Virus record (IMG/VR): IMGVR_UViG_3300023235_000025
Source: a virus
Direction: 5' to 3' (one strand)
DNA length: 62,076 nt
The notes below the pieces were generated by a model. The model was not told the origin of the DNA. It was given only the letters and a program-made list of their open reading frames with translations, and made no database searches. Below, one piece after another: positions 1-62,076 of the stretch (its first letter is position 1; each line of letters starts with the position of its first letter). Made by a program: the position numbers and the translations under genes.

Positions 1-127
1 TATCAAACGTAAAATCAGTTGAAAATATATCTGACGAGTGGGTTGATTTGTGGCAACAAGTTGAGTTATGGTATGGAGACATTCAGAAAAAAGAGACTGG
101 ACAGCAGCTATTGGAAAGGCTTCAATC
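1..127. repeat. Terminal overlap, identical to 61950-62076
   Basis: Base-by-base comparison of the two contig ends gives exact 127-nt identity. An ORF reads across the junction. Confidence 0.95.
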
Positions 128-158
128 CAATTTTGACTTGAAGCGGTTTGGTAAATGA
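1..158 (+). CDS. 3' part of a 61-aa hypothetical ORF that starts at 61922 and wraps the junction
   Basis: The frame continues from ATG 61922 through the overlap to TGA 156-158. Confidence 0.5.
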   Translation, partial: SNVKSVENISDEWVDLWQQVELWYGDIQKKETGQQLLERLQSNFDLKRFGK

Positions 159-263
159 ATGCTAACGGTTTGTGTATGAAAAGTAGCCCATACACAGGCG
201 TTCTGAATTATTACAAAACTTAATTAGGCTATTTTTTATACACATTGTTATAAACCGTTTATT

Positions 264-443
264 ATGGATTTTCACGAAAGAAAACAAAAGAGAAAAGAGC
301 ATTTTGAGAAATATGAAAAAGGATGGAAAGATAGACCTTGTGGTGCTTGTAATGGAAGTGGTTATTATGACCATAACGGAAGCCCAAAATGTGGTGCTTG
401 TAATGGCACAGGAAAAGAGAAGTGCAAGTCAAATGGTTTATAA
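264..443 (+). CDS. Small Cys-rich protein with two CxxCxGxG (DnaJ-type zinc-finger) motifs
   Basis: 59-aa ORF below the track cutoff: ...RPCGACNGSGYYDHNGSPKCGACNGTGKEKC... Same strand as its neighbours. It explains the region better than antisense track ORFs 162..374 and 262..477. Confidence 0.6.
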   Translation: MDFHERKQKRKEHFEKYEKGWKDRPCGACNGSGYYDHNGSPKCGACNGTGKEKCKSNGL

Positions 444-579
444 CGTTTAATGTATGGCAAGTAGCCGATTTAAGCACGGAATTTAGTAGATAAACAAATA
501 TTAATAATTAAGCAAATAGTTTCAAAAAGACCCGTAACACGGCTATTTGCTATACATAGTGTTATAGGGCGTTTTTATT

Positions 580-978
580 ATGGTACTTGGATTTAAACCT
601 CAATTTGTAGATAAAATCATTAGCGAAAAGAAACTACATACTATTAGAGAGGATAAGAATAGACGATGGAAAGTAGGTAATGACATCCATTTTGCGACTG
701 GAATTAGAACTAAAAAATACAACCAATTTTATAAAAGCCGTTGTAAAAAAATAGACGAAATTGAAATAATTTGGAACCATCCATTTAGGGCAGACTTCAA
801 TTCAAGTAGTTGCGTAATGATTGATGGTAAAGGATATTTTTCTGTAATTGTAAACGGAAGAAGATTAGGCTATTCAGAAATATCACACTTAGCAAAAAAT
901 GATGGCTTTAATGGTGTAGAAGATTTTGCAGATTGGTTTAATGCAGATTTTATTGGACGTTTAATCCATTGGTTCTAA
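580..978 (+). CDS. Hypothetical protein with weak ASCH-like N-terminus
   Basis: 132-aa ORF. N-terminus KPQFVDKIISEKKLHTIRED resembles ASCH-domain phage proteins, from memory only. Confidence 0.5.
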   Translation: MVLGFKPQFVDKIISEKKLHTIREDKNRRWKVGNDIHFATGIRTKKYNQFYKSRCKKIDEIEIIWNHPFRADFNSSSCVMIDGKGYFSVIVNGRRLGYSEISHLAKNDGFNGVEDFADWFNADFIGRLIHWF

Positions 979-1037
979 TGCCCTATAACGCTAAGGCTAT
1001 GCACTGATTTTTAACGGATTTAAAACACAAAACAAAA

Positions 1038-1286
1038 ATGGATATTGAACAAAAAGTAAAAACTAAATTATTAATAAGAGGATTTAGTAATGAAAACCTA
1101 CTTAATAACAGAGGTTTGATAGGTGCTACAACTGATGAAGCTATACTTGAGGTAGTTAAAAATTTGGGTATAGCCAATGTTAGCAACCAAAGGGAACTGT
1201 TACTTGCTTTCGCAGGATGGTTATACGGAAACCTTGATAAAGAAGTAGAGGAAAGGATAGTTGATGATTACTTAAAAAGCAAGTAA
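1038..1286 (+). CDS. Hypothetical protein
   Basis: 82-aa ORF, co-oriented with neighbours and flanked by conserved intergenic modules. Confidence 0.55.
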   Translation: MDIEQKVKTKLLIRGFSNENLLNNRGLIGATTDEAILEVVKNLGIANVSNQRELLLAFAGWLYGNLDKEVEERIVDDYLKSK

Positions 1287-1343
1287 TTGTTGCTAACGTA
1301 TGGTAATAAGATTTGTGGCTTTTCGCCATTAATTTTATTACGT

Positions 1344-1358
1344 GTTACCTACTGGTGC
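1344..1358. repeat. Left inverted repeat GTTACCTACTGGTGC flanking the beta-class MTase gene
   Basis: Pairs with 2267-2281. Confidence 0.85.
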
Positions 1359-1450
1359 GACTTTAAACGCCTAAACTTAATTAATAGAACTGAACCTTTT
1401 TCTTTTCTTTTTTGAGCGTTGGTAAAATTAATTTGATAAAATTAAAATAT

Positions 1451-2266
1451 ATGGAACGAATACCTTTTAACGAAAACAGAAACGAGGATTGTTTAGAAAC
1501 TATGGCAAATATGCCAAATGATTTTTTAGACTTAACAATCACATCTCCACCGTATGACGATATGAGGACATATAACGGATATTGCTTTGACTTTGAAAGT
1601 GTAGCAAAAGAACTGTTTAGAGTAACTAAAAACGGTGGTGTAGTTGTTTGGGTTGTTAATGATAAAACAAGCAAGGGAACTGAAAGCCTAACGAGTTTTA
1701 AACAAGCGTTATATTTTAGCGAATGTGGGTTTAACGTTGAAACCATGATTTGGGAAAAAACTGGAAGTGGGTGCTTGGGCAGTAATAAATTTTACGGACA
1801 AAATTTTGAGTATATGTTCGTTTTTACTAAAGGTATGCCAATTACGACTAACTTAATTTATGATAGACCAAACAAAGTAAAAAGCGGAAAAGTAAAGGTT
1901 AATGGTGGTCTGGATAAGAGTGGAAAAGGGAAAAATAGAATAGTTGAAAGGAAACCTTTTGGTAAAAGAAACAATATTTGGCGTTTTGATACTCAAAAAA
2001 ATAGCGAGCACCCTGCACCGTTTCCTGAAAAATTAGTAAACGACCACATAATAACTTGGACAAATGAGGGTGATTTGGTTTATGACCCATTTAACGGAAG
2101 CGGAACAACTGCCAAAATGAGTATTTTAAATAACCGTAATTGGATTGGAAGCGAAATATCAAATGAATATTGTGATATTATTGAAGAACGAGTAAAAAAA
2201 GCGTTGGAAGAAAAAAGAAAAGAAAAAGAGATTGAATCACCAACTTTGTTTAATGAACTGAATTAA
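1451..2266 (+). CDS. DNA methyltransferase, beta-class N6-adenine/N4-cytosine type
   Basis: Motif IV (TITSPPYDD) precedes motif I (DPFNGSGTT). The ATG at 1451 is preferred over the TTG at 1412. Confidence 0.85.
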   Translation: MERIPFNENRNEDCLETMANMPNDFLDLTITSPPYDDMRTYNGYCFDFESVAKELFRVTKNGGVVVWVVNDKTSKGTESLTSFKQALYFSECGFNVETMIWEKTGSGCLGSNKFYGQNFEYMFVFTKGMPITTNLIYDRPNKVKSGKVKVNGGLDKSGKGKNRIVERKPFGKRNNIWRFDTQKNSEHPAPFPEKLVNDHIITWTNEGDLVYDPFNGSGTTAKMSILNNRNWIGSEISNEYCDIIEERVKKALEEKRKEKEIESPTLFNELN

Positions 2267-2281
2267 GCACTTGTAGGTAAC
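2267..2281. repeat. Right inverted repeat GCACTTGTAGGTAAC flanking the beta-class MTase gene
   Basis: Starts immediately after the TAA stop. Confidence 0.85.
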
Positions 2282-2348
2282 AAGCGGCTAAAGTTAATTC
2301 CTCTAACCAAAACCTTTTTATTTTAGTTTAAAAGTGGTATATTGTGGT

Positions 2349-2588
2349 ATGGTTTCAAAGTGGAGAATAGAAGGTATTGAGGGATATGTCTTTGGAGAAG
2401 ACTGTAAATTGTACCGACTCCCTTTTAGATCAGGGAGAAATAACTTTGGCGTGAGAGAGATAAAAAAGCAATACCCTAATCGGTACAGGATAAACGGGGA
2501 ATGGTGGAGTGAAAAACAGTTAAAAGACAAGCTTTATATTGATGAATCCCCTATTGAATTATTTAAAACTAAAAATTTACCGTTCTGA
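2349..2588 (+). CDS. Hypothetical protein
   Basis: ORF 2334..2588. First ATG at 2349. Ends in NLPF. Confidence 0.5.
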   Translation: MVSKWRIEGIEGYVFGEDCKLYRLPFRSGRNNFGVREIKKQYPNRYRINGEWWSEKQLKDKLYIDESPIELFKTKNLPF

Positions 2589-2788
2589 TGATTAACACTC
2601 ACGACTTAACAGAAAAGCTACCATCTAGGAGCAAGTGTGAATATTGTAACAGGTTCGTGAAAAGAGGATTAATAAATATGGTTAGGCACGTCAATAATGA
2701 TTGCCCGGCTAATAAACCAGTATTTATAACGAGTATGTCGAATGAGGAAATAAGACACCTTCTTAATGAAATGTTTGCATATGTTTAA
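2588..2788 (+). CDS. Small C2HC zinc-finger protein
   Basis: KCEYCNRFVKRGLINMVRHVNNDC. Shares the CEYCNR core with ORF 6290..6646. Confidence 0.5.
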   Translation: MINTHDLTEKLPSRSKCEYCNRFVKRGLINMVRHVNNDCPANKPVFITSMSNEEIRHLLNEMFAYV

Positions 2789-3095
2789 CCCTCAACCAAA
2801 ACCAGTAAAGAAACCGAAAAAAAAGAAGAGAAGCATGCTCGAATTCTTCCTTGAAATATGGGATGAGCGCCCCCATAAAAGCGAAATAAGCGGGGAGCCA
2901 TTATTACCAAAAGGACACCCTAAATGGCACTTCCAATTCCTTCATGTTTTAGGAAAACAGGCATTTCCTAAATTTAAGCTTGAAAAATGGAACATCATGC
3001 TAGCCTTACCAAGTGAGCATAAAAATCAAGAGCAATACGAGATTTTTAGAAATAGGAGAGATAAATTAAAAGAGTTGTACCACAAAACCAAATAA
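2766..3095 (+). CDS. Conserved-looking phage protein, function unknown
   Basis: 109-aa ORF with a basic N-terminus, then FFLEIWDERPHKSEISGEPL...HVLGK. An alternative start lies at 2781. Confidence 0.5.
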   Translation: MKCLHMFNPQPKPVKKPKKKKRSMLEFFLEIWDERPHKSEISGEPLLPKGHPKWHFQFLHVLGKQAFPKFKLEKWNIMLALPSEHKNQEQYEIFRNRRDKLKELYHKTK

Positions 3096-3105
3096 AAAAA
3101 TTGTA

Positions 3106-3522
3106 ATGGCAGGAGTTAATAAAGTAATACTATTAGGACATCTCGGTAAAGATCCAGAGGTTAAGCATTTAGAAGGGGATAATGTAGTTGCCAACCTCAC
3201 ACTGGCAACATCCGAATCCTACAAAGATAAGTCGGGTAATAAAGTAGACACTACCGAGTGGCATGATCTGGAACTATGGGACGGTCAGGCCCGGGTGGCA
3301 GAGCAATATTTGAAAAAAGGCAGCCAGATCTATGTGGAGGGTAAGATCAAGACCGATTCTTGGAAAGATGATCAAGGCAACAATCGAAAAAGAACCAAGG
3401 TCAGAGTCATTTCTTTCACCATGCTCGGAGGGGGACAATCTAACCAGTCTACCCCAAGCAAGCCTAAAGAGCCAGACATAAATACTACCACGGACGATGA
3501 GAGTGATGCACTCCCCTTCTGA
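3106..3522 (+). CDS. ssb: Single-stranded DNA-binding protein
   Basis: OB-fold signature NKVILLGHLGKDPE...TEWHDLELWDGQA...IYVEGKI, a Gly/Ser/Pro linker and an acidic C-terminal tip DDESDALPF. Confidence 0.9.
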   Translation: MAGVNKVILLGHLGKDPEVKHLEGDNVVANLTLATSESYKDKSGNKVDTTEWHDLELWDGQARVAEQYLKKGSQIYVEGKIKTDSWKDDQGNNRKRTKVRVISFTMLGGGQSNQSTPSKPKEPDINTTTDDESDALPF

Positions 3523-3523
3523 T

Positions 3524-3907
3524 ATGGCCAAATGGACTAGATCATCTATAAAAAAGAGTATGGTTTCTGGGGAAATCGAGGAGTCATACTCTTTATTTGA
3601 AAAACTACTCACTTCCGAGATAGCAAAACCAGTAAGGGAGTTCATGTTTCATCCTAAAAGAAAGTGGAGATCAGACTTTTCTTATCCAGATATCAAGCTG
3701 GCCATAGAAATCGAAGGTGGGGCGAGAACAAGGGGAAGACATACTAGAGGGCAGGGGTTTATTGATGACATGGAAAAGTATAATGCAATGACCGAGCTAG
3801 GATGGCGATTACTAAGGTTTATTCCCCAGGATTTAACAAAATCCACAACAATAGACCAAATTAAGATATGCTACTCCACTCGTATAGTATTTCTACCGCC
3901 TGTGTAA
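3524..3907 (+). CDS. PD-(D/E)XK endonuclease, Vsr/DUF559-like
   Basis: WRSDFSYPDIKLAIEIEGGARTRGRHTRGQGFIDDMEKYNAMTELGWRLLRF. The ATG at 3524 lies immediately after the ssb stop. Confidence 0.55.
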   Translation: MAKWTRSSIKKSMVSGEIEESYSLFEKLLTSEIAKPVREFMFHPKRKWRSDFSYPDIKLAIEIEGGARTRGRHTRGQGFIDDMEKYNAMTELGWRLLRFIPQDLTKSTTIDQIKICYSTRIVFLPPV

Positions 3908-3948
3908 CTGTCCTTTGAAGTTTATTAATATTTATCAACCTTTAACAT

Positions 3949-4257
3949 ATGAATAAATTATCAAAATTCCTGTTCGGGAATAGATCCAAATTAGCTAGTC
4001 TCTTTATGTATGCGATACATAGTGATTACACTTCCTACTGCACATTTGCAAGGAGGAGTAAAATCACTTCTCATGACATATATACGGGGCTGGAATTAGT
4101 TGATATCCGATTGGAAGAAAGTATTTCCACCTCAAATCTGCACGATGTGGATTTCAGAAAGAAAACATTGAGGGAATTATTCGTTCTAATAAAAAAAGAA
4201 AAAGAAACCATAATAAAAGACATATCGTATGACGTCGCAAAAAATACCCAGAATTGA
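3949..4257 (+). CDS. Hypothetical protein
   Basis: 102-aa ORF in an operon context. Confidence 0.45.
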   Translation: MNKLSKFLFGNRSKLASLFMYAIHSDYTSYCTFARRSKITSHDIYTGLELVDIRLEESISTSNLHDVDFRKKTLRELFVLIKKEKETIIKDISYDVAKNTQN

Positions 4258-4519
4258 CTATCCTAAAAGAGGAGAGCTAAAATCTTACATTTTAATAAGT
4301 AAAGCAGTAAAGAGAGTCAGATTATTGAGTAAAGAGGTGATCAAAAGCGTATTCTCTCCTAAGCAAACATTATCCAATAATGACTACGAAGACCACGTAT
4401 CAAAGCTTCACGGGAAAATACTAGGGTCTGATCTTGAATCAGTAGAAAAGTCATTGAAATTGTCCGGTAAGGAATTAGTGCTGTTTGTCAATAAAATCAA
4501 AACATCAAAATATAAATAA
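4229..4519 (+). CDS. Hypothetical protein
   Basis: 96-aa ORF in an operon context. Confidence 0.45.
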   Translation: MTSQKIPRIDYPKRGELKSYILISKAVKRVRLLSKEVIKSVFSPKQTLSNNDYEDHVSKLHGKILGSDLESVEKSLKLSGKELVLFVNKIKTSKYK

Positions 4520-4520
4520 A

Positions 4521-5414
4521 ATGGAAGATCAAGAAGATTTCAGTGTAGAGCAAATATCTATCAGTCAAGAAGAGGGCGCTATAAATGCCCAGGTAGCAAC
4601 TGCTCATGCGTACCCCAGAAACATTAAGGGGGCTCTAAACGATGCTATAGCTACTGTTACTATGGATGTCGAGACAGCGCAAACATGTAACTACTCCCTA
4701 CCTAGAGGGGGTAAGACTATTTCGGGCCCGAGTGTTCATTTGGCCAAAATACTTGCCCAAACATGGGGGAATATGAGGGTTGAAGCAAAAATATCCGCAA
4801 TAGATAGCGGAACCATAACTTCGCAAGCTGTAGCGTTTGATTTACAAAAGAACTTAGCGATTAAGATTGAAGTAAAGAGGTCTATCATGACTAAAAACGG
4901 CAGGATGAAGGATGATATGATCACTGTTACTGGAAACGCCGCCAATGCTATAGCTATGAGAAACGCTATTTTGTCTGTAATCCCAAAAGCTGTTGTAGAT
5001 AAAGTGTACAACGCAGCCAAATCACTTATTACCGGAGATGTTTCAGATGAAGTGAAGATGGTCAAGAAAAGGAACAATGTCCTTGAAATGTTTGACGGTA
5101 AACTTAATGTTTCAGAAGCGGAAGTTTTAGCTTTGCTAGGGAAGGGCAAAAGGGAGAATATTGACGCTGACGATCTTGTAACCCTTATAGGTGTAGCTCA
5201 AGCAATAAAGGACGGGGACACTACAGTAGAAGATACTTTCCGACCTAAGAAAAGTGTTTCTCCGAAAAAAGACCTAGAGGCCGAGAGGGTGTCTGGCTTT
5301 ATTGGTAAAGCGAAAACTTTAGATGACCTTGAAATGCTAAAAGACAACCTTACTCCTGAGACTGAACTTGCATGGAAGGCTAAATGGATAAAATTGGGAG
5401 GGGAAAATGAGTAG
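4521..5414 (+). CDS. Putative recombination protein (candidate single-strand annealing protein)
   Basis: About 297 aa. Lies directly upstream of, and overlaps, a PD-(D/E)XK exonuclease gene, with ssb nearby. The call rests on gene context only. Confidence 0.4.
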   Translation: MEDQEDFSVEQISISQEEGAINAQVATAHAYPRNIKGALNDAIATVTMDVETAQTCNYSLPRGGKTISGPSVHLAKILAQTWGNMRVEAKISAIDSGTITSQAVAFDLQKNLAIKIEVKRSIMTKNGRMKDDMITVTGNAANAIAMRNAILSVIPKAVVDKVYNAAKSLITGDVSDEVKMVKKRNNVLEMFDGKLNVSEAEVLALLGKGKRENIDADDLVTLIGVAQAIKDGDTTVEDTFRPKKSVSPKKDLEAERVSGFIGKAKTLDDLEMLKDNLTPETELAWKAKWIKLGGENE

Positions 5415-6282
5415 TAAGATTTTAGACTTTAGCAAATGGCTATGCCGAGCATCGCAGTCATCGAAATTAATGACCGGAACCCTGGGGATAACTAGCAATC
5501 AAGAAGCAACCCTTCAAAAGCTAGAGGATAAAATTGCATCAGGAAAACCCCTCACTCCCCTACAGGAAATTGAATACAATAAGCTCTTGTGTTCTAAAGC
5601 CGATAGGAGTCTTCCCAAAACCGCACAATCCTATTTAAGGGCTGAACATAGGGAAATGAAGTATGATCGAATCTTCCTGTTTACAAATAAGTACACCCAA
5701 AAGGGAATACTTCAAGAAGATGAAAGTATAACGCTACTATCGAATCATTTAGGTGTTCCTCTATTTAAAAACGAAGAGAGAAGAGAGAATAAATTCTTTA
5801 CTGGATTACCAGATCTTACTCCTAAGATTATCAAGCACGGAATAGACGTAAAGTCATCATGGGAATTAGGCACTTTTCCTTACGATGGCGACCCTCTTGA
5901 TCCGGTTTATGAGTCTCAAAATCAGGTTTACATGAATCTTTGGGATTGTGACAGATGGGACACCGTTTACTGCTTAGTGAATGCCACCGATCAAATGGTT
6001 TATAATGAGAAGCAAAAATTCTATTATGCGCTAGGGCAGCCAGATTTAGAAGATCCAATCTATATAGGAATCTGCAAGGAAATTGAAAAGAAAATGATCT
6101 TCGATAAGAAACGTTTCGATGATGCCTACCCTATGTTTAATTGGGATACAGAAGATTGGACTTACGATATCCCAGAAGAAGATAGAGTTGTTTCCTTTAC
6201 CTCAATCAGAAACGATGAATACGTAAAAGAAATGGAAGAAAGGGTTGTTGTTGGCAGGGAATACTTGAAATCATTAAAATAA
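5407..6282 (+). CDS. PD-(D/E)XK exonuclease, YqaJ/lambda-Exo-like
   Basis: N-terminal CRASQSSKLMTG resembles YqaJ. Catalytic-like motif LPD...x10...IDVKSS. Confidence 0.5.
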   Translation: MSSKILDFSKWLCRASQSSKLMTGTLGITSNQEATLQKLEDKIASGKPLTPLQEIEYNKLLCSKADRSLPKTAQSYLRAEHREMKYDRIFLFTNKYTQKGILQEDESITLLSNHLGVPLFKNEERRENKFFTGLPDLTPKIIKHGIDVKSSWELGTFPYDGDPLDPVYESQNQVYMNLWDCDRWDTVYCLVNATDQMVYNEKQKFYYALGQPDLEDPIYIGICKEIEKKMIFDKKRFDDAYPMFNWDTEDWTYDIPEEDRVVSFTSIRNDEYVKEMEERVVVGREYLKSLK

Positions 6283-6289
6283 CCTAATC

Positions 6290-6646
6290 ATGAAAACCGA
6301 AACGAAAGAAATATACAAGTGTGAGTATTGCAATAGGCTTTACCAGTTGAAGCGTTTTTGCATCAAGCATGAAGAATCTTGTAAAAAACGCCCTGACTAT
6401 ATACGCCCATGCCATTCTTGTGTTCATTTAAAAAGGGTGGACGAGACCATTTGTGCTGGGTATGACGACGAGCACGGAGAAGAGGCTGAAAGAGTTGTTA
6501 GAGTTCTGTTTTGCGACAAGGTAGATTCTTTTATACACCCCCCGTCGGTTGCGGCAAAAGGAAATGCATTTGAGATGGAAAAGAAGAATATTGTAATGCC
6601 TAGAGAGTGCGCTTTTCATAAAGAACACAGTTATTTTTCCTCATAA
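6290..6646 (+). CDS. C2HC zinc-finger protein
   Basis: YKCEYCNRLYQLKRFCIKHEESC fits the classical (F/Y)xCxxCx3(F/Y)x5Lx2Hx3(H/C) spacing. More Cys residues follow downstream. Confidence 0.5.
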   Translation: MKTETKEIYKCEYCNRLYQLKRFCIKHEESCKKRPDYIRPCHSCVHLKRVDETICAGYDDEHGEEAERVVRVLFCDKVDSFIHPPSVAAKGNAFEMEKKNIVMPRECAFHKEHSYFSS

Positions 6647-6864
6647 CAATAAACCAGTTATGAAAGAGCATATAGATGAAATAATAAACCTACTAGCATT
6701 TAGGAAATGCACGACTTATAGCCGGACATTTAGAATATTATTAGGAATAAACTCTTGGGCTCAATTGCTTCTCATAATATACTCAGGTATTAAAATATAC
6801 TCATGTTTCATATACGGAAGAGTTTTTTAACAAAGCCATTCCATATTTAAAAACCACAGAAACC

Positions 6865-7050
6865 ATGTCGAAAAACAAAACAGAAATGACTCCCGCAATA
6901 CCGCCAGAAGACTACAAGGGCAGTCAAGCAGATTGGCACATTGCCCTAATTGAAAGAGATTTATGGGATGGAGAAGGGTGGCACGGTGATGTAGAAATAC
7001 CCTCTGATGTATGGTGGGAGATACTAGAACAATGTGAGGATGACCGTTAA
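6865..7050 (+). CDS. Hypothetical acidic protein
   Basis: 61-aa ORF just upstream of the integrase. Confidence 0.4.
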   Translation: MSKNKTEMTPAIPPEDYKGSQADWHIALIERDLWDGEGWHGDVEIPSDVWWEILEQCEDDR

Positions 7051-7073
7051 AATCTAAATTAAAACCAAAAACC

Positions 7074-8006
7074 ATGTCCATCAAAGAGCTAGTAAACGAA
7101 ATAAGGAGAAAATTAGTGAATAACGAGCTAACAAAAACCAATGGAACCAAGTATTCAGTTAGGACAGTTTCTTGTTACAATATTATCCTGTCCTCTCTGT
7201 TGGTTATAATGGGCGATTTTGACACTGATTCAGCATCTAAAAAAGATATTGATGCGTGGGTAAATGATATTCGGAGTCAGTTGAGAGATAAGGGCAATGA
7301 ATCTGTCACAGAAAACACTTACATATCGTGCCTGAAATGGGCTATAAACAAAGCCTCAGACGTTCTTGATGTAAATGTAGCTACTAAAGGGTCAGCATGG
7401 TCTAAGCTTCCTGATGATCACCAAATGATAGTCCCTGAGTATTCTCGTGTGATAGGTATGATTAAATCCTTTAAACCTGTGTCCGATCTGCAAGAAAAAG
7501 CATTCAAATACATAAAAGTCGCTGCTTTTACTGGTGCTAGGTACTCGGACATGAAATCATGGACTCATGAGAGGAATATCGTAGGAAATCATTTGGTTTA
7601 TATTCCAAAAAAGACAGGTGGTAAACTCATTAAAATACCCGTGCTCCCATTGTTTGATTTCGGGCAAACGAACTTACTCCCTGGAATACCTTACACCACC
7701 CTATTAAAAGAGGTGAAATCTATATTTAGATTGTCTGGATTTACCAGAGACGTGATACGAGAGAGAGAAGTTGGGAGCGAGAAGGTGTTCGTAAAAAATC
7801 AAGAGTGGGAATTAATGGGGCTTCACAGGCTCAGAGCATCGGCTATAACCGGAATGCTTCAAAATGGAATGACCGAGACAGAAGTAAAGTCATTCTCTGG
7901 GCATTCAATGGATTCTAAATCGTTCAAGAGGTATGTTGACTTAGACCACTCACATTTGGAGGATAAATATAGGGGGTTTATGAGCGGGATGCAGGGGTAT
8001 AGTTAA
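7074..8006 (+). CDS. int: Tyrosine recombinase / phage integrase
   Basis: Box I GARYSDM. C-terminal HRLRASAITGMLQNG...FSGHS...FKRYVD gives the R..H-x-x-R..Y catalytic pattern. Confidence 0.85.
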   Translation: MSIKELVNEIRRKLVNNELTKTNGTKYSVRTVSCYNIILSSLLVIMGDFDTDSASKKDIDAWVNDIRSQLRDKGNESVTENTYISCLKWAINKASDVLDVNVATKGSAWSKLPDDHQMIVPEYSRVIGMIKSFKPVSDLQEKAFKYIKVAAFTGARYSDMKSWTHERNIVGNHLVYIPKKTGGKLIKIPVLPLFDFGQTNLLPGIPYTTLLKEVKSIFRLSGFTRDVIREREVGSEKVFVKNQEWELMGLHRLRASAITGMLQNGMTETEVKSFSGHSMDSKSFKRYVDLDHSHLEDKYRGFMSGMQGYS

Positions 8007-8039
8007 AAATAACGGATTGTATAACAAAAGTTAAGAGAT

Positions 8040-8279
8040 ATGAAAACAAACTTTGATAAAATGCGAGAACTAAATAAATCTATTTTAGAGGATGCAGAAA
8101 TTAAAATGCTTCTTGAACAAAAAACCAAACTATTAAACAGGCTTACCCCTAAATACTTGGTCAATAAAGAAACAAATACTGCAACTGCGATACTTGACGA
8201 AAATGAAGTTGAAATGCTGGATAAAATAGATTTATTGGTAAAACACAGAACGGAACAAATTAAAAGGCACTATGCTTAA
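8040..8279 (+). CDS. Hypothetical protein
   Basis: 79-aa ORF. Confidence 0.5.
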   Translation: MKTNFDKMRELNKSILEDAEIKMLLEQKTKLLNRLTPKYLVNKETNTATAILDENEVEMLDKIDLLVKHRTEQIKRHYA

Positions 8280-8449
8280 TTTTTGTTATACGTTGTTATG
8301 TGCTTTTTTAATTGAAGAGTTATTTTAATTTATTTATAACAGCAAAGTATAAGGTTAGTACGCTTTGCACAAACGTTTAAATTAAAGTACTGACCATCAT
8401 AGCGTATTAACTTTATACAATGTTGTACTCTTTTAAAATTACGGATAAA

Positions 8450-8659
8450 ATGAACAAACTTATAATAGATAACCGCACAGAATTATCAGATATTAATGTA
8501 GTTACTTTAGTTGGCAAAGTGATTAATCAAGGTAGGATTAGCAATGATAATAAGCAGTATTGCTATGGAACAGGAATAACGATTGAAGATAAAGAATATA
8601 TGATATGGACATACCTTAATAAAAAGAGTGATAGGTTTGTTATAACGACAAGTCAGTAA
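8450..8659 (+). CDS. Hypothetical protein
   Basis: Track ORF 8420..8659. The ATG at 8420 lies inside the conserved TATACA box, so the start at 8450 is preferred. Confidence 0.45.
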   Translation: MNKLIIDNRTELSDINVVTLVGKVINQGRISNDNKQYCYGTGITIEDKEYMIWTYLNKKSDRFVITTSQ

Positions 8660-8733
8660 TTTTTATTGCTACTAAACGCTCGTGGGTATGGTTAGTTGCG
8701 TTGAATGATAACAGGATTTAATAAATAAACGAA

Positions 8734-9045
8734 ATGAAAAAAGCAGAATTTATAAAAATAGTAAGTAAGATTGAAGATACTTTTGAAGATGAATTTAGAG
8801 CAGAATTTAATAGCCCTGAACTTATTTGGGAAGCACTAATAAAGCAATTAACTATACCCGTTGTTGTGAAATCGTTGCCACAGGATAACTTTTGCATAGT
8901 ATGCAACTTACCAACGGATGGCGAAAAGTGTTATAGTAAGCGATGCCCTGTATATTGGCTATGTTTTACAACTCGTTTATTAACGTATTACGCTTTTTCA
9001 CACCTAAAAAAATCATTTTTAAATTTCAATAGAAAATATCAATGA
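8734..9045 (+). CDS. Hypothetical protein; last 26 codons are encoded by the 80-bp repeat module
   Basis: 103-aa ORF. The C-terminus ...FTTRLLTYYAFSHLKKSFLNFNRKYQ lies inside repeat 8968-9047. Confidence 0.5.
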   Translation: MKKAEFIKIVSKIEDTFEDEFRAEFNSPELIWEALIKQLTIPVVVKSLPQDNFCIVCNLPTDGEKCYSKRCPVYWLCFTTRLLTYYAFSHLKKSFLNFNRKYQ

Positions 9046-9047
9046 TA
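8968..9047 (+). repeat. 80-bp exact direct repeat, copy A
   Basis: Identical to 60735-60814, checked base by base. Includes the ATGATA start of the downstream ORF. Confidence 0.95.
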
Positions 9048-9212
9048 GTACGATCTAAAGTGACCCAAACAATAAAAAGGAAGACGAAAAAACCTATAAT
9101 ATTGTGCTATGAAGGAGATATTTTAAATGTGACAGCCGACCATGGGAATGTATTAATCGTTTTTAAAGACGGGTATTTCCCAATAAAAAAAATCAGAAAT
9201 AGAGGATATTGA
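9042..9212 (+). CDS. Hypothetical protein (56 aa)
   Basis: ORF below the track cutoff. Its ATG-ATA start is part of the 80-bp repeat. It ends 1 nt before the next ATG. Confidence 0.45.
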   Translation: MIVRSKVTQTIKRKTKKPIILCYEGDILNVTADHGNVLIVFKDGYFPIKKIRNRGY

Positions 9213-9213
9213 C

Positions 9214-9408
9214 ATGACAAAAGAGAAATTATTAGAAGTTGTAAAACACACAGTAAGTAGAGTGAAAGACTCTGATCATTTTCCGTTCGCTATACTAAGC
9301 GGTATTTTAGAGAACAAAATATGGAAACCAGACTTCATCAATATGGTGAAGGATTCAGATATTAACGAACCATTTAAAAATAAAATACTCGATGAGATCA
9401 ATAAATAA
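9214..9408 (+). CDS. Hypothetical protein
   Basis: 64-aa ORF. Confidence 0.5.
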   Translation: MTKEKLLEVVKHTVSRVKDSDHFPFAILSGILENKIWKPDFINMVKDSDINEPFKNKILDEINK

Positions 9409-9976
9409 ATTCACAATAGATTACCCGATGCTCCAGGATGATAAAATCAGGCACGGAACGTTAGTTCTTCACGATTTTAAAGACATCAAGCCGGAATGGA
9501 AGCTTATTCTTCATGGAAAAGTGATTCACAGTCCAGTATCTAAGAAGCACAAGGATTTAAAAAAAGGAGATACCATTTATTTCCATTACCTAGAGGCTGA
9601 CGAAGACAATATGATGGATGGAATGCTATTTGTCGACGCTTTGAAAGTATTCTGCTATGTGAGAGACGGGGTTATTCACACGTATAATGATTTTGTTTTA
9701 ACTGTTCCTGCCTATCCTGAAAACACTCAAAAAATAGACGTGGACGGAAAAGAGATAACTGCATTCGTTGGGAAGTCTGGTTTAGTCGAAAAAATAGACA
9801 TCGAGCACAGTAAGAACCTTACGAGAGTTCTTCACTGTGATGATAACACATTAGGGCTTAATCCGGATGATGTGGTTATAATGAGAAAAAGTAGTGACCA
9901 ATTCTATAAAATCGAAGGTAGGGATATGTTTCCTATTCCAGAGAGGGATATTGTAGGTAAGTATTCAAAATGGTAA
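9392..9976 (+). CDS. Hypothetical protein
   Basis: 194-aa ORF. Confidence 0.55.
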   Translation: MRSINKFTIDYPMLQDDKIRHGTLVLHDFKDIKPEWKLILHGKVIHSPVSKKHKDLKKGDTIYFHYLEADEDNMMDGMLFVDALKVFCYVRDGVIHTYNDFVLTVPAYPENTQKIDVDGKEITAFVGKSGLVEKIDIEHSKNLTRVLHCDDNTLGLNPDDVVIMRKSSDQFYKIEGRDMFPIPERDIVGKYSKW

Positions 9977-10043
9977 CACAAAGATAAAATCCGTTTCAAT
10001 GGCTTTTATCAACTGTTATAAATATTCAACTTAAATAAAAACA

Positions 10044-10214
10044 ATGGAAAAGATATTAACAACACACATTAATCCACCTATTCCGGTAAGGGATTACGAT
10101 TGGGAAGCAGTAAGGGCTAATTATGATGAGGGTGATTTAATAGGGTACGGAAAGACTGAAAAGGAGGCCGTAAAAGCCTTGTTACTTGAAGAAAGCGAAA
10201 AGTTGGATTTATGA
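10044..10214 (+). CDS. Hypothetical protein (56 aa)
   Basis: ORF below the track cutoff: MEKILTTHINPPIPVRDYDWEAVRANYDEGDLIGYGKTEKEAVKALL... Confidence 0.45.
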   Translation: MEKILTTHINPPIPVRDYDWEAVRANYDEGDLIGYGKTEKEAVKALLLEESEKLDL

Positions 10215-10395
10215 GGATGAATTGCAAAGGCTGTGTGGTGGCTAATGCACTACAACGTTGAGTATAAAAATTGAAGCCGTAAAAAGGCAGTAAGATTGAG
10301 TTAAAAAATAAGTTAATTAACAGACAAAGGCTTTTAAATTAAGCACCTTAACAGGCTTTTGTTTTTATACATTGTTAGGGTGCGTTTTTTTTTAT

Positions 10396-10596
10396 ATGAA
10401 AACGCTGTTTGAAAAGAAGAAAAAATTAATAAAACAACTGAATAAAGTCAATTTTGAATTAGATAGAAAAATTGAAGATAAATGGGGATTTAGTTATTCT
10501 GATACTGATGATGATGCAATGATTGACACACTTGATTATGGCACACAATCAATTTCTTTAACCAAAACAGCTAACAGCCCATTTAAACGTAGTTAA
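10396..10596 (+). CDS. Hypothetical protein
   Basis: The ATG at 10396 lies 30 nt downstream of a TATACA box. The track start at 10372 is a non-ATG codon. Confidence 0.45.
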   Translation: MKTLFEKKKKLIKQLNKVNFELDRKIEDKWGFSYSDTDDDAMIDTLDYGTQSISLTKTANSPFKRS

Positions 10597-10598
10597 TT

Positions 10599-10874
10599 AT
10601 GGTAATAGATGAATACATAAACAACCAAAGAATCGCCTACGTTTTACCTTACCCTCCTGAAATGAAAAAGGGGGCTAGATTTAACTCCAATAGCACGGTG
10701 AAGAATAGGTTGAGAATGATGTTTTTTGAGGATAATTTTACAGGAGGCAAGGTTATTAGGCTCCCTAAAATAGAGCAAGTGCCCGATGAATGGGTTAAAA
10801 AAAATATAAACGAGTGCTTCCGGTCTTTATGTGAAGCGGATTGGCATTTTACAAATAGAGAAAAATGGATTTAG
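10599..10874 (+). CDS. Hypothetical protein
   Basis: 91-aa ORF. Confidence 0.5.
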   Translation: MVIDEYINNQRIAYVLPYPPEMKKGARFNSNSTVKNRLRMMFFEDNFTGGKVIRLPKIEQVPDEWVKKNINECFRSLCEADWHFTNREKWI

Positions 10875-11512
10875 CAACGAATTTAAAAGCTCACAAATGG
10901 CTATTTAATATTGACGGTGAGCACAGGGATTTCCGATTATCAGATAAACGGATTGAGGATATTAAATCATGGAAAGACTACCCGAACAATAAGCAGTTTA
11001 ATGAAATAATGCTGTATATCCTCTTCATGTACCAAGAAGACAGCCCGATAGTGAAGAAATTCAGCGGTGATCTAGGGAAAAGACGAGAAGAAGCCATTAA
11101 AGAGTCGGGATTATCAGGCGAATTAGCGGAATGTATGCAATTAATGACTGTAGATCCAGGTGGGGAAATCGAAAATCCTATGAAGAAAATATTTGACAAG
11201 GTAATTAAAATGATCCTTGACTTCCTGATGTACCAAGGGGATATAGATTGGGCAAATATTTGTATATTCGAGAGTCTATTCCTTGAGTATTCAACCATCC
11301 TAATGAAAGGGATTAGTAATGTGAAGAACGATAAAGACCTGGTAGCTGCCACTAATGCCAAGAAAGTTACCCTAGAAGAGTATATGAAAGTAACCGAAGC
11401 GCTAAAAGAGACTAAGAATCGATTCTACAATGGAGACACTAGCCTTCAGGCGGTTGCTGAGAAAAAAATGAGATTTACTCCAGAAGGAATATCAAAAATG
11501 AATAAGAAATGA
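10865..11512 (+). CDS. Hypothetical protein
   Basis: 215-aa ORF that overlaps both neighbours by a few nt. Confidence 0.55.
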   Translation: MDLATNLKAHKWLFNIDGEHRDFRLSDKRIEDIKSWKDYPNNKQFNEIMLYILFMYQEDSPIVKKFSGDLGKRREEAIKESGLSGELAECMQLMTVDPGGEIENPMKKIFDKVIKMILDFLMYQGDIDWANICIFESLFLEYSTILMKGISNVKNDKDLVAATNAKKVTLEEYMKVTEALKETKNRFYNGDTSLQAVAEKKMRFTPEGISKMNKK

Positions 11513-11868
11513 ACAGGAAACAGAGAAGATCGATAAACACCAGGGCTAAAAAGGTATGTAAAAAGTCACTTTTAAAAAAGGGAAGAATTCAGAAAAGGCT
11601 TGATTCTATAGGGTTTCCTAATGGGATGGAAGAAGTAAATGAGTATAAAAAGATGTGGATTGGCTACATCCGAATTACTGGCCCAAAAGCAGTGCCTACG
11701 ACTACTTATAGACTTGGTAGACTAATGATCCGGTATAACATAGAAAACCTGTACATTGCCCTATTTGGCTATGTTTTGAAAATAAAAAACTGGACGATAA
11801 GAACCAAATTAAAACCAAGAGGATCATTCTTCAATTACGTAGTGACATTAAGAAAGAGGAAGGCTTAA
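11509..11868 (+). CDS. Hypothetical basic protein
   Basis: 119-aa ORF, Arg/Lys-rich. ATGA overlap with the upstream gene. Confidence 0.5.
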   Translation: MNRKQRRSINTRAKKVCKKSLLKKGRIQKRLDSIGFPNGMEEVNEYKKMWIGYIRITGPKAVPTTTYRLGRLMIRYNIENLYIALFGYVLKIKNWTIRTKLKPRGSFFNYVVTLRKRKA

Positions 11869-11882
11869 CTAAAAGAGTAATT

Positions 11883-12374
11883 ATGGAGACGTTAAAAAAA
11901 ATATGCAAAGGAATTGAACCTGGGTCTAATTTAATTATTGTCTGTCCTGACGATGTGTATAAAGCTATCGATAGTGAAATTTCAGAGGTGTTTCATCGTC
12001 CTCCCCATAAAGACGCTAATGGGTTCAAAAATATTTCGTTTACGGGTGTAGAAATTAAGTATATTAGAGACGTAGATTTAAGCCATAGCAAAGAACCTAA
12101 AAGCTGCATGTACGGGATAGAGCACGCTATTACCACTAGGAGGCGGGATGGAAATACTACTAGATGCGTAAACAATACCATTGATATGATGTTTAAAGGG
12201 GAAATGGTAATACTCGAAGATCACCCTCACCATCTTAAATCAAAACCCTCACCTAGACACCTTCTTGAAAAGATACTAAATAGAATCAATCAGGAATACC
12301 ACATAAATAATGACGGAATAGACATCTCCCTCCTTAATGGAAAAACCGTGATCAGCTTTAAAAACCCTTTTTAA
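11883..12374 (+). CDS. Hypothetical protein (last gene of the plus-strand arm)
   Basis: 163-aa ORF. Its stop shares a TTAA with the stop of the convergent minus-strand gene. Confidence 0.55.
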   Translation: METLKKICKGIEPGSNLIIVCPDDVYKAIDSEISEVFHRPPHKDANGFKNISFTGVEIKYIRDVDLSHSKEPKSCMYGIEHAITTRRRDGNTTRCVNNTIDMMFKGEMVILEDHPHHLKSKPSPRHLLEKILNRINQEYHINNDGIDISLLNGKTVISFKNPF

Positions 12375-12949
12375 AAAACCTTTCTCTTAATTCCTATCGA
12401 ATGTGATTTCATTGTCACGCTGTAGTCATACCCAAACATCCAATTATTATCAAGGTATGTGGCTCCTACTGAGAAGTATATTTTATCCGAAACAGATCCA
12501 CCCAAATACAATCCTTTTGGGTGGATTATTTTTGTAGTCTCCTTTGTGATTGTATTTGTTATGTGAGGTATTTTAAAATCATTCTCAATGGATATATTCA
12601 GCATCTCTCCTGCTACTATAGCGTCGTAGGTAGTGTTACCATATAAGAACGGTTGCGACCCTGAGAAACGCTTCAAAGGTGCCTCGAATGGTTTGTTTTG
12701 GGATACAGTATCATGAACTAATATTACATTTGCCGGAATATCGTACAGATCTTTGTAAAATTCTATAGAATCTGACAAGCTTATCCTTTCCAAGGAAATA
12801 GAATCGTACTTTTCCTTGTACTCTACGTAGGTAGAATCAATGACTATAGTCTCATTTTCTATAACGGTCACTTCTGGCCAGAAGAAGAATTTCATTAGAA
12901 ACATTCCTATAGCCACTCCTATTACTCCAAAAATTATGCGGTTATCCAT
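12371..12949 (-). CDS. Membrane-anchored protein downstream of the endolysin (possible lysis accessory)
   Basis: N-terminal hydrophobic segment IIFGVIGVAIGMFLMKFFFW. C-terminus ends in ...GIKRKVF. Overlaps the amidase gene. Confidence 0.5.
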   Translation of the reverse strand: MDNRIIFGVIGVAIGMFLMKFFFWPEVTVIENETIVIDSTYVEYKEKYDSISLERISLSDSIEFYKDLYDIPANVILVHDTVSQNKPFEAPLKRFSGSQPFLYGNTTYDAIVAGEMLNISIENDFKIPHITNTITKETTKIIHPKGLYLGGSVSDKIYFSVGATYLDNNWMFGYDYSVTMKSHSIGIKRKVF

Positions 12950-13341
12950 GAATATTCAGAACAATCAAATTGAGGGCATGATTTTGCAACTCCAGGGAAA
13001 TCACGATGCCCTTGTATTATTACATCCTTTGGATTCTCAATCCACTCTACAGCCTCTTTTATACATGTAAGTATTGCTGCTTTTTGTTCAGGCGTTCTAT
13101 CGTCAGAAAATTCGCCTCCAATGTAGCAAATATGGATTGAATTAGAATTATGTCCCCCAACCCCATTTGTTACCTGTTCAAAATCTGCCAATTTATTAAT
13201 TTTACCGCTTGATTCTATTAACCTGTGATACCCGACCTGTTTCCATTTTTTAATTTCTTTCCAGTATCTAAGAATGGAGTCTACAGATTGATCTTGCCTT
13301 GCTCCGGTGCAGTGGATTACTATGTGTGTTATATTTCTCAT
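12934..13341 (-). CDS. N-acetylmuramoyl-L-alanine amidase (Amidase_2/PGRP-type endolysin)
   Basis: THIVIHCTG...GYHRLI...NSNSIHICYIGG...IIQGHRDFPGVAKSCPQFD matches T7-lysozyme/PGRP zinc-amidase motifs. Confidence 0.85.
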   Translation of the reverse strand: MRNITHIVIHCTGARQDQSVDSILRYWKEIKKWKQVGYHRLIESSGKINKLADFEQVTNGVGGHNSNSIHICYIGGEFSDDRTPEQKAAILTCIKEAVEWIENPKDVIIQGHRDFPGVAKSCPQFDCSEYSWITA

Positions 13342-16300
13342 TCTTTTTTCTTGGTTCCAATGTTAATTGATGGAGTATATGCGTCTTTTGATACTTTGTC
13401 AGCCTTTTCCATTGTTTCGTACATTATTTTAAGCTGAATTGCTCTGATATCTTTATAGAACGGGATGTAGCCCATGTTTCCAAATACTTCCAATGGGGTT
13501 CTATGCAATAATTCGTTTCTATACTTCTCTCTGGTAGTCTCTTTCGATTTTTCATCAGTAGCTCTTTTTATAGCCGTTCCCGCCCGTGCCACTGTCTTTA
13601 CTAACGGGGATAATGGCCCAGATGCATTTTCTAAAGATGCTTGGAACACTGATTTGCTTGATGTTTGCTCTATTGGAATCAGAGGATAAACTATATTATC
13701 ACCGAACCCATCGTAATCACCTTCATATGTAATTCCCTCTCCATATTTCTTATTCAGCTTCTCAACTGCGTAATTTATAGGGACTTTTGAGAAATTACCT
13801 AAATTCCTATTTACAGATAGCATAGCCACAATAGTTAACGCTTGTTTAGTCCAGTACTCTTTGGAAGCCAAGCTCTGCTCTTCTTCGTCTTCCATCTCAT
13901 ACCCTAGAACGGAGACTATTCCTCTGTATGCAAAATTAAGAAGCGTTCCTGTCATTACTGAGTAAGTTACAAGCCTAGCGCTTAACGCTGCCAACAGTTT
14001 TATAGCGTCAGGTTTTGATAGCATACCGTTATCCACTAAGCTGTAAGTGGCTCTTAGAGCTGAATTATATTCATAAGTAGGGAATTTAGTCATAAATCCA
14101 TTAAACGCTTTATAAAAAGGGGTTATCCAATTCTTTGACCTCCCGATATGATTCCTAGGTATTCCGTCGAATGGATTGGAAGAGGCCACAGCCTCAATCA
14201 TAACATCATCCGCTACGGCTACAGATTCGTTTAACGCATCTGAATTATCATTCATATAATCCAGATCATTATTTGCTATCTTATCCATGTCTGGCTTTTT
14301 TCCTGTTATCTTCTCAAATTCTGTAGAAAAAGACCCAAACCACATAGGTCTAGCAATCAGTTGGTCTGGCTTAGATAAAAGAAAGGACTGTATATTGTCA
14401 ACCGTTTTATAGACTGCGTTGTCTTTCACCCCTTTAAAAGCCTGCCCCGCCTTTTTCTGAAGTATGGGACCTATATTATCAGATAGCTTGTACGTTGGGT
14501 CGTTTTTTAACTTAGATAAAAGCTCTTTAATGGTCTCATTGTATGATGTGACTTTATTGATTTCTTTCATAGATGATCCAGAGAAGTCAATATGCTTACC
14601 ACTCATCCCCGTATAATCAAATAATCTAGTAGACTGAGTGGTGCCTAGATTTGTGGCAGCCTTAGACATGTCGGACAAGCTCATCTCTCCCGCCATTTCT
14701 ATACCCCTCATTGTTTCGTCGCCCTTATATATCATAGCAAACACTGCGTTAGAGGTCATTTCAGACGCAGATCTACCTAATCCTCCGAGCATTGATTGAT
14801 ACCCCTTCCTTATAGCTTCTTCAGATATCTGATCCAACAAATGCTTGTTACCTAGTATATCCGCAAAAACACTCTCCATTACCTCATTATAAACCCCGTT
14901 GATAGACGCTACGTTGTCAATCTCTGATTCTGTTGACGCTTCTTTTTTTAGGTAAGACATAGTTTTTTTGACTTCTCTGTCAGCGGGAGTCATATGGTAA
15001 TCTAACAGTGTCTTTCTTGCCCCGGATATTACATTATCAAAGATATCAAAAGATATAGCGTGAGCCTTCCCCGATCTTTCAATTAAGCTTCCGCCTTTAG
15101 TGGAAACCCTGACCCCTGTTCTGTTTAATTCCTTTATATCTGGACCTTCTCTTAATCCTCCTTTTACCGCTAACGGTACGTGGATATAGTTCTCGTATAT
15201 AGGAACTCTATTACCTCTTATGATAGTAGCGGTATGGTCTGCTTTTGGCTTTAATCCATTATTAACACCCTCTAAGATTTTCAGTACCTTTTTTTCGTCC
15301 TGACTTAGGCTGGCTATAGCCTTTTTTAGGTCAAACTCCCCTTCGGTTGCGCTTTCATTAAAAATACTCTCTATCTTATCTTTCGATTCCTTTGTGTATA
15401 TGGAATCTTTATCTTCTACTGTGGCATCCATCCATTCTTTTGCGGAGTGAGTTTTACCATCAGGGGTTGACATGAACTCCCTTTGAACGGCAATCATCAT
15501 TAATTTAGCCCTTACTTCAAATTGTTTTGACTCAGGGATTAATGATTCTGCTTTTATCAACCTCTCAGTAATGGTATTAACCTCCTGCTCAAATGAGCTA
15601 AACGCCCTACCTATTTTTCTGAAAGTGCTCCTGTAAACAGAGGTGTTTTTGAAGTTGCCTATAGTCTGATCAATGTATGGGGTGGGATTCCTTTTCACCT
15701 TCTCCTTTATCGTGCTAGTAGACCCAGGGGATATTGCATTTTTTATACCCGCCTTTGTAGCCGATATAAAATCCATCCACCTACTTTTAGCATCAAAAAT
15801 AACGTCTTTTATTTTTTTACCAGACCTGACACCTTCGACTTTTTGCCTCATATTCTCAGCCGAATGAGTATAGAAACCGTTGGAAACATTGTCGATTATC
15901 TGCCCTAAGTGCTGAATCTCCCTGTAAGAAAGAGAGTCTAAATCGCTCGGTGTTATTGATTTCAAGAATTTTATAATAGAATATTCGTATTGATTAGAGC
16001 CCTTTACATCTAAGGCATTTTTCTTGCTCAAAGTTTCTCTTCTCGCTTCTGCAATATCTTGATCGGGAGTACTACTTACTTCCGGTGAGAATATATCGTC
16101 CTTCATCAGCTTCATGAAATCAGCATCCTCTTGGTCTATTTCCCCATCCTTAACCATTTGGTCTACTGTTTTTTCAAATGATTCCTTACCGGATTTAGTG
16201 TATTGCTTGTTGTCGAACCCTTCATAAGTAAGAGCTAAGTCTGATACTCTTGAGTTTTGGTCAGAAATAGCATCCATGACTTTATTGACTCTTGTGTTCA

Positions 16301-19300
16301 ATAAGGCTTTTTCAGACAAATTTAAATTGGACTTTCTTTCTCCTATTTCATTTAAGATTGATTCATACTCATTAAACACCTCATTAGGCACTATTTTTGG
16401 GTTTAATTTAAGCATTCTGTCCAGTGGGCTATTTGGAGATAATGTTCCAATTCTACCTTTTTTAACATTATTTTTAGCTGTAGCAATCTTAGATCTAGCT
16501 CCTTTTAACCTCTTTCTTGTTCCAGACTTAGCTATTACGTCAAAAATAGCATCAATAGCCTTATTGACTGATCTTTCTGTTTTGGCTTTGTTTAATTCAG
16601 TAACTATTTTGTTTATTTCGGACTTAGTAAAATCATCAAGAGGAGTGTCTTTTATATCATCTTTCACAAATTTGGTTACAATATTTTTCATTGCCTGAAC
16701 CTTATCTGATTTGTCCTTGGCTTTTTTACTAGCAACTTTTACTCCCTCTTTAAAACCTTCTTTTGCTGCTTTAACCCTGCTCCTGAGATCTTTTTTCATC
16801 TCGTTATACTCATTTACAGATGTGTCTTTTTCTTTTGATGGCTTTCCCTCAGTGGATTCCTTTATCTGCTGCTTGATAGATAACGGCTTTGCTTCTTTTT
16901 TTCTGGATTTAAGGGGTATTCCTTTGGTATCCTTTTTAGTTTCTGACAATCTAAATTTGCTAATACCTTCTATAGATTCATTATTTGGATTGCTTTTTGA
17001 CAAGTTATATATGTAAGATGACTTTATAGCATCAAAGTTTTCTATAAGTTTCTCTGACCCTATGTTATCTCTTATCCATTCTACTAATTGCTCAAATGTA
17101 TTAATTCCAAGTTTACCTGCTTTAACTATTATTTTACCAGCTATAGCTAATTGATCAGGAGAAACGCCACCAGACGTAAGATTATTTTTTCCAGCATCAA
17201 AAAAATCACTAAATAGATTAGTTATTTCTTCTTTAATTTCTTTTGATTTTTTTGATAGATCTTTCTTTTTTGGCTGTGTTTTTTCTGTTTTAGTGTTTTT
17301 ACTGTCAGTCAACTCTACAATATTATCAACCATTGCAGCAGGATATCTTCCTCTGTCTGGTGATTCTACAGACCCATCTTCATTAAGCCTACCTTCTATG
17401 AATTCCCCGAATAAAGTAAATCCTATTTTTGGCCTGGCGTCTTCCTTTTCAATTTTAGTTTCTTCGGGGATTACTTCCTCTGTTTTTTCAGGAATAATCT
17501 CTATTTTAACCTTTTCCTTGGGTTCTTTTTGAGGAACTTCTGGCTCTGGTATTTGCTCATCTTTAGACTGTTTCGACTGTTTAACTTCTTGCTTCTCTTG
17601 GTTCTTTAATTCGTAATCAGCTAATGATTTCGGCACAGTCACCCTTATTATTTCTTCTCCCTTATCATTTGTCCCCCTTGATGATACCCTATCTTTGAAA
17701 ACATCAGGGATTTCATCCTCTTTATTATAGGTGAATGTTACAAGATCTCCATTTATAGCTTCCTCATACTGCTGTTCATCTGATGGTTTGTCTACCTGAA
17801 CTTGTTCACTAACTCCTTCAACATCGGATTTTTCTCCACCATTTTCATTAACAGGAAGTTCCTTTCCTTCACCGTCTTGGCTATCTGCTGGTTTTGCTTC
17901 ATTCTCGGGTTCAATGATTGGTTCATCTTCTTTAGTGATTTCTTTTTTCTTTGCGACAACCGAGTAGTCAGTTTCAGCGTATGGGTCAGATTTGTTTGTG
18001 TTGTCAACTATCGAAAACTCCATGTTAGGGTATTTCTCAGACAATGCATCCACCTTAGAGTTAGCTTCTGCTTCACTCATCCCTTCCTCTACTGCCTCAA
18101 TAGTCCCGTCAGGGTTTTCAATAAAGTCCATTTCAGACTCATTTACTTGTAGTTTTTTAACACTGGTATTCTCTAAGTTTTCTACGCTCTCTTTTTTAGC
18201 TTCTTTTTTCTTTGCGACAACAAAGTAGCCAGTCTCAGCGTATGGGTCAGATTTGTTTGTGTTGTCAACTATCGAAAACTCCATGTTAGGGTATTTTTCA
18301 GACAATGCATCCACCTTAGAGTTAGCTTCTGCTTCACTCATCCCTTCCTCTACTGCCTCAATAGTCCCATCAGGCATTTCTATAAAGTCCATTTCGGACT
18401 CATTTACTTGTAGTGTTATAACACTGGTATTCTCTAAGTTTTCTACGCTCTCTTTTAATGATTCATTATTCTGATCAATGGATTTTATTTTTGACTCGAG
18501 CTCTTTTATAGACTTGTCTATAATATCCTTATTGGCGCCAGAGAAATTCCCTCTTCTTTTTGTTAGTGCGCTCATAGCGGTATTCATCAAGAAGCCTACC
18601 GTTCCGCCTATAGCGCCTTCCTCACCTACGCCATCAAGTATTTCCCTGTTGAAATCATAAATTCTTTGAGCTGACATATTAGCAAAGGTTGCTTGCCACA
18701 TCTCAGTAACCGCTTCCTCCGTAAACCCTACAGCTCCATCCTTGACTACGCTTAATATTTTGGCCCCGGGTTCTATTTTCTTGATCCTAGAGAACATACT
18801 TTGAACTGGAAGAGACTCCATTACAGATCCTACGATAAAGTTTTCTATGGCATATTGAAGAGCCTCGTCTTCTGTGGCCCCTGATTCAATAGCCTCTTTA
18901 TACATTGGTGCAGCCATTTGAGAACCGCCTATCAACCCCTGTTTAGAACCTACTCTGCTCAATACTTCTTTTCCTGCTTTTATATAAGGAGTTAGTTTTG
19001 TACCTTTAATTAGAGCTGTTTTTACTAATTGAGCGGTGCCCGATTGCCCTCCGGTTAAAACCATTGGTACTATTTGCCCTAATCCGGCAACTACCCCGCC
19101 TCCAAAAGTCTGTTCATCCCCTTCATTTACAGGGTAAAGCTCTTCTGTAAACTTCCTCCAATCGTCCGCTATTTTAAACGTTCCTATATCAGACGCTTTC
19201 AGCTCTTTATTTGCAGGTTTTCCAATAACAGGAACATTAGCTAATTGTCTCTCTGTAAAAGCACTAGCGATAGCCCACGCTTCTAATATGTCTGCTGGAG

Positions 19301-19889
19301 TATTCGCTATTGTTTTTGAGAAGATGTTAAGGAAAGACATTACTGGATTTACTTTTACCTTTTCTTCTGTGGGGTCAATCGTTTCTGTCTCACCTTTTAA
19401 TTCAGCAAGTTTTCGCTTCATGCCATCTAATACTTCAGGATCGTTTGAAACATTAAGGCCTTCCATTTGCCCCGTCTCGCTTGCGTTGGACACAATATCC
19501 ATAGCTTTGTCACGATCAATCTGCGCCCCTTGATATCCATACGTAGGAGGCTCTTCTATTCTTGGTTGCGCTTGCTGGTCAATTTCTCCTGAAAGAAAAG
19601 GATTTACTGTCTGAGCGGTTGGGGATGTTGGCTCTGGAGATATAATATCAGGTTCCTTAATACTAGACTGGGATTGAGTATTATTCGTAGATAAATCATA
19701 TAACCCTTTTATTTTTTCAATATCACCTGTATTTAATGGTTTACCCTTGTATTTTAAGTGTATATCATTAATCATTGCGTCAATATCCTCTCCATAAAGT
19801 TCTTTTACAGTAGAAATATCAGATCGAGAAATACCTTTGTCAGCATATTTCTTGTACATATCAATTATTAACTGGTCTTGTTCTTCCAT
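13338..19889 (-). CDS. Giant virion protein (2183 aa), putative internal/ejection protein
   Basis: Uninterrupted 6.5-kb ORF at the end of the structural block. Lys/Glu-rich, with an internal 87-aa tandem duplication and hydrophobic segments near the C-terminus. No catalytic motif recognised. Confidence 0.8.
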   Translation of the reverse strand: MEEQDQLIIDMYKKYADKGISRSDISTVKELYGEDIDAMINDIHLKYKGKPLNTGDIEKIKGLYDLSTNNTQSQSSIKEPDIISPEPTSPTAQTVNPFLSGEIDQQAQPRIEEPPTYGYQGAQIDRDKAMDIVSNASETGQMEGLNVSNDPEVLDGMKRKLAELKGETETIDPTEEKVKVNPVMSFLNIFSKTIANTPADILEAWAIASAFTERQLANVPVIGKPANKELKASDIGTFKIADDWRKFTEELYPVNEGDEQTFGGGVVAGLGQIVPMVLTGGQSGTAQLVKTALIKGTKLTPYIKAGKEVLSRVGSKQGLIGGSQMAAPMYKEAIESGATEDEALQYAIENFIVGSVMESLPVQSMFSRIKKIEPGAKILSVVKDGAVGFTEEAVTEMWQATFANMSAQRIYDFNREILDGVGEEGAIGGTVGFLMNTAMSALTKRRGNFSGANKDIIDKSIKELESKIKSIDQNNESLKESVENLENTSVITLQVNESEMDFIEMPDGTIEAVEEGMSEAEANSKVDALSEKYPNMEFSIVDNTNKSDPYAETGYFVVAKKKEAKKESVENLENTSVKKLQVNESEMDFIENPDGTIEAVEEGMSEAEANSKVDALSEKYPNMEFSIVDNTNKSDPYAETDYSVVAKKKEITKEDEPIIEPENEAKPADSQDGEGKELPVNENGGEKSDVEGVSEQVQVDKPSDEQQYEEAINGDLVTFTYNKEDEIPDVFKDRVSSRGTNDKGEEIIRVTVPKSLADYELKNQEKQEVKQSKQSKDEQIPEPEVPQKEPKEKVKIEIIPEKTEEVIPEETKIEKEDARPKIGFTLFGEFIEGRLNEDGSVESPDRGRYPAAMVDNIVELTDSKNTKTEKTQPKKKDLSKKSKEIKEEITNLFSDFFDAGKNNLTSGGVSPDQLAIAGKIIVKAGKLGINTFEQLVEWIRDNIGSEKLIENFDAIKSSYIYNLSKSNPNNESIEGISKFRLSETKKDTKGIPLKSRKKEAKPLSIKQQIKESTEGKPSKEKDTSVNEYNEMKKDLRSRVKAAKEGFKEGVKVASKKAKDKSDKVQAMKNIVTKFVKDDIKDTPLDDFTKSEINKIVTELNKAKTERSVNKAIDAIFDVIAKSGTRKRLKGARSKIATAKNNVKKGRIGTLSPNSPLDRMLKLNPKIVPNEVFNEYESILNEIGERKSNLNLSEKALLNTRVNKVMDAISDQNSRVSDLALTYEGFDNKQYTKSGKESFEKTVDQMVKDGEIDQEDADFMKLMKDDIFSPEVSSTPDQDIAEARRETLSKKNALDVKGSNQYEYSIIKFLKSITPSDLDSLSYREIQHLGQIIDNVSNGFYTHSAENMRQKVEGVRSGKKIKDVIFDAKSRWMDFISATKAGIKNAISPGSTSTIKEKVKRNPTPYIDQTIGNFKNTSVYRSTFRKIGRAFSSFEQEVNTITERLIKAESLIPESKQFEVRAKLMMIAVQREFMSTPDGKTHSAKEWMDATVEDKDSIYTKESKDKIESIFNESATEGEFDLKKAIASLSQDEKKVLKILEGVNNGLKPKADHTATIIRGNRVPIYENYIHVPLAVKGGLREGPDIKELNRTGVRVSTKGGSLIERSGKAHAISFDIFDNVISGARKTLLDYHMTPADREVKKTMSYLKKEASTESEIDNVASINGVYNEVMESVFADILGNKHLLDQISEEAIRKGYQSMLGGLGRSASEMTSNAVFAMIYKGDETMRGIEMAGEMSLSDMSKAATNLGTTQSTRLFDYTGMSGKHIDFSGSSMKEINKVTSYNETIKELLSKLKNDPTYKLSDNIGPILQKKAGQAFKGVKDNAVYKTVDNIQSFLLSKPDQLIARPMWFGSFSTEFEKITGKKPDMDKIANNDLDYMNDNSDALNESVAVADDVMIEAVASSNPFDGIPRNHIGRSKNWITPFYKAFNGFMTKFPTYEYNSALRATYSLVDNGMLSKPDAIKLLAALSARLVTYSVMTGTLLNFAYRGIVSVLGYEMEDEEEQSLASKEYWTKQALTIVAMLSVNRNLGNFSKVPINYAVEKLNKKYGEGITYEGDYDGFGDNIVYPLIPIEQTSSKSVFQASLENASGPLSPLVKTVARAGTAIKRATDEKSKETTREKYRNELLHRTPLEVFGNMGYIPFYKDIRAIQLKIMYETMEKADKVSKDAYTPSINIGTKKKE
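17940..18457. repeat. Tandem duplication, 2 x 261 bp, inside the giant gene
   Basis: The unit starting ttcttttttctttgcgacaac recurs at 17940 and 18201. Shadow ORFs 17992.. and 18253.. have near-identical translations. Confidence 0.9.
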
Positions 19890-19894
19890 TTTAT

Positions 19895-21451
19895 TTACGG
19901 TAATTTATTTATTCTATCAGACGCCTTTTCGAGTGGTTCTGTAACAGGTGAAACTGGACTTTTGGATTGTCCAGATACTCTAGTGTTCTCTAATTGCTTA
20001 TATATTTTAATTAAATCATCATCATTCTCACTTGTATCTATGTCCATTCCATCGTCTTCCCATATAGTCGACCCATCATCATTTCCTCCTTTCACTTGGT
20101 ATTTAATACCTGTGATATCAGGCACATTTTCCTGTTCAGCAAACTTAGATTTTACAATATTATATACCTCTTCGGATTCAAGGTCTTTTTTCCAAGGATT
20201 TCCCCAGGTAAGTGGATTAATCCCCTTCCAGTCTTTATTTGGAGCGCTATCAATAGGAACCTCTAATCCTTCCATGTATTCTTTTTTCTTTTCATCAGTC
20301 AGAGACTTCCAATTCTCAAGGCTAGACATGTCTTTTATAGCTGGATTTTTTACCCATTCAATATTTCTAAGATTTCCTCCTGGTGTTTCAAAATCACTCA
20401 GTATAACACCTCTTCCGCTATCATAGTCGCTTTTGAATTTCGAATACCTGTCATCCGTTGTTTCCTCAGTTTCGCCACTATTTTTATTTGCGTATCTCTC
20501 CTCTCTTGATGCTGAAATATTTAATCTTTGCTGATCCGCTTGATTTTTAATTTGATCTTGATTTATGTCGTAAGCAGATCTGATTGTTGATGTTTTTACA
20601 TTGTTTCCGAAAGAGAGCCTTAGAGCGTCTTTCATAGCTTTCTGATATCCTATATCTGTAGGGTCATTAGGGTATCTCTCTTCTTTAACTTTAGACACAT
20701 ACCTAAGAAGCCCTTGTCCGAGTGATCCTGACATTAACTCTTTAACATCTTCCATGGACACTTGTATATTTGGGGACCCATCTTCTAATAAGGGATTATC
20801 TCTACGTATGTACCTATTATATACAATCTCCCTATTTTTAAGGCTCCCATCTTTTCCTGTGAATTGAATATTATCCGTTCCATCACTAGGTACTGCCTTG
20901 CCATAATTTTGCATTATAGCTAATGGACTCTCAAAATTCTCAACAACATGGTCTATTAATGATGTAGAGTTTTTACTGATCAAAAAGTCGGGGTTATTAG
21001 CCATCCCGTACATGTATTTTAACGCTTCGTTTTTATCGGGTATGTTTTGGTTGTCTTTTATAAAATCGGCTCCTGTTTTTAACTCTTCCCTTCTCATGTC
21101 GGCATTTCCCATCCCCGCTTTTATTCTACCAATTCTCTGAGATAATCCTTGTGCAAATTCAGGATCATTTGAGTTAACCCCTGATTTATACTGATCCTTA
21201 ATCCAATCTCTAGTAGAAGTTACAGCCTCCTGCATTATTCCTGCGTAATTCTCCTGCAACTCGGAATCCATTTCTCCAAGGTTAGCATACATCTCAGAGA
21301 AATTAGTCTGCTCCTGCCTAAGCCTGTCAGACTCATTAGTCATCATCTTAGCAACACCGTCACCAATAGAAGACATCGTTTCTCTTATTTGGTCTGACGG
21401 GTTAGATATCCTCCCTATAGGTGCGTCAAAAATCTTATTTGAAATAGCCAT
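19895..21451 (-). CDS. Virion-associated protein, unknown function
   Basis: 518-aa ORF in the structural block. Confidence 0.6.
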   Translation of the reverse strand: MAISNKIFDAPIGRISNPSDQIRETMSSIGDGVAKMMTNESDRLRQEQTNFSEMYANLGEMDSELQENYAGIMQEAVTSTRDWIKDQYKSGVNSNDPEFAQGLSQRIGRIKAGMGNADMRREELKTGADFIKDNQNIPDKNEALKYMYGMANNPDFLISKNSTSLIDHVVENFESPLAIMQNYGKAVPSDGTDNIQFTGKDGSLKNREIVYNRYIRRDNPLLEDGSPNIQVSMEDVKELMSGSLGQGLLRYVSKVKEERYPNDPTDIGYQKAMKDALRLSFGNNVKTSTIRSAYDINQDQIKNQADQQRLNISASREERYANKNSGETEETTDDRYSKFKSDYDSGRGVILSDFETPGGNLRNIEWVKNPAIKDMSSLENWKSLTDEKKKEYMEGLEVPIDSAPNKDWKGINPLTWGNPWKKDLESEEVYNIVKSKFAEQENVPDITGIKYQVKGGNDDGSTIWEDDGMDIDTSENDDDLIKIYKQLENTRVSGQSKSPVSPVTEPLEKASDRINKLP

Positions 21452-21474
21452 AATTTTAATTTAATCTTCGGGCG

Positions 21475-22152
21475 TTAGGACTTCTGGAATATTTTTCCAA
21501 AAATAGATTGTCCAGAAGCTCCGGTAGGCGCTCCCATTATTGACGTTGCGGTACTAACTATTCCATCACCGAACGCAGCCCACGAGTCTCTTGACGCTTG
21601 CTTTGTCTCTCTTGCGGCAGCCTCGTATTGTCTTTTGTCTGATTCCTTTTGGAGATATGGTTGCATTTTGTTTGTGTCGAATTCTTGGTCTTTATATCCG
21701 GCCATATCCATAAGTGCGCTTTGGAACGACCCAAATTGACTCTGTTTGAATTGGTCGTTTTGGTTATTGATCTCGTTAATATTCTTAGATTGATTAACGC
21801 CTCCCTGAGCTATTGCTTGGAGTAAGGCTGATCCTGACCCTACGCTTCTTGCTGAGTCCACCATAGAAGCAGTATTACCGTATGCTTGGTCTATGGATCT
21901 GTCATACCCAGGGGCATCCCCCTGAGCCATGTTTTGAGCATTCTCTAAGTATGCCTTAACCTCGGGAGGCATGTTATAATTTGGCCTGACCGCATTTATG
22001 GAGTCTGCTTTTCGCTGCAATCCTTTAGCGTCCTTGCTGGTACCGATAGCCGAAATAAGGCTCCCTATAAAGGCTATATCATAGTCATAGCCAATTAGCT
22101 CTGGAAGGCATCCAAAAAAGACTATGTATCCAAGTAATATTAAATATCTCAT
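21475..22152 (-). CDS. Virion-associated protein with hydrophobic N-terminus, Q/N/S/A/G-rich
   Basis: 225-aa ORF. N-terminus MRYLILLGYIVFFGC. Confidence 0.6.
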   Translation of the reverse strand: MRYLILLGYIVFFGCLPELIGYDYDIAFIGSLISAIGTSKDAKGLQRKADSINAVRPNYNMPPEVKAYLENAQNMAQGDAPGYDRSIDQAYGNTASMVDSARSVGSGSALLQAIAQGGVNQSKNINEINNQNDQFKQSQFGSFQSALMDMAGYKDQEFDTNKMQPYLQKESDKRQYEAAARETKQASRDSWAAFGDGIVSTATSIMGAPTGASGQSIFGKIFQKS

Positions 22153-25100
22153 TTTTGTCCTAGGCTTAAGGTTTCGTTTATGTTTATGTATTCAATTCCA
22201 GTTTTAAATATTACTCTAAAGTTATGAATATCTGAACGTATTTCATAACCGTTGAGTAACCCACCCTCTGAATTCTCATCTCTCATTATGTGAGCATAAG
22301 CCACAGATTCAAGAACATCAAAATCCCCAGATTCTAAAGTGGTCATTTGTCCTTCTGGATTTGTTATGACGACTGATAGGGATTCTCTTATTTTTTGCTT
22401 GCTAAATTCCCACTCAAAAGTGTCCTCTGTCATGAATATTGCCATATTATTCAGGAGGGATTTTGACGGATATGTTATAGGGAATGATATTTCAGCGCTG
22501 TATTCTGCTCCGTAATAAGAGTGTCCGTTCCCGTTAGATCTATATGGCGTCCCTTGATAAAAGGTTATCATGTACTCATCTATTATAGATGAGGATTCTG
22601 GGATAAACTCGTACTCACCTCTCCATTGTCCTGACTCTTCATTTATCCCAATAGATGAGTCGGTAAATCCGACAAATAGCATTTCATGCCATGGGTCATA
22701 ACATGTCCGGGGGTTATTCTTACCAAAGAATAGGGCTTTATTCCCCAGATCACTAATAGGTCTTACTCCATTAAAATCATACCTGACCATCTTTTTAGAG
22801 CTTTCATCCCACCACCACGCTCTCCCTTCGTGGGTTTGGAACGTCCATGGGTGCTTAGTTCCAAACCCTCCTCTCAGTGGATTTATAGTGCCTATTACAT
22901 CTGAGGACTGACTTAGAATTTCAGTTCCAGCATTATCGGTTATCATCCTTTCATTCACGTAAAGGGATAGTGCCTCATGCTCACACACCGCTAATAGTAT
23001 AGACCCCTCTCCGCTTGTTTTTGATATTTGCCTTATAATGTTTACAGGACCATTTTCAATAGGTATCTGAGCCTCGTCTCCATAGTCAAAGCTAGACGTT
23101 CCATTTATGAGCGTTCCTTGAATATACTTGTTCGACCAGCGTATAAAGTTTTTCTTTTCCGTTTTACCTACTCCTAAAACAGCGTTTGGCCTCCCTAAAT
23201 CTTTAACCCACTCTGAATTATCAACATTAGTGGCTTCTATCGATATTACTATAGGGGTAGATTCTATCTCGTTAGTGTCAAAAACACCTAGAGTCACATT
23301 CCTACTGTCTGGGTAATCATATGTTTCAGTTTCTATAACCGTAACATCCCCATCTAAAAACCCGCTAGTAGTTTCAAACGCCCTGCCATCGGTAGATGGA
23401 TTTAAAATCAAGAATTCCTCCGAGACTTCATAGAATATGTTACCACTGACTTCTTCTCCATTTACAACCGCTGAAGGTTGCTCTGTTCTGTTTCTATATA
23501 TTTCATAAAAAAACCTTTTTGGATAAGGCTCAGAACCACCTTGTATAGCTATATTATTAATGGATTGAGCTCTTATTTTCGACCCCACTGATGATATTAT
23601 AGGCAACGATATTACCCCATGTATTGTTTCCATATCAATAAAATCCCCTTGAGTGAAATTATACCTCTCACCAGACTTTATACTTCCAGATATGTCTATC
23701 TCTATGAATTCAGAGTTTGGAGTATAAACTCTTGAAAATTTCTCTTCGCCATTATCCATATATCCCCAATACACATCAGAGGTTCGCCCTTGTAAGAAAG
23801 AAATGATGGATAAATTATCTGTCCGTACTATTTGGAAGGTTTTCGCCCACACAGGGATGGGGTCACTTGGTGACAGTTCCCACCGAAGATATTGTATCTC
23901 ATTGTTCCTAAAATCATCACCAATGGTAACAATACAATTATTATTAGTATACACCCCTTGATTTCTCAATATACCATCATAAAATACAATCCCTATTTGG
24001 TATTGAGACTTAAATTTAAACTTTCTATTACCTACCGATGGGGAGTATTCTAACGTAAGGATTAAATAATGATCAGGCTCAGCCCTGTCTATATCTCCGT
24101 TATCGTAATTTTCTTCATCTGTAGGGTCTAAATATGCAAGGTCGTTAATTGTTAGGAAATCAGACTGAAGTATAGATAAATCAGTCTCGGTGCCAGTGTA
24201 TTCGGACGGTGTAAAACTATGTACCACACCATTTACATAGGTGGTTATATCTCCATCACAAAGAAAATAATAATTTGTGCCCGTTTTTACGTAATATTTT
24301 TCAGTTACCGTTCTAATCAATATAGGGAACTCCTCGGTTCCGGTCTGATCGGAAACATCTCCAATCCACTTCCATACTTGTGCGTACTCAGGTTCAGGCG
24401 TGACGTCCTCAGTGCTTAGTGATGCTTTTAACCCATGAACATCATACTGATCATACCCTTCTGAATTGTTGGCCAAGAACACCCTGTCGTTACTGACTGA
24501 TAATGATTTTGATGTTAAAGGGATGTTTTCAAAAGGTTTCCCATATTCCCTCTCGCTAATAGCTCTCCCCGTCAGTCCTTTAAACACGAAGCTTTCAGAT
24601 TCAAAATCTTCCCGTGTAAATGATTTAACTATTCTCCATGATAATTCCTCGTTGCTCCTGGCGAGTATTTCTACTCTCTGAACATAGGAAGGGACACTCT
24701 CCCTATTGTCAATGTTTATTTTTATAGATGTTGTAAAAGGGCTTTGACTAGAGCAGTACACGGCCTTGGTATAAGAGGCTATTACACTAACTTGATTGTT
24801 TAAATAAACGTACCTATAAGAGAAGTAAAAACCTTTCCCTGACAAATTAGAAAAGTCTATAGACTCTTTATTACTTGTGGTTAATAAAGAAAATAACGGA
24901 GCTGGCTTTGCTAAATTAACATCCTCGTCAGATGTCGATGTGTATTCCCTGTTTACGTCAATACATCTAATATTATTTACATTATCAGTGAAATAAAGTA
25001 GATTTTCAATTATTCCCCCATTTACCCACTCTCCAAACTGAAAATCGTACTCTAAAAGCATTGATTTTTCATTTGTGGATAGATTGTAAACCCATATTTG

Positions 25101-25340
25101 GTCTATCTCTGCCTTATTGAAGTAGTAGACTTTTCTACTTGCCTTATCTTCTATAGCACCAACGGTTGTTTGGTTTTGTATTTCTCCTATACGGTCAAAT
25201 CCATCGTACCTCCTTAATAATCCAGCATCTCCGGTCTTTGAAGTGTTGATGTAGATGTTTTTAGCACCAGAATAATCCCCTTCCTGAAGAGACTTAGGGT
25301 GTGCGTCCGTATTTAGTTGGCCTGAAAATACCTTTCTCAT
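22149..25340 (-). CDS. Large structural protein (1063 aa), putative tail/nozzle component
   Basis: Long ORF with ATGA overlaps to both neighbours. The call is by position only. Confidence 0.65.
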   Translation of the reverse strand: MRKVFSGQLNTDAHPKSLQEGDYSGAKNIYINTSKTGDAGLLRRYDGFDRIGEIQNQTTVGAIEDKASRKVYYFNKAEIDQIWVYNLSTNEKSMLLEYDFQFGEWVNGGIIENLLYFTDNVNNIRCIDVNREYTSTSDEDVNLAKPAPLFSLLTTSNKESIDFSNLSGKGFYFSYRYVYLNNQVSVIASYTKAVYCSSQSPFTTSIKINIDNRESVPSYVQRVEILARSNEELSWRIVKSFTREDFESESFVFKGLTGRAISEREYGKPFENIPLTSKSLSVSNDRVFLANNSEGYDQYDVHGLKASLSTEDVTPEPEYAQVWKWIGDVSDQTGTEEFPILIRTVTEKYYVKTGTNYYFLCDGDITTYVNGVVHSFTPSEYTGTETDLSILQSDFLTINDLAYLDPTDEENYDNGDIDRAEPDHYLILTLEYSPSVGNRKFKFKSQYQIGIVFYDGILRNQGVYTNNNCIVTIGDDFRNNEIQYLRWELSPSDPIPVWAKTFQIVRTDNLSIISFLQGRTSDVYWGYMDNGEEKFSRVYTPNSEFIEIDISGSIKSGERYNFTQGDFIDMETIHGVISLPIISSVGSKIRAQSINNIAIQGGSEPYPKRFFYEIYRNRTEQPSAVVNGEEVSGNIFYEVSEEFLILNPSTDGRAFETTSGFLDGDVTVIETETYDYPDSRNVTLGVFDTNEIESTPIVISIEATNVDNSEWVKDLGRPNAVLGVGKTEKKNFIRWSNKYIQGTLINGTSSFDYGDEAQIPIENGPVNIIRQISKTSGEGSILLAVCEHEALSLYVNERMITDNAGTEILSQSSDVIGTINPLRGGFGTKHPWTFQTHEGRAWWWDESSKKMVRYDFNGVRPISDLGNKALFFGKNNPRTCYDPWHEMLFVGFTDSSIGINEESGQWRGEYEFIPESSSIIDEYMITFYQGTPYRSNGNGHSYYGAEYSAEISFPITYPSKSLLNNMAIFMTEDTFEWEFSKQKIRESLSVVITNPEGQMTTLESGDFDVLESVAYAHIMRDENSEGGLLNGYEIRSDIHNFRVIFKTGIEYININETLSLGQK

Positions 25341-26077
25341 TAATTTTTATATGTAAGGACATTGTTTTTCCTAACTATCTCCATATAGTCTTCATAACTA
25401 AATCCGTGTATAGCCCCGTATAAGGCCGCCTTTGCGTCATAATAATCTTTTCTACCAGATCGCTTCTCATAAATACCTCTGTTCATGTCTGGGAATTTCC
25501 AGTCTATCCACAACTTAAGCGCCTCCTCTGCCCATGGATGAATCATATTCACATCAGACATACTGGTTCCGTTGGTTGTGTATAACACGAGTATGCAGCC
25601 TATATCTACCCTTGAGTCTAGCTGAATTCTATTTCCTATAACTTGATAATTGTACGGCTGTGAAACAGGCTTCCCAAATGATCTCGTTACGTAATTGTAG
25701 TGATACCCTATGTCATAGTATTCTGTTGTTGGCCTAGGGTTTCTTTTTACAGCATCTCCGTTAACGAACTTTTGAAGAGGGTTCATGTTGTCGACATTAG
25801 CCATTGGGAGTATCATATCGCCCGATTCAATACATACTTTGTTGACTTTTATACACCCATTTGGTAGATACACAGAATTAGTTTCATCGACAGTTATCTC
25901 TAAAGCCTTGTAATTCGATCCGATATTTATTTCTTTCGCTAAATCACGGACACCGGACAGCGCAACAGACAACACTCTCACATAGTCATGCCAAACCATA
26001 CCTCTCTCGTGGAGGTACATTCTGATTAAAGAATCTACCGTGAGTAAACTGTTATTATTAGCGCTTATATCTGTCAT
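25340..26077 (-). CDS. Structural protein, unknown function
   Basis: 245-aa ORF. Confidence 0.6.
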   Translation of the reverse strand: MTDISANNNSLLTVDSLIRMYLHERGMVWHDYVRVLSVALSGVRDLAKEINIGSNYKALEITVDETNSVYLPNGCIKVNKVCIESGDMILPMANVDNMNPLQKFVNGDAVKRNPRPTTEYYDIGYHYNYVTRSFGKPVSQPYNYQVIGNRIQLDSRVDIGCILVLYTTNGTSMSDVNMIHPWAEEALKLWIDWKFPDMNRGIYEKRSGRKDYYDAKAALYGAIHGFSYEDYMEIVRKNNVLTYKN

Positions 26078-26217
26078 GATATCGTTATATAAAACCCAGG
26101 ATGGCTAATGAAAGCAATATATCCGTTAGATCTGGTTGATGATAAAGAATCCGCCTCATCAATAGAGATACCGCCTTCCGTTAGTAGCCTTTCAATTATT
26201 TTATCTCTCTCGCTCAT
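26074..26217 (-). CDS. Small hypothetical protein (47 aa)
   Basis: ORF below the track cutoff that fills the 26078-26200 gap. ATGA overlap with the downstream gene. Confidence 0.35.
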   Translation of the reverse strand: MSERDKIIERLLTEGGISIDEADSLSSTRSNGYIAFISHPGFYITIS

Positions 26218-26809
26218 TGGTTATTGTCTTTTCATTTTTAGAATTCAATTCTGCCTGGGACAATGTTCCCATTCCTAATAGGTTAAAAACTCCTTCAATT
26301 ACCCTAACCTCCATATCTCTAGGCACTGGCAATGGCTGATCTCCAGAAACTTTATTTGGGTCGTTAACGATTAGTTTTGCTACAATATTATCGGGGACTT
26401 TTTTTGTAAATCGAATTTTTAATCCCTCTACATAATACCCTACTTGACCCTCTAAAAACTCCGTAAACGTTCCTTGTATAATATCAAAATCCCCAGTCCG
26501 GATAGGTACGTATGGTTTTAATGGGCACCCCTCAGCATACACCCTATGCACCCCTCTTCCGTTAGGTAAAGCTATGGGGTAAATCGGCATATCCACATAG
26601 TACGTATCATCTTTTGCCCTAGTCATTAGGTAAGACCCTATAGCGGCATCTGCGTCTATACCGTTAGCGTACTCCATCTTGAACAGTGTATTAATCACCT
26701 GTGATATATGAAGCTTTACCTCACGATCATCAAGCTTTTTATTATCCTTATCCAAGAACCTAGAATAAAGCCTGTTTATTTGTTCTGTTAGTATATTAAG
26801 AGTTACCAT
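26201..26809 (-). CDS. Structural protein, unknown function
   Basis: 202-aa ORF. Confidence 0.6.
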   Translation of the reverse strand: MVTLNILTEQINRLYSRFLDKDNKKLDDREVKLHISQVINTLFKMEYANGIDADAAIGSYLMTRAKDDTYYVDMPIYPIALPNGRGVHRVYAEGCPLKPYVPIRTGDFDIIQGTFTEFLEGQVGYYVEGLKIRFTKKVPDNIVAKLIVNDPNKVSGDQPLPVPRDMEVRVIEGVFNLLGMGTLSQAELNSKNEKTITNERER

Positions 26810-27440
26810 TTTTTATCGCTTCTTCTGAAAGTAAGTTCTGCGCCTCTAAAGATACACCAAAATAAACAAGTGCCCGAGACACTATCTCACTCAACACTCC
26901 TTCATTGCAATCTACCTCTACGGAATTTTCTTCGTCAAAAACTATACTCCGATTATCTGGGGAGTTGTATGAGAATAGGCAGTTATTTACCGTCCTGTAA
27001 TAGCTAAAAATGAAATTTCCCTGAGACGGGAGTATCTCAATTACGCCATTAGGATAGGTCTCCGATGTCCCTAGCAATCTTGCTATTGGATGAATTGTGT
27101 CGGGAGGTGTAATATAGCTATTTCTCCTGTCTGTAAATTCTTGCTCTTTGAGAATATCCCCTTCATAGGTGTTGCCGTCTGCTAAAGAGTAAATATTTAT
27201 CTCTTTAAGAAAGTTTGGAGGCAACCCGTACTCATTAGACGAAGGATTACTGTATGATTGTCTTGAGATATACCTAGACAAAGGCTGATTATTAGCGTTT
27301 CCTTTAGGGCTAAGCAGGAAAAGGACATGGTCGTTGATAGACCTGTTCAGGTTCATGTCTATGTCTTCTGGAGACACATAAGACCCCTGAGACTTTCGTA
27401 TTGTTCCTCTTATTAATTTATGAGCCTTCTCTATTAGCAT
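26796..27440 (-). CDS. Structural protein, unknown function
   Basis: 214-aa ORF. Confidence 0.6.
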   Translation of the reverse strand: MLIEKAHKLIRGTIRKSQGSYVSPEDIDMNLNRSINDHVLFLLSPKGNANNQPLSRYISRQSYSNPSSNEYGLPPNFLKEINIYSLADGNTYEGDILKEQEFTDRRNSYITPPDTIHPIARLLGTSETYPNGVIEILPSQGNFIFSYYRTVNNCLFSYNSPDNRSIVFDEENSVEVDCNEGVLSEIVSRALVYFGVSLEAQNLLSEEAIKNGNS

Positions 27441-27444
27441 GGGA

Positions 27445-27855
27445 TTATTCCAAATTAATTACTGCAAAAACTTCTTCATCTTTTGTGTATGGCCTTACAT
27501 CTTGCCACGGGTACATCTTGAAAGATTCCCCTGGTTTATATTCGGTCTCTGGGTTATTTTCATCAAATATTGACCCTCCATAAACTATGCAATTCTTCAC
27601 TTTCTGCGTTAGCTTGTCCGAATAAGGAGTCGATCCCTTTGGAAACCTAATACATACTAACCTACCATTTAAGTGACATTGAATTAAAGGGCTTTTTTTA
27701 TCCCCTTTGATAATTGGAGCCCAAACACCTTCATGGATAACTAAAGATATTTCCTTTTCCGGATTATCTATCTTATTCCTAAATTGGAAAATAAGGTCAT
27801 TAGCTGCTAGAAATATTGGGTTTGGTTTACTATATATGAGATTAATTAACTCCAT
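27445..27855 (-). CDS. Structural-block protein, unknown function
   Basis: 136-aa ORF. Confidence 0.6.
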   Translation of the reverse strand: MELINLIYSKPNPIFLAANDLIFQFRNKIDNPEKEISLVIHEGVWAPIIKGDKKSPLIQCHLNGRLVCIRFPKGSTPYSDKLTQKVKNCIVYGGSIFDENNPETEYKPGESFKMYPWQDVRPYTKDEEVFAVINLE

Positions 27856-28075
27856 TTAACATGTCTTTTATTTCTTGTAAGGTTTTTTTTATTTCCGTGT
27901 TGTTGTTTTTGTCTTGGTCAGACTGAAACTCATACTTCAATATAACAGAAATCACCTGTTTAGCAAGTTCGTTCTTTTCATTGTCGCATTTATCATACCT
28001 TTTGTAAAGAATATAGGTTATAACACCTAGTACACCTTGGGAGATAAGAAATTTTAATATTTCAACTGATTCCAT
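27842..28075 (-). CDS. Small single-pass membrane protein
   Basis: 77 aa. One hydrophobic helix (ILKFLISQGVLGVITYILY) followed by a charged tail. Confidence 0.5.
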   Translation of the reverse strand: MESVEILKFLISQGVLGVITYILYKRYDKCDNEKNELAKQVISVILKYEFQSDQDKNNNTEIKKTLQEIKDMLNGVN

Positions 28076-28140
28076 TTTTTGAAATTAATGTTAGTCGTAT
28101 TCTTTTGGTTTCATTATTTCTTTAGTAAAGATAGTGTTTT

Positions 28141-28476
28141 TTAACTTGTTCTGTCAATTCTTTGTTGTTCGGTTAATGTTCCGCTATAATACGCCATGGC
28201 TGTAACTGTGTCAGCACCCTCGTCTGCCTCATAATCTGTAACAGGAGTGAAAGACTCTGATCCAATATAAGCACCATCAATATAAGTTTTTAATGTCCCG
28301 GGACCCGGTTCAACATACTTTAGAATGTTTTCCCCGTTTCTAATTTCAAATAAGGAATAAGGTGTTGCAATATTAATTAATGCTGTTGCTGTGTAAATAG
28401 TGCCTGTTAGGGTTAAATCTGTCCCAATTAAGCTATAAACCTGATCTGTTAGACTACAAAAAGGAACGTTTACCAT
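28141..28476 (-). CDS. Structural-block protein
   Basis: 111-aa ORF. Confidence 0.55.
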   Translation of the reverse strand: MVNVPFCSLTDQVYSLIGTDLTLTGTIYTATALINIATPYSLFEIRNGENILKYVEPGPGTLKTYIDGAYIGSESFTPVTDYEADEGADTVTAMAYYSGTLTEQQRIDRTS

Positions 28477-28994
28477 ATCCCAACTACCGTTATCTCAGAC
28501 CCAGCATCTAAAACGTTGGGAGGTAAAATAGTCAGTATACTTGAAGAGATAGAAAAATCTATCTTTTTTAGTACAGAGCCATTTAAAGAGACAAATAAAA
28601 CACTAGAGGGTGTAGCGTCTAAAACAAACGTCTGTGCACCGCTGCTATAAACGAACTCCTTGACAAAAATATTAGCCTCCTCAGAGTTGTTTATGGGTTC
28701 CCAGAAATTATCATCTATTTCTCCACTTATAAATATAGGGTTCCCCTTATTGCTATCGACTTTACTTTTGAACCATTTAATTTCGCCTCCTACTCTCTCG
28801 AATACTGTTGATGTGCTTTTAAATGTTATTCCCTCACTCCATTCCCTGTAAATAACCTGATCAATATACGGGTACCCATTGATTCCTTCTTCCGAATTTA
28901 TAGGGTCAGTGGAGTATATATACCCCTCTGGGTAGCATCCGTTCTTGTCTGCTATTTTCTTTATTTCAGAGGATAATTGGCTAGATGATTCCAT
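28470..28994 (-). CDS. Structural-block protein
   Basis: 174-aa ORF. Confidence 0.55.
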   Translation of the reverse strand: MESSSQLSSEIKKIADKNGCYPEGYIYSTDPINSEEGINGYPYIDQVIYREWSEGITFKSTSTVFERVGGEIKWFKSKVDSNKGNPIFISGEIDDNFWEPINNSEEANIFVKEFVYSSGAQTFVLDATPSSVLFVSLNGSVLKKIDFSISSSILTILPPNVLDAGSEITVVGIW

Positions 28995-29048
28995 TTTTGT
29001 CTTATACTAAAATTGCTCCGATTTTCTGTTGGATTTGTTTCATTTTCT

Positions 29049-29774
29049 CTATATTTGTTTCCAGCCAAAGACACCCGGAGGCCATACATTAAACCCCCCT
29101 GTATGGGCGTTTTCCCATAATTGACCATTACGCTCTACTATATAAACTGATCCTGTATCAGGGTTAATATTAGGATACTTTCCATCCCCACCCTTGGGCT
29201 GTTTCCATATCTCAATACCTCCCTGATTGATCTCATTTTTAGACCAAAGGGCAGGGGTGATATTAGGATGCCAGTCAGACTGCTTGGCGTGCGGTTGTAT
29301 GATCTTAAATAGCTTTAATTGGTTGCTATCATAGGCCTGCACTTTATACGGCTTAGGGAAGGGAAACCCATCTTTAATATCTTCCCATAGCGGGTAGATA
29401 CTTTGATTATTAGCTGCTTCTGTGTCATCCTCCAGGGCTTGGAAGTTATCCATTACTTGCTTCTCTATAACTTTTTTTGATTCCACGGATATCTTCTCTT
29501 CCCTTGCAGAATTTACCTGATCAATCTTAACCTGCTCTTGCTCTTGAATTGGTATTTCTATTATTTGCCTTGTCACCTGATCACCGTCTTTGATGGCTGA
29601 TCCTAGTCTTTGTGTAGATGGGTTATATGGTGGATTGATAATATCCCTCCACCCATCATCAATATGATCTTGACTAGGTAATTTGTCGTAATGAATTTGA
29701 TTTTGCCTACCATCCCAATAAGCAGGGATAGAAGGATATTCTGTTAGTGATATTTCGTTTATATTGGCTTTCAT
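29049..29774 (-). CDS. Putative fibre/receptor-binding accessory protein with Trp/Gly-rich C-terminus
   Basis: 241 aa. The C-terminus WKQPKGGDGKYPNINPDTGSVYIVERNGQLWENAHTGGFNVWPPGVFGWKQI is reminiscent of CBM5/12-type carbohydrate-binding modules; the match is weak. Confidence 0.55.
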   Translation of the reverse strand: MKANINEISLTEYPSIPAYWDGRQNQIHYDKLPSQDHIDDGWRDIINPPYNPSTQRLGSAIKDGDQVTRQIIEIPIQEQEQVKIDQVNSAREEKISVESKKVIEKQVMDNFQALEDDTEAANNQSIYPLWEDIKDGFPFPKPYKVQAYDSNQLKLFKIIQPHAKQSDWHPNITPALWSKNEINQGGIEIWKQPKGGDGKYPNINPDTGSVYIVERNGQLWENAHTGGFNVWPPGVFGWKQI

Positions 29775-30982
29775 AGGTTCTGAATATATGTTTCTGAAAA
29801 TGTGCCTTCACGGTAGGCGAATAATAGGTAAGTATCACTTCCTTCGCTGCTTATTACCCAGTCTGCTGTGGGTGTATAAGAACCTTCTGTACTTATAAGA
29901 ATACCAGCTTCATAAGTCTTTAGCGTTCCTGCGCTGTGGTCATAGTATTCAGCGTATTTGATGCCGTTTTTGATGTAAAATTTAAGATGATTTGCCGTTG
30001 TATTGATTAGGCAGTTAGCTGTGTAGATGTCGGCTGGACGGGTTAGTTCTGACCCATTTGTTTTGATTAAGCTAGTTTTTAAGCCTATTTCAAATTGAAA
30101 TCCATATAAAAACGTGTTAGATGTTGTTAATCCACTATATTGAGGAATTCTAGGTGCTAAGGGATCATTGTTGATGAAAACGACGTTACAACCAGCACTT
30201 ATTAAATCGTTATTTGGGATTGGTGAAATGCTTATTTCAAAGAATCCGTTATTTATTTTTTTTATTTTATTTTCTAAACCAAAAGAAGCTGTAACTATTC
30301 CATTTACAAGGTCAAAATTTGATAATGAACCGGGATTAACAATATTATTACCTACTATTTGAATGAAATCAGGCGAGGTTGAACCATCTCCCTTTTTTGC
30401 TAATACAGAAACTGTATATTGTTGGTTTTGAATAACGGGTATATTACTAGAATAGATTGCCCTAATTGCCCTAAAAGTACCTGATGAACCTTCTGTTATT
30501 TTCGCAGCGTTATTCAATCCTTCGGGAGAAGTTGTGTAATTATCAACTACAAAATCCTGTCCTATTGTCCAATGCGAAGGATTTGCTTCAAAAGCGTTAC
30601 TGTATATTTCAAGATTTGTACTTTCTCTCTCAACCAAAATCCCATCATAATCAACTGTCAAAGGATCAAATGTCAATCGAGGCCTATTATTAGGTAATCC
30701 TGTTACTAATAATCCATTTTCATCAAATCGACTACCATTACCACCACCTGTAACAAACATATTCTGCCCTTTCACTGACCAAACCTCATCAGCTACATTA
30801 AATTGTGGTATAGAAAGAAAATCGAAATCCCTGTAAGATGTAACTAATGGATTAGATATTGTTTTTACTGCTTGAGGGATTGTTCCTCCTGATTGATTAA
30901 CACGATCCAAAAATGAGCTGTATAATCTACTGCTAATCCCTGAATTGTTACTTCTCATTAATCTTCTGTACGTCCTTATCAT
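29771..30982 (-). CDS. Putative tail fibre/spike protein
   Basis: 403-aa ORF in the fibre cluster. Call by position only. Confidence 0.55.
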
Positions 30983-32526
30983 ACCCCTTCTTGTTCTAAT
31001 GATACATGAACTATTTCTTCACCTACTGTTTTATCCAATAGGATGAAGCAAAAGAAATTAGGTACTGTTGTGCTAATATTGACAGGATTAAACATTAAAA
31101 CCGCTTCTGAACCAAATGTAAAAGCACAGGCATCTATGTGTTTCATATAAGTAGTGGTTCCTCTTTTTGCATCCGTAAAGTCAAAGGTTATATTGCCTGT
31201 TATTGCTGTTGTGTCTATCCCCGAAATGTAATCAACATCAAATAATACTACTGAGCTTTCTCTGTTATCTGGCTCTCGTATAGCTATTAATGCACTTGCC
31301 TCTGCTTCACTTGCCTTTGTTGTCGCTATCCCTGCCTGAGTTGTGGCTGTGGATGCACTTGTGCCAGCGTTAGTTTCAGAAGTTGAAGCATTTGAAGCAC
31401 TTGTTGAAGCCTCCCCTGCTTTTGTTGTCGCTATCCCTGCCTGAGTTGTGGCTGTGGATGCACTTGTACCAGCGTTAGTTTCAGAAGTTGAAGCATTTGA
31501 AGCACTTGTTGAAGCCTCCCCTGCTTTTGTTGTCGCTATCCCTGCCTGAGTAGTAGCTGTTGTTGCGCTAGTATCCGCCTCACCTGCTTGCGTTGTCGCT
31601 ATCCCAGCTTGCGTTGTGGCGGTAGATGCTGAATTTGAAGCGGTAGTTGCGCTTGCGTCTGCCGAGATTGCTGAATTAATGGCCTCTAAATCTAATTCTG
31701 TGATTAATACATATATTTCATCTATTTCTTTTTTTACCGCAGAAGCTTCGCTTAGCACTCCCCCTCCCCAATTTGCTGTTAGCTGAGTGTATAAAGACGT
31801 TACCATGAAGTAGTCGTCCATTAACTCCCTCTGATTACCTTTAGAATTACTTAGCTTGTCTTTTACGTCATTAATTAAATTAACTAACTCAGAAACCGAA
31901 ATAAAAGCTCTAACATCAAAGCTAAAAGACTTTGATTGAATCCACTCTACACTATGGTCTGATGCTGTAAATAATACTGTAGAGGTTAATTCAGGCAGGT
32001 AGACGCCCTCGTAGGATTTACCTCCTGAAAGCATAAATATCTCGTTGGACGTAGTGGATATTACCTCTGTAACTCCTGATGATTCCGGAAAAGAGCATTC
32101 TACCTCCCTTGTTACGCTAGGGTTATACCCCTCATTAATATACTTAGTAACATCTAAGAATGATATGCTCGGAGTTGCTAAATTAGAATTATCACTCATG
32201 GCGAGTGACGGCTCAGAGAATGAAAGAGTGAACACCTTTTCTAACTCATAATCCCCTATATTCGTGTATGTTTTTTGAGTAATTGAATATTCACCCTGGA
32301 TTATTCCTTGTCTCAACCTCAAAGGAATAGAAGTTATTGCGTTTCCATTGCTAAAATCTGGGTTATTTTCATCAGTATTTTCAACAACAACCCCATCAGG
32401 GTAGATTATTCTATACTGTCCGTAATAAGTAGTTACACCAGAATAATTAGAAGTGTCTGTCAACACAAGACTTAACTCGTTACTAACTCTATCGATTAGG
32501 AATTTTATACTAAATTGTGGAGTCAC
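30979..32526 (-). CDS. Tail-fibre-like protein with Ala/Thr/Ser-rich 35-aa tandem repeats
   Basis: The unit [35 protein letters not shown] recurs. Confidence 0.7.
31321..31640. repeat. 105-bp tandem repeats (about 3 units) within the fibre gene
   Basis: Units start at 31321, 31426 and 31531, with a degenerate unit at 31594. Confidence 0.9.
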
Positions 32527-32527
32527 A

Positions 32528-32689
32528 TTTTTATGGGTTAGGTTCTTCTTCCTCTTCGGCTTTATCCTCTTCCAATTCAGCTCTTAACTTCGTAATAGAA
32601 ATATCAGCCGAATACTTTTCAGCCTCGTTCATGTATCCAAGGGATAGCAGCTTGTTTACTAAATCAATAAGTACGTTTAATTCTCTCAT
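32528..32689 (-). CDS. Small acidic protein (53 aa)
   Basis: ORF below the track cutoff that fits exactly between two fibre genes. ATGA overlap with the upstream stop. Confidence 0.45.
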
Positions 32690-33726
32690 ATTACTTCTAC
32701 ACCTAAAAGATCAATTACTTTGTCTCCTACTTTTACTCTCCACCTAATGTCTGAAGCTGAATCAGCAACTACCGTGTAATCACCCATTAATACCGTGGCT
32801 TCAGTTCCTCCAGATGGATGGGTAGTCTTTATACCTCCTTCAACAAATAATTTAGTGTCAGAATCTATTTTAGAAACTCTGTTTTCATCGGTGCCAACAA
32901 TGATACCTGTTTCAAATTGAGACATGCCATAAGCGTACTGCCTTAAAGGGTATCTGTAGCTCGGTGTTCCTGCATTAGTTAATTCATCCGTGGCAATAGT
33001 AGCATAGTAAGTAGATGGCATTTTTCTACCACCTAAAATAGTCACAGCCCCTCTTGCAAAACCTATCATATCTCTTGTTTTGGAGGCCCCAAATCCAGTG
33101 TTTGAAGTGTACCTATAAAACCATTGAACTTCCCCGTTTGTATAGTCTACATTTTGAGTGTTACACAATTCTAAGCCGTGTAAGGTTCCTGCATCTATTT
33201 CATACCTTCTTACTACCCCAATAGTACTGCCATCATTTGCCCCAAATCTTCTGACTCTTTTTAGTCCTATATCTATCTGTTCGCCACTAGTCCTTAGCAC
33301 TGTAGAATCAACCTTGAAAGCGATATTCCCAGATGACAAAAGCCTTCCAGCTCCTGTTCCAGTAAGAGATACGCCATCACTTGCGGAAACATTACCGCCT
33401 GAAAGCTTTGCTTTATCCGTGATCGACATTGCTCCGCTTGCTTCAGTTGTCGCTAAAGCTAAAGATAATTCTTGCCCAGATAGAGATAGTCCGTTTTGAC
33501 TAGACCCTAAAGTTATTGCGTCGTGAGAAGATCCTGTAGCGCCAATATTACTCATGGCTTGTGCCTTTTGGGGATCTGTTAAGGATTGTGCTTCGGTGTA
33601 ACTTATAAAAGGAAAAGACCCCCCTAGTCCGAGCTCGGCCCAAGTAGACGGCGTATCTGATAAGTTGGCGTACAAGATATCTTCAACCCCCCATAGAGGT
33701 AGTTTTTTCCTTTTAAATCCTGGCAT
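32686..33726 (-). CDS. Fibre-like structural protein
   Basis: 346 aa. The motif SGAMSITDKAKLSGG resembles the GLMSxxDKxKLDG motif of phage fibre proteins. Confidence 0.6.
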   Translation of the reverse strand: MPGFKRKKLPLWGVEDILYANLSDTPSTWAELGLGGSFPFISYTEAQSLTDPQKAQAMSNIGATGSSHDAITLGSSQNGLSLSGQELSLALATTEASGAMSITDKAKLSGGNVSASDGVSLTGTGAGRLLSSGNIAFKVDSTVLRTSGEQIDIGLKRVRRFGANDGSTIGVVRRYEIDAGTLHGLELCNTQNVDYTNGEVQWFYRYTSNTGFGASKTRDMIGFARGAVTILGGRKMPSTYYATIATDELTNAGTPSYRYPLRQYAYGMSQFETGIIVGTDENRVSKIDSDTKLFVEGGIKTTHPSGGTEATVLMGDYTVVADSASDIRWRVKVGDKVIDLLGVEVI

Positions 33727-34611
33727 CTAGTTACTGATTTTCATTTGTTCTTTCAAAGAAGAATAGAACTTGCTACCCTCTTTAGATTTTACAAAATCAA
33801 CAAATTTCTCTGCCCATTTTGCGTCTTTTTCTGGCGACCATGTATATAACGTCTCTCCATTGTTGCCCATGATAGACCTTTTTTGAAGATTCACAGAGAT
33901 AAATCCTTTGGATTCAGCCGATACAGCTATCTCCTGGATAACCAAATCAGGATTCTCCACTAATACAAGGAAGTTTATCGGATTAAGCCCAGCGTAGGAC
34001 TCTATCGAATCTCTCAAAGACTCTTCTTCTTGTGATTCTGGGTTGTTATACCCTAGCCCAATAGCTACTCTAAGCAATTCGTTTCGAGTCAATTTCTCAG
34101 CTTTATCTTCGGCGGCCCTTTTGTCTTTTCTTGCTTGCCTTAATACTTTAGCTTCTTCTTTTACGTTGATCTTCTGGAACTTAGGCTCTTTTGAAGTGTC
34201 CCTATTTGGATTCGACCCATTAGCGTTGCAGGATTCAAGGAACTCAAAAAGATCTTGATTTTTGGCGTTCCCACCAGTCAGGGATAAGACTCCAGCCCTA
34301 GATTTAAGGAAGTGAATAGTGTCCATTCTATTACCTACAGCGTAGCCAATATCTATGAATTCGCCCTCTCTGTTGTCTCCTTCTTTTATTAATGCTTTTT
34401 TTGCATCGTCAGGGAATGGTATAAACACCGTATCCCTTTTTGGTATCCCTGTAATAAATGGAGTACCTAATGTTTTTCCTGTGCGGTCCAGAGGACTAGG
34501 TTTAATACCTACCAGCCTGTACTCTACTTTTTCTCCCCTAGATAGCTGCCTTGGTCTTGTTGACCATTCCTTCTTTCCTTCTGAGGAATAAGATTCTGGA
34601 TACTCATTCAT
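33727..34611 (-). CDS. Structural-block protein, unknown function
   Basis: 294-aa ORF immediately after the terminator that follows the capsid gene. Confidence 0.6.
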   Translation of the reverse strand: MNEYPESYSSEGKKEWSTRPRQLSRGEKVEYRLVGIKPSPLDRTGKTLGTPFITGIPKRDTVFIPFPDDAKKALIKEGDNREGEFIDIGYAVGNRMDTIHFLKSRAGVLSLTGGNAKNQDLFEFLESCNANGSNPNRDTSKEPKFQKINVKEEAKVLRQARKDKRAAEDKAEKLTRNELLRVAIGLGYNNPESQEEESLRDSIESYAGLNPINFLVLVENPDLVIQEIAVSAESKGFISVNLQKRSIMGNNGETLYTWSPEKDAKWAEKFVDFVKSKEGSKFYSSLKEQMKISN

Positions 34612-34625
34612 ATTGATTTTTTAAT

Positions 34626-34658
34626 TTAAAAAGGAAGCGAACCCGAAGACTCGCTTCC
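34626..34658 (-). terminator. Intrinsic terminator after the major capsid gene
   Basis: On the minus strand: GGAAGCGA-gtcttcgggt-TCGCTTCC followed by TTTTT. Confidence 0.7.
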
Positions 34659-34665
34659 TGTGGGT

Positions 34666-35997
34666 CTAAAATGTATTTATTGCGAAATGTTCCAATCCTG
34701 TAAACTCAGCCCCTTGCCAAGTGTTCCAGGTCACCTCCATTTTCATCACGTCGTCTGTTTGGTTTTCTGATAAACCGCCAGTTACCACTTCGTAGTATTC
34801 TTTCGTGTTATTCAAGCCTAATCTAGCTCCTTTAGGCGCTTCTTTGTACCTGATCCTGAATCTATCAACTTTGTCTTTATTATGATCAGTCATTACCTTG
34901 TTCATAGGTATCATGATCGACGTGGTTGGATAACTATGCCCCGTAGCCGCCGATACTTTAATGTTATCAAACGCATCGATAGGCTTCTTATGCCATGTTC
35001 TACCCCAGATTTTAAATGAGTCAAATCCCCACTGTACAGACCTCTCTTTTCCGTCTTTACCATTAAAGGAGTTATACACGATACCGCCGTCTTTAAGCCC
35101 TTCTTTAGTGGCTAACCAATCATCAAAGAAGTTGTTCACATCAGCACCGTTCCATTGCCAGTATTCTTTTGGCCCACGAGCTTGATCAATAGCCCTATTA
35201 ACGTCGTAAAAATCATCCTCAAAAGCCGCCATAGTACCCGTCATTACCAAAGGCAAAACAGTTCCGTGCTCCCTGACGGATTTTTCCAATCCATGTGTAA
35301 GGGGGATGTTTTTACCGCTCGCTGTGTTTGTAAGTCCAGAAGACCTCTCTCCGTAAAGCCATGCAAACGCAACATCCATCCTATACCTGTTGAATGCGTC
35401 AGCAGCGCCTTTAATCATGTAGTAAGGCTTTCCATCAAACTCAACCTCTACTTTTGTAGTGGCTTCCAAATCAGATACGCTGAACTTTCCTTTTATGATT
35501 TGGATGTTATTTGACTGAGTAGAGGTAGGGTAAACAAACCCATCTTCTGCGCCAGTAGCTTCCCCATAACCGTTAGAGAAGAATGTTACTAACTCCCCGC
35601 CAGCAAATGCTTCGTGGGCAGGATTAAGCACGTTTGCAGGTTTTACTGAAATAGTCGTTCCGGTAACACTGTCAACATATGCCCGATATCTACCCGGGGT
35701 AAGCATCAAGTCTCCAACCCTAGGCATTACTGATCCTGTTTTTAAAACAATATTAGTAGCCACACCTACAGTCGGAAGGGCTTCTACGCCGTCTACTTCT
35801 GCGGTTTCGCTGAGTCTAGTATTTACATGTAGATGGTATTCATCCGTTGCCGTGGGTACATATTTACCCGTCATTTCCATGATGTCAACCAATTGGTTCA
35901 TTTCATCATAGATATCCAATACGCTTCCTAGTATTTCTCTCTGGTCCATAAAGGCCAAAGGGGAAACGAAAGCTCTATTTAAAGTTCCTTGTTGCAT
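34666..35997 (-). CDS. Major capsid protein
   Basis: 443 aa. Follows the scaffold-like gene in the order terminase, portal, scaffold, capsid, and is followed by a terminator. Confidence 0.7.
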   Translation of the reverse strand: MQQGTLNRAFVSPLAFMDQREILGSVLDIYDEMNQLVDIMEMTGKYVPTATDEYHLHVNTRLSETAEVDGVEALPTVGVATNIVLKTGSVMPRVGDLMLTPGRYRAYVDSVTGTTISVKPANVLNPAHEAFAGGELVTFFSNGYGEATGAEDGFVYPTSTQSNNIQIIKGKFSVSDLEATTKVEVEFDGKPYYMIKGAADAFNRYRMDVAFAWLYGERSSGLTNTASGKNIPLTHGLEKSVREHGTVLPLVMTGTMAAFEDDFYDVNRAIDQARGPKEYWQWNGADVNNFFDDWLATKEGLKDGGIVYNSFNGKDGKERSVQWGFDSFKIWGRTWHKKPIDAFDNIKVSAATGHSYPTTSIMIPMNKVMTDHNKDKVDRFRIRYKEAPKGARLGLNNTKEYYEVVTGGLSENQTDDVMKMEVTWNTWQGAEFTGLEHFAINTF

Positions 35998-36002
35998 ATT
36001 TC

Positions 36003-37061
36003 CTATTTGTTATACTTTTCCGCAAAAGCCATTGCTAACCCTTTTGAAAAAGGTACTTTTGCATTTGTTTCGGTAGATGTTTTTCCTTTCAGTGTTGAGT
36101 TTTTATAATCTCCGTCAATCACCTCCGTCTTACCGAGGGTTCTCCCGTAATCCACATATGCCTGTCGCATTGCTTCTGGATTGCTGGCGTAATTAACTAC
36201 ATCAATAAAACCCTGAACATCATGGTTCCCATCTTTTTTAATAAACTTATCAATAAGAACTCTGTCATTCGCTAGTGCTTCAACAATAAAACTAGGGTCT
36301 GTCACCTCTAAATTAAAATCGCTATCGCCTATCTTGTGAGTTATATTCTTATTCTTTAGAAGCATTTCTACTTCTGGAAGCTTTTTTACAGCTTCTTTTA
36401 TTTGATAAGGGGTGTATTTTGGCGGTGCCTCTTTTGGCTCCACTTGCAAATACCCCTCTTGGTCCTTTATTCTTTGATTCCGAACTTCATCGGCATCCCT
36501 TTCCATTAACGCTCTACCTAACTCAGCCTCCTCATCATCTTCTGAATCTAAGGAATACTTTGATTTCTCTTTTTCCCAAAGCTTATCAACAAATTTCTTG
36601 TCAAGCTTTTTGTTTTTCTCTTTGAAGCTTTCTTTCAGAACATCTTCCGACGGCATTTCTTTCCAGTCAACAGAGTGGGCTTTAAAGAAGTCACTCAGGT
36701 TTCCTTTTTCATTATAAATATCGACAACTTTCTTGATGAAGTCATCCTTAAACTGGCTTTCTGGCTCTGCTGATTTAAGTTTTTCAAATTCACTTAGCTG
36801 CTCAGTAACCTCATCCCAACTTTTGAATTTACCTTTAAATTTATCAGAAGGGAATTCATCAACCACAGGAGACGCCGGATCAATCGGGTCCTCCACTTTT
36901 TGGGGATCGTTATTCACTACTGGATCATCGTCCGTTTCTACTGGATCTACAGGCTGGTCTACCAGAACAGCCTCTGGTGTCTCTTGGGCTTCGGGAGCAA
37001 TAGCCTCCGCCTCCTTTACAACCCCGTGTTCCTTCAGTACTTTATCTAAGTCAATACTCAT
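36003..37061 (-). CDS. Scaffolding protein
   Basis: 352 aa, highly acidic and Lys-rich, helical-looking. Lies between the portal and capsid genes. Confidence 0.6.
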   Translation of the reverse strand: MSIDLDKVLKEHGVVKEAEAIAPEAQETPEAVLVDQPVDPVETDDDPVVNNDPQKVEDPIDPASPVVDEFPSDKFKGKFKSWDEVTEQLSEFEKLKSAEPESQFKDDFIKKVVDIYNEKGNLSDFFKAHSVDWKEMPSEDVLKESFKEKNKKLDKKFVDKLWEKEKSKYSLDSEDDEEAELGRALMERDADEVRNQRIKDQEGYLQVEPKEAPPKYTPYQIKEAVKKLPEVEMLLKNKNITHKIGDSDFNLEVTDPSFIVEALANDRVLIDKFIKKDGNHDVQGFIDVVNYASNPEAMRQAYVDYGRTLGKTEVIDGDYKNSTLKGKTSTETNAKVPFSKGLAMAFAEKYNK

Positions 37062-37090
37062 GCTGTATTTTTTTTACTAAATTAATGATT

Positions 37091-39334
37091 TTATTTTGAT
37101 TTGTTGTTATCCTTACTATTCTCCATTGCTTTTACTGCTTTTTTACCCTCATTTTCTAGTTCTTTTGTAAATGCTCTGCCAGCTTCTTTTATATCTGCTT
37201 CATTTATTCTTGTGGAGGATTTTAGTCTTTCGATCATAAAGTCAGCCTGTTTTTCTTCTCTTTGTAGCTGTGATTTAAGGCTGTATTCCAGTTTGATATT
37301 TTCCCTCTCCATTTCAGCAGTCATAGCGGCACTCTTCTGTTGCTCTTTTGAATTAGCTTCAATATTCTGCATGTCCCTGGCTTGCTTCTCACCTATATTC
37401 TTTTTGACCAGGAAGGCCAAGACCATGGCTTTTTCTTTTATATTATCAATAGTGTCAATGTAGGTGCTGTCTGCCACTGTTATTTGCCCAGAAGATTCAG
37501 CTAATTCTATCCTTCTATTGAGTACCGCTTTCTCTTCATCACTAGGCTTGTCTTCAAATTTAAGAGATAGTTCATGAGCGGTTATATCCCCTAGAGTTTT
37601 CCAGAAGCGTTCACTGTTTATCCCTAGCGCTTTTCTATACACTTTCTCCCCTGCCTCGAATGCATCTTGAAGCCTAATTACTAGACTGTCCGCTATATTT
37701 TCATTTAGGAATTTGGTGCCCTGAACTAAGTGATTCAAGGCGTTGGTTGTCGCTTGATAGGCTAGATTAGCGACCCCGTTTAGTGTTCTTGGATCAGGAG
37801 TGCTTCCGTCTGTTACCTCATTGAATCCTATATTATCCCTGAGTATCCCCATAAAACCATTCACGATTCCGACAAAGTTCGCAATCTCTGAAGCTACCTC
37901 GCTTCGGAGCTGTGTAATTGGTGGTCCACCCATAGGCTCTCCGTCTTCTCTCTTGGATCTATAAGCCATGTCCCCTCTCCTTTTATACATCTCAAGGGCT
38001 TTTCTTGGTACCCATTTTTCTCCATTGTGCCCCAGATTAAGATTTTCCAAAGCGGATAAATCGAAGGCTATCCCAGGAGGAACGGAATTAAGAAGTAGGT
38101 TCATTATTTTTAGCCACGCAATTTGTATTTGGTCAGCTACCGGGATCATTGATTCTATGACTCCGAAGAAATTCATCCTATCCTGCTCAGGAGCTATCAA
38201 ATGCCAAGAAAATGTTGTGTCTTTTGGGTTGTTTTTCGACCTTTTAATATTAGTGCACCGCCCATATTCAAAGATAAAATCAGTGTCAATTATCCACTTG
38301 CCTTTGTATAGGGTTTTTCGGCCATCTCTGACTATCTCACTTTTTTTGTCGGTTTTTCTATTGTAGTCTGTTTTATTGATTTTTTTATTCCCATGACTAT
38401 TGACCCTTTTTTCGTAGGCGGTTTCGTCAAAACTCTTTTTTTCAAACTCAAGAACAAGTATTTTATTATCGTCATTTACCCTCTCTCCATTCGCTGCATA
38501 TCTTCTTGCTCCACCCTTTTGCTTTAATATCTCCTCGATCTCCTCCTCATCGAACTCGCTAGAAGATCTAATATCTTCAATGCTATATGCTCTCACCTCC
38601 CCCATGTACGTAGCATCGGAGAAATCAAACTCCTCGCTGTAATCGCAAATGAACTCTTCCATATTTACATGGCGAATTCGTATCCTGTTGTTCTCGTCAA
38701 AATATTCACGGACACCGCCTACGCCAAAATCAAAAAGATCAGATTTTACCCTATTAAGTATTTGGTCGTATTTGTTGTTTGAGAAGACCATGTTAATTCC
38801 CTTCTCTGCCTCGACTGCTGCTACATGCTTGTAGGAATACTCTTGCTTTATTTTAACCTCTTCTAATGTTCGTGGATCGTCGTCTTTCAGATCGATCATT
38901 GATTCGATATTCGGAACGTCAGATAACTCTTCAAGCATCCTGATTTTTGCTTTCTGCTCGGCAAAGTAATCCTCTTCATCATCCCTAGCTATTGCATCTA
39001 TAGCGGTGGCAACAATGTTAAACCCAATTTTATTGATCTTTCCTAGTGCAATTTTTTTGAACTTAGGGATAATTGGAAGGATGGTGTAATCTAGCGGTTG
39101 AGTACTATCTGCTCGATGGCCGTTTGCGTCTAACGGATCAACTAAGTTTCTATACTTCTCTTCGGACTGCCTACCGTTGGCGTAATTCCTGTACTCTCTG
39201 AACTTTTGATTACCATGATAAAAGATTTTTGATGAAAAAGTCTTACTACTCCCCCATATAGCTTTTGCCGTAAGCAAGTGCCATTCCTTGTCTTTTTTTC
39301 TAGGATCTATTTCGTCTTTTGGAAAATTTATCAT
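37091..39334 (-). CDS. Portal protein
   Basis: 747 aa, immediately downstream of and overlapping the large terminase gene. Confidence 0.7.
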   Translation of the reverse strand: MINFPKDEIDPRKKDKEWHLLTAKAIWGSSKTFSSKIFYHGNQKFREYRNYANGRQSEEKYRNLVDPLDANGHRADSTQPLDYTILPIIPKFKKIALGKINKIGFNIVATAIDAIARDDEEDYFAEQKAKIRMLEELSDVPNIESMIDLKDDDPRTLEEVKIKQEYSYKHVAAVEAEKGINMVFSNNKYDQILNRVKSDLFDFGVGGVREYFDENNRIRIRHVNMEEFICDYSEEFDFSDATYMGEVRAYSIEDIRSSSEFDEEEIEEILKQKGGARRYAANGERVNDDNKILVLEFEKKSFDETAYEKRVNSHGNKKINKTDYNRKTDKKSEIVRDGRKTLYKGKWIIDTDFIFEYGRCTNIKRSKNNPKDTTFSWHLIAPEQDRMNFFGVIESMIPVADQIQIAWLKIMNLLLNSVPPGIAFDLSALENLNLGHNGEKWVPRKALEMYKRRGDMAYRSKREDGEPMGGPPITQLRSEVASEIANFVGIVNGFMGILRDNIGFNEVTDGSTPDPRTLNGVANLAYQATTNALNHLVQGTKFLNENIADSLVIRLQDAFEAGEKVYRKALGINSERFWKTLGDITAHELSLKFEDKPSDEEKAVLNRRIELAESSGQITVADSTYIDTIDNIKEKAMVLAFLVKKNIGEKQARDMQNIEANSKEQQKSAAMTAEMERENIKLEYSLKSQLQREEKQADFMIERLKSSTRINEADIKEAGRAFTKELENEGKKAVKAMENSKDNNKSK

Positions 39335-41367
39335 TGATACATGGGGAATATTTCAGAAATTTCCGTAATTTCCTCTTTATTTGCAACTTTTTGTTTCCTT
39401 ATTCTATCTGCCGCTATCAAACAAATGCCGGAACTCATGGATAAATCGAACTTTGTAGTGTTCGTTATATCAAATTTCAACCAATCAGTCACAAGCTCAG
39501 GGAAATCTACTTGATCTATACAATCTTCGATGTATTCTCTCGTGTGATTAACTATCGAATCGTGAGTCTGATCAGTAGTAGGTATTCCAGGTTCTTTTCT
39601 GTCAGGAAGATGGACCATAAAGTTAGATAGATTTAACCGAAATGGGTTTGACCACTCGAAATATTGAATGATCCCTTTTTTATTATCCTCCATTAGTATT
39701 TGGCACCCGAAGAACCACGCTATTTTTAGAGTGTCCTCATAAAATATTGATGGCTTTTTTGGCCTGAAGCAATAAACCAGTACAAATTTGTCCGATTTAT
39801 TTGGATTCATTGCATCAAACTTATAGAAAAGTACTGTTGATCCATTAGACTTTCGATTATCAACCGTTGTTTTATTATCGAAAGGGTCATTACCGCCTAT
39901 GAACTTGGCTTTATTTCTGGGTACAGGCTTGCTTCCAGCGACCTCTACATTATTCCATTCACCGCTATTGTAATCTACATCTTTGTGTAGTTTAAAATTC
40001 CCGTTCTTAGTGGGGACAAACTTAACCCCCTGCTTAATATCATCAGGGTCTATCCATCTAAGGTCTCCAACTACATACTTAGGGTCTAAAATAGAAAGAA
40101 CATCATACCTGTTCTCTAGCTTCTCTACATCATACTGGCAATCTGTAGACTTTGGCCTGAAGGCGTCTTTAATAGATAATGGGTACTTCCTCTTGTAATC
40201 CGATACGTCTTTTTGATTGTCTTTAAAACCATCAATAGTATTTTGAATAGTTTGAATGTTTTTCGCCCGGTCAGCATTTCCGTATTTATCAAGACTTCTT
40301 GTATCTGCTGCGCTAATGAAATACCTGTACAGCCCGGTAGTTGTGTGCCCGTTTCCGTCTCTATTTGCTGGGTCTGAGTCTTTCCAGAACTTCTCATAAG
40401 TTTCTAATTCTTTAGCTACTTCCTCCACGGTAGAAGTACAAAATTCTTTACCTATTATCCTTCCGGTCATGTTATCCACAAGACACTCTCTGACTACTTT
40501 GTGCCTGTCGTAGATATTTACCTCTTCGGTTTTGAATGCTTCATCAATCAAAATAGCCTGTACTTTTTCTCCATCGACTGCGTAAACTCCAGAGTTCCGG
40601 TAATCAATGCTAGACTCTAATTCTTCCTCAAAATCTTCTACGTTTATATTTTTACCTTTCCTAGAGGTGTGATAGAATCTTATTTCTGATTTTGGTATAG
40701 TTCCTGAACTCGTATCGAATACCGGCCTGAAAAAATGAGGAACCTTTCTGAAACACGACACAACCCCTTTTGAAAAAACCTTTTTAGCGTCGGCACCTGT
40801 CTTGCTCTGTATTGTTCCAAAAGCATTTTTCATTCTGCTTATTGGATCGTAAACGCATATTCCTCCGACGTAAGTTTTCCCGCTTCTACGAGGCCCAACC
40901 TCTACTCTTCCAAAACAACATGGATCATCCACCACATATTTTATATGGTAGAATCTATTCCTATCAAAGTTAAAATAACTTGGTAAACCAACATCTATTC
41001 TCCAATGTGTCAGGTAAAACCAATGAAGCCCCGTTATATAAGTGGCTACCCCATTATTCATGAACCAGAATCCATTTAGCCTTTTAAACCATTGCTCTTG
41101 CCTATAGGACTCGCATTCCTCTATGATAAAATCAGGGTTCTCAGTATTTAAAATAACCCTCTCTTCTTCCCTTCTTTTCTTTTTATACCATTCGGGTTCT
41201 TTTTCTGGCTCCCAATACTGGTCTTTCTTGCTTCTTGACCTTGAAAAAACACCCGTCTTTACCCATTTTTCAGTAAAATGATCCCACACGACTCCCTCTG
41301 GGGGAACCCACCCTGCTAATCCTTCTTGAAGATCTATGGGTGTTGCGTCTGGATGTTTTCTATACAT
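39331..41367 (-). CDS. terL: Terminase large subunit
   Basis: Walker A VGPRRSGKTYVGG. Walker B-like AILIDEAF. 678 aa, first gene of the structural operon. Confidence 0.85.
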   Translation of the reverse strand: MYRKHPDATPIDLQEGLAGWVPPEGVVWDHFTEKWVKTGVFSRSRSKKDQYWEPEKEPEWYKKKRREEERVILNTENPDFIIEECESYRQEQWFKRLNGFWFMNNGVATYITGLHWFYLTHWRIDVGLPSYFNFDRNRFYHIKYVVDDPCCFGRVEVGPRRSGKTYVGGICVYDPISRMKNAFGTIQSKTGADAKKVFSKGVVSCFRKVPHFFRPVFDTSSGTIPKSEIRFYHTSRKGKNINVEDFEEELESSIDYRNSGVYAVDGEKVQAILIDEAFKTEEVNIYDRHKVVRECLVDNMTGRIIGKEFCTSTVEEVAKELETYEKFWKDSDPANRDGNGHTTTGLYRYFISAADTRSLDKYGNADRAKNIQTIQNTIDGFKDNQKDVSDYKRKYPLSIKDAFRPKSTDCQYDVEKLENRYDVLSILDPKYVVGDLRWIDPDDIKQGVKFVPTKNGNFKLHKDVDYNSGEWNNVEVAGSKPVPRNKAKFIGGNDPFDNKTTVDNRKSNGSTVLFYKFDAMNPNKSDKFVLVYCFRPKKPSIFYEDTLKIAWFFGCQILMEDNKKGIIQYFEWSNPFRLNLSNFMVHLPDRKEPGIPTTDQTHDSIVNHTREYIEDCIDQVDFPELVTDWLKFDITNTTKFDLSMSSGICLIAADRIRKQKVANKEEITEISEIFPMYQ

Positions 41368-41384
41368 ATACCTACTGCTTTCTA

Positions 41385-41392
41385 CAAATATA
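41385..41392 (-). promoter_or_regulatory. -7 box TATATTTG (TAnnTTTG) for the structural operon
   Basis: Reverse complement of caaatata. Lies 17 nt upstream of the terL ATG. Confidence 0.5.
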
Positions 41393-41415
41393 GTAGGAAT
41401 GTTTAGAATTATAAT

Positions 41416-41423
41416 TATATTTG
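41416..41423 (+). promoter_or_regulatory. -7 box TATATTTG for the plus-strand arm
   Basis: Exact TAnnTTTG match in the divergent intergenic region. Confidence 0.5.
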
Positions 41424-41461
41424 TCTTATAGGCTCTTTTTCAATTAAGAACTCTATAGTAA

Positions 41462-41493
41462 AGCGAAGAGGTTTTCTGGTTTTCCTCTTCGCT
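41462..41493 (+). other. 10-bp perfect hairpin in the putative 5' leader
   Basis: AGCGAAGAGG, a 12-nt loop, then CCTCTTCGCT. Confidence 0.7.
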
Positions 41494-41526
41494 CTTTATC
41501 CTAAAAACCACAAAATCAGAAATCAG

Positions 41527-41721
41527 ATGAATAAAGAAAAACGAGCAAGGGTTAAAATCCTACCTAGCCAGTTTGGCTGTTCCGAATCGCATTTTAATTC
41601 CTACATTAAAGATAAGTCCCTTCTTGTTACTAAAGAATACTCATCCATGATTACTGTCGTGGACGAAAAGGGAGAGGAATGGAATCTGTTCAACGGAAAC
41701 TACACAATAGCTACATCATGA
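41527..41721 (+). CDS. Hypothetical protein
   Basis: 64-aa ORF. Confidence 0.45.
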   Translation: MNKEKRARVKILPSQFGCSESHFNSYIKDKSLLVTKEYSSMITVVDEKGEEWNLFNGNYTIATS

Positions 41722-41873
41722 GCATCGAAACTGAAAACAAAAGCGGATGGATGCCTGTAAAACTATTCGCTAAAAAGAAGGAAGTGACTATTCAAGCTGT
41801 CTATCAGGCAATAAAAAGAGGTTCCTACGAAAGTAAAAGGACCGAAGGGTATCCTGTAATGGTAAGAGAGTAA
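41718..41873 (+). CDS. Small helix-turn-helix protein (excisionase/AlpA-like)
   Basis: 51 aa: WMPVKLFAKKKEVTIQAVYQAIKRGSY. ATGA overlap with the upstream ORF. Confidence 0.5.
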   Translation: MSIETENKSGWMPVKLFAKKKEVTIQAVYQAIKRGSYESKRTEGYPVMVRE

Positions 41874-41918
41874 TTTTTTTTAATTAAATTGTTTAAAATT
41901 TTAAACCAGTAAATAAAT

Positions 41919-42194
41919 ATGAAGCGAAAAAAAATACCTGAATGGGAACACATAACCGACTATAGACCATTTGAAAGAAAAACCTATGAGTTTGATTTTA
42001 GCCTTGGAAATGATAGAGATGGAACTACACATTTTAAGCCAACAGATATAAGAGGTGAAAGATTGGCTGCATTAAATTACGCTCGTGAAATAGTAATAGA
42101 CCCTTGTAACTCTAAATGGCTCGAAAGAAGAAAATTAACAGACTCTTTTCAAATGGGCGTTGAATATGCTAGACGTTACTTAAATAATGGCTAA
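41919..42194 (+). CDS. Hypothetical protein
   Basis: 91-aa ORF. Its stop codon lies inside a GCTAACG box. Confidence 0.5.
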   Translation: MKRKKIPEWEHITDYRPFERKTYEFDFSLGNDRDGTTHFKPTDIRGERLAALNYAREIVIDPCNSKWLERRKLTDSFQMGVEYARRYLNNG

Positions 42195-42200
42195 CGAATA

Positions 42201-42235
42201 GCTATAAGAGCCGTTTTTTCAATGGCTTTTATAGC
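42201..42235 (+). other. 12-bp hairpin preceding the left inverted repeat of the Dcm cassette
   Basis: GCTATAAGAGCC, an 11-nt loop, then GGCTTTTATAGC (11 of 12 pairs). Confidence 0.7.
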
Positions 42236-42237
42236 GT

Positions 42238-42252
42238 GTTACCTGCTGGTGC
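42238..42252. repeat. Left inverted repeat GTTACCTGCTGGTGC flanking the C5-MTase gene
   Basis: Pairs with 43456-43470. The same motif flanks the MTase at 1451..2266. Confidence 0.85.
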
Positions 42253-42280
42253 GGTATTGATAATAACAAAACTTTGAACA

Positions 42281-43456
42281 ATGACGAAACTTAGTAATAA
42301 TATTTTTTTGAGCGATGGCAAATTAGGCCATAGCCTAAAACACGGATCTCTTTTCTCTGGAATAGGTGGTTTTGATTTAGCAGCTCAATGGATGGGATGG
42401 GAGAATATCTTCCATTGCGAATGGAACGAGTTTGGTCAAAAAATACTAAAACATTACTGGCCTAAAGCAATATCTTATGAAGACATTACCAAAACAGACT
42501 TCTCTATTCATAGAGGAAAAATCGACATCCTTACAGGAGGTTTCCCCTGCCAACCTTATTCATCAGCAGGTAAAAGACTTGGTAAGGAAGACGATAGACA
42601 TCTCTGGCCGCAAATGCTTAGAGCAATTCGAGAGATTCAGCCCAGGTATATCGTGGGAGAAAACGTTTATGGACTCACTAATTGGAATGGAGGATTGGTT
42701 TTCAACGAGGTGCAAACTGACTTGGAAAATGAAGGGTACAAAGTACAACCGTGTATTCTTCCAGCTGCTGCCGTCAACGCTCCCCATAGAAGAGATAGAG
42801 TTTGGTTTGTGGCCTACGCCAACGAGCGTACAACAGGACCATCCCGAACGAGTGGAAAAACTGAAAGCGACTGGAGCAAAAACAATGATGAGCAGAGCTG
42901 CGGGAGAAAACAGACCGAACAGCATAATAGATGCAGCAATGTTTTACAACTTACTTCCAACCCCAGTAGTAATGGACACAAATTGCGGAGACCTGGAGAA
43001 AATAGACAAACGAAGAGAGAGAGCAAAAGCAAAGGGGATAAACGGGAACGGCTTTGGAATGACGATTGGCGAAATGGCAAACAGGAAAATGTTACCGACA
43101 CCTGCAATGAGAGATTACAAAGGAGGAAACTCGATGGAACACTTGACAAGAAAGCCAAAAAGCAAAGGGAACAGCCATCAGGATCAGCTACCGAACGCCA
43201 TCAAATTACAGACTGGGAGCAATGGCCAACTCAATCCCCAATTTGTGGCCGAAATGATGGGTTTTCCAACCAACTGGACGGAATTACCTTTCCTAAATGG
43301 CGACAAGAATCAATTAAAGGATATGGAAACGCAATAGTACCGCAAGTTGCATATCAAATCTTTAAAGCTCTTATGGCAACGGAAGCAAAAGAAGGGAGAA
43401 AAAAAATATTATTACGGGCTGATAAACACGAACCTTCAAGTTTAGCACAAACTTAG
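42281..43456 (+). CDS. dcm: DNA (cytosine-5)-methyltransferase (frame A)
   Basis: Motif I LFSGIGGFD, motif IV GGFPCQPYS, motif VI VGENV, motif VIII PHRRDRVWFVAY, motif X GYGNAIVPQVA. The interior of about 150 codons is low complexity. Confidence 0.85.
   Translation: MTKLSNNIFLSDGKLGHSLKHGSLFSGIGGFDLAAQWMGWENIFHCEWNEFGQKILKHYWPKAISYEDITKTDFSIHRGKIDILTGGFPCQPYSSAGKRLGKEDDRHLWPQMLRAIREIQPRYIVGENVYGLTNWNGGLVFNEVQTDLENEGYKVQPCILPAAAVNAPHRRDRVWFVAYANERTTGPSRTSGKTESDWSKNNDEQSCGRKQTEQHNRCSNVLQLTSNPSSNGHKLRRPGENRQTKRESKSKGDKRERLWNDDWRNGKQENVTDTCNERLQRRKLDGTLDKKAKKQREQPSGSATERHQITDWEQWPTQSPICGRNDGFSNQLDGITFPKWRQESIKGYGNAIVPQVAYQIFKALMATEAKEGRKKILLRADKHEPSSLAQT
42477..43337 (+). CDS. Nested +1-frame ORF (286 codons) with MTase target-recognition/motif-IX-like sequence
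   Basis: LWPTPTS, LLPTPVVMD, MLPTPAMRDYKGG and LNPQFVAEMMGFPTNWTEL, lying entirely inside the dcm ORF. Status unresolved: separate product, frameshift segment or split enzyme. Confidence 0.45.
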   Translation: MKTLPKQTSLFIEEKSTSLQEVSPANLIHQQVKDLVRKTIDISGRKCLEQFERFSPGISWEKTFMDSLIGMEDWFSTRCKLTWKMKGTKYNRVFFQLLPSTLPIEEIEFGLWPTPTSVQQDHPERVEKLKATGAKTMMSRAAGENRPNSIIDAAMFYNLLPTPVVMDTNCGDLEKIDKRRERAKAKGINGNGFGMTIGEMANRKMLPTPAMRDYKGGNSMEHLTRKPKSKGNSHQDQLPNAIKLQTGSNGQLNPQFVAEMMGFPTNWTELPFLNGDKNQLKDMETQ

Positions 43457-43470
43457 CACTTGCAGGTAAC
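43456..43470. repeat. Right inverted repeat GCACTTGCAGGTAAC flanking the C5-MTase gene
   Basis: Starts at the last base of the stop codon. Reverse complement is GTTACCTGCAAGTGC. Confidence 0.85.
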
Positions 43471-43512
43471 TGCTGGGTGTATGGTTAGTGCGACTTAATT
43501 AAAATAAATATT

Positions 43513-43761
43513 ATGAAAGGAATGACAGATTGGAATAAACTTACAATGGAACAGTACATTGAACATTTGGAAGAGAAATTTAAGTTTGATTCAAGCGGTA
43601 CAGCAAAAGCCGTATTTGAATTGATAGCAGGATATAGAGCATTAACTATACAACGTGTTAGCGTTATGTTGTGTGGCTCTTTTGACGCTGACCTTAGTAC
43701 AAGCAGTGCAACTAAATGTAAATGCGGACGTGAAAAATGGGAACACCCTAAAGCCACATAA
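43513..43761 (+). CDS. Hypothetical protein
   Basis: 82-aa ORF. Confidence 0.5.
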   Translation: MKGMTDWNKLTMEQYIEHLEEKFKFDSSGTAKAVFELIAGYRALTIQRVSVMLCGSFDADLSTSSATKCKCGREKWEHPKAT

Positions 43762-43844
43762 TTGTTGCTAACTCGTTTATAAACGCATTACACAATTCAA
43801 CACATCAAAAAATCAAATCTTAAATTCAATAGAAAAACCAGATG
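43761..43844 (+). repeat. Diverged third copy of the 80-bp upstream module
   Basis: attgttgctaactcgtttataaacgcattacac...cttaaattcaatagaaaaaccagATG aligns with 8968-9047 and 60735-60814 at roughly 70% identity by eye. Confidence 0.6.
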
Positions 43845-44564
43845 GCTTTAAAATTCAGTACAATAAACCACGATTACAGAAAAGAGAACAATATTTCATG
43901 CAACGAATATGTGTTGTGTGACATGATTTATTTTCTTTCAAGACATCCAAACTCAAAACATCCAGGATGGTGCTATATGTCCCGACAGAGGATGGCAGAT
44001 GAAATGGGAGTGTCAAAGGTGGCTACCATAGGAATGATTTCTAGATCGGAAGAAAAAGGGCTAGTTTACAAAGACCCTGACACTAAGTTTTTAAAAACTA
44101 CTTCCAAATGGAATGAATGTTATGGATTACCTGATTTAAAAGACTCGGTAAAGAAAGTTAACCAGCAATCGGTAAAGAAACTTAACCGAGGTGGTAAAGA
44201 AAGTTTACCGATTATCGGTAAAGAAAGTTTACCCTATATTAAAGATATTAATATTAATAATGATATAAAGCAAATTTCTAATGAGAAATCTTTGGAAGAA
44301 ATTGAAAAAGAGAAGCACAATGACATTTTCAGGTCAATGTTCTCCAGTCAGATGTGGATAGAATCGCTCTCTATGAGGTGGAAAAAGAATGTAAAAGAGG
44401 TTCAAGCACACGTAGATGTATTTAGAAGGGATTGTATTGATAAAGGGGATTACAAAAAGACAGAAAAGGACGCCAAATCACACTTTGTTAATTGGACAGA
44501 GAAAGTAAGCCCTATCTCATCGGTAACTAAAAGAGTAATATTTAAAGGAAATAACAATGAGTAA
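43842..44564 (+). CDS. Putative replication initiator (winged-helix N-terminus) containing the iteron array
   Basis: 240 aa. wHTH-like MSRQRMADEMGVSKVATIGMISRSEEKGLV. Lies directly upstream of and overlaps dnaB. Internal peptide repeats are encoded by the iterons. Confidence 0.6.
   Translation: MALKFSTINHDYRKENNISCNEYVLCDMIYFLSRHPNSKHPGWCYMSRQRMADEMGVSKVATIGMISRSEEKGLVYKDPDTKFLKTTSKWNECYGLPDLKDSVKKVNQQSVKKLNRGGKESLPIIGKESLPYIKDININNDIKQISNEKSLEEIEKEKHNDIFRSMFSSQMWIESLSMRWKKNVKEVQAHVDVFRRDCIDKGDYKKTEKDAKSHFVNWTEKVSPISSVTKRVIFKGNNNE
44146..44233. repeat. Four 18-bp iterons YGGTAAAGAAASTTWACC
   Basis: Copies start at 44146, 44170, 44192 and 44216 (spacings 24/22/24). Copies 3 and 4 are palindromic, GGTAAA-N5-TTTACC. 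An AT-rich tract follows at 44234-44290. Confidence 0.85.
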
Positions 44565-45975
44565 TAACCAGTTAGGTAAAATACCTCCGCAGTCAGTCGA
44601 GATGGAAGAGGCTGTATTGGCAGCCTTGATGCTAGATAAAGACGCCATAGTTCCAGTTTTGAGTATTTTAGCTCCAGAAAAGTTCTATAAAGATGCCCAT
44701 TGCATTATTTACAAATCTATAATGCAATTATTTACAGCTGGAGAACCGATTGACTTACTAACCGTTGTCAATAAATTGAGAAAAAACGGAGAGTTAGAAA
44801 TCGCTGGTGGTGTAATCTATATAACCGAATTAACCTCAAAGGTTTCTTCTGCTGAAAACATTGAATATCATTCCAGGATAATTGCCGAGCAGTCAATGAG
44901 AAGGATGATAATATCCATGGCATCAAAAGCTCAAGCATCTGCCTACTCCGAAGAAGAAGACGTATTTGAATTGATAGATAAAATATCTTCCGATGTTTTA
45001 AATATTAGTTCATCTGTAAACGAAACTAAATCCAAAACAGTAAGAAGTATTATTCCTTCAGTTATAGAAGCTATTAAAAAGGCTTCTGAAGATGATAATA
45101 ACCTGACGGGTATTGATACCGGATACCCTTTAGTTAATCAACTTACGGGAGGATGGCAAGATACTAACCTAATTATAATAGCGGCTAGGCCGAGTATAGG
45201 TAAAAGTGATCTAGCTATCAACCTCACGGTTAATGCAGCTATAACAGGTAAAAAAGTGGCCTTATTCAGCTTAGAGATGTCAGACACCGAACTGGTCAAG
45301 CGAATAATATCAATAACTACTGAGTTATATAAGAATAAAATAAAAAGAGGGAACCTAACGCCGGAGGATTGGTCTCAGATAATGAAAATGAGGACAGAAG
45401 TGCTTGATAATATAATCATCCAGGATGATCACTCATTGACAACGAGTCAGCTTCGTGGAATATGCAAGAATTTAAAGCTAAAGCATGGGATTGATATGGT
45501 GGTTCTGGATTACTTACAGCTCATGTCCGGCGTTAAAAAAGGAGGCAATAGGGAGAATGAAGTAACTGAGATAAGCAGAGCATGTAAGGTTGTTGCTGGA
45601 GATATTAAAGTTCCGCTTATAGCGCTGTCTCAATTATCAAGAGCGGTAGAAAATAGAGGTGGAGATAAAAGGCCAATACTAGCTGATTTGAGAGAGTCAG
45701 GGGCCATTGAAAACGATGCGAATTTGGTTATATTCCCATATAGAGCTGAGAAATATGGTATAACCCAAGATGAAGACGGCAATTCCACTATTAACATAAT
45801 GGAACTTATATTCGCAAAACATAGAGATGGTGAATTAGGAAGTATTCCAACGAGGTATCTCCCGTCAATTGGGAAGATTTATAGCATTGGAGAAAACACA
45901 GAAGACCACCCCAAATACAACCCAGACAAATTCACCTCTTCTGGGCAGAATGATTTTGATGAGCCTAAATTTTAA
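44557..45975 (+). CDS. dnaB: Replicative DNA helicase DnaB
   Basis: N-terminal PPQSVEMEEAVLAALMLD. Walker A ARPSIGKSD. DYLQLM. SQLSRAVE. 472 aa. Confidence 0.92.
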   Translation: MSNNQLGKIPPQSVEMEEAVLAALMLDKDAIVPVLSILAPEKFYKDAHCIIYKSIMQLFTAGEPIDLLTVVNKLRKNGELEIAGGVIYITELTSKVSSAENIEYHSRIIAEQSMRRMIISMASKAQASAYSEEEDVFELIDKISSDVLNISSSVNETKSKTVRSIIPSVIEAIKKASEDDNNLTGIDTGYPLVNQLTGGWQDTNLIIIAARPSIGKSDLAINLTVNAAITGKKVALFSLEMSDTELVKRIISITTELYKNKIKRGNLTPEDWSQIMKMRTEVLDNIIIQDDHSLTTSQLRGICKNLKLKHGIDMVVLDYLQLMSGVKKGGNRENEVTEISRACKVVAGDIKVPLIALSQLSRAVENRGGDKRPILADLRESGAIENDANLVIFPYRAEKYGITQDEDGNSTINIMELIFAKHRDGELGSIPTRYLPSIGKIYSIGENTEDHPKYNPDKFTSSGQNDFDEPKF

Positions 45976-45991
45976 ACAAAACAATAAAACT

Positions 45992-46216
45992 ATGAAATTA
46001 AAAATAACCTTTAAAAAAGAATCTGAATTAACGGACGCCACTATTGAGGTAAAAGACCCTATTGAATTATTTTCTCAATTAAGTAATGATTGGATTATGA
46101 TTTACCCAACAAGTATTGGTGGTATAGAAACCACAGTAATGTATGTCAAATCAGGGGTTTTAATATTTAAACCCGAACACGTACTTCATATTGGCTCTGA
46201 ATTTGAATTTATTTAG
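45992..46216 (+). CDS. Hypothetical protein
   Basis: ATG at 45992, after the dnaB stop. The track start at 45869 overlaps dnaB. Confidence 0.5.
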   Translation: MKLKITFKKESELTDATIEVKDPIELFSQLSNDWIMIYPTSIGGIETTVMYVKSGVLIFKPEHVLHIGSEFEFI

Positions 46217-46248
46217 TAAATTAGCATATAAACATAAACATAAACATT

Positions 46249-46572
46249 ATGGTAAAGAAAAAGAGTGATCCGAAGTATGTATTTGAAAAAGCAAGGCCAA
46301 CGCCAAAGGCTAAGCCTAACAAATCCCCATCAGGTAAAACGAACAGTGTGAAAGATGTTCTTCCTACCAGGGACGGTATTTATAAGTTGGCTAAAAAAGG
46401 AACCGCTACTCCTATTAAAAAGGCGGCGCCAAAATCTACTGCTAAAAAAGTAAAGAGGCCAAGCAATCGAAAAGTTCAGTTTTCAAGTAGGCCTAAAGCG
46501 GAAAAGGCAATGAGGAAAAATGTTAAAGCTAAACAAAAAGGCAGAAGAGGTAAAAGTAGGTTTAATCGGTAA
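46249..46572 (+). CDS. Highly basic Lys/Pro/Ala-rich protein (possible DNA-binding)
   Basis: 107 aa, very Lys/Arg-rich by eye, low complexity. Confidence 0.55.
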   Translation: MVKKKSDPKYVFEKARPTPKAKPNKSPSGKTNSVKDVLPTRDGIYKLAKKGTATPIKKAAPKSTAKKVKRPSNRKVQFSSRPKAEKAMRKNVKAKQKGRRGKSRFNR

Positions 46573-46575
46573 GTC

Positions 46576-46797
46576 ATGAGCAAACAATCAGAAATTAAAG
46601 CTCATTTGCTTTCAGGACAGCCTATAACAGGATTATTAGCTATAGATTTGTACGGAGTTTATAGGTTATCCTCTACAATAAACAGGATAAGGAATCAGGG
46701 TGTAAAGGTAAAGACATCAATGATAATTGGAAGTGATGGGAAGACTATACATGCCAAATACTGGATTCAAATTAAAGATAGAAAAATAAATCAATAA
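46576..46797 (+). CDS. Small HTH protein (HTH_39-like)
   Basis: SGQPITGLLAIDLYGVYRLSSTINRIRNQGVKVKT. Confidence 0.5.
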   Translation: MSKQSEIKAHLLSGQPITGLLAIDLYGVYRLSSTINRIRNQGVKVKTSMIIGSDGKTIHAKYWIQIKDRKINQ

Positions 46798-46800
46798 TTA

Positions 46801-46831
46801 TTTGTTCTTTAAGAAATAATTACTACATTTG
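46801..46831 (+). promoter_or_regulatory. Bacteroidota-type promoter TTTG-N19-TACATTTG
   Basis: TTTG at 46801-46804, a 19-nt spacer, TAnnTTTG at 46824-46831. Confidence 0.65.
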
Positions 46832-46860
46832 TAAGGAAGGTTACGGTGTAGTAATTATTT
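46814..46860. promoter_or_regulatory. Perfect 14-bp inverted repeat overlapping the -7 box (candidate operator)
   Basis: AAATAATTACTACA at 46814-46827 and TGTAGTAATTATTT at 46847-46860, with a 19-nt spacer. Confidence 0.75.
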
Positions 46861-46886
46861 TAACTTTAAAGTTTAGGAATGTAAAC

Positions 46887-47051
46887 ATGGAAAAGGAAGA
46901 AGAAAAAGTAGTTCACTTTAATGCCTCCGCAACTCCATCTGAGATCAAAGAATTGGAAAAAATCTCAAAGAAAGTGCTAGGGCAAAAGAATAAAAGCGGA
47001 ATGATCCGATATTGGATAAACAAATACAAAAAACTAGAAAACTATGAATGA
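46887..47051 (+). CDS. Small ribbon-helix-helix-like protein (54 aa)
   Basis: ORF below the track cutoff: KVVHFNASATPSEIKELEKISKKVLGQKNKSGMIRYWINKY, a strand-helix-helix pattern like CopG/Arc. Confidence 0.4.
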   Translation: MEKEEEKVVHFNASATPSEIKELEKISKKVLGQKNKSGMIRYWINKYKKLENYE

Positions 47052-47409
47052 ATTAACGCCATTACTCGAAAAATTAGCAGAAAATCTAGGCACTACCACA
47101 GAATATCTTTGGGGAATATTAATGAAGCAAGCGATGATTAGCGCAATATCTGACCTTATTTTCATGGCTATTGTTGCTGTTGCAGGATATTATGCATTCA
47201 AAGCTCATGTGTATATGAGTGGAAAAGAAGAGTTTGAATATGACAATCGGTACGAAGATAATCTTGCGCTTGCTATAGGTATGGTTGTGATTATTGGTGC
47301 TTTTTTTATATGCTCAATTGGGGCAATATCATCTATTCCTAACATTATCAACGGCTTCTTTCATCCTGAATTTTGGGCATTTGATTATATAATGGGTAGA
47401 TTAAGGTAA
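47044..47409 (+). CDS. Membrane protein (2 predicted TM helices)
   Basis: Hydrophobic stretches ISDLIFMAIVAVAGYYAF and LALAIGMVVIIGAFFICSIGAI. Confidence 0.55.
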   Translation: MNELTPLLEKLAENLGTTTEYLWGILMKQAMISAISDLIFMAIVAVAGYYAFKAHVYMSGKEEFEYDNRYEDNLALAIGMVVIIGAFFICSIGAISSIPNIINGFFHPEFWAFDYIMGRLR

Positions 47410-47411
47410 CC

Positions 47412-47690
47412 ATGCAAATATTAGAATTCATCATGTCAAAATTCCCGAAGAACGGGTATCTGCTTCATTTTGTATTGGCTATGGTAGTTGGGTTTTTAGC
47501 AGCCATAGCAAATAAGGATGAATTAGGCTACGGACTAATCATTGGCCTTGCTGCCGGAAAAGAAACCGGAGACATTGCCAGGAACAAGTATAGCAACATT
47601 GAGAACGTTTTAGACTTCTTCTTTACGATTGCTGGTGGTATTTTAGGTGTGTTTTTAGGTGGAGTGGTAAGGTGGTGGTATGGAAGCTAA
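47412..47690 (+). CDS. Membrane protein (2-3 predicted TM helices)
   Basis: Hydrophobic stretches YLLHFVLAMVVGFLAAI, GLIIGLAAG and FFFTIAGGILGVFLGGVV. Confidence 0.55.
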   Translation: MQILEFIMSKFPKNGYLLHFVLAMVVGFLAAIANKDELGYGLIIGLAAGKETGDIARNKYSNIENVLDFFFTIAGGILGVFLGGVVRWWYGS

Positions 47691-48088
47691 GGAATTAAGG
47701 ATTGGGAATAAATTGCAAAAGGATAATGGTGAGATATTCACCGTTTTAAGGCTTGATAATACAGATGATATTTTAGTCGAGGAACAAAGAGGGTTATTAA
47801 CACTTGGATATAATCTGTTTGGTATTCCGGTCACAGAGGAATGGTATAATAAGTTTGGCGCAAAAAAAAAACGGATTCAATAATTTTGAGTATAGAATTG
47901 ATCACAATAAAGTCGTACTGTTCAGTGGTGATTATGTATTTTTAAGAGAGGAAAACGACAATGGAAAATCTTTTGAAGACGATGTAGTTACCTTATGGAA
48001 TAATGACACAAAAAAAAGATCTATAAAATTACATGAGTGGCAAACCCTATACTTCGCATTAACCGGAGGAGAACTAGAAATTAAATAA
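47680..48088 (+). pseudogene. Conserved phage gene split by a frameshift at an A10 run (47862-47871)
   Basis: ORF 47680..47883 ends ...GIPVTEEWYNKFGAKKKRIQ*. ORF 47804..48088 continues in the +1 frame: ...KKNGFNNFEY...LHEWQTLYFALTGGELEIK. Removing one A joins them. Confidence 0.55.
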
Positions 48089-48090
48089 CT

Positions 48091-48237
48091 ATGAAAACGA
48101 CAAAATACAGAATCGAAAGGGATTTACTTGAGATACCCGTAATCATTAAAGATATTCGGGCAAAAATAGAATCTATAAATGAATCGCTTCAAGCTTTGGA
48201 ATCTGTCTGTAGGTGGAAAAAAGAAAAAGAATCATGA
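48091..48237 (+). CDS. Small hypothetical protein (48 aa)
   Basis: ORF below the track cutoff. ATGA overlap with the next gene. Confidence 0.4.
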   Translation: MKTTKYRIERDLLEIPVIIKDIRAKIESINESLQALESVCRWKKEKES

Positions 48238-48533
48238 GTATGACAGATAATTTTTCAAAAAGAATCGAAGAATTCTTATCCTCAGAGTGTTGTGATTACG
48301 ACCTTTCTTATAGGTGGGAGTGGAACGAAGATACCGGATGCTGTGAGGCGGAAATAAAAAGAGACGACTACACACAGTATGTTAAATCACTTAATTTCAA
48401 GTATAGAGAAGGGGATGATGACCTGGAAATAGAACTGTCAGAAGATTCTTTTTATGTAACTAGGGAATTTGATCAAACAGTTAAATATTTTTGGATGCTT
48501 ATTTCTCCCACATTATTCCCACCGAGCGGTTAG
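48234..48533 (+). CDS. Hypothetical acidic protein
   Basis: ATG at 48234 within track ORF 48213..48533. Confidence 0.5.
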   Translation: MSMTDNFSKRIEEFLSSECCDYDLSYRWEWNEDTGCCEAEIKRDDYTQYVKSLNFKYREGDDDLEIELSEDSFYVTREFDQTVKYFWMLISPTLFPPSG

Positions 48534-48612
48534 CCAAACATGAGTCGTGAACAAAATAGAAAGAGAGACAGGATAGAATAAGAAAAGAAACCAAATAATA
48601 AATCAACAAACC

Positions 48613-48768
48613 ATGAAAAATCTACTATTAATACTCGCATTGCTAATTTTAAACTCTTGTATCGGTTCACGACATTACAGGACTGAGAATTATAAGATTG
48701 GTTACGGGGTGAGCCCGGCTAAAGCTTATCAAAAACATTGGAATTCACATTTAATCAAGGGGAGATGA
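48613..48768 (+). CDS. Small putative lipoprotein (51 aa)
   Basis: MKNLLLILALLILNSC: signal peptide followed by a Cys lipobox-like site. Confidence 0.5.
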   Translation: MKNLLLILALLILNSCIGSRHYRTENYKIGYGVSPAKAYQKHWNSHLIKGR

Positions 48769-49013
48769 AAACGACAAACAAAACAATCACAATATATTTA
48801 CTAATCCTTTTTTGGGTATTGTTCTGGTGCCTGTCTTGTAGCCCACGGATAACCACATTAAATTTGACTGGTGAGGTAATTGAAAAACAATGTAATAGGG
48901 CAACAATCCTATTCAAGACAACGAACGGAAAAAGTTATTCGTACGACTACTTTCTGGTAGGCGATTCCGTTCAGGTTGGTGATGGAGCTGAGATAATATT
49001 TAAACGCAAATAA
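48765..49013 (+). CDS. Small putative lipoprotein/membrane protein
   Basis: ITIYLLILFWVLFWCLSCSP. ATGA overlap with the upstream lipoprotein ORF. Confidence 0.5.
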   Translation: MKTTNKTITIYLLILFWVLFWCLSCSPRITTLNLTGEVIEKQCNRATILFKTTNGKSYSYDYFLVGDSVQVGDGAEIIFKRK

Positions 49014-49016
49014 CCC

Positions 49017-49367
49017 ATGGAAGTAACAACAATATTTCAAATAATCGTAGTGGTATTCGGATTCGGTGTAGGCACTGGATTACTTATTATTTTTCTAATG
49101 ATCAAATACGCTGTAACTGGTGATGAAGAGGAAAAAACATGCATTATATCTAATCAATGCCTAAAATGTAAAGGCGATGGGCAGTTATGGTATTATAATG
49201 AAATGAATGTTTGCCCTGATTGCATGGGTAGTGGAGAAACATATATTCTTGGTCCAAAAACAATGGAGAATGTTCATAACAAGGAAGTATTTATTAGGAA
49301 TAAAGAGGCATGGCTAGACAGCGCTAAGAAATTGGGAATAATAAAGAACACAGGGAGGTTTAGATAG
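49017..49367 (+). CDS. Membrane-anchored protein with two CxxCxGxG zinc-finger motifs
   Basis: N-terminal TM helix IFQIIVVVFGFGVGTGLLIIFLMI, then CLKCKGDG and CPDCMGSG. Confidence 0.55.
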   Translation: MEVTTIFQIIVVVFGFGVGTGLLIIFLMIKYAVTGDEEEKTCIISNQCLKCKGDGQLWYYNEMNVCPDCMGSGETYILGPKTMENVHNKEVFIRNKEAWLDSAKKLGIIKNTGRFR

Positions 49368-49375
49368 AATTAACT

Positions 49376-49684
49376 ATGAGCGACGACCAAAAATTAGAAT
49401 TAGGAATTGAAATAGTGGCAGCAATGAAAGCCACTTGTTACACTTCTTGGGACATTGAAACAGGCAGGATTGATGCCCTGATGGAAACCGAGACCGATAG
49501 AATGGAGGGGGTAACGAAGGAAGATTGGGACGATTTCACCCCCCAGCAGAAGAAAAGGTTTAAAATGTTCTGTGAGTCAGAGAAGAGAATACTACACAAG
49601 CAAGCTTTATTCGTAGCAGGGGCGGCTATTAAAAAGTATCAGGAGATTTTCACTAAAAACAACTCTAAAAATAATAAAGGATGA
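49376..49684 (+). CDS. Hypothetical protein
   Basis: 102-aa ORF. Confidence 0.5.
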   Translation: MSDDQKLELGIEIVAAMKATCYTSWDIETGRIDALMETETDRMEGVTKEDWDDFTPQQKKRFKMFCESEKRILHKQALFVAGAAIKKYQEIFTKNNSKNNKG

Positions 49685-50298
49685 AGGTACTGAGCTTAAA
49701 AATACTGGTAGGATGCGAAGAAAGTCAAGCGGTAACGGTAGAGCTTAGAAAACGTGGACACGAAGCGTATTCTTGTGACTTACAAAACTGTAGTGGAGGA
49801 CGTCCTGAATGGCACTTAAAAATGGATGTGCTTAAGGCTATAGAGTTAAAAGAGTGGGATATAGGGATATTCTTCCCTGATTGCACCTACCTAACCATAA
49901 GCGCCAATAAATGGTATAAAGACATGCCACCCAGAAAAAGCGGTGTTTTGGTCGGGGCAAAAAGGAGAGAAGCGAGAGAAAAGGCTATTGAGTTCTTTTT
50001 AAGGTTGTATAATTCAAAAATACCTAAAATAGCTATAGAAAACCCGATAGGAGTAATGAGTTCTAGGTTTAGAAAGCCGGATCAGGTATTGCAGCCATGG
50101 ATGTTTGGTCATGGGGAAACTAAAGCAACCTGTTTATGGCTTAAAAACTTACCAATATTAGAGCCTACCAATATAGTGGATGGTAGGTATCCAAGAATTC
50201 ATTTACTCCCAAACATAAAAGACAGAGCAAAACTTAGAAGCAAAACTTACCAAGGAATCGCAGAAGCAATGGCTTCTCAATGGACTTTAAATTCATAA
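49681..50298 (+). CDS. Dcm-fold-like small protein (putative DNA-modification family, function unproven)
   Basis: 205 aa. ILVGCEESQ in place of motif I, FFPDCTYLT resembles the PC motif IV, IENP resembles motif VI, and the C-terminus reads RSKTYQGIAEAMASQW. Confidence 0.5.
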   Translation: MKVLSLKILVGCEESQAVTVELRKRGHEAYSCDLQNCSGGRPEWHLKMDVLKAIELKEWDIGIFFPDCTYLTISANKWYKDMPPRKSGVLVGAKRREAREKAIEFFLRLYNSKIPKIAIENPIGVMSSRFRKPDQVLQPWMFGHGETKATCLWLKNLPILEPTNIVDGRYPRIHLLPNIKDRAKLRSKTYQGIAEAMASQWTLNS

Positions 50299-50436
50299 CA
50301 AATAACAAATAACAACCATGGCAAAAATAGATATTACTTACCAATAAGAAACTATAATGGAAGCGCATCTCTTCAAGTTAAAAGGTTATACTTCCGACAA
50401 ATCAATTAAAGTAGACATGCTAGCTCCAAAAGGATT

Positions 50437-50928
50437 ATGACAAATAAACTAATACTCGGTGATTGCTTGGAAAAGATGAAAATGATCCCAGACGGAAGTA
50501 TAGACTTAGTGTTCTCAGATCTACCGTATGGGAAAACAAAAAATAAATGGGACGTCGTTATAGATCCAGTCAAGCTTTGGGTAGAAGTGTGGAGGGTGGC
50601 CAAACCAAACGCAGCCGTATTATTTTTTGGACAGGATAAGTTTTCGGCAATGATGATGCTGAGCGACCCTAATCATCGATATAATATTATATGGGAAAAG
50701 ACCACAGTAACAAACCCCTTCAATGCTAAAAAGATGCCTATGAGGTGCCATGAAGATATAATGGTATTCTACAGGTCTTTACCAACCTATAATCCCCAAA
50801 TGACCCACGGGCACCAAAGAAAGGTATCATCAGCGATACATAAAAGGAATAGCAAGAAAACCACAAACTACGGGGATCATAAAGCCACCTCTTACGATAG
50901 TACCTCCAGATACCCTAGGAGTGTATAA
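50437..50928 (+). pseudogene. Truncated beta-class DNA methyltransferase (N-terminal half only)
   Basis: Motif IV DLVFSDLPYG and ...SRYPRSV are followed by a stop. The AdoMet-binding half (HPTQKP...FxGSGTT) is absent from all three downstream frames. Confidence 0.7.
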
Positions 50929-51005
50929 AAATAGTTTAAGAAGCCGGAATAGAAATACCAAGAGCTTATAAATTAGGGTATTCTAATAATAACTGTCTTC
51001 AAACC

Positions 51006-51329
51006 ATGTGTATTAAAGGTGGTATTGGGTATTGGCAAAAAGTAGGCAGGGATGACCCAAGTAAATTTAATGCCATGGCTGATTTAGAACACGAGCTAAC
51101 CGACGATAAAGGGGAACCAGTGACAATGCTGAAAGATCAAAGCAAAGGCGGTGGATTGGTATTCTTAAAACCACACCCTGATTATCCAGAAATAAAAGAC
51201 ATCTCAATAATGAAAGGGAGAGAACCTAAACCATTAACTGATTGTAATGGATTTTGTGGAACTAATCTGTTCGGTAAAAAGAACGAGACTGAGGATGAGA
51301 TAAATTTTCCTAAAGACAATTTGCAATGA
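51006..51329 (+). CDS. Hypothetical protein
   Basis: 107-aa ORF. Confidence 0.5.
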   Translation: MCIKGGIGYWQKVGRDDPSKFNAMADLEHELTDDKGEPVTMLKDQSKGGGLVFLKPHPDYPEIKDISIMKGREPKPLTDCNGFCGTNLFGKKNETEDEINFPKDNLQ

Positions 51330-51518
51330 ACTACCGGAAAAATTATGTATAAACGATAGCTTGGGGTTATAAAGGGTTTTACACAAATTGAAACTAAAAA
51401 GAAAACGAAAATCTGCTGACCGGGTGGGTTCCGATTTTCTTTTTTCGGTTTTGGTTTTGGTTTTCAAGCGGTTAAACGTTTGATTGATAACATATCAAGC
51501 CAGTAAATACCGTTTGAT

Positions 51519-51549
51519 CTATGTAATTATTGGGGTAATAATTACATTA
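51519..51549. repeat. Palindrome ATGTAATTATT-N5-AATAATTACAT
   Basis: 11-bp perfect arms. A near-identical element lies at 61531-61561. Confidence 0.85.
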
Positions 51550-51609
51550 CGCTATCAGTCAATACGTTACATAATGTAAAAGAGAAACGCTGTATTGAGA
51601 GCCATAGCA

Positions 51610-51700
51610 TTTACCGCTTATCAGTTTATTATACCGTTCATGTAACTTTGGTTACTGGTTTAAATCTTTCATTCTTTGGGCTTACTTAAATGAAAAGAAA
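51610..51700 (+). promoter_or_regulatory. Upstream module U1 (TTACCGCT-type, diverged)
   Basis: tttaccgcttatcagtttattataccgttcatgtaac. Confidence 0.5.
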
Positions 51701-51838
51701 ATGTATATAGGGAAAACAATTAAGAGTAAAGACGGGAGAATACTTGTAGTTAGGGAGATAATCTCAAAAAGAAGCTGTGTAGTATCTTATGGCTTTGATA
51801 CAAAGGGTAAAGATGTAGTAGGGGTGATAAGGCTTTAA
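51701..51838 (+). CDS. Small hypothetical protein (45 aa)
   Basis: ORF between module U1 and the terminator at 51858. Confidence 0.35.
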   Translation: MYIGKTIKSKDGRILVVREIISKRSCVVSYGFDTKGKDVVGVIRL

Positions 51839-51857
51839 ATGACCAAAACACTAATTC

Positions 51858-51881
51858 AGGGCTTTAATTAGCCCTTTTTTT
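51858..51881 (+). terminator. Intrinsic terminator
   Basis: AGGGCT-ttaatt-AGCCCT followed by a T7 run. Confidence 0.7.
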
Positions 51882-52132
51882 ATGTCTAAAATAACTAAGG
51901 GTTTAATCGCAATCTTATCAAAATGCAAATTATAGATAATATTATCGATTATTAAAGTGTTTCCCTGGTAATATTGGAGACAAAAACAGATCTTTATTTT
52001 AATAAGGCTGAATAATTCTATAAATAATGCAATCGCTAATTATTGGGAATGTTTAAAATGTTAAGCTATATTTATACGATGATGGCATAACCACCCCAAT
52101 ATTCCTATTCTTTTTTTATTAATTTAGGTTTT

Positions 52133-52483
52133 ATGAAAATCAATAAATATCTAATCTACTACAATACTTTTAGCGCTATTAAAGAATTACTATCTACCTA
52201 TCCTGGATTAAAACTCCCTCAATTGATCGTATTTGGGGCTATTATAGCTATTTCAGAGCATAACAGTGTAGTTAGTCAATATGATGTAACACTACTTAAT
52301 ACTAGCTTGAATAAAGCTTTATCTAAATCAACAACTCAAAGACACATTAACCGGTTAGAATCAGAGGGATTCATAGTTAAAACTAAAAACCCTCAATACT
52401 TTTCAAGATCCTACATCACATTAACAAAAGAAGGTCTTTTGCTTAAGTCCCGTTTATCTTCTCTACTTAATAGATCTTTCTAA
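52133..52483 (+). CDS. Winged-helix transcription regulator (MarR-like)
   Basis: LNKALSKSTTQRHINRLESEGFIVKTKNP...ITLTKEG. Confidence 0.55.
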   Translation: MKINKYLIYYNTFSAIKELLSTYPGLKLPQLIVFGAIIAISEHNSVVSQYDVTLLNTSLNKALSKSTTQRHINRLESEGFIVKTKNPQYFSRSYITLTKEGLLLKSRLSSLLNRSF

Positions 52484-52540
52484 CTCTTAATATTTGGCCT
52501 GACTTGGTATGTGAGGTGGAGGTAAGGGTTTTCGGGCATA

Positions 52541-52649
52541 GTTTACCGCTTATCCTTTCATTTTACCGCTTGTGTAAAAGCGTTAGTTCCTTACTTTTCA
52601 TCCTGCCATATTTGTTTAAATCATTTAAAAAACTAAAGTTATAAACGAA
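52541..52649 (+). promoter_or_regulatory. Upstream module U2 with tandem TTACCGCT boxes
   Basis: gTTTACCGCTTATCctttcatTTTACCGCTTGTGTAAAAGCGTT. 52549-52584 is identical to 53759-53794. Confidence 0.65.
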
Positions 52650-52883
52650 ATGAAAAAATTCAAAACATTCCGAATGTTTATCTCCGCTGCTACAGAGGAG
52701 ATAAAAGATTCTGGAGTTGTCTGCGTTGGCTGGCAACTCCAGAAAGATGGAGAGCAGGAAAACTGCTTCCACTATTTTCATAGCTCAAGTGAGCTATCAA
52801 GATACATTGGGTTAAAAGGCATCGAGTATGCCGAAATCCATACAAAATATAAAGAAGGTAGAATTTACTTTTTTTATGCCTAA
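52650..52883 (+). CDS. Hypothetical protein
   Basis: 77-aa ORF behind module U2. Confidence 0.5.
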   Translation: MKKFKTFRMFISAATEEIKDSGVVCVGWQLQKDGEQENCFHYFHSSSELSRYIGLKGIEYAEIHTKYKEGRIYFFYA

Positions 52884-52889
52884 TTCCCT

Positions 52890-52987
52890 GGCTTACCGCT
52901 CATCACTTTTTAAGACCGCTGGTGTAAAAACGTTTCTTTGCTATCTTGTTTCTCCTTAATATTGTTTCATACTAAACAAAGAAAACC
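52890..52987 (+). promoter_or_regulatory. Upstream module U3
   Basis: gCTTACCGCTCATC...GACCGCTGGTGTAAAAACGTT. 52948-52973 is identical to 53808-53833. Confidence 0.65.
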
Positions 52988-53200
52988 ATGGTAGTTACAA
53001 AAAAAATAAACGATAATTACAATATCACTGTCAAAATTGACAGTGGCAGAATAAGTGATTGGGACTACGATCCCAAACCTGAGGCAGAGATGCCAGTGGC
53101 ATTTCTGAAGAAAGTTAAGGAAACAATTTTGGGCATTGCAATAGAAAACAATGCCGAAATTTGGGCGGTACACGCTCCTTTGTTTATAATAAAAGAATGA
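52988..53200 (+). CDS. Hypothetical protein
   Basis: 70-aa ORF behind module U3. Confidence 0.5.
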   Translation: MVVTKKINDNYNITVKIDSGRISDWDYDPKPEAEMPVAFLKKVKETILGIAIENNAEIWAVHAPLFIIKE

Positions 53201-53215
53201 GGCATTATTTAATTG

Positions 53216-53250
53216 CAGGGAGGAGGATAATTCTTCCCTGTTTTCTTTTT
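53216..53250 (+). terminator. Intrinsic terminator
   Basis: CAGGGAGG, a 9-nt loop, then CTTCCCTG, followed by TTTTCTTTTT. Confidence 0.65.
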
Positions 53251-53280
53251 AATCTATCAACAAATTAAACTATAAACATT

Positions 53281-53697
53281 ATGTATAACAAGAAAAGATT
53301 AGATCCGACCACATTTGAAGGTCGGATGCATTTTGAAGAGTGTGCATTAAGAACACTTTCCTTAATAATAAAAATAAAAGAGAAATCTGATGTATTAGGC
53401 AGCTTCGACTGCTACATTAAAACAGGATTCGAACAAAGTGTTAAGCTCTCAGAGGGCGACACATTTGTCAAAAAATCAGGTGGTCTACCAAAAAAATATG
53501 TAGATGTGGCAACTTTGCCACTACATATTTTAAGACAGATAAAATATCTTCCAATGGGGGAATATAGTAACGGGAAGTTACTTGCCTATGTAGGTGAGTA
53601 TATTCCCCACAACCATAAAGGAGGGAATTTAGTGCAGTACAAAGGCGAACCACTATTCGCCAAAGAATTAAATTATTTTTTTAAAGTCTGCTGTTAA
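53281..53697 (+). CDS. Hypothetical protein
   Basis: 138-aa ORF. Confidence 0.5.
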   Translation: MYNKKRLDPTTFEGRMHFEECALRTLSLIIKIKEKSDVLGSFDCYIKTGFEQSVKLSEGDTFVKKSGGLPKKYVDVATLPLHILRQIKYLPMGEYSNGKLLAYVGEYIPHNHKGGNLVQYKGEPLFAKELNYFFKVCC

Positions 53698-53707
53698 TAA
53701 TATTTGC

Positions 53708-53740
53708 CCAGGCTCTCTTCGGAGGGCTTGGCTTTTTCTT
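53708..53740 (+). terminator. Intrinsic terminator with UUCG tetraloop
   Basis: CCAGGCTCTC-ttcg-GAGGGCTTGG (10 pairs including 2 G-U), followed by CTTTTTCTT. Confidence 0.75.
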
Positions 53741-53755
53741 ACACCAAACAAAAAA

Positions 53756-53848
53756 CCTCTTATCCTTTCATTTTACCGCTTGTGTAAAAGCGTTTCTTTA
53801 CTACCTCGTTTCTCCTTAATATTGTTTCATACTTAAACAATCAAAACC
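53756..53848 (+). promoter_or_regulatory. Upstream module U4 (mosaic of U2 5' box and U3 3' part)
   Basis: 36 nt are identical to U2 and 26 nt are identical to U3. Confidence 0.65.
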
Positions 53849-54130
53849 ATGCAAATTACAAGGGAAGAATTTCAAAATATGATAGAGAATTATGGTCATC
53901 ATATGAGTGTGAGAGTGCCTGTAACTGATAAACTTACAGCCGAAACTATCATGAGAACAGTGCTAAATAATGGAATGCCGTATAACCCATATGGAACACA
54001 TTCTCAGCAAATGGGAATGTCTAGTAATATGGAAAACGCTAAAACAGCGATGAGTTTCGTAAAAAGAGCAGCGACAGTCTACTCTAACGTATTTCAACAC
54101 ACCACAGGGGATTATACTATAATTGATTAA
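53849..54130 (+). CDS. Hypothetical protein
   Basis: 93-aa ORF behind module U4. Confidence 0.5.
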   Translation: MQITREEFQNMIENYGHHMSVRVPVTDKLTAETIMRTVLNNGMPYNPYGTHSQQMGMSSNMENAKTAMSFVKRAATVYSNVFQHTTGDYTIID

Positions 54131-54132
54131 TC

Positions 54133-54342
54133 ATGAGTATTAAAGAGGTAATTCAGTCGGATAACTGGGTATTGACTAACGTAATGCAGGGGTCAGGATC
54201 ATACCGAGTTGATGCTAAAAAAAGGTTCCCTTCATCTGGAGATAACTTTTTCAGCAAATGGGGGAGTAAAAAATACATTGACTCCTTAGTAATGTCCCGA
54301 TATGGGAAGAAAACAAGTGATTTAAATTCATTTTCATACTAA
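54133..54342 (+). CDS. Hypothetical protein
   Basis: 69-aa ORF. Confidence 0.5.
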   Translation: MSIKEVIQSDNWVLTNVMQGSGSYRVDAKKRFPSSGDNFFSKWGSKKYIDSLVMSRYGKKTSDLNSFSY

Positions 54343-54357
54343 AAAACAAACTAAATC

Positions 54358-54537
54358 ATGAAAAAGATACTAATTAGAAAAGGCAAGAAAATAAAAGGGT
54401 TTGTAGGGCGCAATTCAGACGGGTTTTATTATGCGTTTGGTAGGCCTTCGCAAGATAGTTATATCTCATTTACCTGTGAGTCTATTGAACAGGGTATTGC
54501 TAGAATAGAAATGCATACCAATGAAGGGAACATTTAA
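54358..54537 (+). CDS. Hypothetical protein (59 aa)
   Basis: ORF below the track cutoff that fills the 54343-54546 gap. Confidence 0.4.
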   Translation: MKKILIRKGKKIKGFVGRNSDGFYYAFGRPSQDSYISFTCESIEQGIARIEMHTNEGNI

Positions 54538-54546
54538 ACTAAAAAC

Positions 54547-54771
54547 ATGGAATTAATACAAACAACTCCTGAGTTAGCCTTTTCAATTTTAAAGGTAGGT
54601 AACAGAAAGATAAAAGCTACAAAAGGTAATGGTATATTTACCGTTAATTCAATGAATATAAATAATATGACATTCAGATTATCCTTCATGAAAGGGGGAG
54701 AAACGCAATGTAACTGCGAAGACTATGTATTTTATATTCAGGTTCCTAAAAATTCAAAACAAGTTTATTAA
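54547..54771 (+). CDS. Hypothetical protein
   Basis: 74-aa ORF. Confidence 0.5.
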   Translation: MELIQTTPELAFSILKVGNRKIKATKGNGIFTVNSMNINNMTFRLSFMKGGETQCNCEDYVFYIQVPKNSKQVY

Positions 54772-54788
54772 TTCTACTTACCTCTTAC

Positions 54789-54817
54789 CCCTGTTATTAG
54801 TTTAACAGGGTTTTTTT
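54789..54817 (+). terminator. Intrinsic terminator
   Basis: CCCTGTTA-ttagtt-TAACAGGG followed by a T7 run. Confidence 0.75.
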
Positions 54818-54970
54818 ATGTCCTTACATTTGGCCGGATTTAGTGTATAACCACCCATAAAGTATTTTTGCCGTTCGTGTATTACAATTTTCAAACATTA
54901 AAACTTATGCCTATATTTAGATTCAATTAAGTACTACACAAACAAACAAACAAACTAAAATCAAATACCT

Positions 54971-55282
54971 ATGAAAACGCTAATTGCAATTGTCGGGTTA
55001 TTTGCTATAATGGCATTTATCCCTATCGAATTTACTGGAGATGGACCGCCGGATAAACCAGACATTGAAGCCTCAGACTGTTTTAATTACGATGTGGCTC
55101 CTGTTTTCTACCAATCCTCTATTCCTATTATTGCTTCAATGTTTATGCTAAGCGAAAAGGGAGAAAAGGCTAAAAATGAAAACTTCTTTACAAATTATCC
55201 TGTACCATATAAATTTAATGTACAGAATGACATATTAAGAAGCCAGATAGCAACCAATTATAAAGCAAGGGAATTGAACTGA
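54971..55282 (+). CDS. Secreted or membrane-anchored hypothetical protein
   Basis: N-terminus MKTLIAIVGLFAIMAFIPIEF. Confidence 0.5.
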   Translation: MKTLIAIVGLFAIMAFIPIEFTGDGPPDKPDIEASDCFNYDVAPVFYQSSIPIIASMFMLSEKGEKAKNENFFTNYPVPYKFNVQNDILRSQIATNYKARELN

Positions 55283-55318
55283 TAAAACGACAAATATCAA
55301 TTTCTGTAAATACAAAAA

Positions 55319-55350
55319 ATACCCGTACTAGACATACGGGTATTTTTTTT
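55319..55350 (+). terminator. Intrinsic terminator (A-run / stem / T-run, potentially bidirectional)
   Basis: aaaaaATACCCGTA-ctagaca-TACGGGTAtttttttt. Confidence 0.8.
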
Positions 55351-55365
55351 ACCCAATTTCCAGGT

Positions 55366-55461
55366 CTTTTACCACTCATAAGGTATTAAAACCGATCCTG
55401 TAAAAACGGTTTGATTAAAGTGTTTAAAATCTTAAATTTACTTAACATTAAAAACAAGACC
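55366..55461 (+). promoter_or_regulatory. Upstream module U6 with candidate TTTG-N19-TAAATTTA promoter
   Basis: cTTTTACCACTCAT...AAACCGATCCTGTAAAAACGGTTTG, then a 19-nt spacer and TAAATTTA. Confidence 0.6.
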
Positions 55462-55722
55462 ATGACAAAGAAAGAATTAAACAGAGACATCAAAAGATTA
55501 GGAGCTGAAATTTACCGAATGAGCTTCGAGGATCAAGACAAGTATTTTGAATACCTAGACAAAGAAGCCAGAAAAGAATTTATTAGGCTTTTCTATTCGG
55601 ATCAAGATTTTGAATACATGAACCTTAACAGCGTTAAGTTAATGCTAAGGATGAATTTAAAAAACAGATTTATAGACCTTCACACGTTCGGTCTAATGAT
55701 TAATGAAAGAGATTTAATTTAA
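55462..55722 (+). CDS. Hypothetical protein
   Basis: ATG at 55462. The track start at 55411 is a TTG inside the module. Confidence 0.5.
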   Translation: MTKKELNRDIKRLGAEIYRMSFEDQDKYFEYLDKEARKEFIRLFYSDQDFEYMNLNSVKLMLRMNLKNRFIDLHTFGLMINERDLI

Positions 55723-55742
55723 ATATATAAAATACAAAAACC

Positions 55743-56633
55743 ATGAACACCTATTCAAAATATTGCCCTAATGTATTCGTCGCAAAATGTGACGAACAAC
55801 ACGAAAAAGGAAGTTTAATCACCATAACCACTAAATACGGCAAAGAGGTTGAAAATGAAATTTACAATTATATTGGAAAAACAAAAGACGGGTTCTTCCT
55901 GTATTCTGTAGTCAGGACAGACGGAACGACCGCACAAACTAGAGCTGAAGCGAAAGCGGCAAAATTACTTGGTTACTCCTCAAATGCTGAAAAAAGATCA
56001 AATAAACATTACGAAGCATCTAAAAAGAATTCGGGTTTCTTAGCCCTTGGAGAGCCTATAAAAATTGGGCACCATAGCGAAAGGAGACATAGAAAATTAA
56101 TAGAAGATAATTGGGATCAGTTGGGCAAAAGTGTAGCAGAGAGTGAAAAAGCAAAGGATTATGAAAGAAGGGCGGAATACTGGAAAGATAAAGCCAGTAT
56201 AATAAATTTATCAATGCCTGAAAGCTTAAATTATTTTGAATTCAAACTACAAGAGGCGAAGGATAAACACCAATTTTTGAAAGACAACCCAAAAGAAAGA
56301 AGGCATTCAATGTCTTTACAGTACGCAAATAAAGAGGTGAAAGAATTAGATAAAAAGGTTGAAACGGCTATTTATCTTTGGGGAGAAGAAGACGAAATAA
56401 AATTATTAAACGAAGAAAAAAGAGAAAAGGCAGAAGCAAACTACTGCAAAAGTAAAAAGAAAAAGGACGCAGTAAAGGATCATCTTGGTTTCTTCGCCTT
56501 TAATAATGACCAACTTAAGAAGGGATACGGAAAAATAAAACCAGAAATAGAAGACGGTGAAAAAGTGGTACACGTGGGCCACGGTTTATATATTCCAAAA
56601 TCCAGGTTAGACTCATTTTTAAAAACCCTTTAA
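55743..56633 (+). CDS. DUF3560-like protein
   Basis: GEPIKIGHHSERRHRKLIE...RRAEYWKDKA resembles the DUF3560 motif seen on plasmids and phages, from memory only. Confidence 0.5.
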   Translation: MNTYSKYCPNVFVAKCDEQHEKGSLITITTKYGKEVENEIYNYIGKTKDGFFLYSVVRTDGTTAQTRAEAKAAKLLGYSSNAEKRSNKHYEASKKNSGFLALGEPIKIGHHSERRHRKLIEDNWDQLGKSVAESEKAKDYERRAEYWKDKASIINLSMPESLNYFEFKLQEAKDKHQFLKDNPKERRHSMSLQYANKEVKELDKKVETAIYLWGEEDEIKLLNEEKREKAEANYCKSKKKKDAVKDHLGFFAFNNDQLKKGYGKIKPEIEDGEKVVHVGHGLYIPKSRLDSFLKTL

Positions 56634-56644
56634 AACAAACTAAA

Positions 56645-57160
56645 ATGAAACTACAACCATTAAATAAAACCGCTCTTTCTAGTCAATTGTATAATTTGAC
56701 AGGAAAATTTTTATCAGGTAGGGACTTTATCAGAAATGATGATGAAGTCATAGAAATAAGCACAGGGAAAAAATTCTATCTTCCAACACAAGAAGAGGAA
56801 GAGATTTTTAAAGCTGAGGAAGCCATCCGGCAAGAAGAGGAGAAAAAAGGAAAAAAACATAGACACGATAATAAAACCTATCCTTTTATTGATTATTTCA
56901 ACCATAAAAGATGGGTTACGGGACTTGATCACGCAAAAACAAAAGGATTTCCGAAAACAGAAATGTGTAAAGATTCTTATTGGCACTTTTTGGAATGCGT
57001 TCCACCAAAGAGAATGCATAAAGGTGCTTTTATATGTGGGGAGCCCTACACCCATAACGGACAAGGGGAAGCCATTTATTTGTGTGGAATTAAGGAAGGA
57101 AATAAATACTTTGCTAAGTACGGAACATTAAAACAATTTGATTCAAATAAACTATTTTAA
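56645..57160 (+). CDS. Hypothetical protein
   Basis: 171-aa ORF. Confidence 0.5.
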   Translation: MKLQPLNKTALSSQLYNLTGKFLSGRDFIRNDDEVIEISTGKKFYLPTQEEEEIFKAEEAIRQEEEKKGKKHRHDNKTYPFIDYFNHKRWVTGLDHAKTKGFPKTEMCKDSYWHFLECVPPKRMHKGAFICGEPYTHNGQGEAIYLCGIKEGNKYFAKYGTLKQFDSNKLF

Positions 57161-57164
57161 AACT

Positions 57165-57890
57165 ATGAAATACTCATTGAGACAAGATTTAGAAGCCTTA
57201 TCAATAGAAGGAAACAAAGCGTTTTTACCAAAAGAACCTTTAAGCGATTACGCAGAGTTAAAAAAAGCACTAACAAAGGCATGTGGTAAATACAAAAGCA
57301 ATTCATTTGAATTTCCCTATCCTGCAAAAGCAGTAATTGAATCGCTGAAAACCGGAAAAGTGATTGATTTCAAAAAAGAATTTCAATTATTTCATACAGA
57401 CAAGCCAGTAGCGGGGCAAATGATGAATGAAATTATCGGATACCCGAAAACCATATTAGAACCAAGCGCAGGACATGGGCACTTAATTGATGAATTAATA
57501 GCAGTATATCCCGATTCAAAAATTGATGCCGTGGATCTTTCAGAGTTAAATTTCTCGATTCTTAAAGATAAATACAAGGACAATCCAAATATAAACCTGA
57601 TACATGGCGACTACCTGGATTTTGTGCCCGGTAAAAAATATGATTTAATTTTTGCTAACCCTCCATTTAGTAAAAATCAAGACATAGACCATGTTTTAAA
57701 AATGGTTTCTGAAAAAGAGGATCAAGGGCAAATAATATCTATAATGTCTACATCCTGGACGTTTGGAAATCAAAAAAAGCAGGTGGAATTTAGGGAATTC
57801 GCAGAGGAAAATTTCATAATACGAACCAATGAAAACGGGGCGTTTAAATCTTCTGGTACAATGGTCAGTACTGTTTTAATAACAGGTTAA
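57165..57890 (+). CDS. N6-adenine DNA methyltransferase, gamma-class
   Basis: Motif I ILEPSAGHGHL precedes motif IV IFANPPFS. ATG at 57165, after the upstream stop. Confidence 0.85.
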   Translation: MKYSLRQDLEALSIEGNKAFLPKEPLSDYAELKKALTKACGKYKSNSFEFPYPAKAVIESLKTGKVIDFKKEFQLFHTDKPVAGQMMNEIIGYPKTILEPSAGHGHLIDELIAVYPDSKIDAVDLSELNFSILKDKYKDNPNINLIHGDYLDFVPGKKYDLIFANPPFSKNQDIDHVLKMVSEKEDQGQIISIMSTSWTFGNQKKQVEFREFAEENFIIRTNENGAFKSSGTMVSTVLITG

Positions 57891-57982
57891 TTCACAAACT
57901 CCCTACGGTATAACCGTGGTATTTGATTACAATAGGGAGCAAAGCCATATTTGGCCTGAACTAAAATTTAAACAAAACAACC

Positions 57983-58123
57983 ATGAAAAAGCTAATCATT
58001 ATTACATTGTTCATTTATGTCCTAATCATAGGGATGATATTTAAAATCGGGGACATAGGGATAAGTAACCCATACCTAGAAGAACATAGTTTTGTTCAGG
58101 AATTTACAAATCTTCTAAAGTAG
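57983..58123 (+). CDS. Small membrane protein (46 aa)
   Basis: MKKLIIITLFIYVLIIGMIF... Confidence 0.35.
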   Translation: MKKLIIITLFIYVLIIGMIFKIGDIGISNPYLEEHSFVQEFTNLLK

Positions 58124-58225
58124 TCCATCACCTTAATTTACCAATCATGTAAATATAGTTTGTTTAAAATGCTAAATAGACTATATTTATTAAACAAAGA
58201 AAGAGAGATTTAAACCAAAGAAATC

Positions 58226-58366
58226 ATGCAAATTACATTTGAAATTAAAGAAAAAATAAGATCTAAACTTATTCGAAGGGCAAACATTGAACTGGACAAT
58301 ACTTCAGTAAACTACAAAAATATATCTTTTATCTGTCAGGCAATCCAAATGCTAAACGAAAAATAA
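58226..58366 (+). CDS. Small hypothetical protein (46 aa)
   Basis: ORF below the track cutoff. It ends 2 nt before the next ATG. Confidence 0.35.
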   Translation: MQITFEIKEKIRSKLIRRANIELDNTSVNYKNISFICQAIQMLNEK

Positions 58367-58368
58367 CC

Positions 58369-58611
58369 ATGAAAACTCAAATAGAAGTGCTAAAAGAGTG
58401 GAGTAAAAAACTTGCTCCATGGATTGAAAAGGTGAATAATTTAGGGTTTAAAAGCTCGTTACACATGTCGCAGCAGGGAGAAAACAGTTGGTTCATCTCG
58501 TTTATTGTTGTGACCGAATCAGCAACACCAAGGGGGCTGTACTTCAAAGACCAAGAAGGTTTTGAAAAGGCAGGAAAAGAGTTAAATCAGTTTTTATTGG
58601 AAAATAGGTAA
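58369..58611 (+). CDS. Hypothetical protein
   Basis: 80-aa ORF. Confidence 0.5.
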   Translation: MKTQIEVLKEWSKKLAPWIEKVNNLGFKSSLHMSQQGENSWFISFIVVTESATPRGLYFKDQEGFEKAGKELNQFLLENR

Positions 58612-58787
58612 CGTTTTGCGTATACGAGAAGTGGAACTTATGCGAAACTGAAATACGTAAGTTAATCAAAGAGCGGTGGCAAAAAATAAAAACTTCTAAC
58701 GAAAATATTGATACGAAGAAGTAATGTAGCATTTGCCGATAAAGATGAAGCTAAACGCCTGTACTTGTATGGCGTTTTAGCGTGTGT

Positions 58788-58805
58788 TGTAGGTAGTTAA
58801 CCTAC
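58788..58805. repeat. Adjacent right-type and left-type cassette motifs forming a hairpin
   Basis: ttGTAGGTAgTTAACCTAC gives GTAGGT/ACCTAC arms and resembles GTAGGTAAC plus GTTACCTAC with no gene between them. Confidence 0.6.
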
Positions 58806-58826
58806 GGATTTATAAACTTAAAAATT

Positions 58827-59045
58827 ATGAGTATAAAAAACGCAAAACCAGCAGATAGTTACGAAGGATTGAAAACTCAATTTTTTGCTCTTAAAAGACT
58901 TTTGCAATCAAAAGAGGTTGAAGTTGATGTTTACCGAAAAAGAATTAAAGAATTTAGAGTTGAGCGAATAATTGAGTTGGAAGCAGAATTGGAATCTCAA
59001 AAAGAAATGAATTCTATTTTAACCGAAGAACTTGAATTAAGGTAG
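58827..59045 (+). CDS. Hypothetical coiled-coil protein
   Basis: 72-aa ORF. Confidence 0.5.
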   Translation: MSIKNAKPADSYEGLKTQFFALKRLLQSKEVEVDVYRKRIKEFRVERIIELEAELESQKEMNSILTEELELR

Positions 59046-59140
59046 AAAGGTTAGTGTATTGAGGTTGATTGAAAAAAGGGATGTTCATAGATTAGCAGCA
59101 TTTGCAGGGTGGGGAACAGCAACATTGATGTGTTTTTTAA

Positions 59141-59521
59141 ATGCCCTATAAAGAAAAAGCCATGAAGCGTATGAGGAACGAATATGATTTTATAGCGGAT
59201 GTTGGCGGTATGTTGCGGTTCATTACCGCACTTCGTCAAACTGATCACTATATTGAAATGATCTACTTGAATGGAGCTTGCTATCAACTGCACTTGCTTT
59301 TGAAAAAGTATGTCGATTGCGATCCTCTAATCAATACCGAAAAGAATCACGTAGTAACCCAATTTAAAGGAAAGCTATTCGATATTACAGGAGAAGTAAA
59401 AGGCGAGTATCTGCCAATGACTGAAAAGGATATTGAAATAGCAAGCGGATGGAGCTTTCACAAAACCAAAATGATACAGATTGGTGAGTGTCAAGTTTGT
59501 GAAGAACCAATACTGGCGTAG
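59141..59521 (+). CDS. Hypothetical protein
   Basis: 126-aa ORF. Confidence 0.5.
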   Translation: MPYKEKAMKRMRNEYDFIADVGGMLRFITALRQTDHYIEMIYLNGACYQLHLLLKKYVDCDPLINTEKNHVVTQFKGKLFDITGEVKGEYLPMTEKDIEIASGWSFHKTKMIQIGECQVCEEPILA

Positions 59522-59657
59522 CAATTACCTCCAACGGTTTGGCTATGGTGCTGTGTTTTTGTTTTTCACAAAAATATGCACTATGATCCGTTGTTACCTG
59601 CTTTGTTTTATTTTTTTAGGGAGGGTTTTATTTATTTTAATATTTTTTACTTAAACG

Positions 59658-59689
59658 ATTGCAATTGTAATACAAATGATATATCTTTG
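59658..59689 (+). promoter_or_regulatory. Candidate promoter ATTG-N20-TATCTTTG
   Basis: Exact TAnnTTTG at 59682-59689, 36 nt upstream of ATG 59726. Confidence 0.5.
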
Positions 59690-59725
59690 TTGGGTGATTA
59701 ATTTATAAACTTAAAGAAAAATACA

Positions 59726-60160
59726 ATGAAAACTTTTAAATTATCAATTGCAGATATTGAAATAGACGTTGACAAGAATAATGTTGTTACAAGGATAGAC
59801 GACAAAGATTTTGTGAATGAGTATTTTGATATTAAATTATCAGATAATATTTTTGATGATTTAAGTAAAGACCCGATGATGTTACCTTTTTATTTAAACA
59901 ACCTAATATATCATTTAGGCAGAACTTTACCAGAAAATAATGATGAGTTTGAAGATGGTGTAAGAAAAGAGTGGAATAAATGGCTAACTGAAGATATTTT
60001 GATTGGCAACCAATTGTCTTTTTATGAATTTGGAAACAAAATGTTTGCTCATGACATGAAAGATTACTACGGCAAATTAAGAGCGAATGGAGATTTATTC
60101 CAGAGAAGATACGATTTTTCTTTACCTGATGTAACAATAACTTTTAAAGACCAAAACTAA
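59726..60160 (+). CDS. Hypothetical protein
   Basis: 144-aa ORF. Confidence 0.5.
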   Translation: MKTFKLSIADIEIDVDKNNVVTRIDDKDFVNEYFDIKLSDNIFDDLSKDPMMLPFYLNNLIYHLGRTLPENNDEFEDGVRKEWNKWLTEDILIGNQLSFYEFGNKMFAHDMKDYYGKLRANGDLFQRRYDFSLPDVTITFKDQN

Positions 60161-60318
60161 TGAGTAAAATATTATTCCCGATACGAGGCGAAAAGGAATT
60201 AAAAGAAGCCTTAGAAGAAGAAGCAAAGAAAGACGGGCGTGGATTCTCTGGATATTGCAGAAAAGTGTTATCTGACCATATTGCTTTGAAAAACCAAAAG
60301 AGCGTGGGCAAAAATTAA
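60160..60318 (+). CDS. Small ribbon-helix-helix-like protein (52 aa)
   Basis: MSKILFPIRGEKELKEALEEEAKKDGRGFSGYCRKVLSDHI, a CopG-like pattern. The start overlaps the upstream stop. Confidence 0.45.
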   Translation: MSKILFPIRGEKELKEALEEEAKKDGRGFSGYCRKVLSDHIALKNQKSVGKN

Positions 60319-60534
60319 TAAAATATTGTGCCTAACGTCCGACAGCTTGTAGGAGTGGCTGTAATTTAAACACTCCTTTTATTTCAATCGCTGATAAGCC
60401 ATTCTTACAAGGTGGTGTTATCAGATGGTTTATATAATTTTGATTCTCATGAATTACGATATTTTAAAAACCAAAACAATTGGGAATAGTGAAAAATGCT
60501 TTTACTGCGGTATTAATAGATAAATAACAATAAA

Positions 60535-60726
60535 ATGAAAAAGTACTTTAGAAAAGAAAAACCAACACAAGACCAAATAATTGTATTTAAAGCATCAAAG
60601 GCTTTTTATCCTGAAATTGGTGTATTTCAAATGTTTGATAATGGAACAGAAGAAGTTTATATACCTGCAAATGATGACACAGAACCACTAATAAATATAG
60701 AATGGTGGAGTGAAGTACCAATGTAG
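60535..60726 (+). CDS. Hypothetical protein
   Basis: 63-aa ORF. Confidence 0.45.
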   Translation: MKKYFRKEKPTQDQIIVFKASKAFYPEIGVFQMFDNGTEEVYIPANDDTEPLINIEWWSEVPM

Positions 60727-60734
60727 CATTACAC

Positions 60735-60814
60735 ACAACTCGTTTATTAACGTATTACGCTTTTTCACACCTAAAAAAATCATTTTTAAATTTCAATAGA
60801 AAATATCAATGATA
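60735..60814 (+). repeat. 80-bp exact direct repeat, copy B
   Basis: Identical to 8968-9047. Confidence 0.95.
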
Positions 60815-61072
60815 AGAATAGTCCACGATAACGACAAAGGCCAGAGAATAGAATTCTGGATTGACCAAAGTAATGGCGATCTAGTGATTAATGGCCAAGA
60901 TGAAACGATTACCATTCCAAGATTTGAAGGGAATGAGATCCTTGATAAGTTGGATGGGTTGAGGAGAAAGTACATAGTAAATAACTCACCCCACAAGTTC
61001 GAAAGCTTTGAATATAGATGGCAGCTAATGAAGCTCAGGGTAAATGAGCGAATTGAAAAAATGAAACGATAA
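60809..61072 (+). CDS. Hypothetical protein
   Basis: 87-aa ORF. Its first two codons lie inside the 80-bp repeat. Confidence 0.5.
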   Translation: MIRIVHDNDKGQRIEFWIDQSNGDLVINGQDETITIPRFEGNEILDKLDGLRRKYIVNNSPHKFESFEYRWQLMKLRVNERIEKMKR

Positions 61073-61083
61073 CCCATATAAAA

Positions 61084-61296
61084 ATGATATACCAAGTAAT
61101 TGATTTGCTAGACGGAGAAATAGTGTTTGAAGGGAAGACAAAAGAGTGTATTAACTATGTTCTAAATCACGGACCTAGTTACGATATAATTCCAAAGATA
61201 GTTCCAGACGCTACAATAGGGGTTGAAAGGAGTTTTGCGGCCTGTATGCTACTTGGTATATTGTTTTGGGTACTAATCTTTAAACTAATATTCTAA
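61084..61296 (+). CDS. Hypothetical protein with C-terminal TM helix
   Basis: The 70-aa ORF ends in AACMLLGILFWVLIFKLIF. Confidence 0.45.
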   Translation: MIYQVIDLLDGEIVFEGKTKECINYVLNHGPSYDIIPKIVPDATIGVERSFAACMLLGILFWVLIFKLIF

Positions 61297-61511
61297 TGAT
61301 TACAAAGAAGGAAATAAAAGAATCAGAATTCGATAATATCAATGGGATATTTGAATACATCATCGAAAAGGTGATTTGTAAGAAAGAGGCTGAAGCCAGA
61401 GAGCTTATTGCTAAAATGTCAAAGAGGCAGTTGTCGTGGTTTATGATTTACCTGGAGGATTGCCCTTTTCATGGTGATTACATTAACATTGCTAAAAGAC
61501 TGGCTAAATGA
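61296..61511 (+). CDS. Hypothetical protein
   Basis: 71-aa ORF. Confidence 0.5.
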   Translation: MITKKEIKESEFDNINGIFEYIIEKVICKKEAEARELIAKMSKRQLSWFMIYLEDCPFHGDYINIAKRLAK

Positions 61512-61627
61512 AATTTAAAGACAGCTTTTTCTATGTAATTATTAAGGCGATAATTACATTAGTCATCATTTACGGGTGCTGGTGGACTTTCATTAATGCG
61601 CTTCTTTGGATTCTTAAAACAACTTAA
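61508..61627 (+). CDS. Tiny membrane ORF (39 aa)
   Basis: MKFKDSFFYVIIKAIITLVIIYGCWWTFINALLWILKTT. ATGA overlap with the upstream gene. Contains the palindrome copy. Confidence 0.3.
   Translation: MKFKDSFFYVIIKAIITLVIIYGCWWTFINALLWILKTT
61531..61561. repeat. Second copy of the ATGTAATTAT...ATAATTACAT palindrome
   Basis: ctatgtaattatt and ataattacatta are shared with 51519-51549. Lies inside a 39-codon ORF. Confidence 0.8.
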
Positions 61628-61637
61628 GCCAAAAATC

Positions 61638-61778
61638 ATGATAGAGAAAATATTTAAATACGAGCTGAACATTAAAGAAAAACAGAGCTTAAAACTTCCT
61701 GTAGGAGCAAAAATACTCAGGGTTGATGACGTTGACGGTAGATTTTATTTATGGGCAAAAGCGAATATCAAATATTAA
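61638..61778 (+). CDS. Short ORF resembling the N-terminal half of a longer conserved phage protein
   Basis: MIEKIFKYELNIKEKQSLKLPVGAKILRVDDVDGRFYLWAKANIKY*. The family normally continues for about 50 more residues, from memory only. Confidence 0.4.
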   Translation: MIEKIFKYELNIKEKQSLKLPVGAKILRVDDVDGRFYLWAKANIKY

Positions 61779-61825
61779 AAGAAGAGGTTGTGGTATTACT
61801 AGCAAAATATTGTGGCTAACGGCAA

Positions 61826-61897
61826 GAATAAGGCAATGTAGCCCGCCTGACAAGTGGCTATGAAACACAACGCTGATTCGGGCTATTTGCTTTATTC
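61826..61897 (+). other. Long imperfect hairpin (11 + 7 bp stems)
   Basis: GAATAAGGCAA pairs with TTGCTTTATTC, and TAGCCCG pairs with CGGGCTA, enclosing a 33-nt loop. Confidence 0.7.
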
Positions 61898-61921
61898 AGT
61901 GTTGGCATTTCGTTTTAAGTA

Positions 61922-62076
61922 ATGGCACAAGACACAAGAAATTTAAAATTATCAAACGTAAAATCAGTTGAAAATATATCTGACGAGTGGGTTGATTTGT
62001 GGCAACAAGTTGAGTTATGGTATGGAGACATTCAGAAAAAAGAGACTGGACAGCAGCTATTGGAAAGGCTTCAATC
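61922..62076 (+). CDS. 5' part of the wrap-around 61-aa hypothetical ORF
   Basis: ATG at 61922. Continues in frame into 1..158. Confidence 0.5.
   Translation, partial: MAQDTRNLKLSNVKSVENISDEWVDLWQQVELWYGDIQKKETGQQLLERLQ
61950..62076. repeat. Terminal overlap, identical to 1-127
   Basis: Same comparison as for 1-127. Confidence 0.95.

Follow-up and report, generated by a model that had tools for sequence, protein, structure and literature searches.

The window, that is the whole stretch of 62,076 nucleotides that was analysed, is a complete phage genome of 62 kb and carries eight portable promoter cassettes with a common upstream box. This box consists of two direct repeats, ACCGYTYAT(C)/ACCGYTYRTGTAA, each a word of 9-13 nt, which lie 20 bp apart from start to start. 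Six box sites, U1 to U6, had been claimed in the original prediction, and all of them were recovered with a strict pattern and a PWM scan. The strict pattern, ACCGCTYATC-N10-ACCGNT-NN-TGTAAAARCG, matches at 52545, 52895, 53755 and 55371 only, each time on the + strand (0 matches expected, 100 shuffles). The PWM scan, for which shuffled windows gave 0.05 hits per 62 kb, adds U1 (51609) and U5 (54846) as well as U7 (58116) and U8 (3871). All eight copies are located on the + strand and in register, where chance predicts none. U7 and U8 are weaker copies that had been overlooked in the first reading. The consensus of 30 units from eight lineages is ACCgcTcATc-N10-ACCGtTcgTGTAA.

All units and their cargo genes are read from the + strand. 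U1 (51609-51700) has half-sites at 51613-51622 (ACCGCTTATC) and 51633-51645 (ACCGTTCATGTAA) and precedes ORF45 (51701-51838). U2 (52541-52649; half-sites 52545-52554 and 52565-52577; -7 element CATATTTG at 52607-52614) is followed by ORF77 (52650-52883), and U3 (52891-52987; half-sites 52895-52904 and 52915-52927; -7 element TAATATTG at 52957-52964) by ORF70 (52988-53200), with ORF138 (53281-53697) located after the ORF70 terminator. U4 (53751-53848; half-sites 53755-53764 and 53775-53787; -7 element 53817-53824) precedes four ORFs (53849-54130, 54133-54342, 54358-54537 and 54547-54771). The box of U5 (54846-54970) is degenerate, with half-sites ACCACCCATA at 54850-54859 and GCCGTTCGTGTAT at 54870-54882, a -7 element TATATTTA at 54912-54919 and ORF103 (54971-55282) as cargo. 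U6 (55367-55461; half-sites 55371-55380 and 55391-55403; -33 TTTG; -7 element TAAATTTA at 55433-55440) stands before ORF86 (55462-55722), a DUF3560 gene (55743-56633), ORF171 (56645-57160) and a methyltransferase gene (57138-57890); the DUF3560 and methyltransferase genes that had been predicted downstream of U6 are found, and the methyltransferase has an NPPF motif. In the weak unit U7 (58116-58225) the proximal half-site is ACCAATCATGTAA (58140-58152), with a -33 TTTG and the -7 element TATATTTA (58182-58189); its counterpart in a relative, contig L162 (at 16856), has a full box. U8 (3871-3948) has half-sites at 3875-3884 and 3895-3907 (ACCGCCTGTGTAA), a -33 TTTG and a weak -7 element, AACCTTTA, at 3937-3944. 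Since its ATG (3949) coincides with the predicted transcription start, the U8 transcript may be leaderless.

The units share one layout, in which the box is followed at a fixed distance by a -7 element (TAnnTTTG/A), then by a leader of 17-47 nt, by small ORFs and, in most units, by an intrinsic terminator at the end. The -7 element is located exactly at unit positions 67-74 in 13 of the 15 units from the window and its relative (background 1.8%), and seven of the eight window units have at least five of the six specified bases of TAnnTTTG at the fixed offset. The exception is U1, in which the element, ATTCTTTG at 51671-51678, is shifted by 4 nt relative to the register of the other units and has four of the six bases. 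Family-wide, only five of the 30 units have a -33 TTG with a spacing of 17-21 nt; within the window U6, U7 and U8 have one, and so does U1 (TTTG, 51647-51650) if its own, shifted register is followed. Guerin et al. placed the Bacteroidota element TAnnTTTG at -12 to -5 and reported a median 5' UTR of 24 nt (PMC9723704). Judged by these elements, the unit cores look like Bacteroidota-type sigma-A promoters, usually without a proper -33 TTG, and from the location of the -7 element at positions 67-74 we infer transcription starts near position 79. The units had been described as mini-transcription units, and with the in-register -7 element they do look like promoter-leader-ORF-terminator cassettes.

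The terminators of these units were likewise borne out: the scan detected four of them, and the fifth shows up as an inverted repeat, all on the + strand. They are located after ORF45 (51858-51883, -9.8 kcal/mol), after ORF70 (53215-53241, scan and folding), after ORF138 (53708-53731, about 20 nt upstream of U4), after the U4 operon (54789-54810, scan and folding) and after the ORF103 region before U6 (55311-55351, with 17-nt arms and then a T-run). The five fold at -9.8 to -16.7 kcal/mol, with z values of -2.4 to -4.6. They are separate, non-homologous hairpins which precede U4, U5 and U6, and none is located before U2 or U3.

The box was also predicted to contain a short stem. A 5-bp stem can form in U2 and U4 (-5.9 kcal/mol), which would suit a box that works in the RNA, as a hairpin or an attenuator. 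This stem is not conserved, however, since at least four of the five pairs are possible in only 2 of 30 related units and it is missing in the other 28; an Rfam search of the window gave no match, and the box is located upstream of the predicted transcription start. A related possibility is that the box is the site of a site-specific recombinase acting on an integron-type cassette array, and this has to be weighed against the recombinant genomes. U4 is the chimera that had been proposed, with a U2-like left part (52549-52584 equals 53759-53794 exactly, 36 nt) and a U3-like right part (52948-52973 equals 53808-53833 exactly, 26 nt). Furthermore, natural variants of the phage and of a relative have deletions that end inside two cassettes: contig L128 is a fusion of U3-left to U4-right without ORF70 and ORF138, and in contig L160 3.4 kb were lost between two units. 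The deletion ends in cassettes, together with cargo that differs between relatives, show that the cassettes recombine, as had been suggested. In L128 the crossover took place within only eight identical bases of the proximal repeat despite a 26-nt identity nearby, and the ORF at 7074-8006 weakly matches the phage integrase family (E 1.7e-4), both of which would suit a recombinase. The L160 crossover, on the other hand, is located in the leader, outside the box, and thus fits ordinary short-homology recombination, and a transcriptional role is favoured by the fixed register between box and -7 element. Taken together, a function of the box as an RNA element or as a recombinase site is extremely improbable.

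Between U1 and U2 lies the gene for a MarR-like winged-helix protein of 116 amino acids (52133-52483, + strand), a member of a family of about 27 clusters. The MarR-like character that had been assigned to this regulator stood up in the fold, whereas in Pfam it did not: MarR and MarR_2 scored 20.5 and 20.9 bits, below the gathering thresholds of 24.6 and 27. The structural model (pLDDT 79.5) shows a winged helix flanked by further helices, like the MarR proteins of known structure, and the top 50 Foldseek hits in the PDB are essentially all MarR-family proteins, a few being annotated only as transcriptional regulators (TM 0.50-0.68). A weak match to Staph_reg_Sar_Rot was also found (E 0.038). 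Upstream of the gene are a 25-nt element (GTGTTTCCCTGGTAATATTGGAGAC, 51957-51981, + strand), whose length is constant across seven loci with six distinct regulator types, and a candidate full sigma-A-type promoter without a box (52043-52074, + strand, TTG-N21-TATATTTA). This arrangement would allow a cascade internal to the phage, running from early to middle expression, in which the MarR-like protein is made first from its own box-less promoter and then binds the box, activating the boxed promoters or shutting them off. Besides the predicted fold, several features of the family are in line with such a cascade. Boxes are present in 21 of 22 family loci, every locus with DNA downstream of the gene carrying one; the first box is always located 48-140 nt past the stop codon, the association holds in homologues down to 35% identity, and the family gene is usually preceded by a full promoter, TTG-N17-21-TAnnTTT[GA], but not by a box. 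This adjacency of gene and box is left unexplained by a model in which a host factor binds the box.

MarR dimers normally read palindromes, whereas the box word is repeated directly and shows little dyad symmetry: in the proximal repeat only the outermost two of six tested positions are often complementary, and in the distal repeat none. In addition, the recognition helix varies within the family while the box stays constant. The box was also found in 26 other viral contigs, and in their DNA, which was fetched and searched with hmmsearch (E<=1), no member of the family was detected; when the whole viral collection was scanned with the pattern, only one contig with the family came up. It furthermore precedes host genes in chromosomes. 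A search for the proximal repeat with an in-register -7 element gave 49 hits, 40 of them in Bacteroidota, and 18 of these 40 have the distal repeat at 21-bp phasing, compared with none of the nine others (background 0.3%). In Chitinophagaceae and Spirosomataceae, a second scan yielded about 40 sites, which lie upstream of OMP_b-brl_3/CarboxypepD_reg (outer-membrane barrel) genes. Phasing is 20 bp in phage boxes versus 21 bp in most host sites, the scan patterns having fixed the phasing; one Emticicia site, upstream of recA, is in the phage register. In Firmicutes, the box is located directly upstream of LytTR genes in four loci (L271, L272, L282 and L285), and 15 of 23 box loci have a LytTR ORF inside the 8-kb locus. 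By this distribution, the box is not specific to the phage or to its MarR-like gene. The presence of the box in 26 contigs in whose fetched DNA the gene was not found, in Bacteroidota chromosomes and in LytTR loci of Firmicutes weakens the claim that the MarR-like protein or the replication initiator is the cognate binder, and we consider binding by the MarR-like protein unlikely.

Other phage proteins have to be considered as well, namely a small winged-helix protein of the HTH_39 type (46576-46794) and the initiator, a DUF7833 protein (43842-44564). HTH_39 homologues occur both in this phage and in its relatives and lie about 1.7 kb from boxes in ten viral contigs (group A), and direct repeats would be a fitting target for a winged-helix protein that binds as a monomer; however, no homologue was seen in the viral loci of a second group (group B). 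For the initiator, TTTACCG is found in the iterons (44145-44233), one junction of which has the sequence GTTTACCGATTATC. The proposed link between box and iterons holds for this heptamer but for nothing beyond it, and the iterons are palindromic units of 23-24 bp that do not belong to the eight sites of the window with a box PWM score of at least 8. No phage protein can explain the sites in host chromosomes, and we consider it highly unlikely that another phage protein, such as one of these two, is the binder.

The distribution of the box points to regulators of the LytTR family. The half-sites are near-identical to CCGTTC[G/A]TC (AlgR) and to ACC[G/A]CT[C/T]A, the formula for the YehT motif reportedly given by Kraxenberger et al. 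in 2012. LytTR sites consist of two repeats of 9-11 nt that are 11-13 nt apart (PMC4847170). The repeats of the box are in direct orientation in the eight window units and in the 30 units of eight lineages, and the 20 bp from start to start in phages correspond to a 9-mer plus 11 nt. Two AlgR 9-mers are CCGTTCGTC and CCGTTCATC (PMC4064291), and the YehT site oligonucleotide contains ACCGCTTA and ACCACTCA; all four are present verbatim in phage and host units. No match to the LytTR domain was found among the 77 phage ORFs scanned, and no LytTR gene was seen beside the Bacteroidota host sites or in any phage locus. The direct link between gene and site thus comes from Firmicutes only. With no LytTR domain recognised in the phage, and with this box also preceding Bacteroidota host genes, a LytTR-type activator of the host is the most likely candidate. 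The host itself is placed in the Bacteroidota solely by the large terminase (28.5% identity to that of Flavobacteriia-infecting phages) and by the promoter type.

What was observed, namely the repeats at a constant distance from the -7 element, the terminators, the way in which the box is distributed and the recombinant genomes, would be brought together by a model that we regard as somewhat probable. In this model, -33-poor promoters are activated by a LytTR-family regulator of the host and are packaged as recombining cassettes, analogous to the PeSLs (promoter-early stem-loops) of T4-type phages. The two repeats, at about -74 to -42, would form a putative LytTR-family transcription factor site; a host activator of this type would bind both of them and recruit the host RNA polymerase to the -33-poor promoters. 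We infer activation, but LytTR proteins can also repress. Eight units of small variable genes, together with the DUF3560-methyltransferase operon, would in this way be tied to the signalling state of the host. The cassettes, which consist of box, core promoter and leader, often with a terminator immediately before them, double as short homologies, and recombination between them deletes, inserts and reshuffles cargo. If the box is a host LytTR-type site, a swappable set of small genes may thus be switched by a host pathway. Of the original prediction, the cassette architecture and the recombination are retained in this host-LytTR model, and the stem and the MarR-like protein or initiator as binder are not.

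The units resemble LytTR-regulated promoters (AgrA at agr P2/P3, YehT/BtsR at yjiY, YpdB at yhjX, and AlgR) in having tandem direct repeats with a similar spacer just upstream of a weak promoter; AgrA repeats are likewise located just upstream of suboptimal promoters (PMC4227749). At agr P2/P3 the AgrA LytTR site is also paired with a small protein of the MarR/SarA winged-helix type, SarA, which acts at the same promoters; box and MarR-like gene of the phage compare with this pair by analogy only. In contrast to known LytTR promoters, the units are phage-borne, are present in eight copies, have Bacteroidota-type promoters and have no cognate LytTR gene nearby. A poor upstream hexamer with a conserved activator site at or upstream of it is also found in Mu Pm (Mor) and in the T4 middle promoters (MotA/AsiA). 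Such activator-dependent middle promoters time a block of phage genes, Mor being centred at -43.5 (PMC4390567, PMC2988021). Mor and MotA/AsiA are, however, encoded by the phage, whereas the site described here looks like that of a host regulator class and is also found in host chromosomes.

Another close known system is that of the PeSL regulatory cassettes, described in T4-type phages (Arbiol et al. 2010, PMC2839356; Comeau et al. 2014, PMC4122927). The phage described here is not T4-type, its large terminase being closest to those of Flavobacteriia-infecting phages, and belongs to another phage group with another host phylum, and its core promoter is of the Bacteroidota -7 type instead of the sigma-70 -35/-10 type. 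The conserved part is an upstream tandem site, putatively for a transcription factor, and not the core promoter plus hairpin, and the stem-loop terminator is not part of the repeated motif but separate, being missing before U2 and U3. What both systems have in common is a repeated intergenic promoter motif for the RNA polymerase of the host, to which a terminator hairpin is often joined. In both, the motif precedes small genes without known function in a variable part of the genome, and in both, insertions, deletions and replacements among close relatives end within the cassettes, as here in L128 and L160.

The box proposed to stand upstream of each unit in this array is present where it had been placed. 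Its strict form occurs only at 52545, 52895, 53755 and 55371 (units U2, U3, U4 and U6), with zero matches expected by chance, and position-weight scans recovered U1 (51609) and the degenerate U5 (54846) as well as two copies beyond those of the original prediction, U7 (58116) and U8 (3871). Every copy of the box is found on the + strand; in shuffled windows, the scans gave 0.05 matches. The sequence identities described for U4, 36 nt shared with U2 and 26 nt shared with U3, are exact, and the five terminators are present and fold well. The short stem thought to be part of the box did not hold up, since at least four of its five pairs are possible in only two of 30 related units.

When the units are numbered such that the first ACCG begins at position 5, the box consists of a distal repeat at positions 5-14 (ACCGCTYATC) and a proximal repeat at positions 25-37 (ACCGYTYRTGTAA). 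An 8-mer of the form TAnnTTT[G/A] is located at exactly positions 67-74 in all of U2-U8 and is shifted by 4 nt in U1; the resulting -7 elements are CATATTTG in U2, TAATATTG in U3 and U4, TATATTTA in U5 and U7, TAAATTTA in U6 and AACCTTTA in U8. Taking the window and its relative together, 13 of the 15 units match at that offset, against a background of 1.8% per position. For Flavobacterium psychrophilum, a median 5' UTR of 24 nt and a position of -12 to -5 for the sigma-A element TAnnTTTG have been published (PMC9723704). Compared with this pattern, the placement of the -7 element predicts a transcription start near unit position 79. Relative to that start, the distal repeat would span roughly -74 to -65 and the proximal repeat roughly -54 to -42; the predicted leaders are 17-47 nt long, U8 being possibly leaderless. 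A -33 TTG at normal spacing was found in only five of 30 units. Thus, with repeats in a fixed register and a scarce -33 TTG, the units look like promoters without a good upstream hexamer, in which a tandem site is used in its stead. Thirty units from eight lineages can be aligned and, together with 26 more viral contigs, define a promoter class.

Nucleotides 1-127 of the window are identical to 61950-62076 and two near-identical contigs span the junction, showing that the window is a complete assembly of about 61.9 kb, circular or terminally redundant. PHROGs identified a large terminase (39331-41367, - strand), a portal protein (37091-39334) and tail proteins. None of the GenBank phages is close to the window at the DNA level, and the closest terminases (28.5% identity) all come from Flavobacteriia phages (Flavobacterium, Cellulophaga, Tenacibaculum and Maribacter). 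Genes on the + strand extend from about 41.5 kb through the window end to 12.4 kb, and the box cassettes are located within this non-structural region. Neither Pfam nor PHROGs gave a name to any of the small cargo ORFs.

Repeats of other kinds are found in the genome as well, such as a 261-nt tandem duplication (95% identical, 17940-18456) within the gene for a 2183-aa virion protein, a 105-nt repeat of 2.4 copies in a tail-fibre-like gene (31312-31560) and AT-rich hairpins that are alike (TGTAATTATT ... AATAATTACA) in three + strand intergenic regions (51521-51550, 61530-61560 and ~46810-46860). The genes for the N6_N4 (1451-2266) and C5 (42281-43456) methyltransferases both have GTGTTACCTNCTGGTGCG ahead of them (1342-1359 and 42236-42253) and an incomplete copy in inverted orientation, CACTTGYAGGTAAC, behind them (2267-2282 and 43457-43472); they look like bracketed cassettes. 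A third methyltransferase ORF (50437-50928) contains just the 163-aa N-terminal part of an N6_N4 methylase and scores under the Pfam threshold; a separate ORF of 107 aa (51006-51329) comes after it. This arrangement is identical in the near-identical contig L126 and looks like a split or decayed methyltransferase gene. Four internally palindromic iterons of 23-24 bp (TCGGTAAAGAAAGTTTACCGA) at 44145-44233, inside a DUF7833 gene and upstream of the DnaB helicase gene, probably constitute the replication origin; iterons and box have only TTTACCG in common.

Near-identical contigs (L126-L129) and a relative with 85-96% identity (L130/L162) were retrieved. In the relative, the box is conserved at syntenic places and in the same register, and several different genes are found behind these syntenic boxes. 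One of the near-identical contigs, L128 (99.98% identical elsewhere), is devoid of window bases ~53001-53774, which comprise the small cargo ORFs ORF70 and ORF138. Its single cassette corresponds to U3 up to GTGTAAAA and then to U4, the crossover being located within 8 bases of the proximal repeat that both units have in common. Contig L160 is likewise without the 3.4-kb DUF3560-methyltransferase block present in L162, and here the junction lies in the leaders of two cassettes, which are similar over ~20 nt. Together with the chimeric U4, these deletions ending in cassettes bear out the proposal of a recombining set and show that the cassettes serve as recombination substrates. The junctions do not share one position within the cassette; this fits recombination by short homology and not at a dedicated site, and natural recombinants with base-level junctions are now available. 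L160 and L162 are otherwise 99-100% identical and have identical boxes, yet they encode clearly different MarR-like proteins (49% and 64% identity to the protein of the window). Relatives found with the DUF3560 protein (56-71% identity; L120-L125 and L131-L159) are without the box and contain other intergenic repeats instead.

The assignment of ORF 52133-52483 as a MarR-like regulator stands on its predicted structure (pLDDT 79.5), which matches MarR-family structures almost exclusively, but not on Pfam, where its score is under the threshold. The family of its homologues is small, with 27 representatives among 1.8 billion proteins. In 21 of the 22 family loci with downstream DNA, a box is located 48-140 nt past the stop codon, usually with more boxes beyond, and this pattern holds in homologues down to 35% identity; among 156 loci without the family gene only three had a box, and two of these are fragments of this same phage. 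The 21/22 association favours the MarR-like protein as the binder of the box, but searches that started from the box itself located it where the gene is missing, and also in host chromosomes, which speaks against this role. The strict two-repeat pattern is present at 26 loci in viral contigs, in most of them with further boxes nearby, and none of these loci contains a member of the family, even by hmmsearch at E<=1. A pattern scan for the family across the whole viral collection found only one contig. The MarR-like protein is thus a less likely cognate factor of the box.

The MarR-like gene invariably adjoins the first cassette, and in most cases it has a complete sigma-A promoter of its own. 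About 150-180 nt upstream of the gene we found a fixed-length 25-nt element with the consensus GTGTTTYnnCSGnnAWWWTYGGAGAC at seven loci with six distinct regulator types (51957-51981 in the window, 9837 in L162, 5813 in L170, 4266 in L171, 438 in L172, 339 in L173 and 720 in L176), often preceded by AAAGTRCAAT or TGCAAC..GTTGCA palindromes. This element could be the operator or the promoter of the MarR-like gene. The protein may regulate its own expression via this element, or it may modulate a host factor, like SarA with AgrA.

Box-bearing viruses without the family form at least two further groups. In one of them, boxes are arranged back-to-back and divergently ~62 nt apart, and an HTH_39 gene is found ~1.7 kb off. 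At L186, L187, L197 and seven similar viral loci, boxes ~62 nt apart drive predicted divergent operons; repeats of TTTTGTCCG are found between the boxes, and the -7 element takes the form TAnnTTGY. In the other group, three boxes are located in one long intergenic region (~700 nt) beside a terminase gene of the same family. At these three-box loci (L189, L191, L195, L198, L199, L200, L207 and L208), TTTGGCAYG, which might be read as sigma-54-like, is present 22 or 33 nt after each box, and repeats of AACGACAACAAACGG also follow each box. A short-motif scan of viral contigs yielded 119 single matches, which were treated as mostly chance.

In bacterial genomes, the proximal repeat together with an in-register -7 element was found 49 times, 40 times in Bacteroidota. 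The distal repeat at 21-bp phasing, one base further, accompanies 18 of these 40 matches (background 0.3%) and none of the nine non-Bacteroidota matches. A second scan with 21-bp phasing revealed 72 loci, including ~40 in Chitinophagaceae and Spirosomataceae and ~19 in Firmicutes; the phasing is 20 bp in the phage boxes, whereas it is 21 bp in most host sites found. The sites in Chitinophagaceae and Spirosomataceae precede genes for ~820-aa outer-membrane proteins with OMP_b-brl_3 and CarboxypepD_reg domains (Chitinophaga L262, L265, L269, L273, L275, L294 and L299; Runella L218-L224 and L305; Nibrella L238 and L289) and appear to represent an undescribed regulon. A site in Emticicia (L178) is in the exact phage register and stands ahead of recA. 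Despite this one box upstream of recA, the box does not fit the Bacteroidota SOS boxes, which are GGA-N5-TCC, CTAA-N5-TTAG and TTAC-N5-GTAA (PMC8565304). Since the box is found without the family in other viruses and is also present in Bacteroidota chromosomes, it is a host cis-element borne by several phage groups.

Judged by their sequence, the half-sites of the box are words of LytTR-family regulators. For AlgR, the sites are CCGTTCGTC and CCGTTCATC (PMC4064291), and the YehT/BtsR site in yjiY contains ACCGCTTA and ACCACTCA (oligonucleotide, PMC4847170). LytTR sites in general comprise two 9-11-nt repeats with 11-13 nt between them (PMC4847170), and AgrA repeats are located just upstream of suboptimal promoters (PMC4227749). 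In Firmicutes, four of the boxes have a LytTR gene as their immediate downstream neighbour, coding for a response regulator in two cases and for a stand-alone LytTR protein in the other two. A LytTR ORF is located inside the 8-kb locus at 15 of 23 box loci, which is by our estimate far above random 8-kb windows. Among the 77 phage ORFs there is no LytTR match, and phage loci and Bacteroidota host loci contain no LytTR ORF. With LytTR-like half-sites, LytTR neighbours in Firmicutes and none in the phage, the boxed promoters of the phage cassettes would most simply be explained as targets of a host LytTR-type regulator whose gene lies elsewhere in the host genome. Such a regulator might repress these promoters instead of activating them; activation is favoured as the predicted effect, given the position of the site upstream of the core promoter, the poor -33 element and the lack of any operator overlap with the core.

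Action of a host LytTR-type regulator would suggest that a hypervariable phage gene set is under a host two-component-type regulator and not under control of the phage alone. It also predicts that the OMP_b-brl_3 genes of Chitinophagaceae and Spirosomataceae form a previously undescribed LytTR-type regulon. A more far-reaching scenario, which we consider rather unlikely, is that unrelated Bacteroidota phage groups plug their most variable accessory cassettes into a host LytTR pathway that also controls OMP_b-brl_3 proteins, a possible phage receptor, so that the phage reads the envelope or nutrient state of the host and the MarR-like protein is a phage-made modulator of the host regulator, in the way that SarA modulates AgrA. 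If true, the phage would time its cassette genes by this envelope or nutrient state. To our knowledge, almost nothing is known about the timing of genes in Bacteroidota phages.

The arrangement found here is not described in the literature searched. It is similar to the PeSLs of T4-type phages, which are likewise gene-shuffling regulatory cassettes, and extends the idea of regulatory cassettes as a substrate for gene shuffling to another phage lineage and host phylum. However, the units of the window are not members of the PeSL class, since they have another promoter type, their conserved part is a predicted transcription-factor site and the hairpin is located outside of the repeat. In their role as promoters, the units resemble LytTR-dependent or phage middle promoters, but with what is apparently a host regulator.
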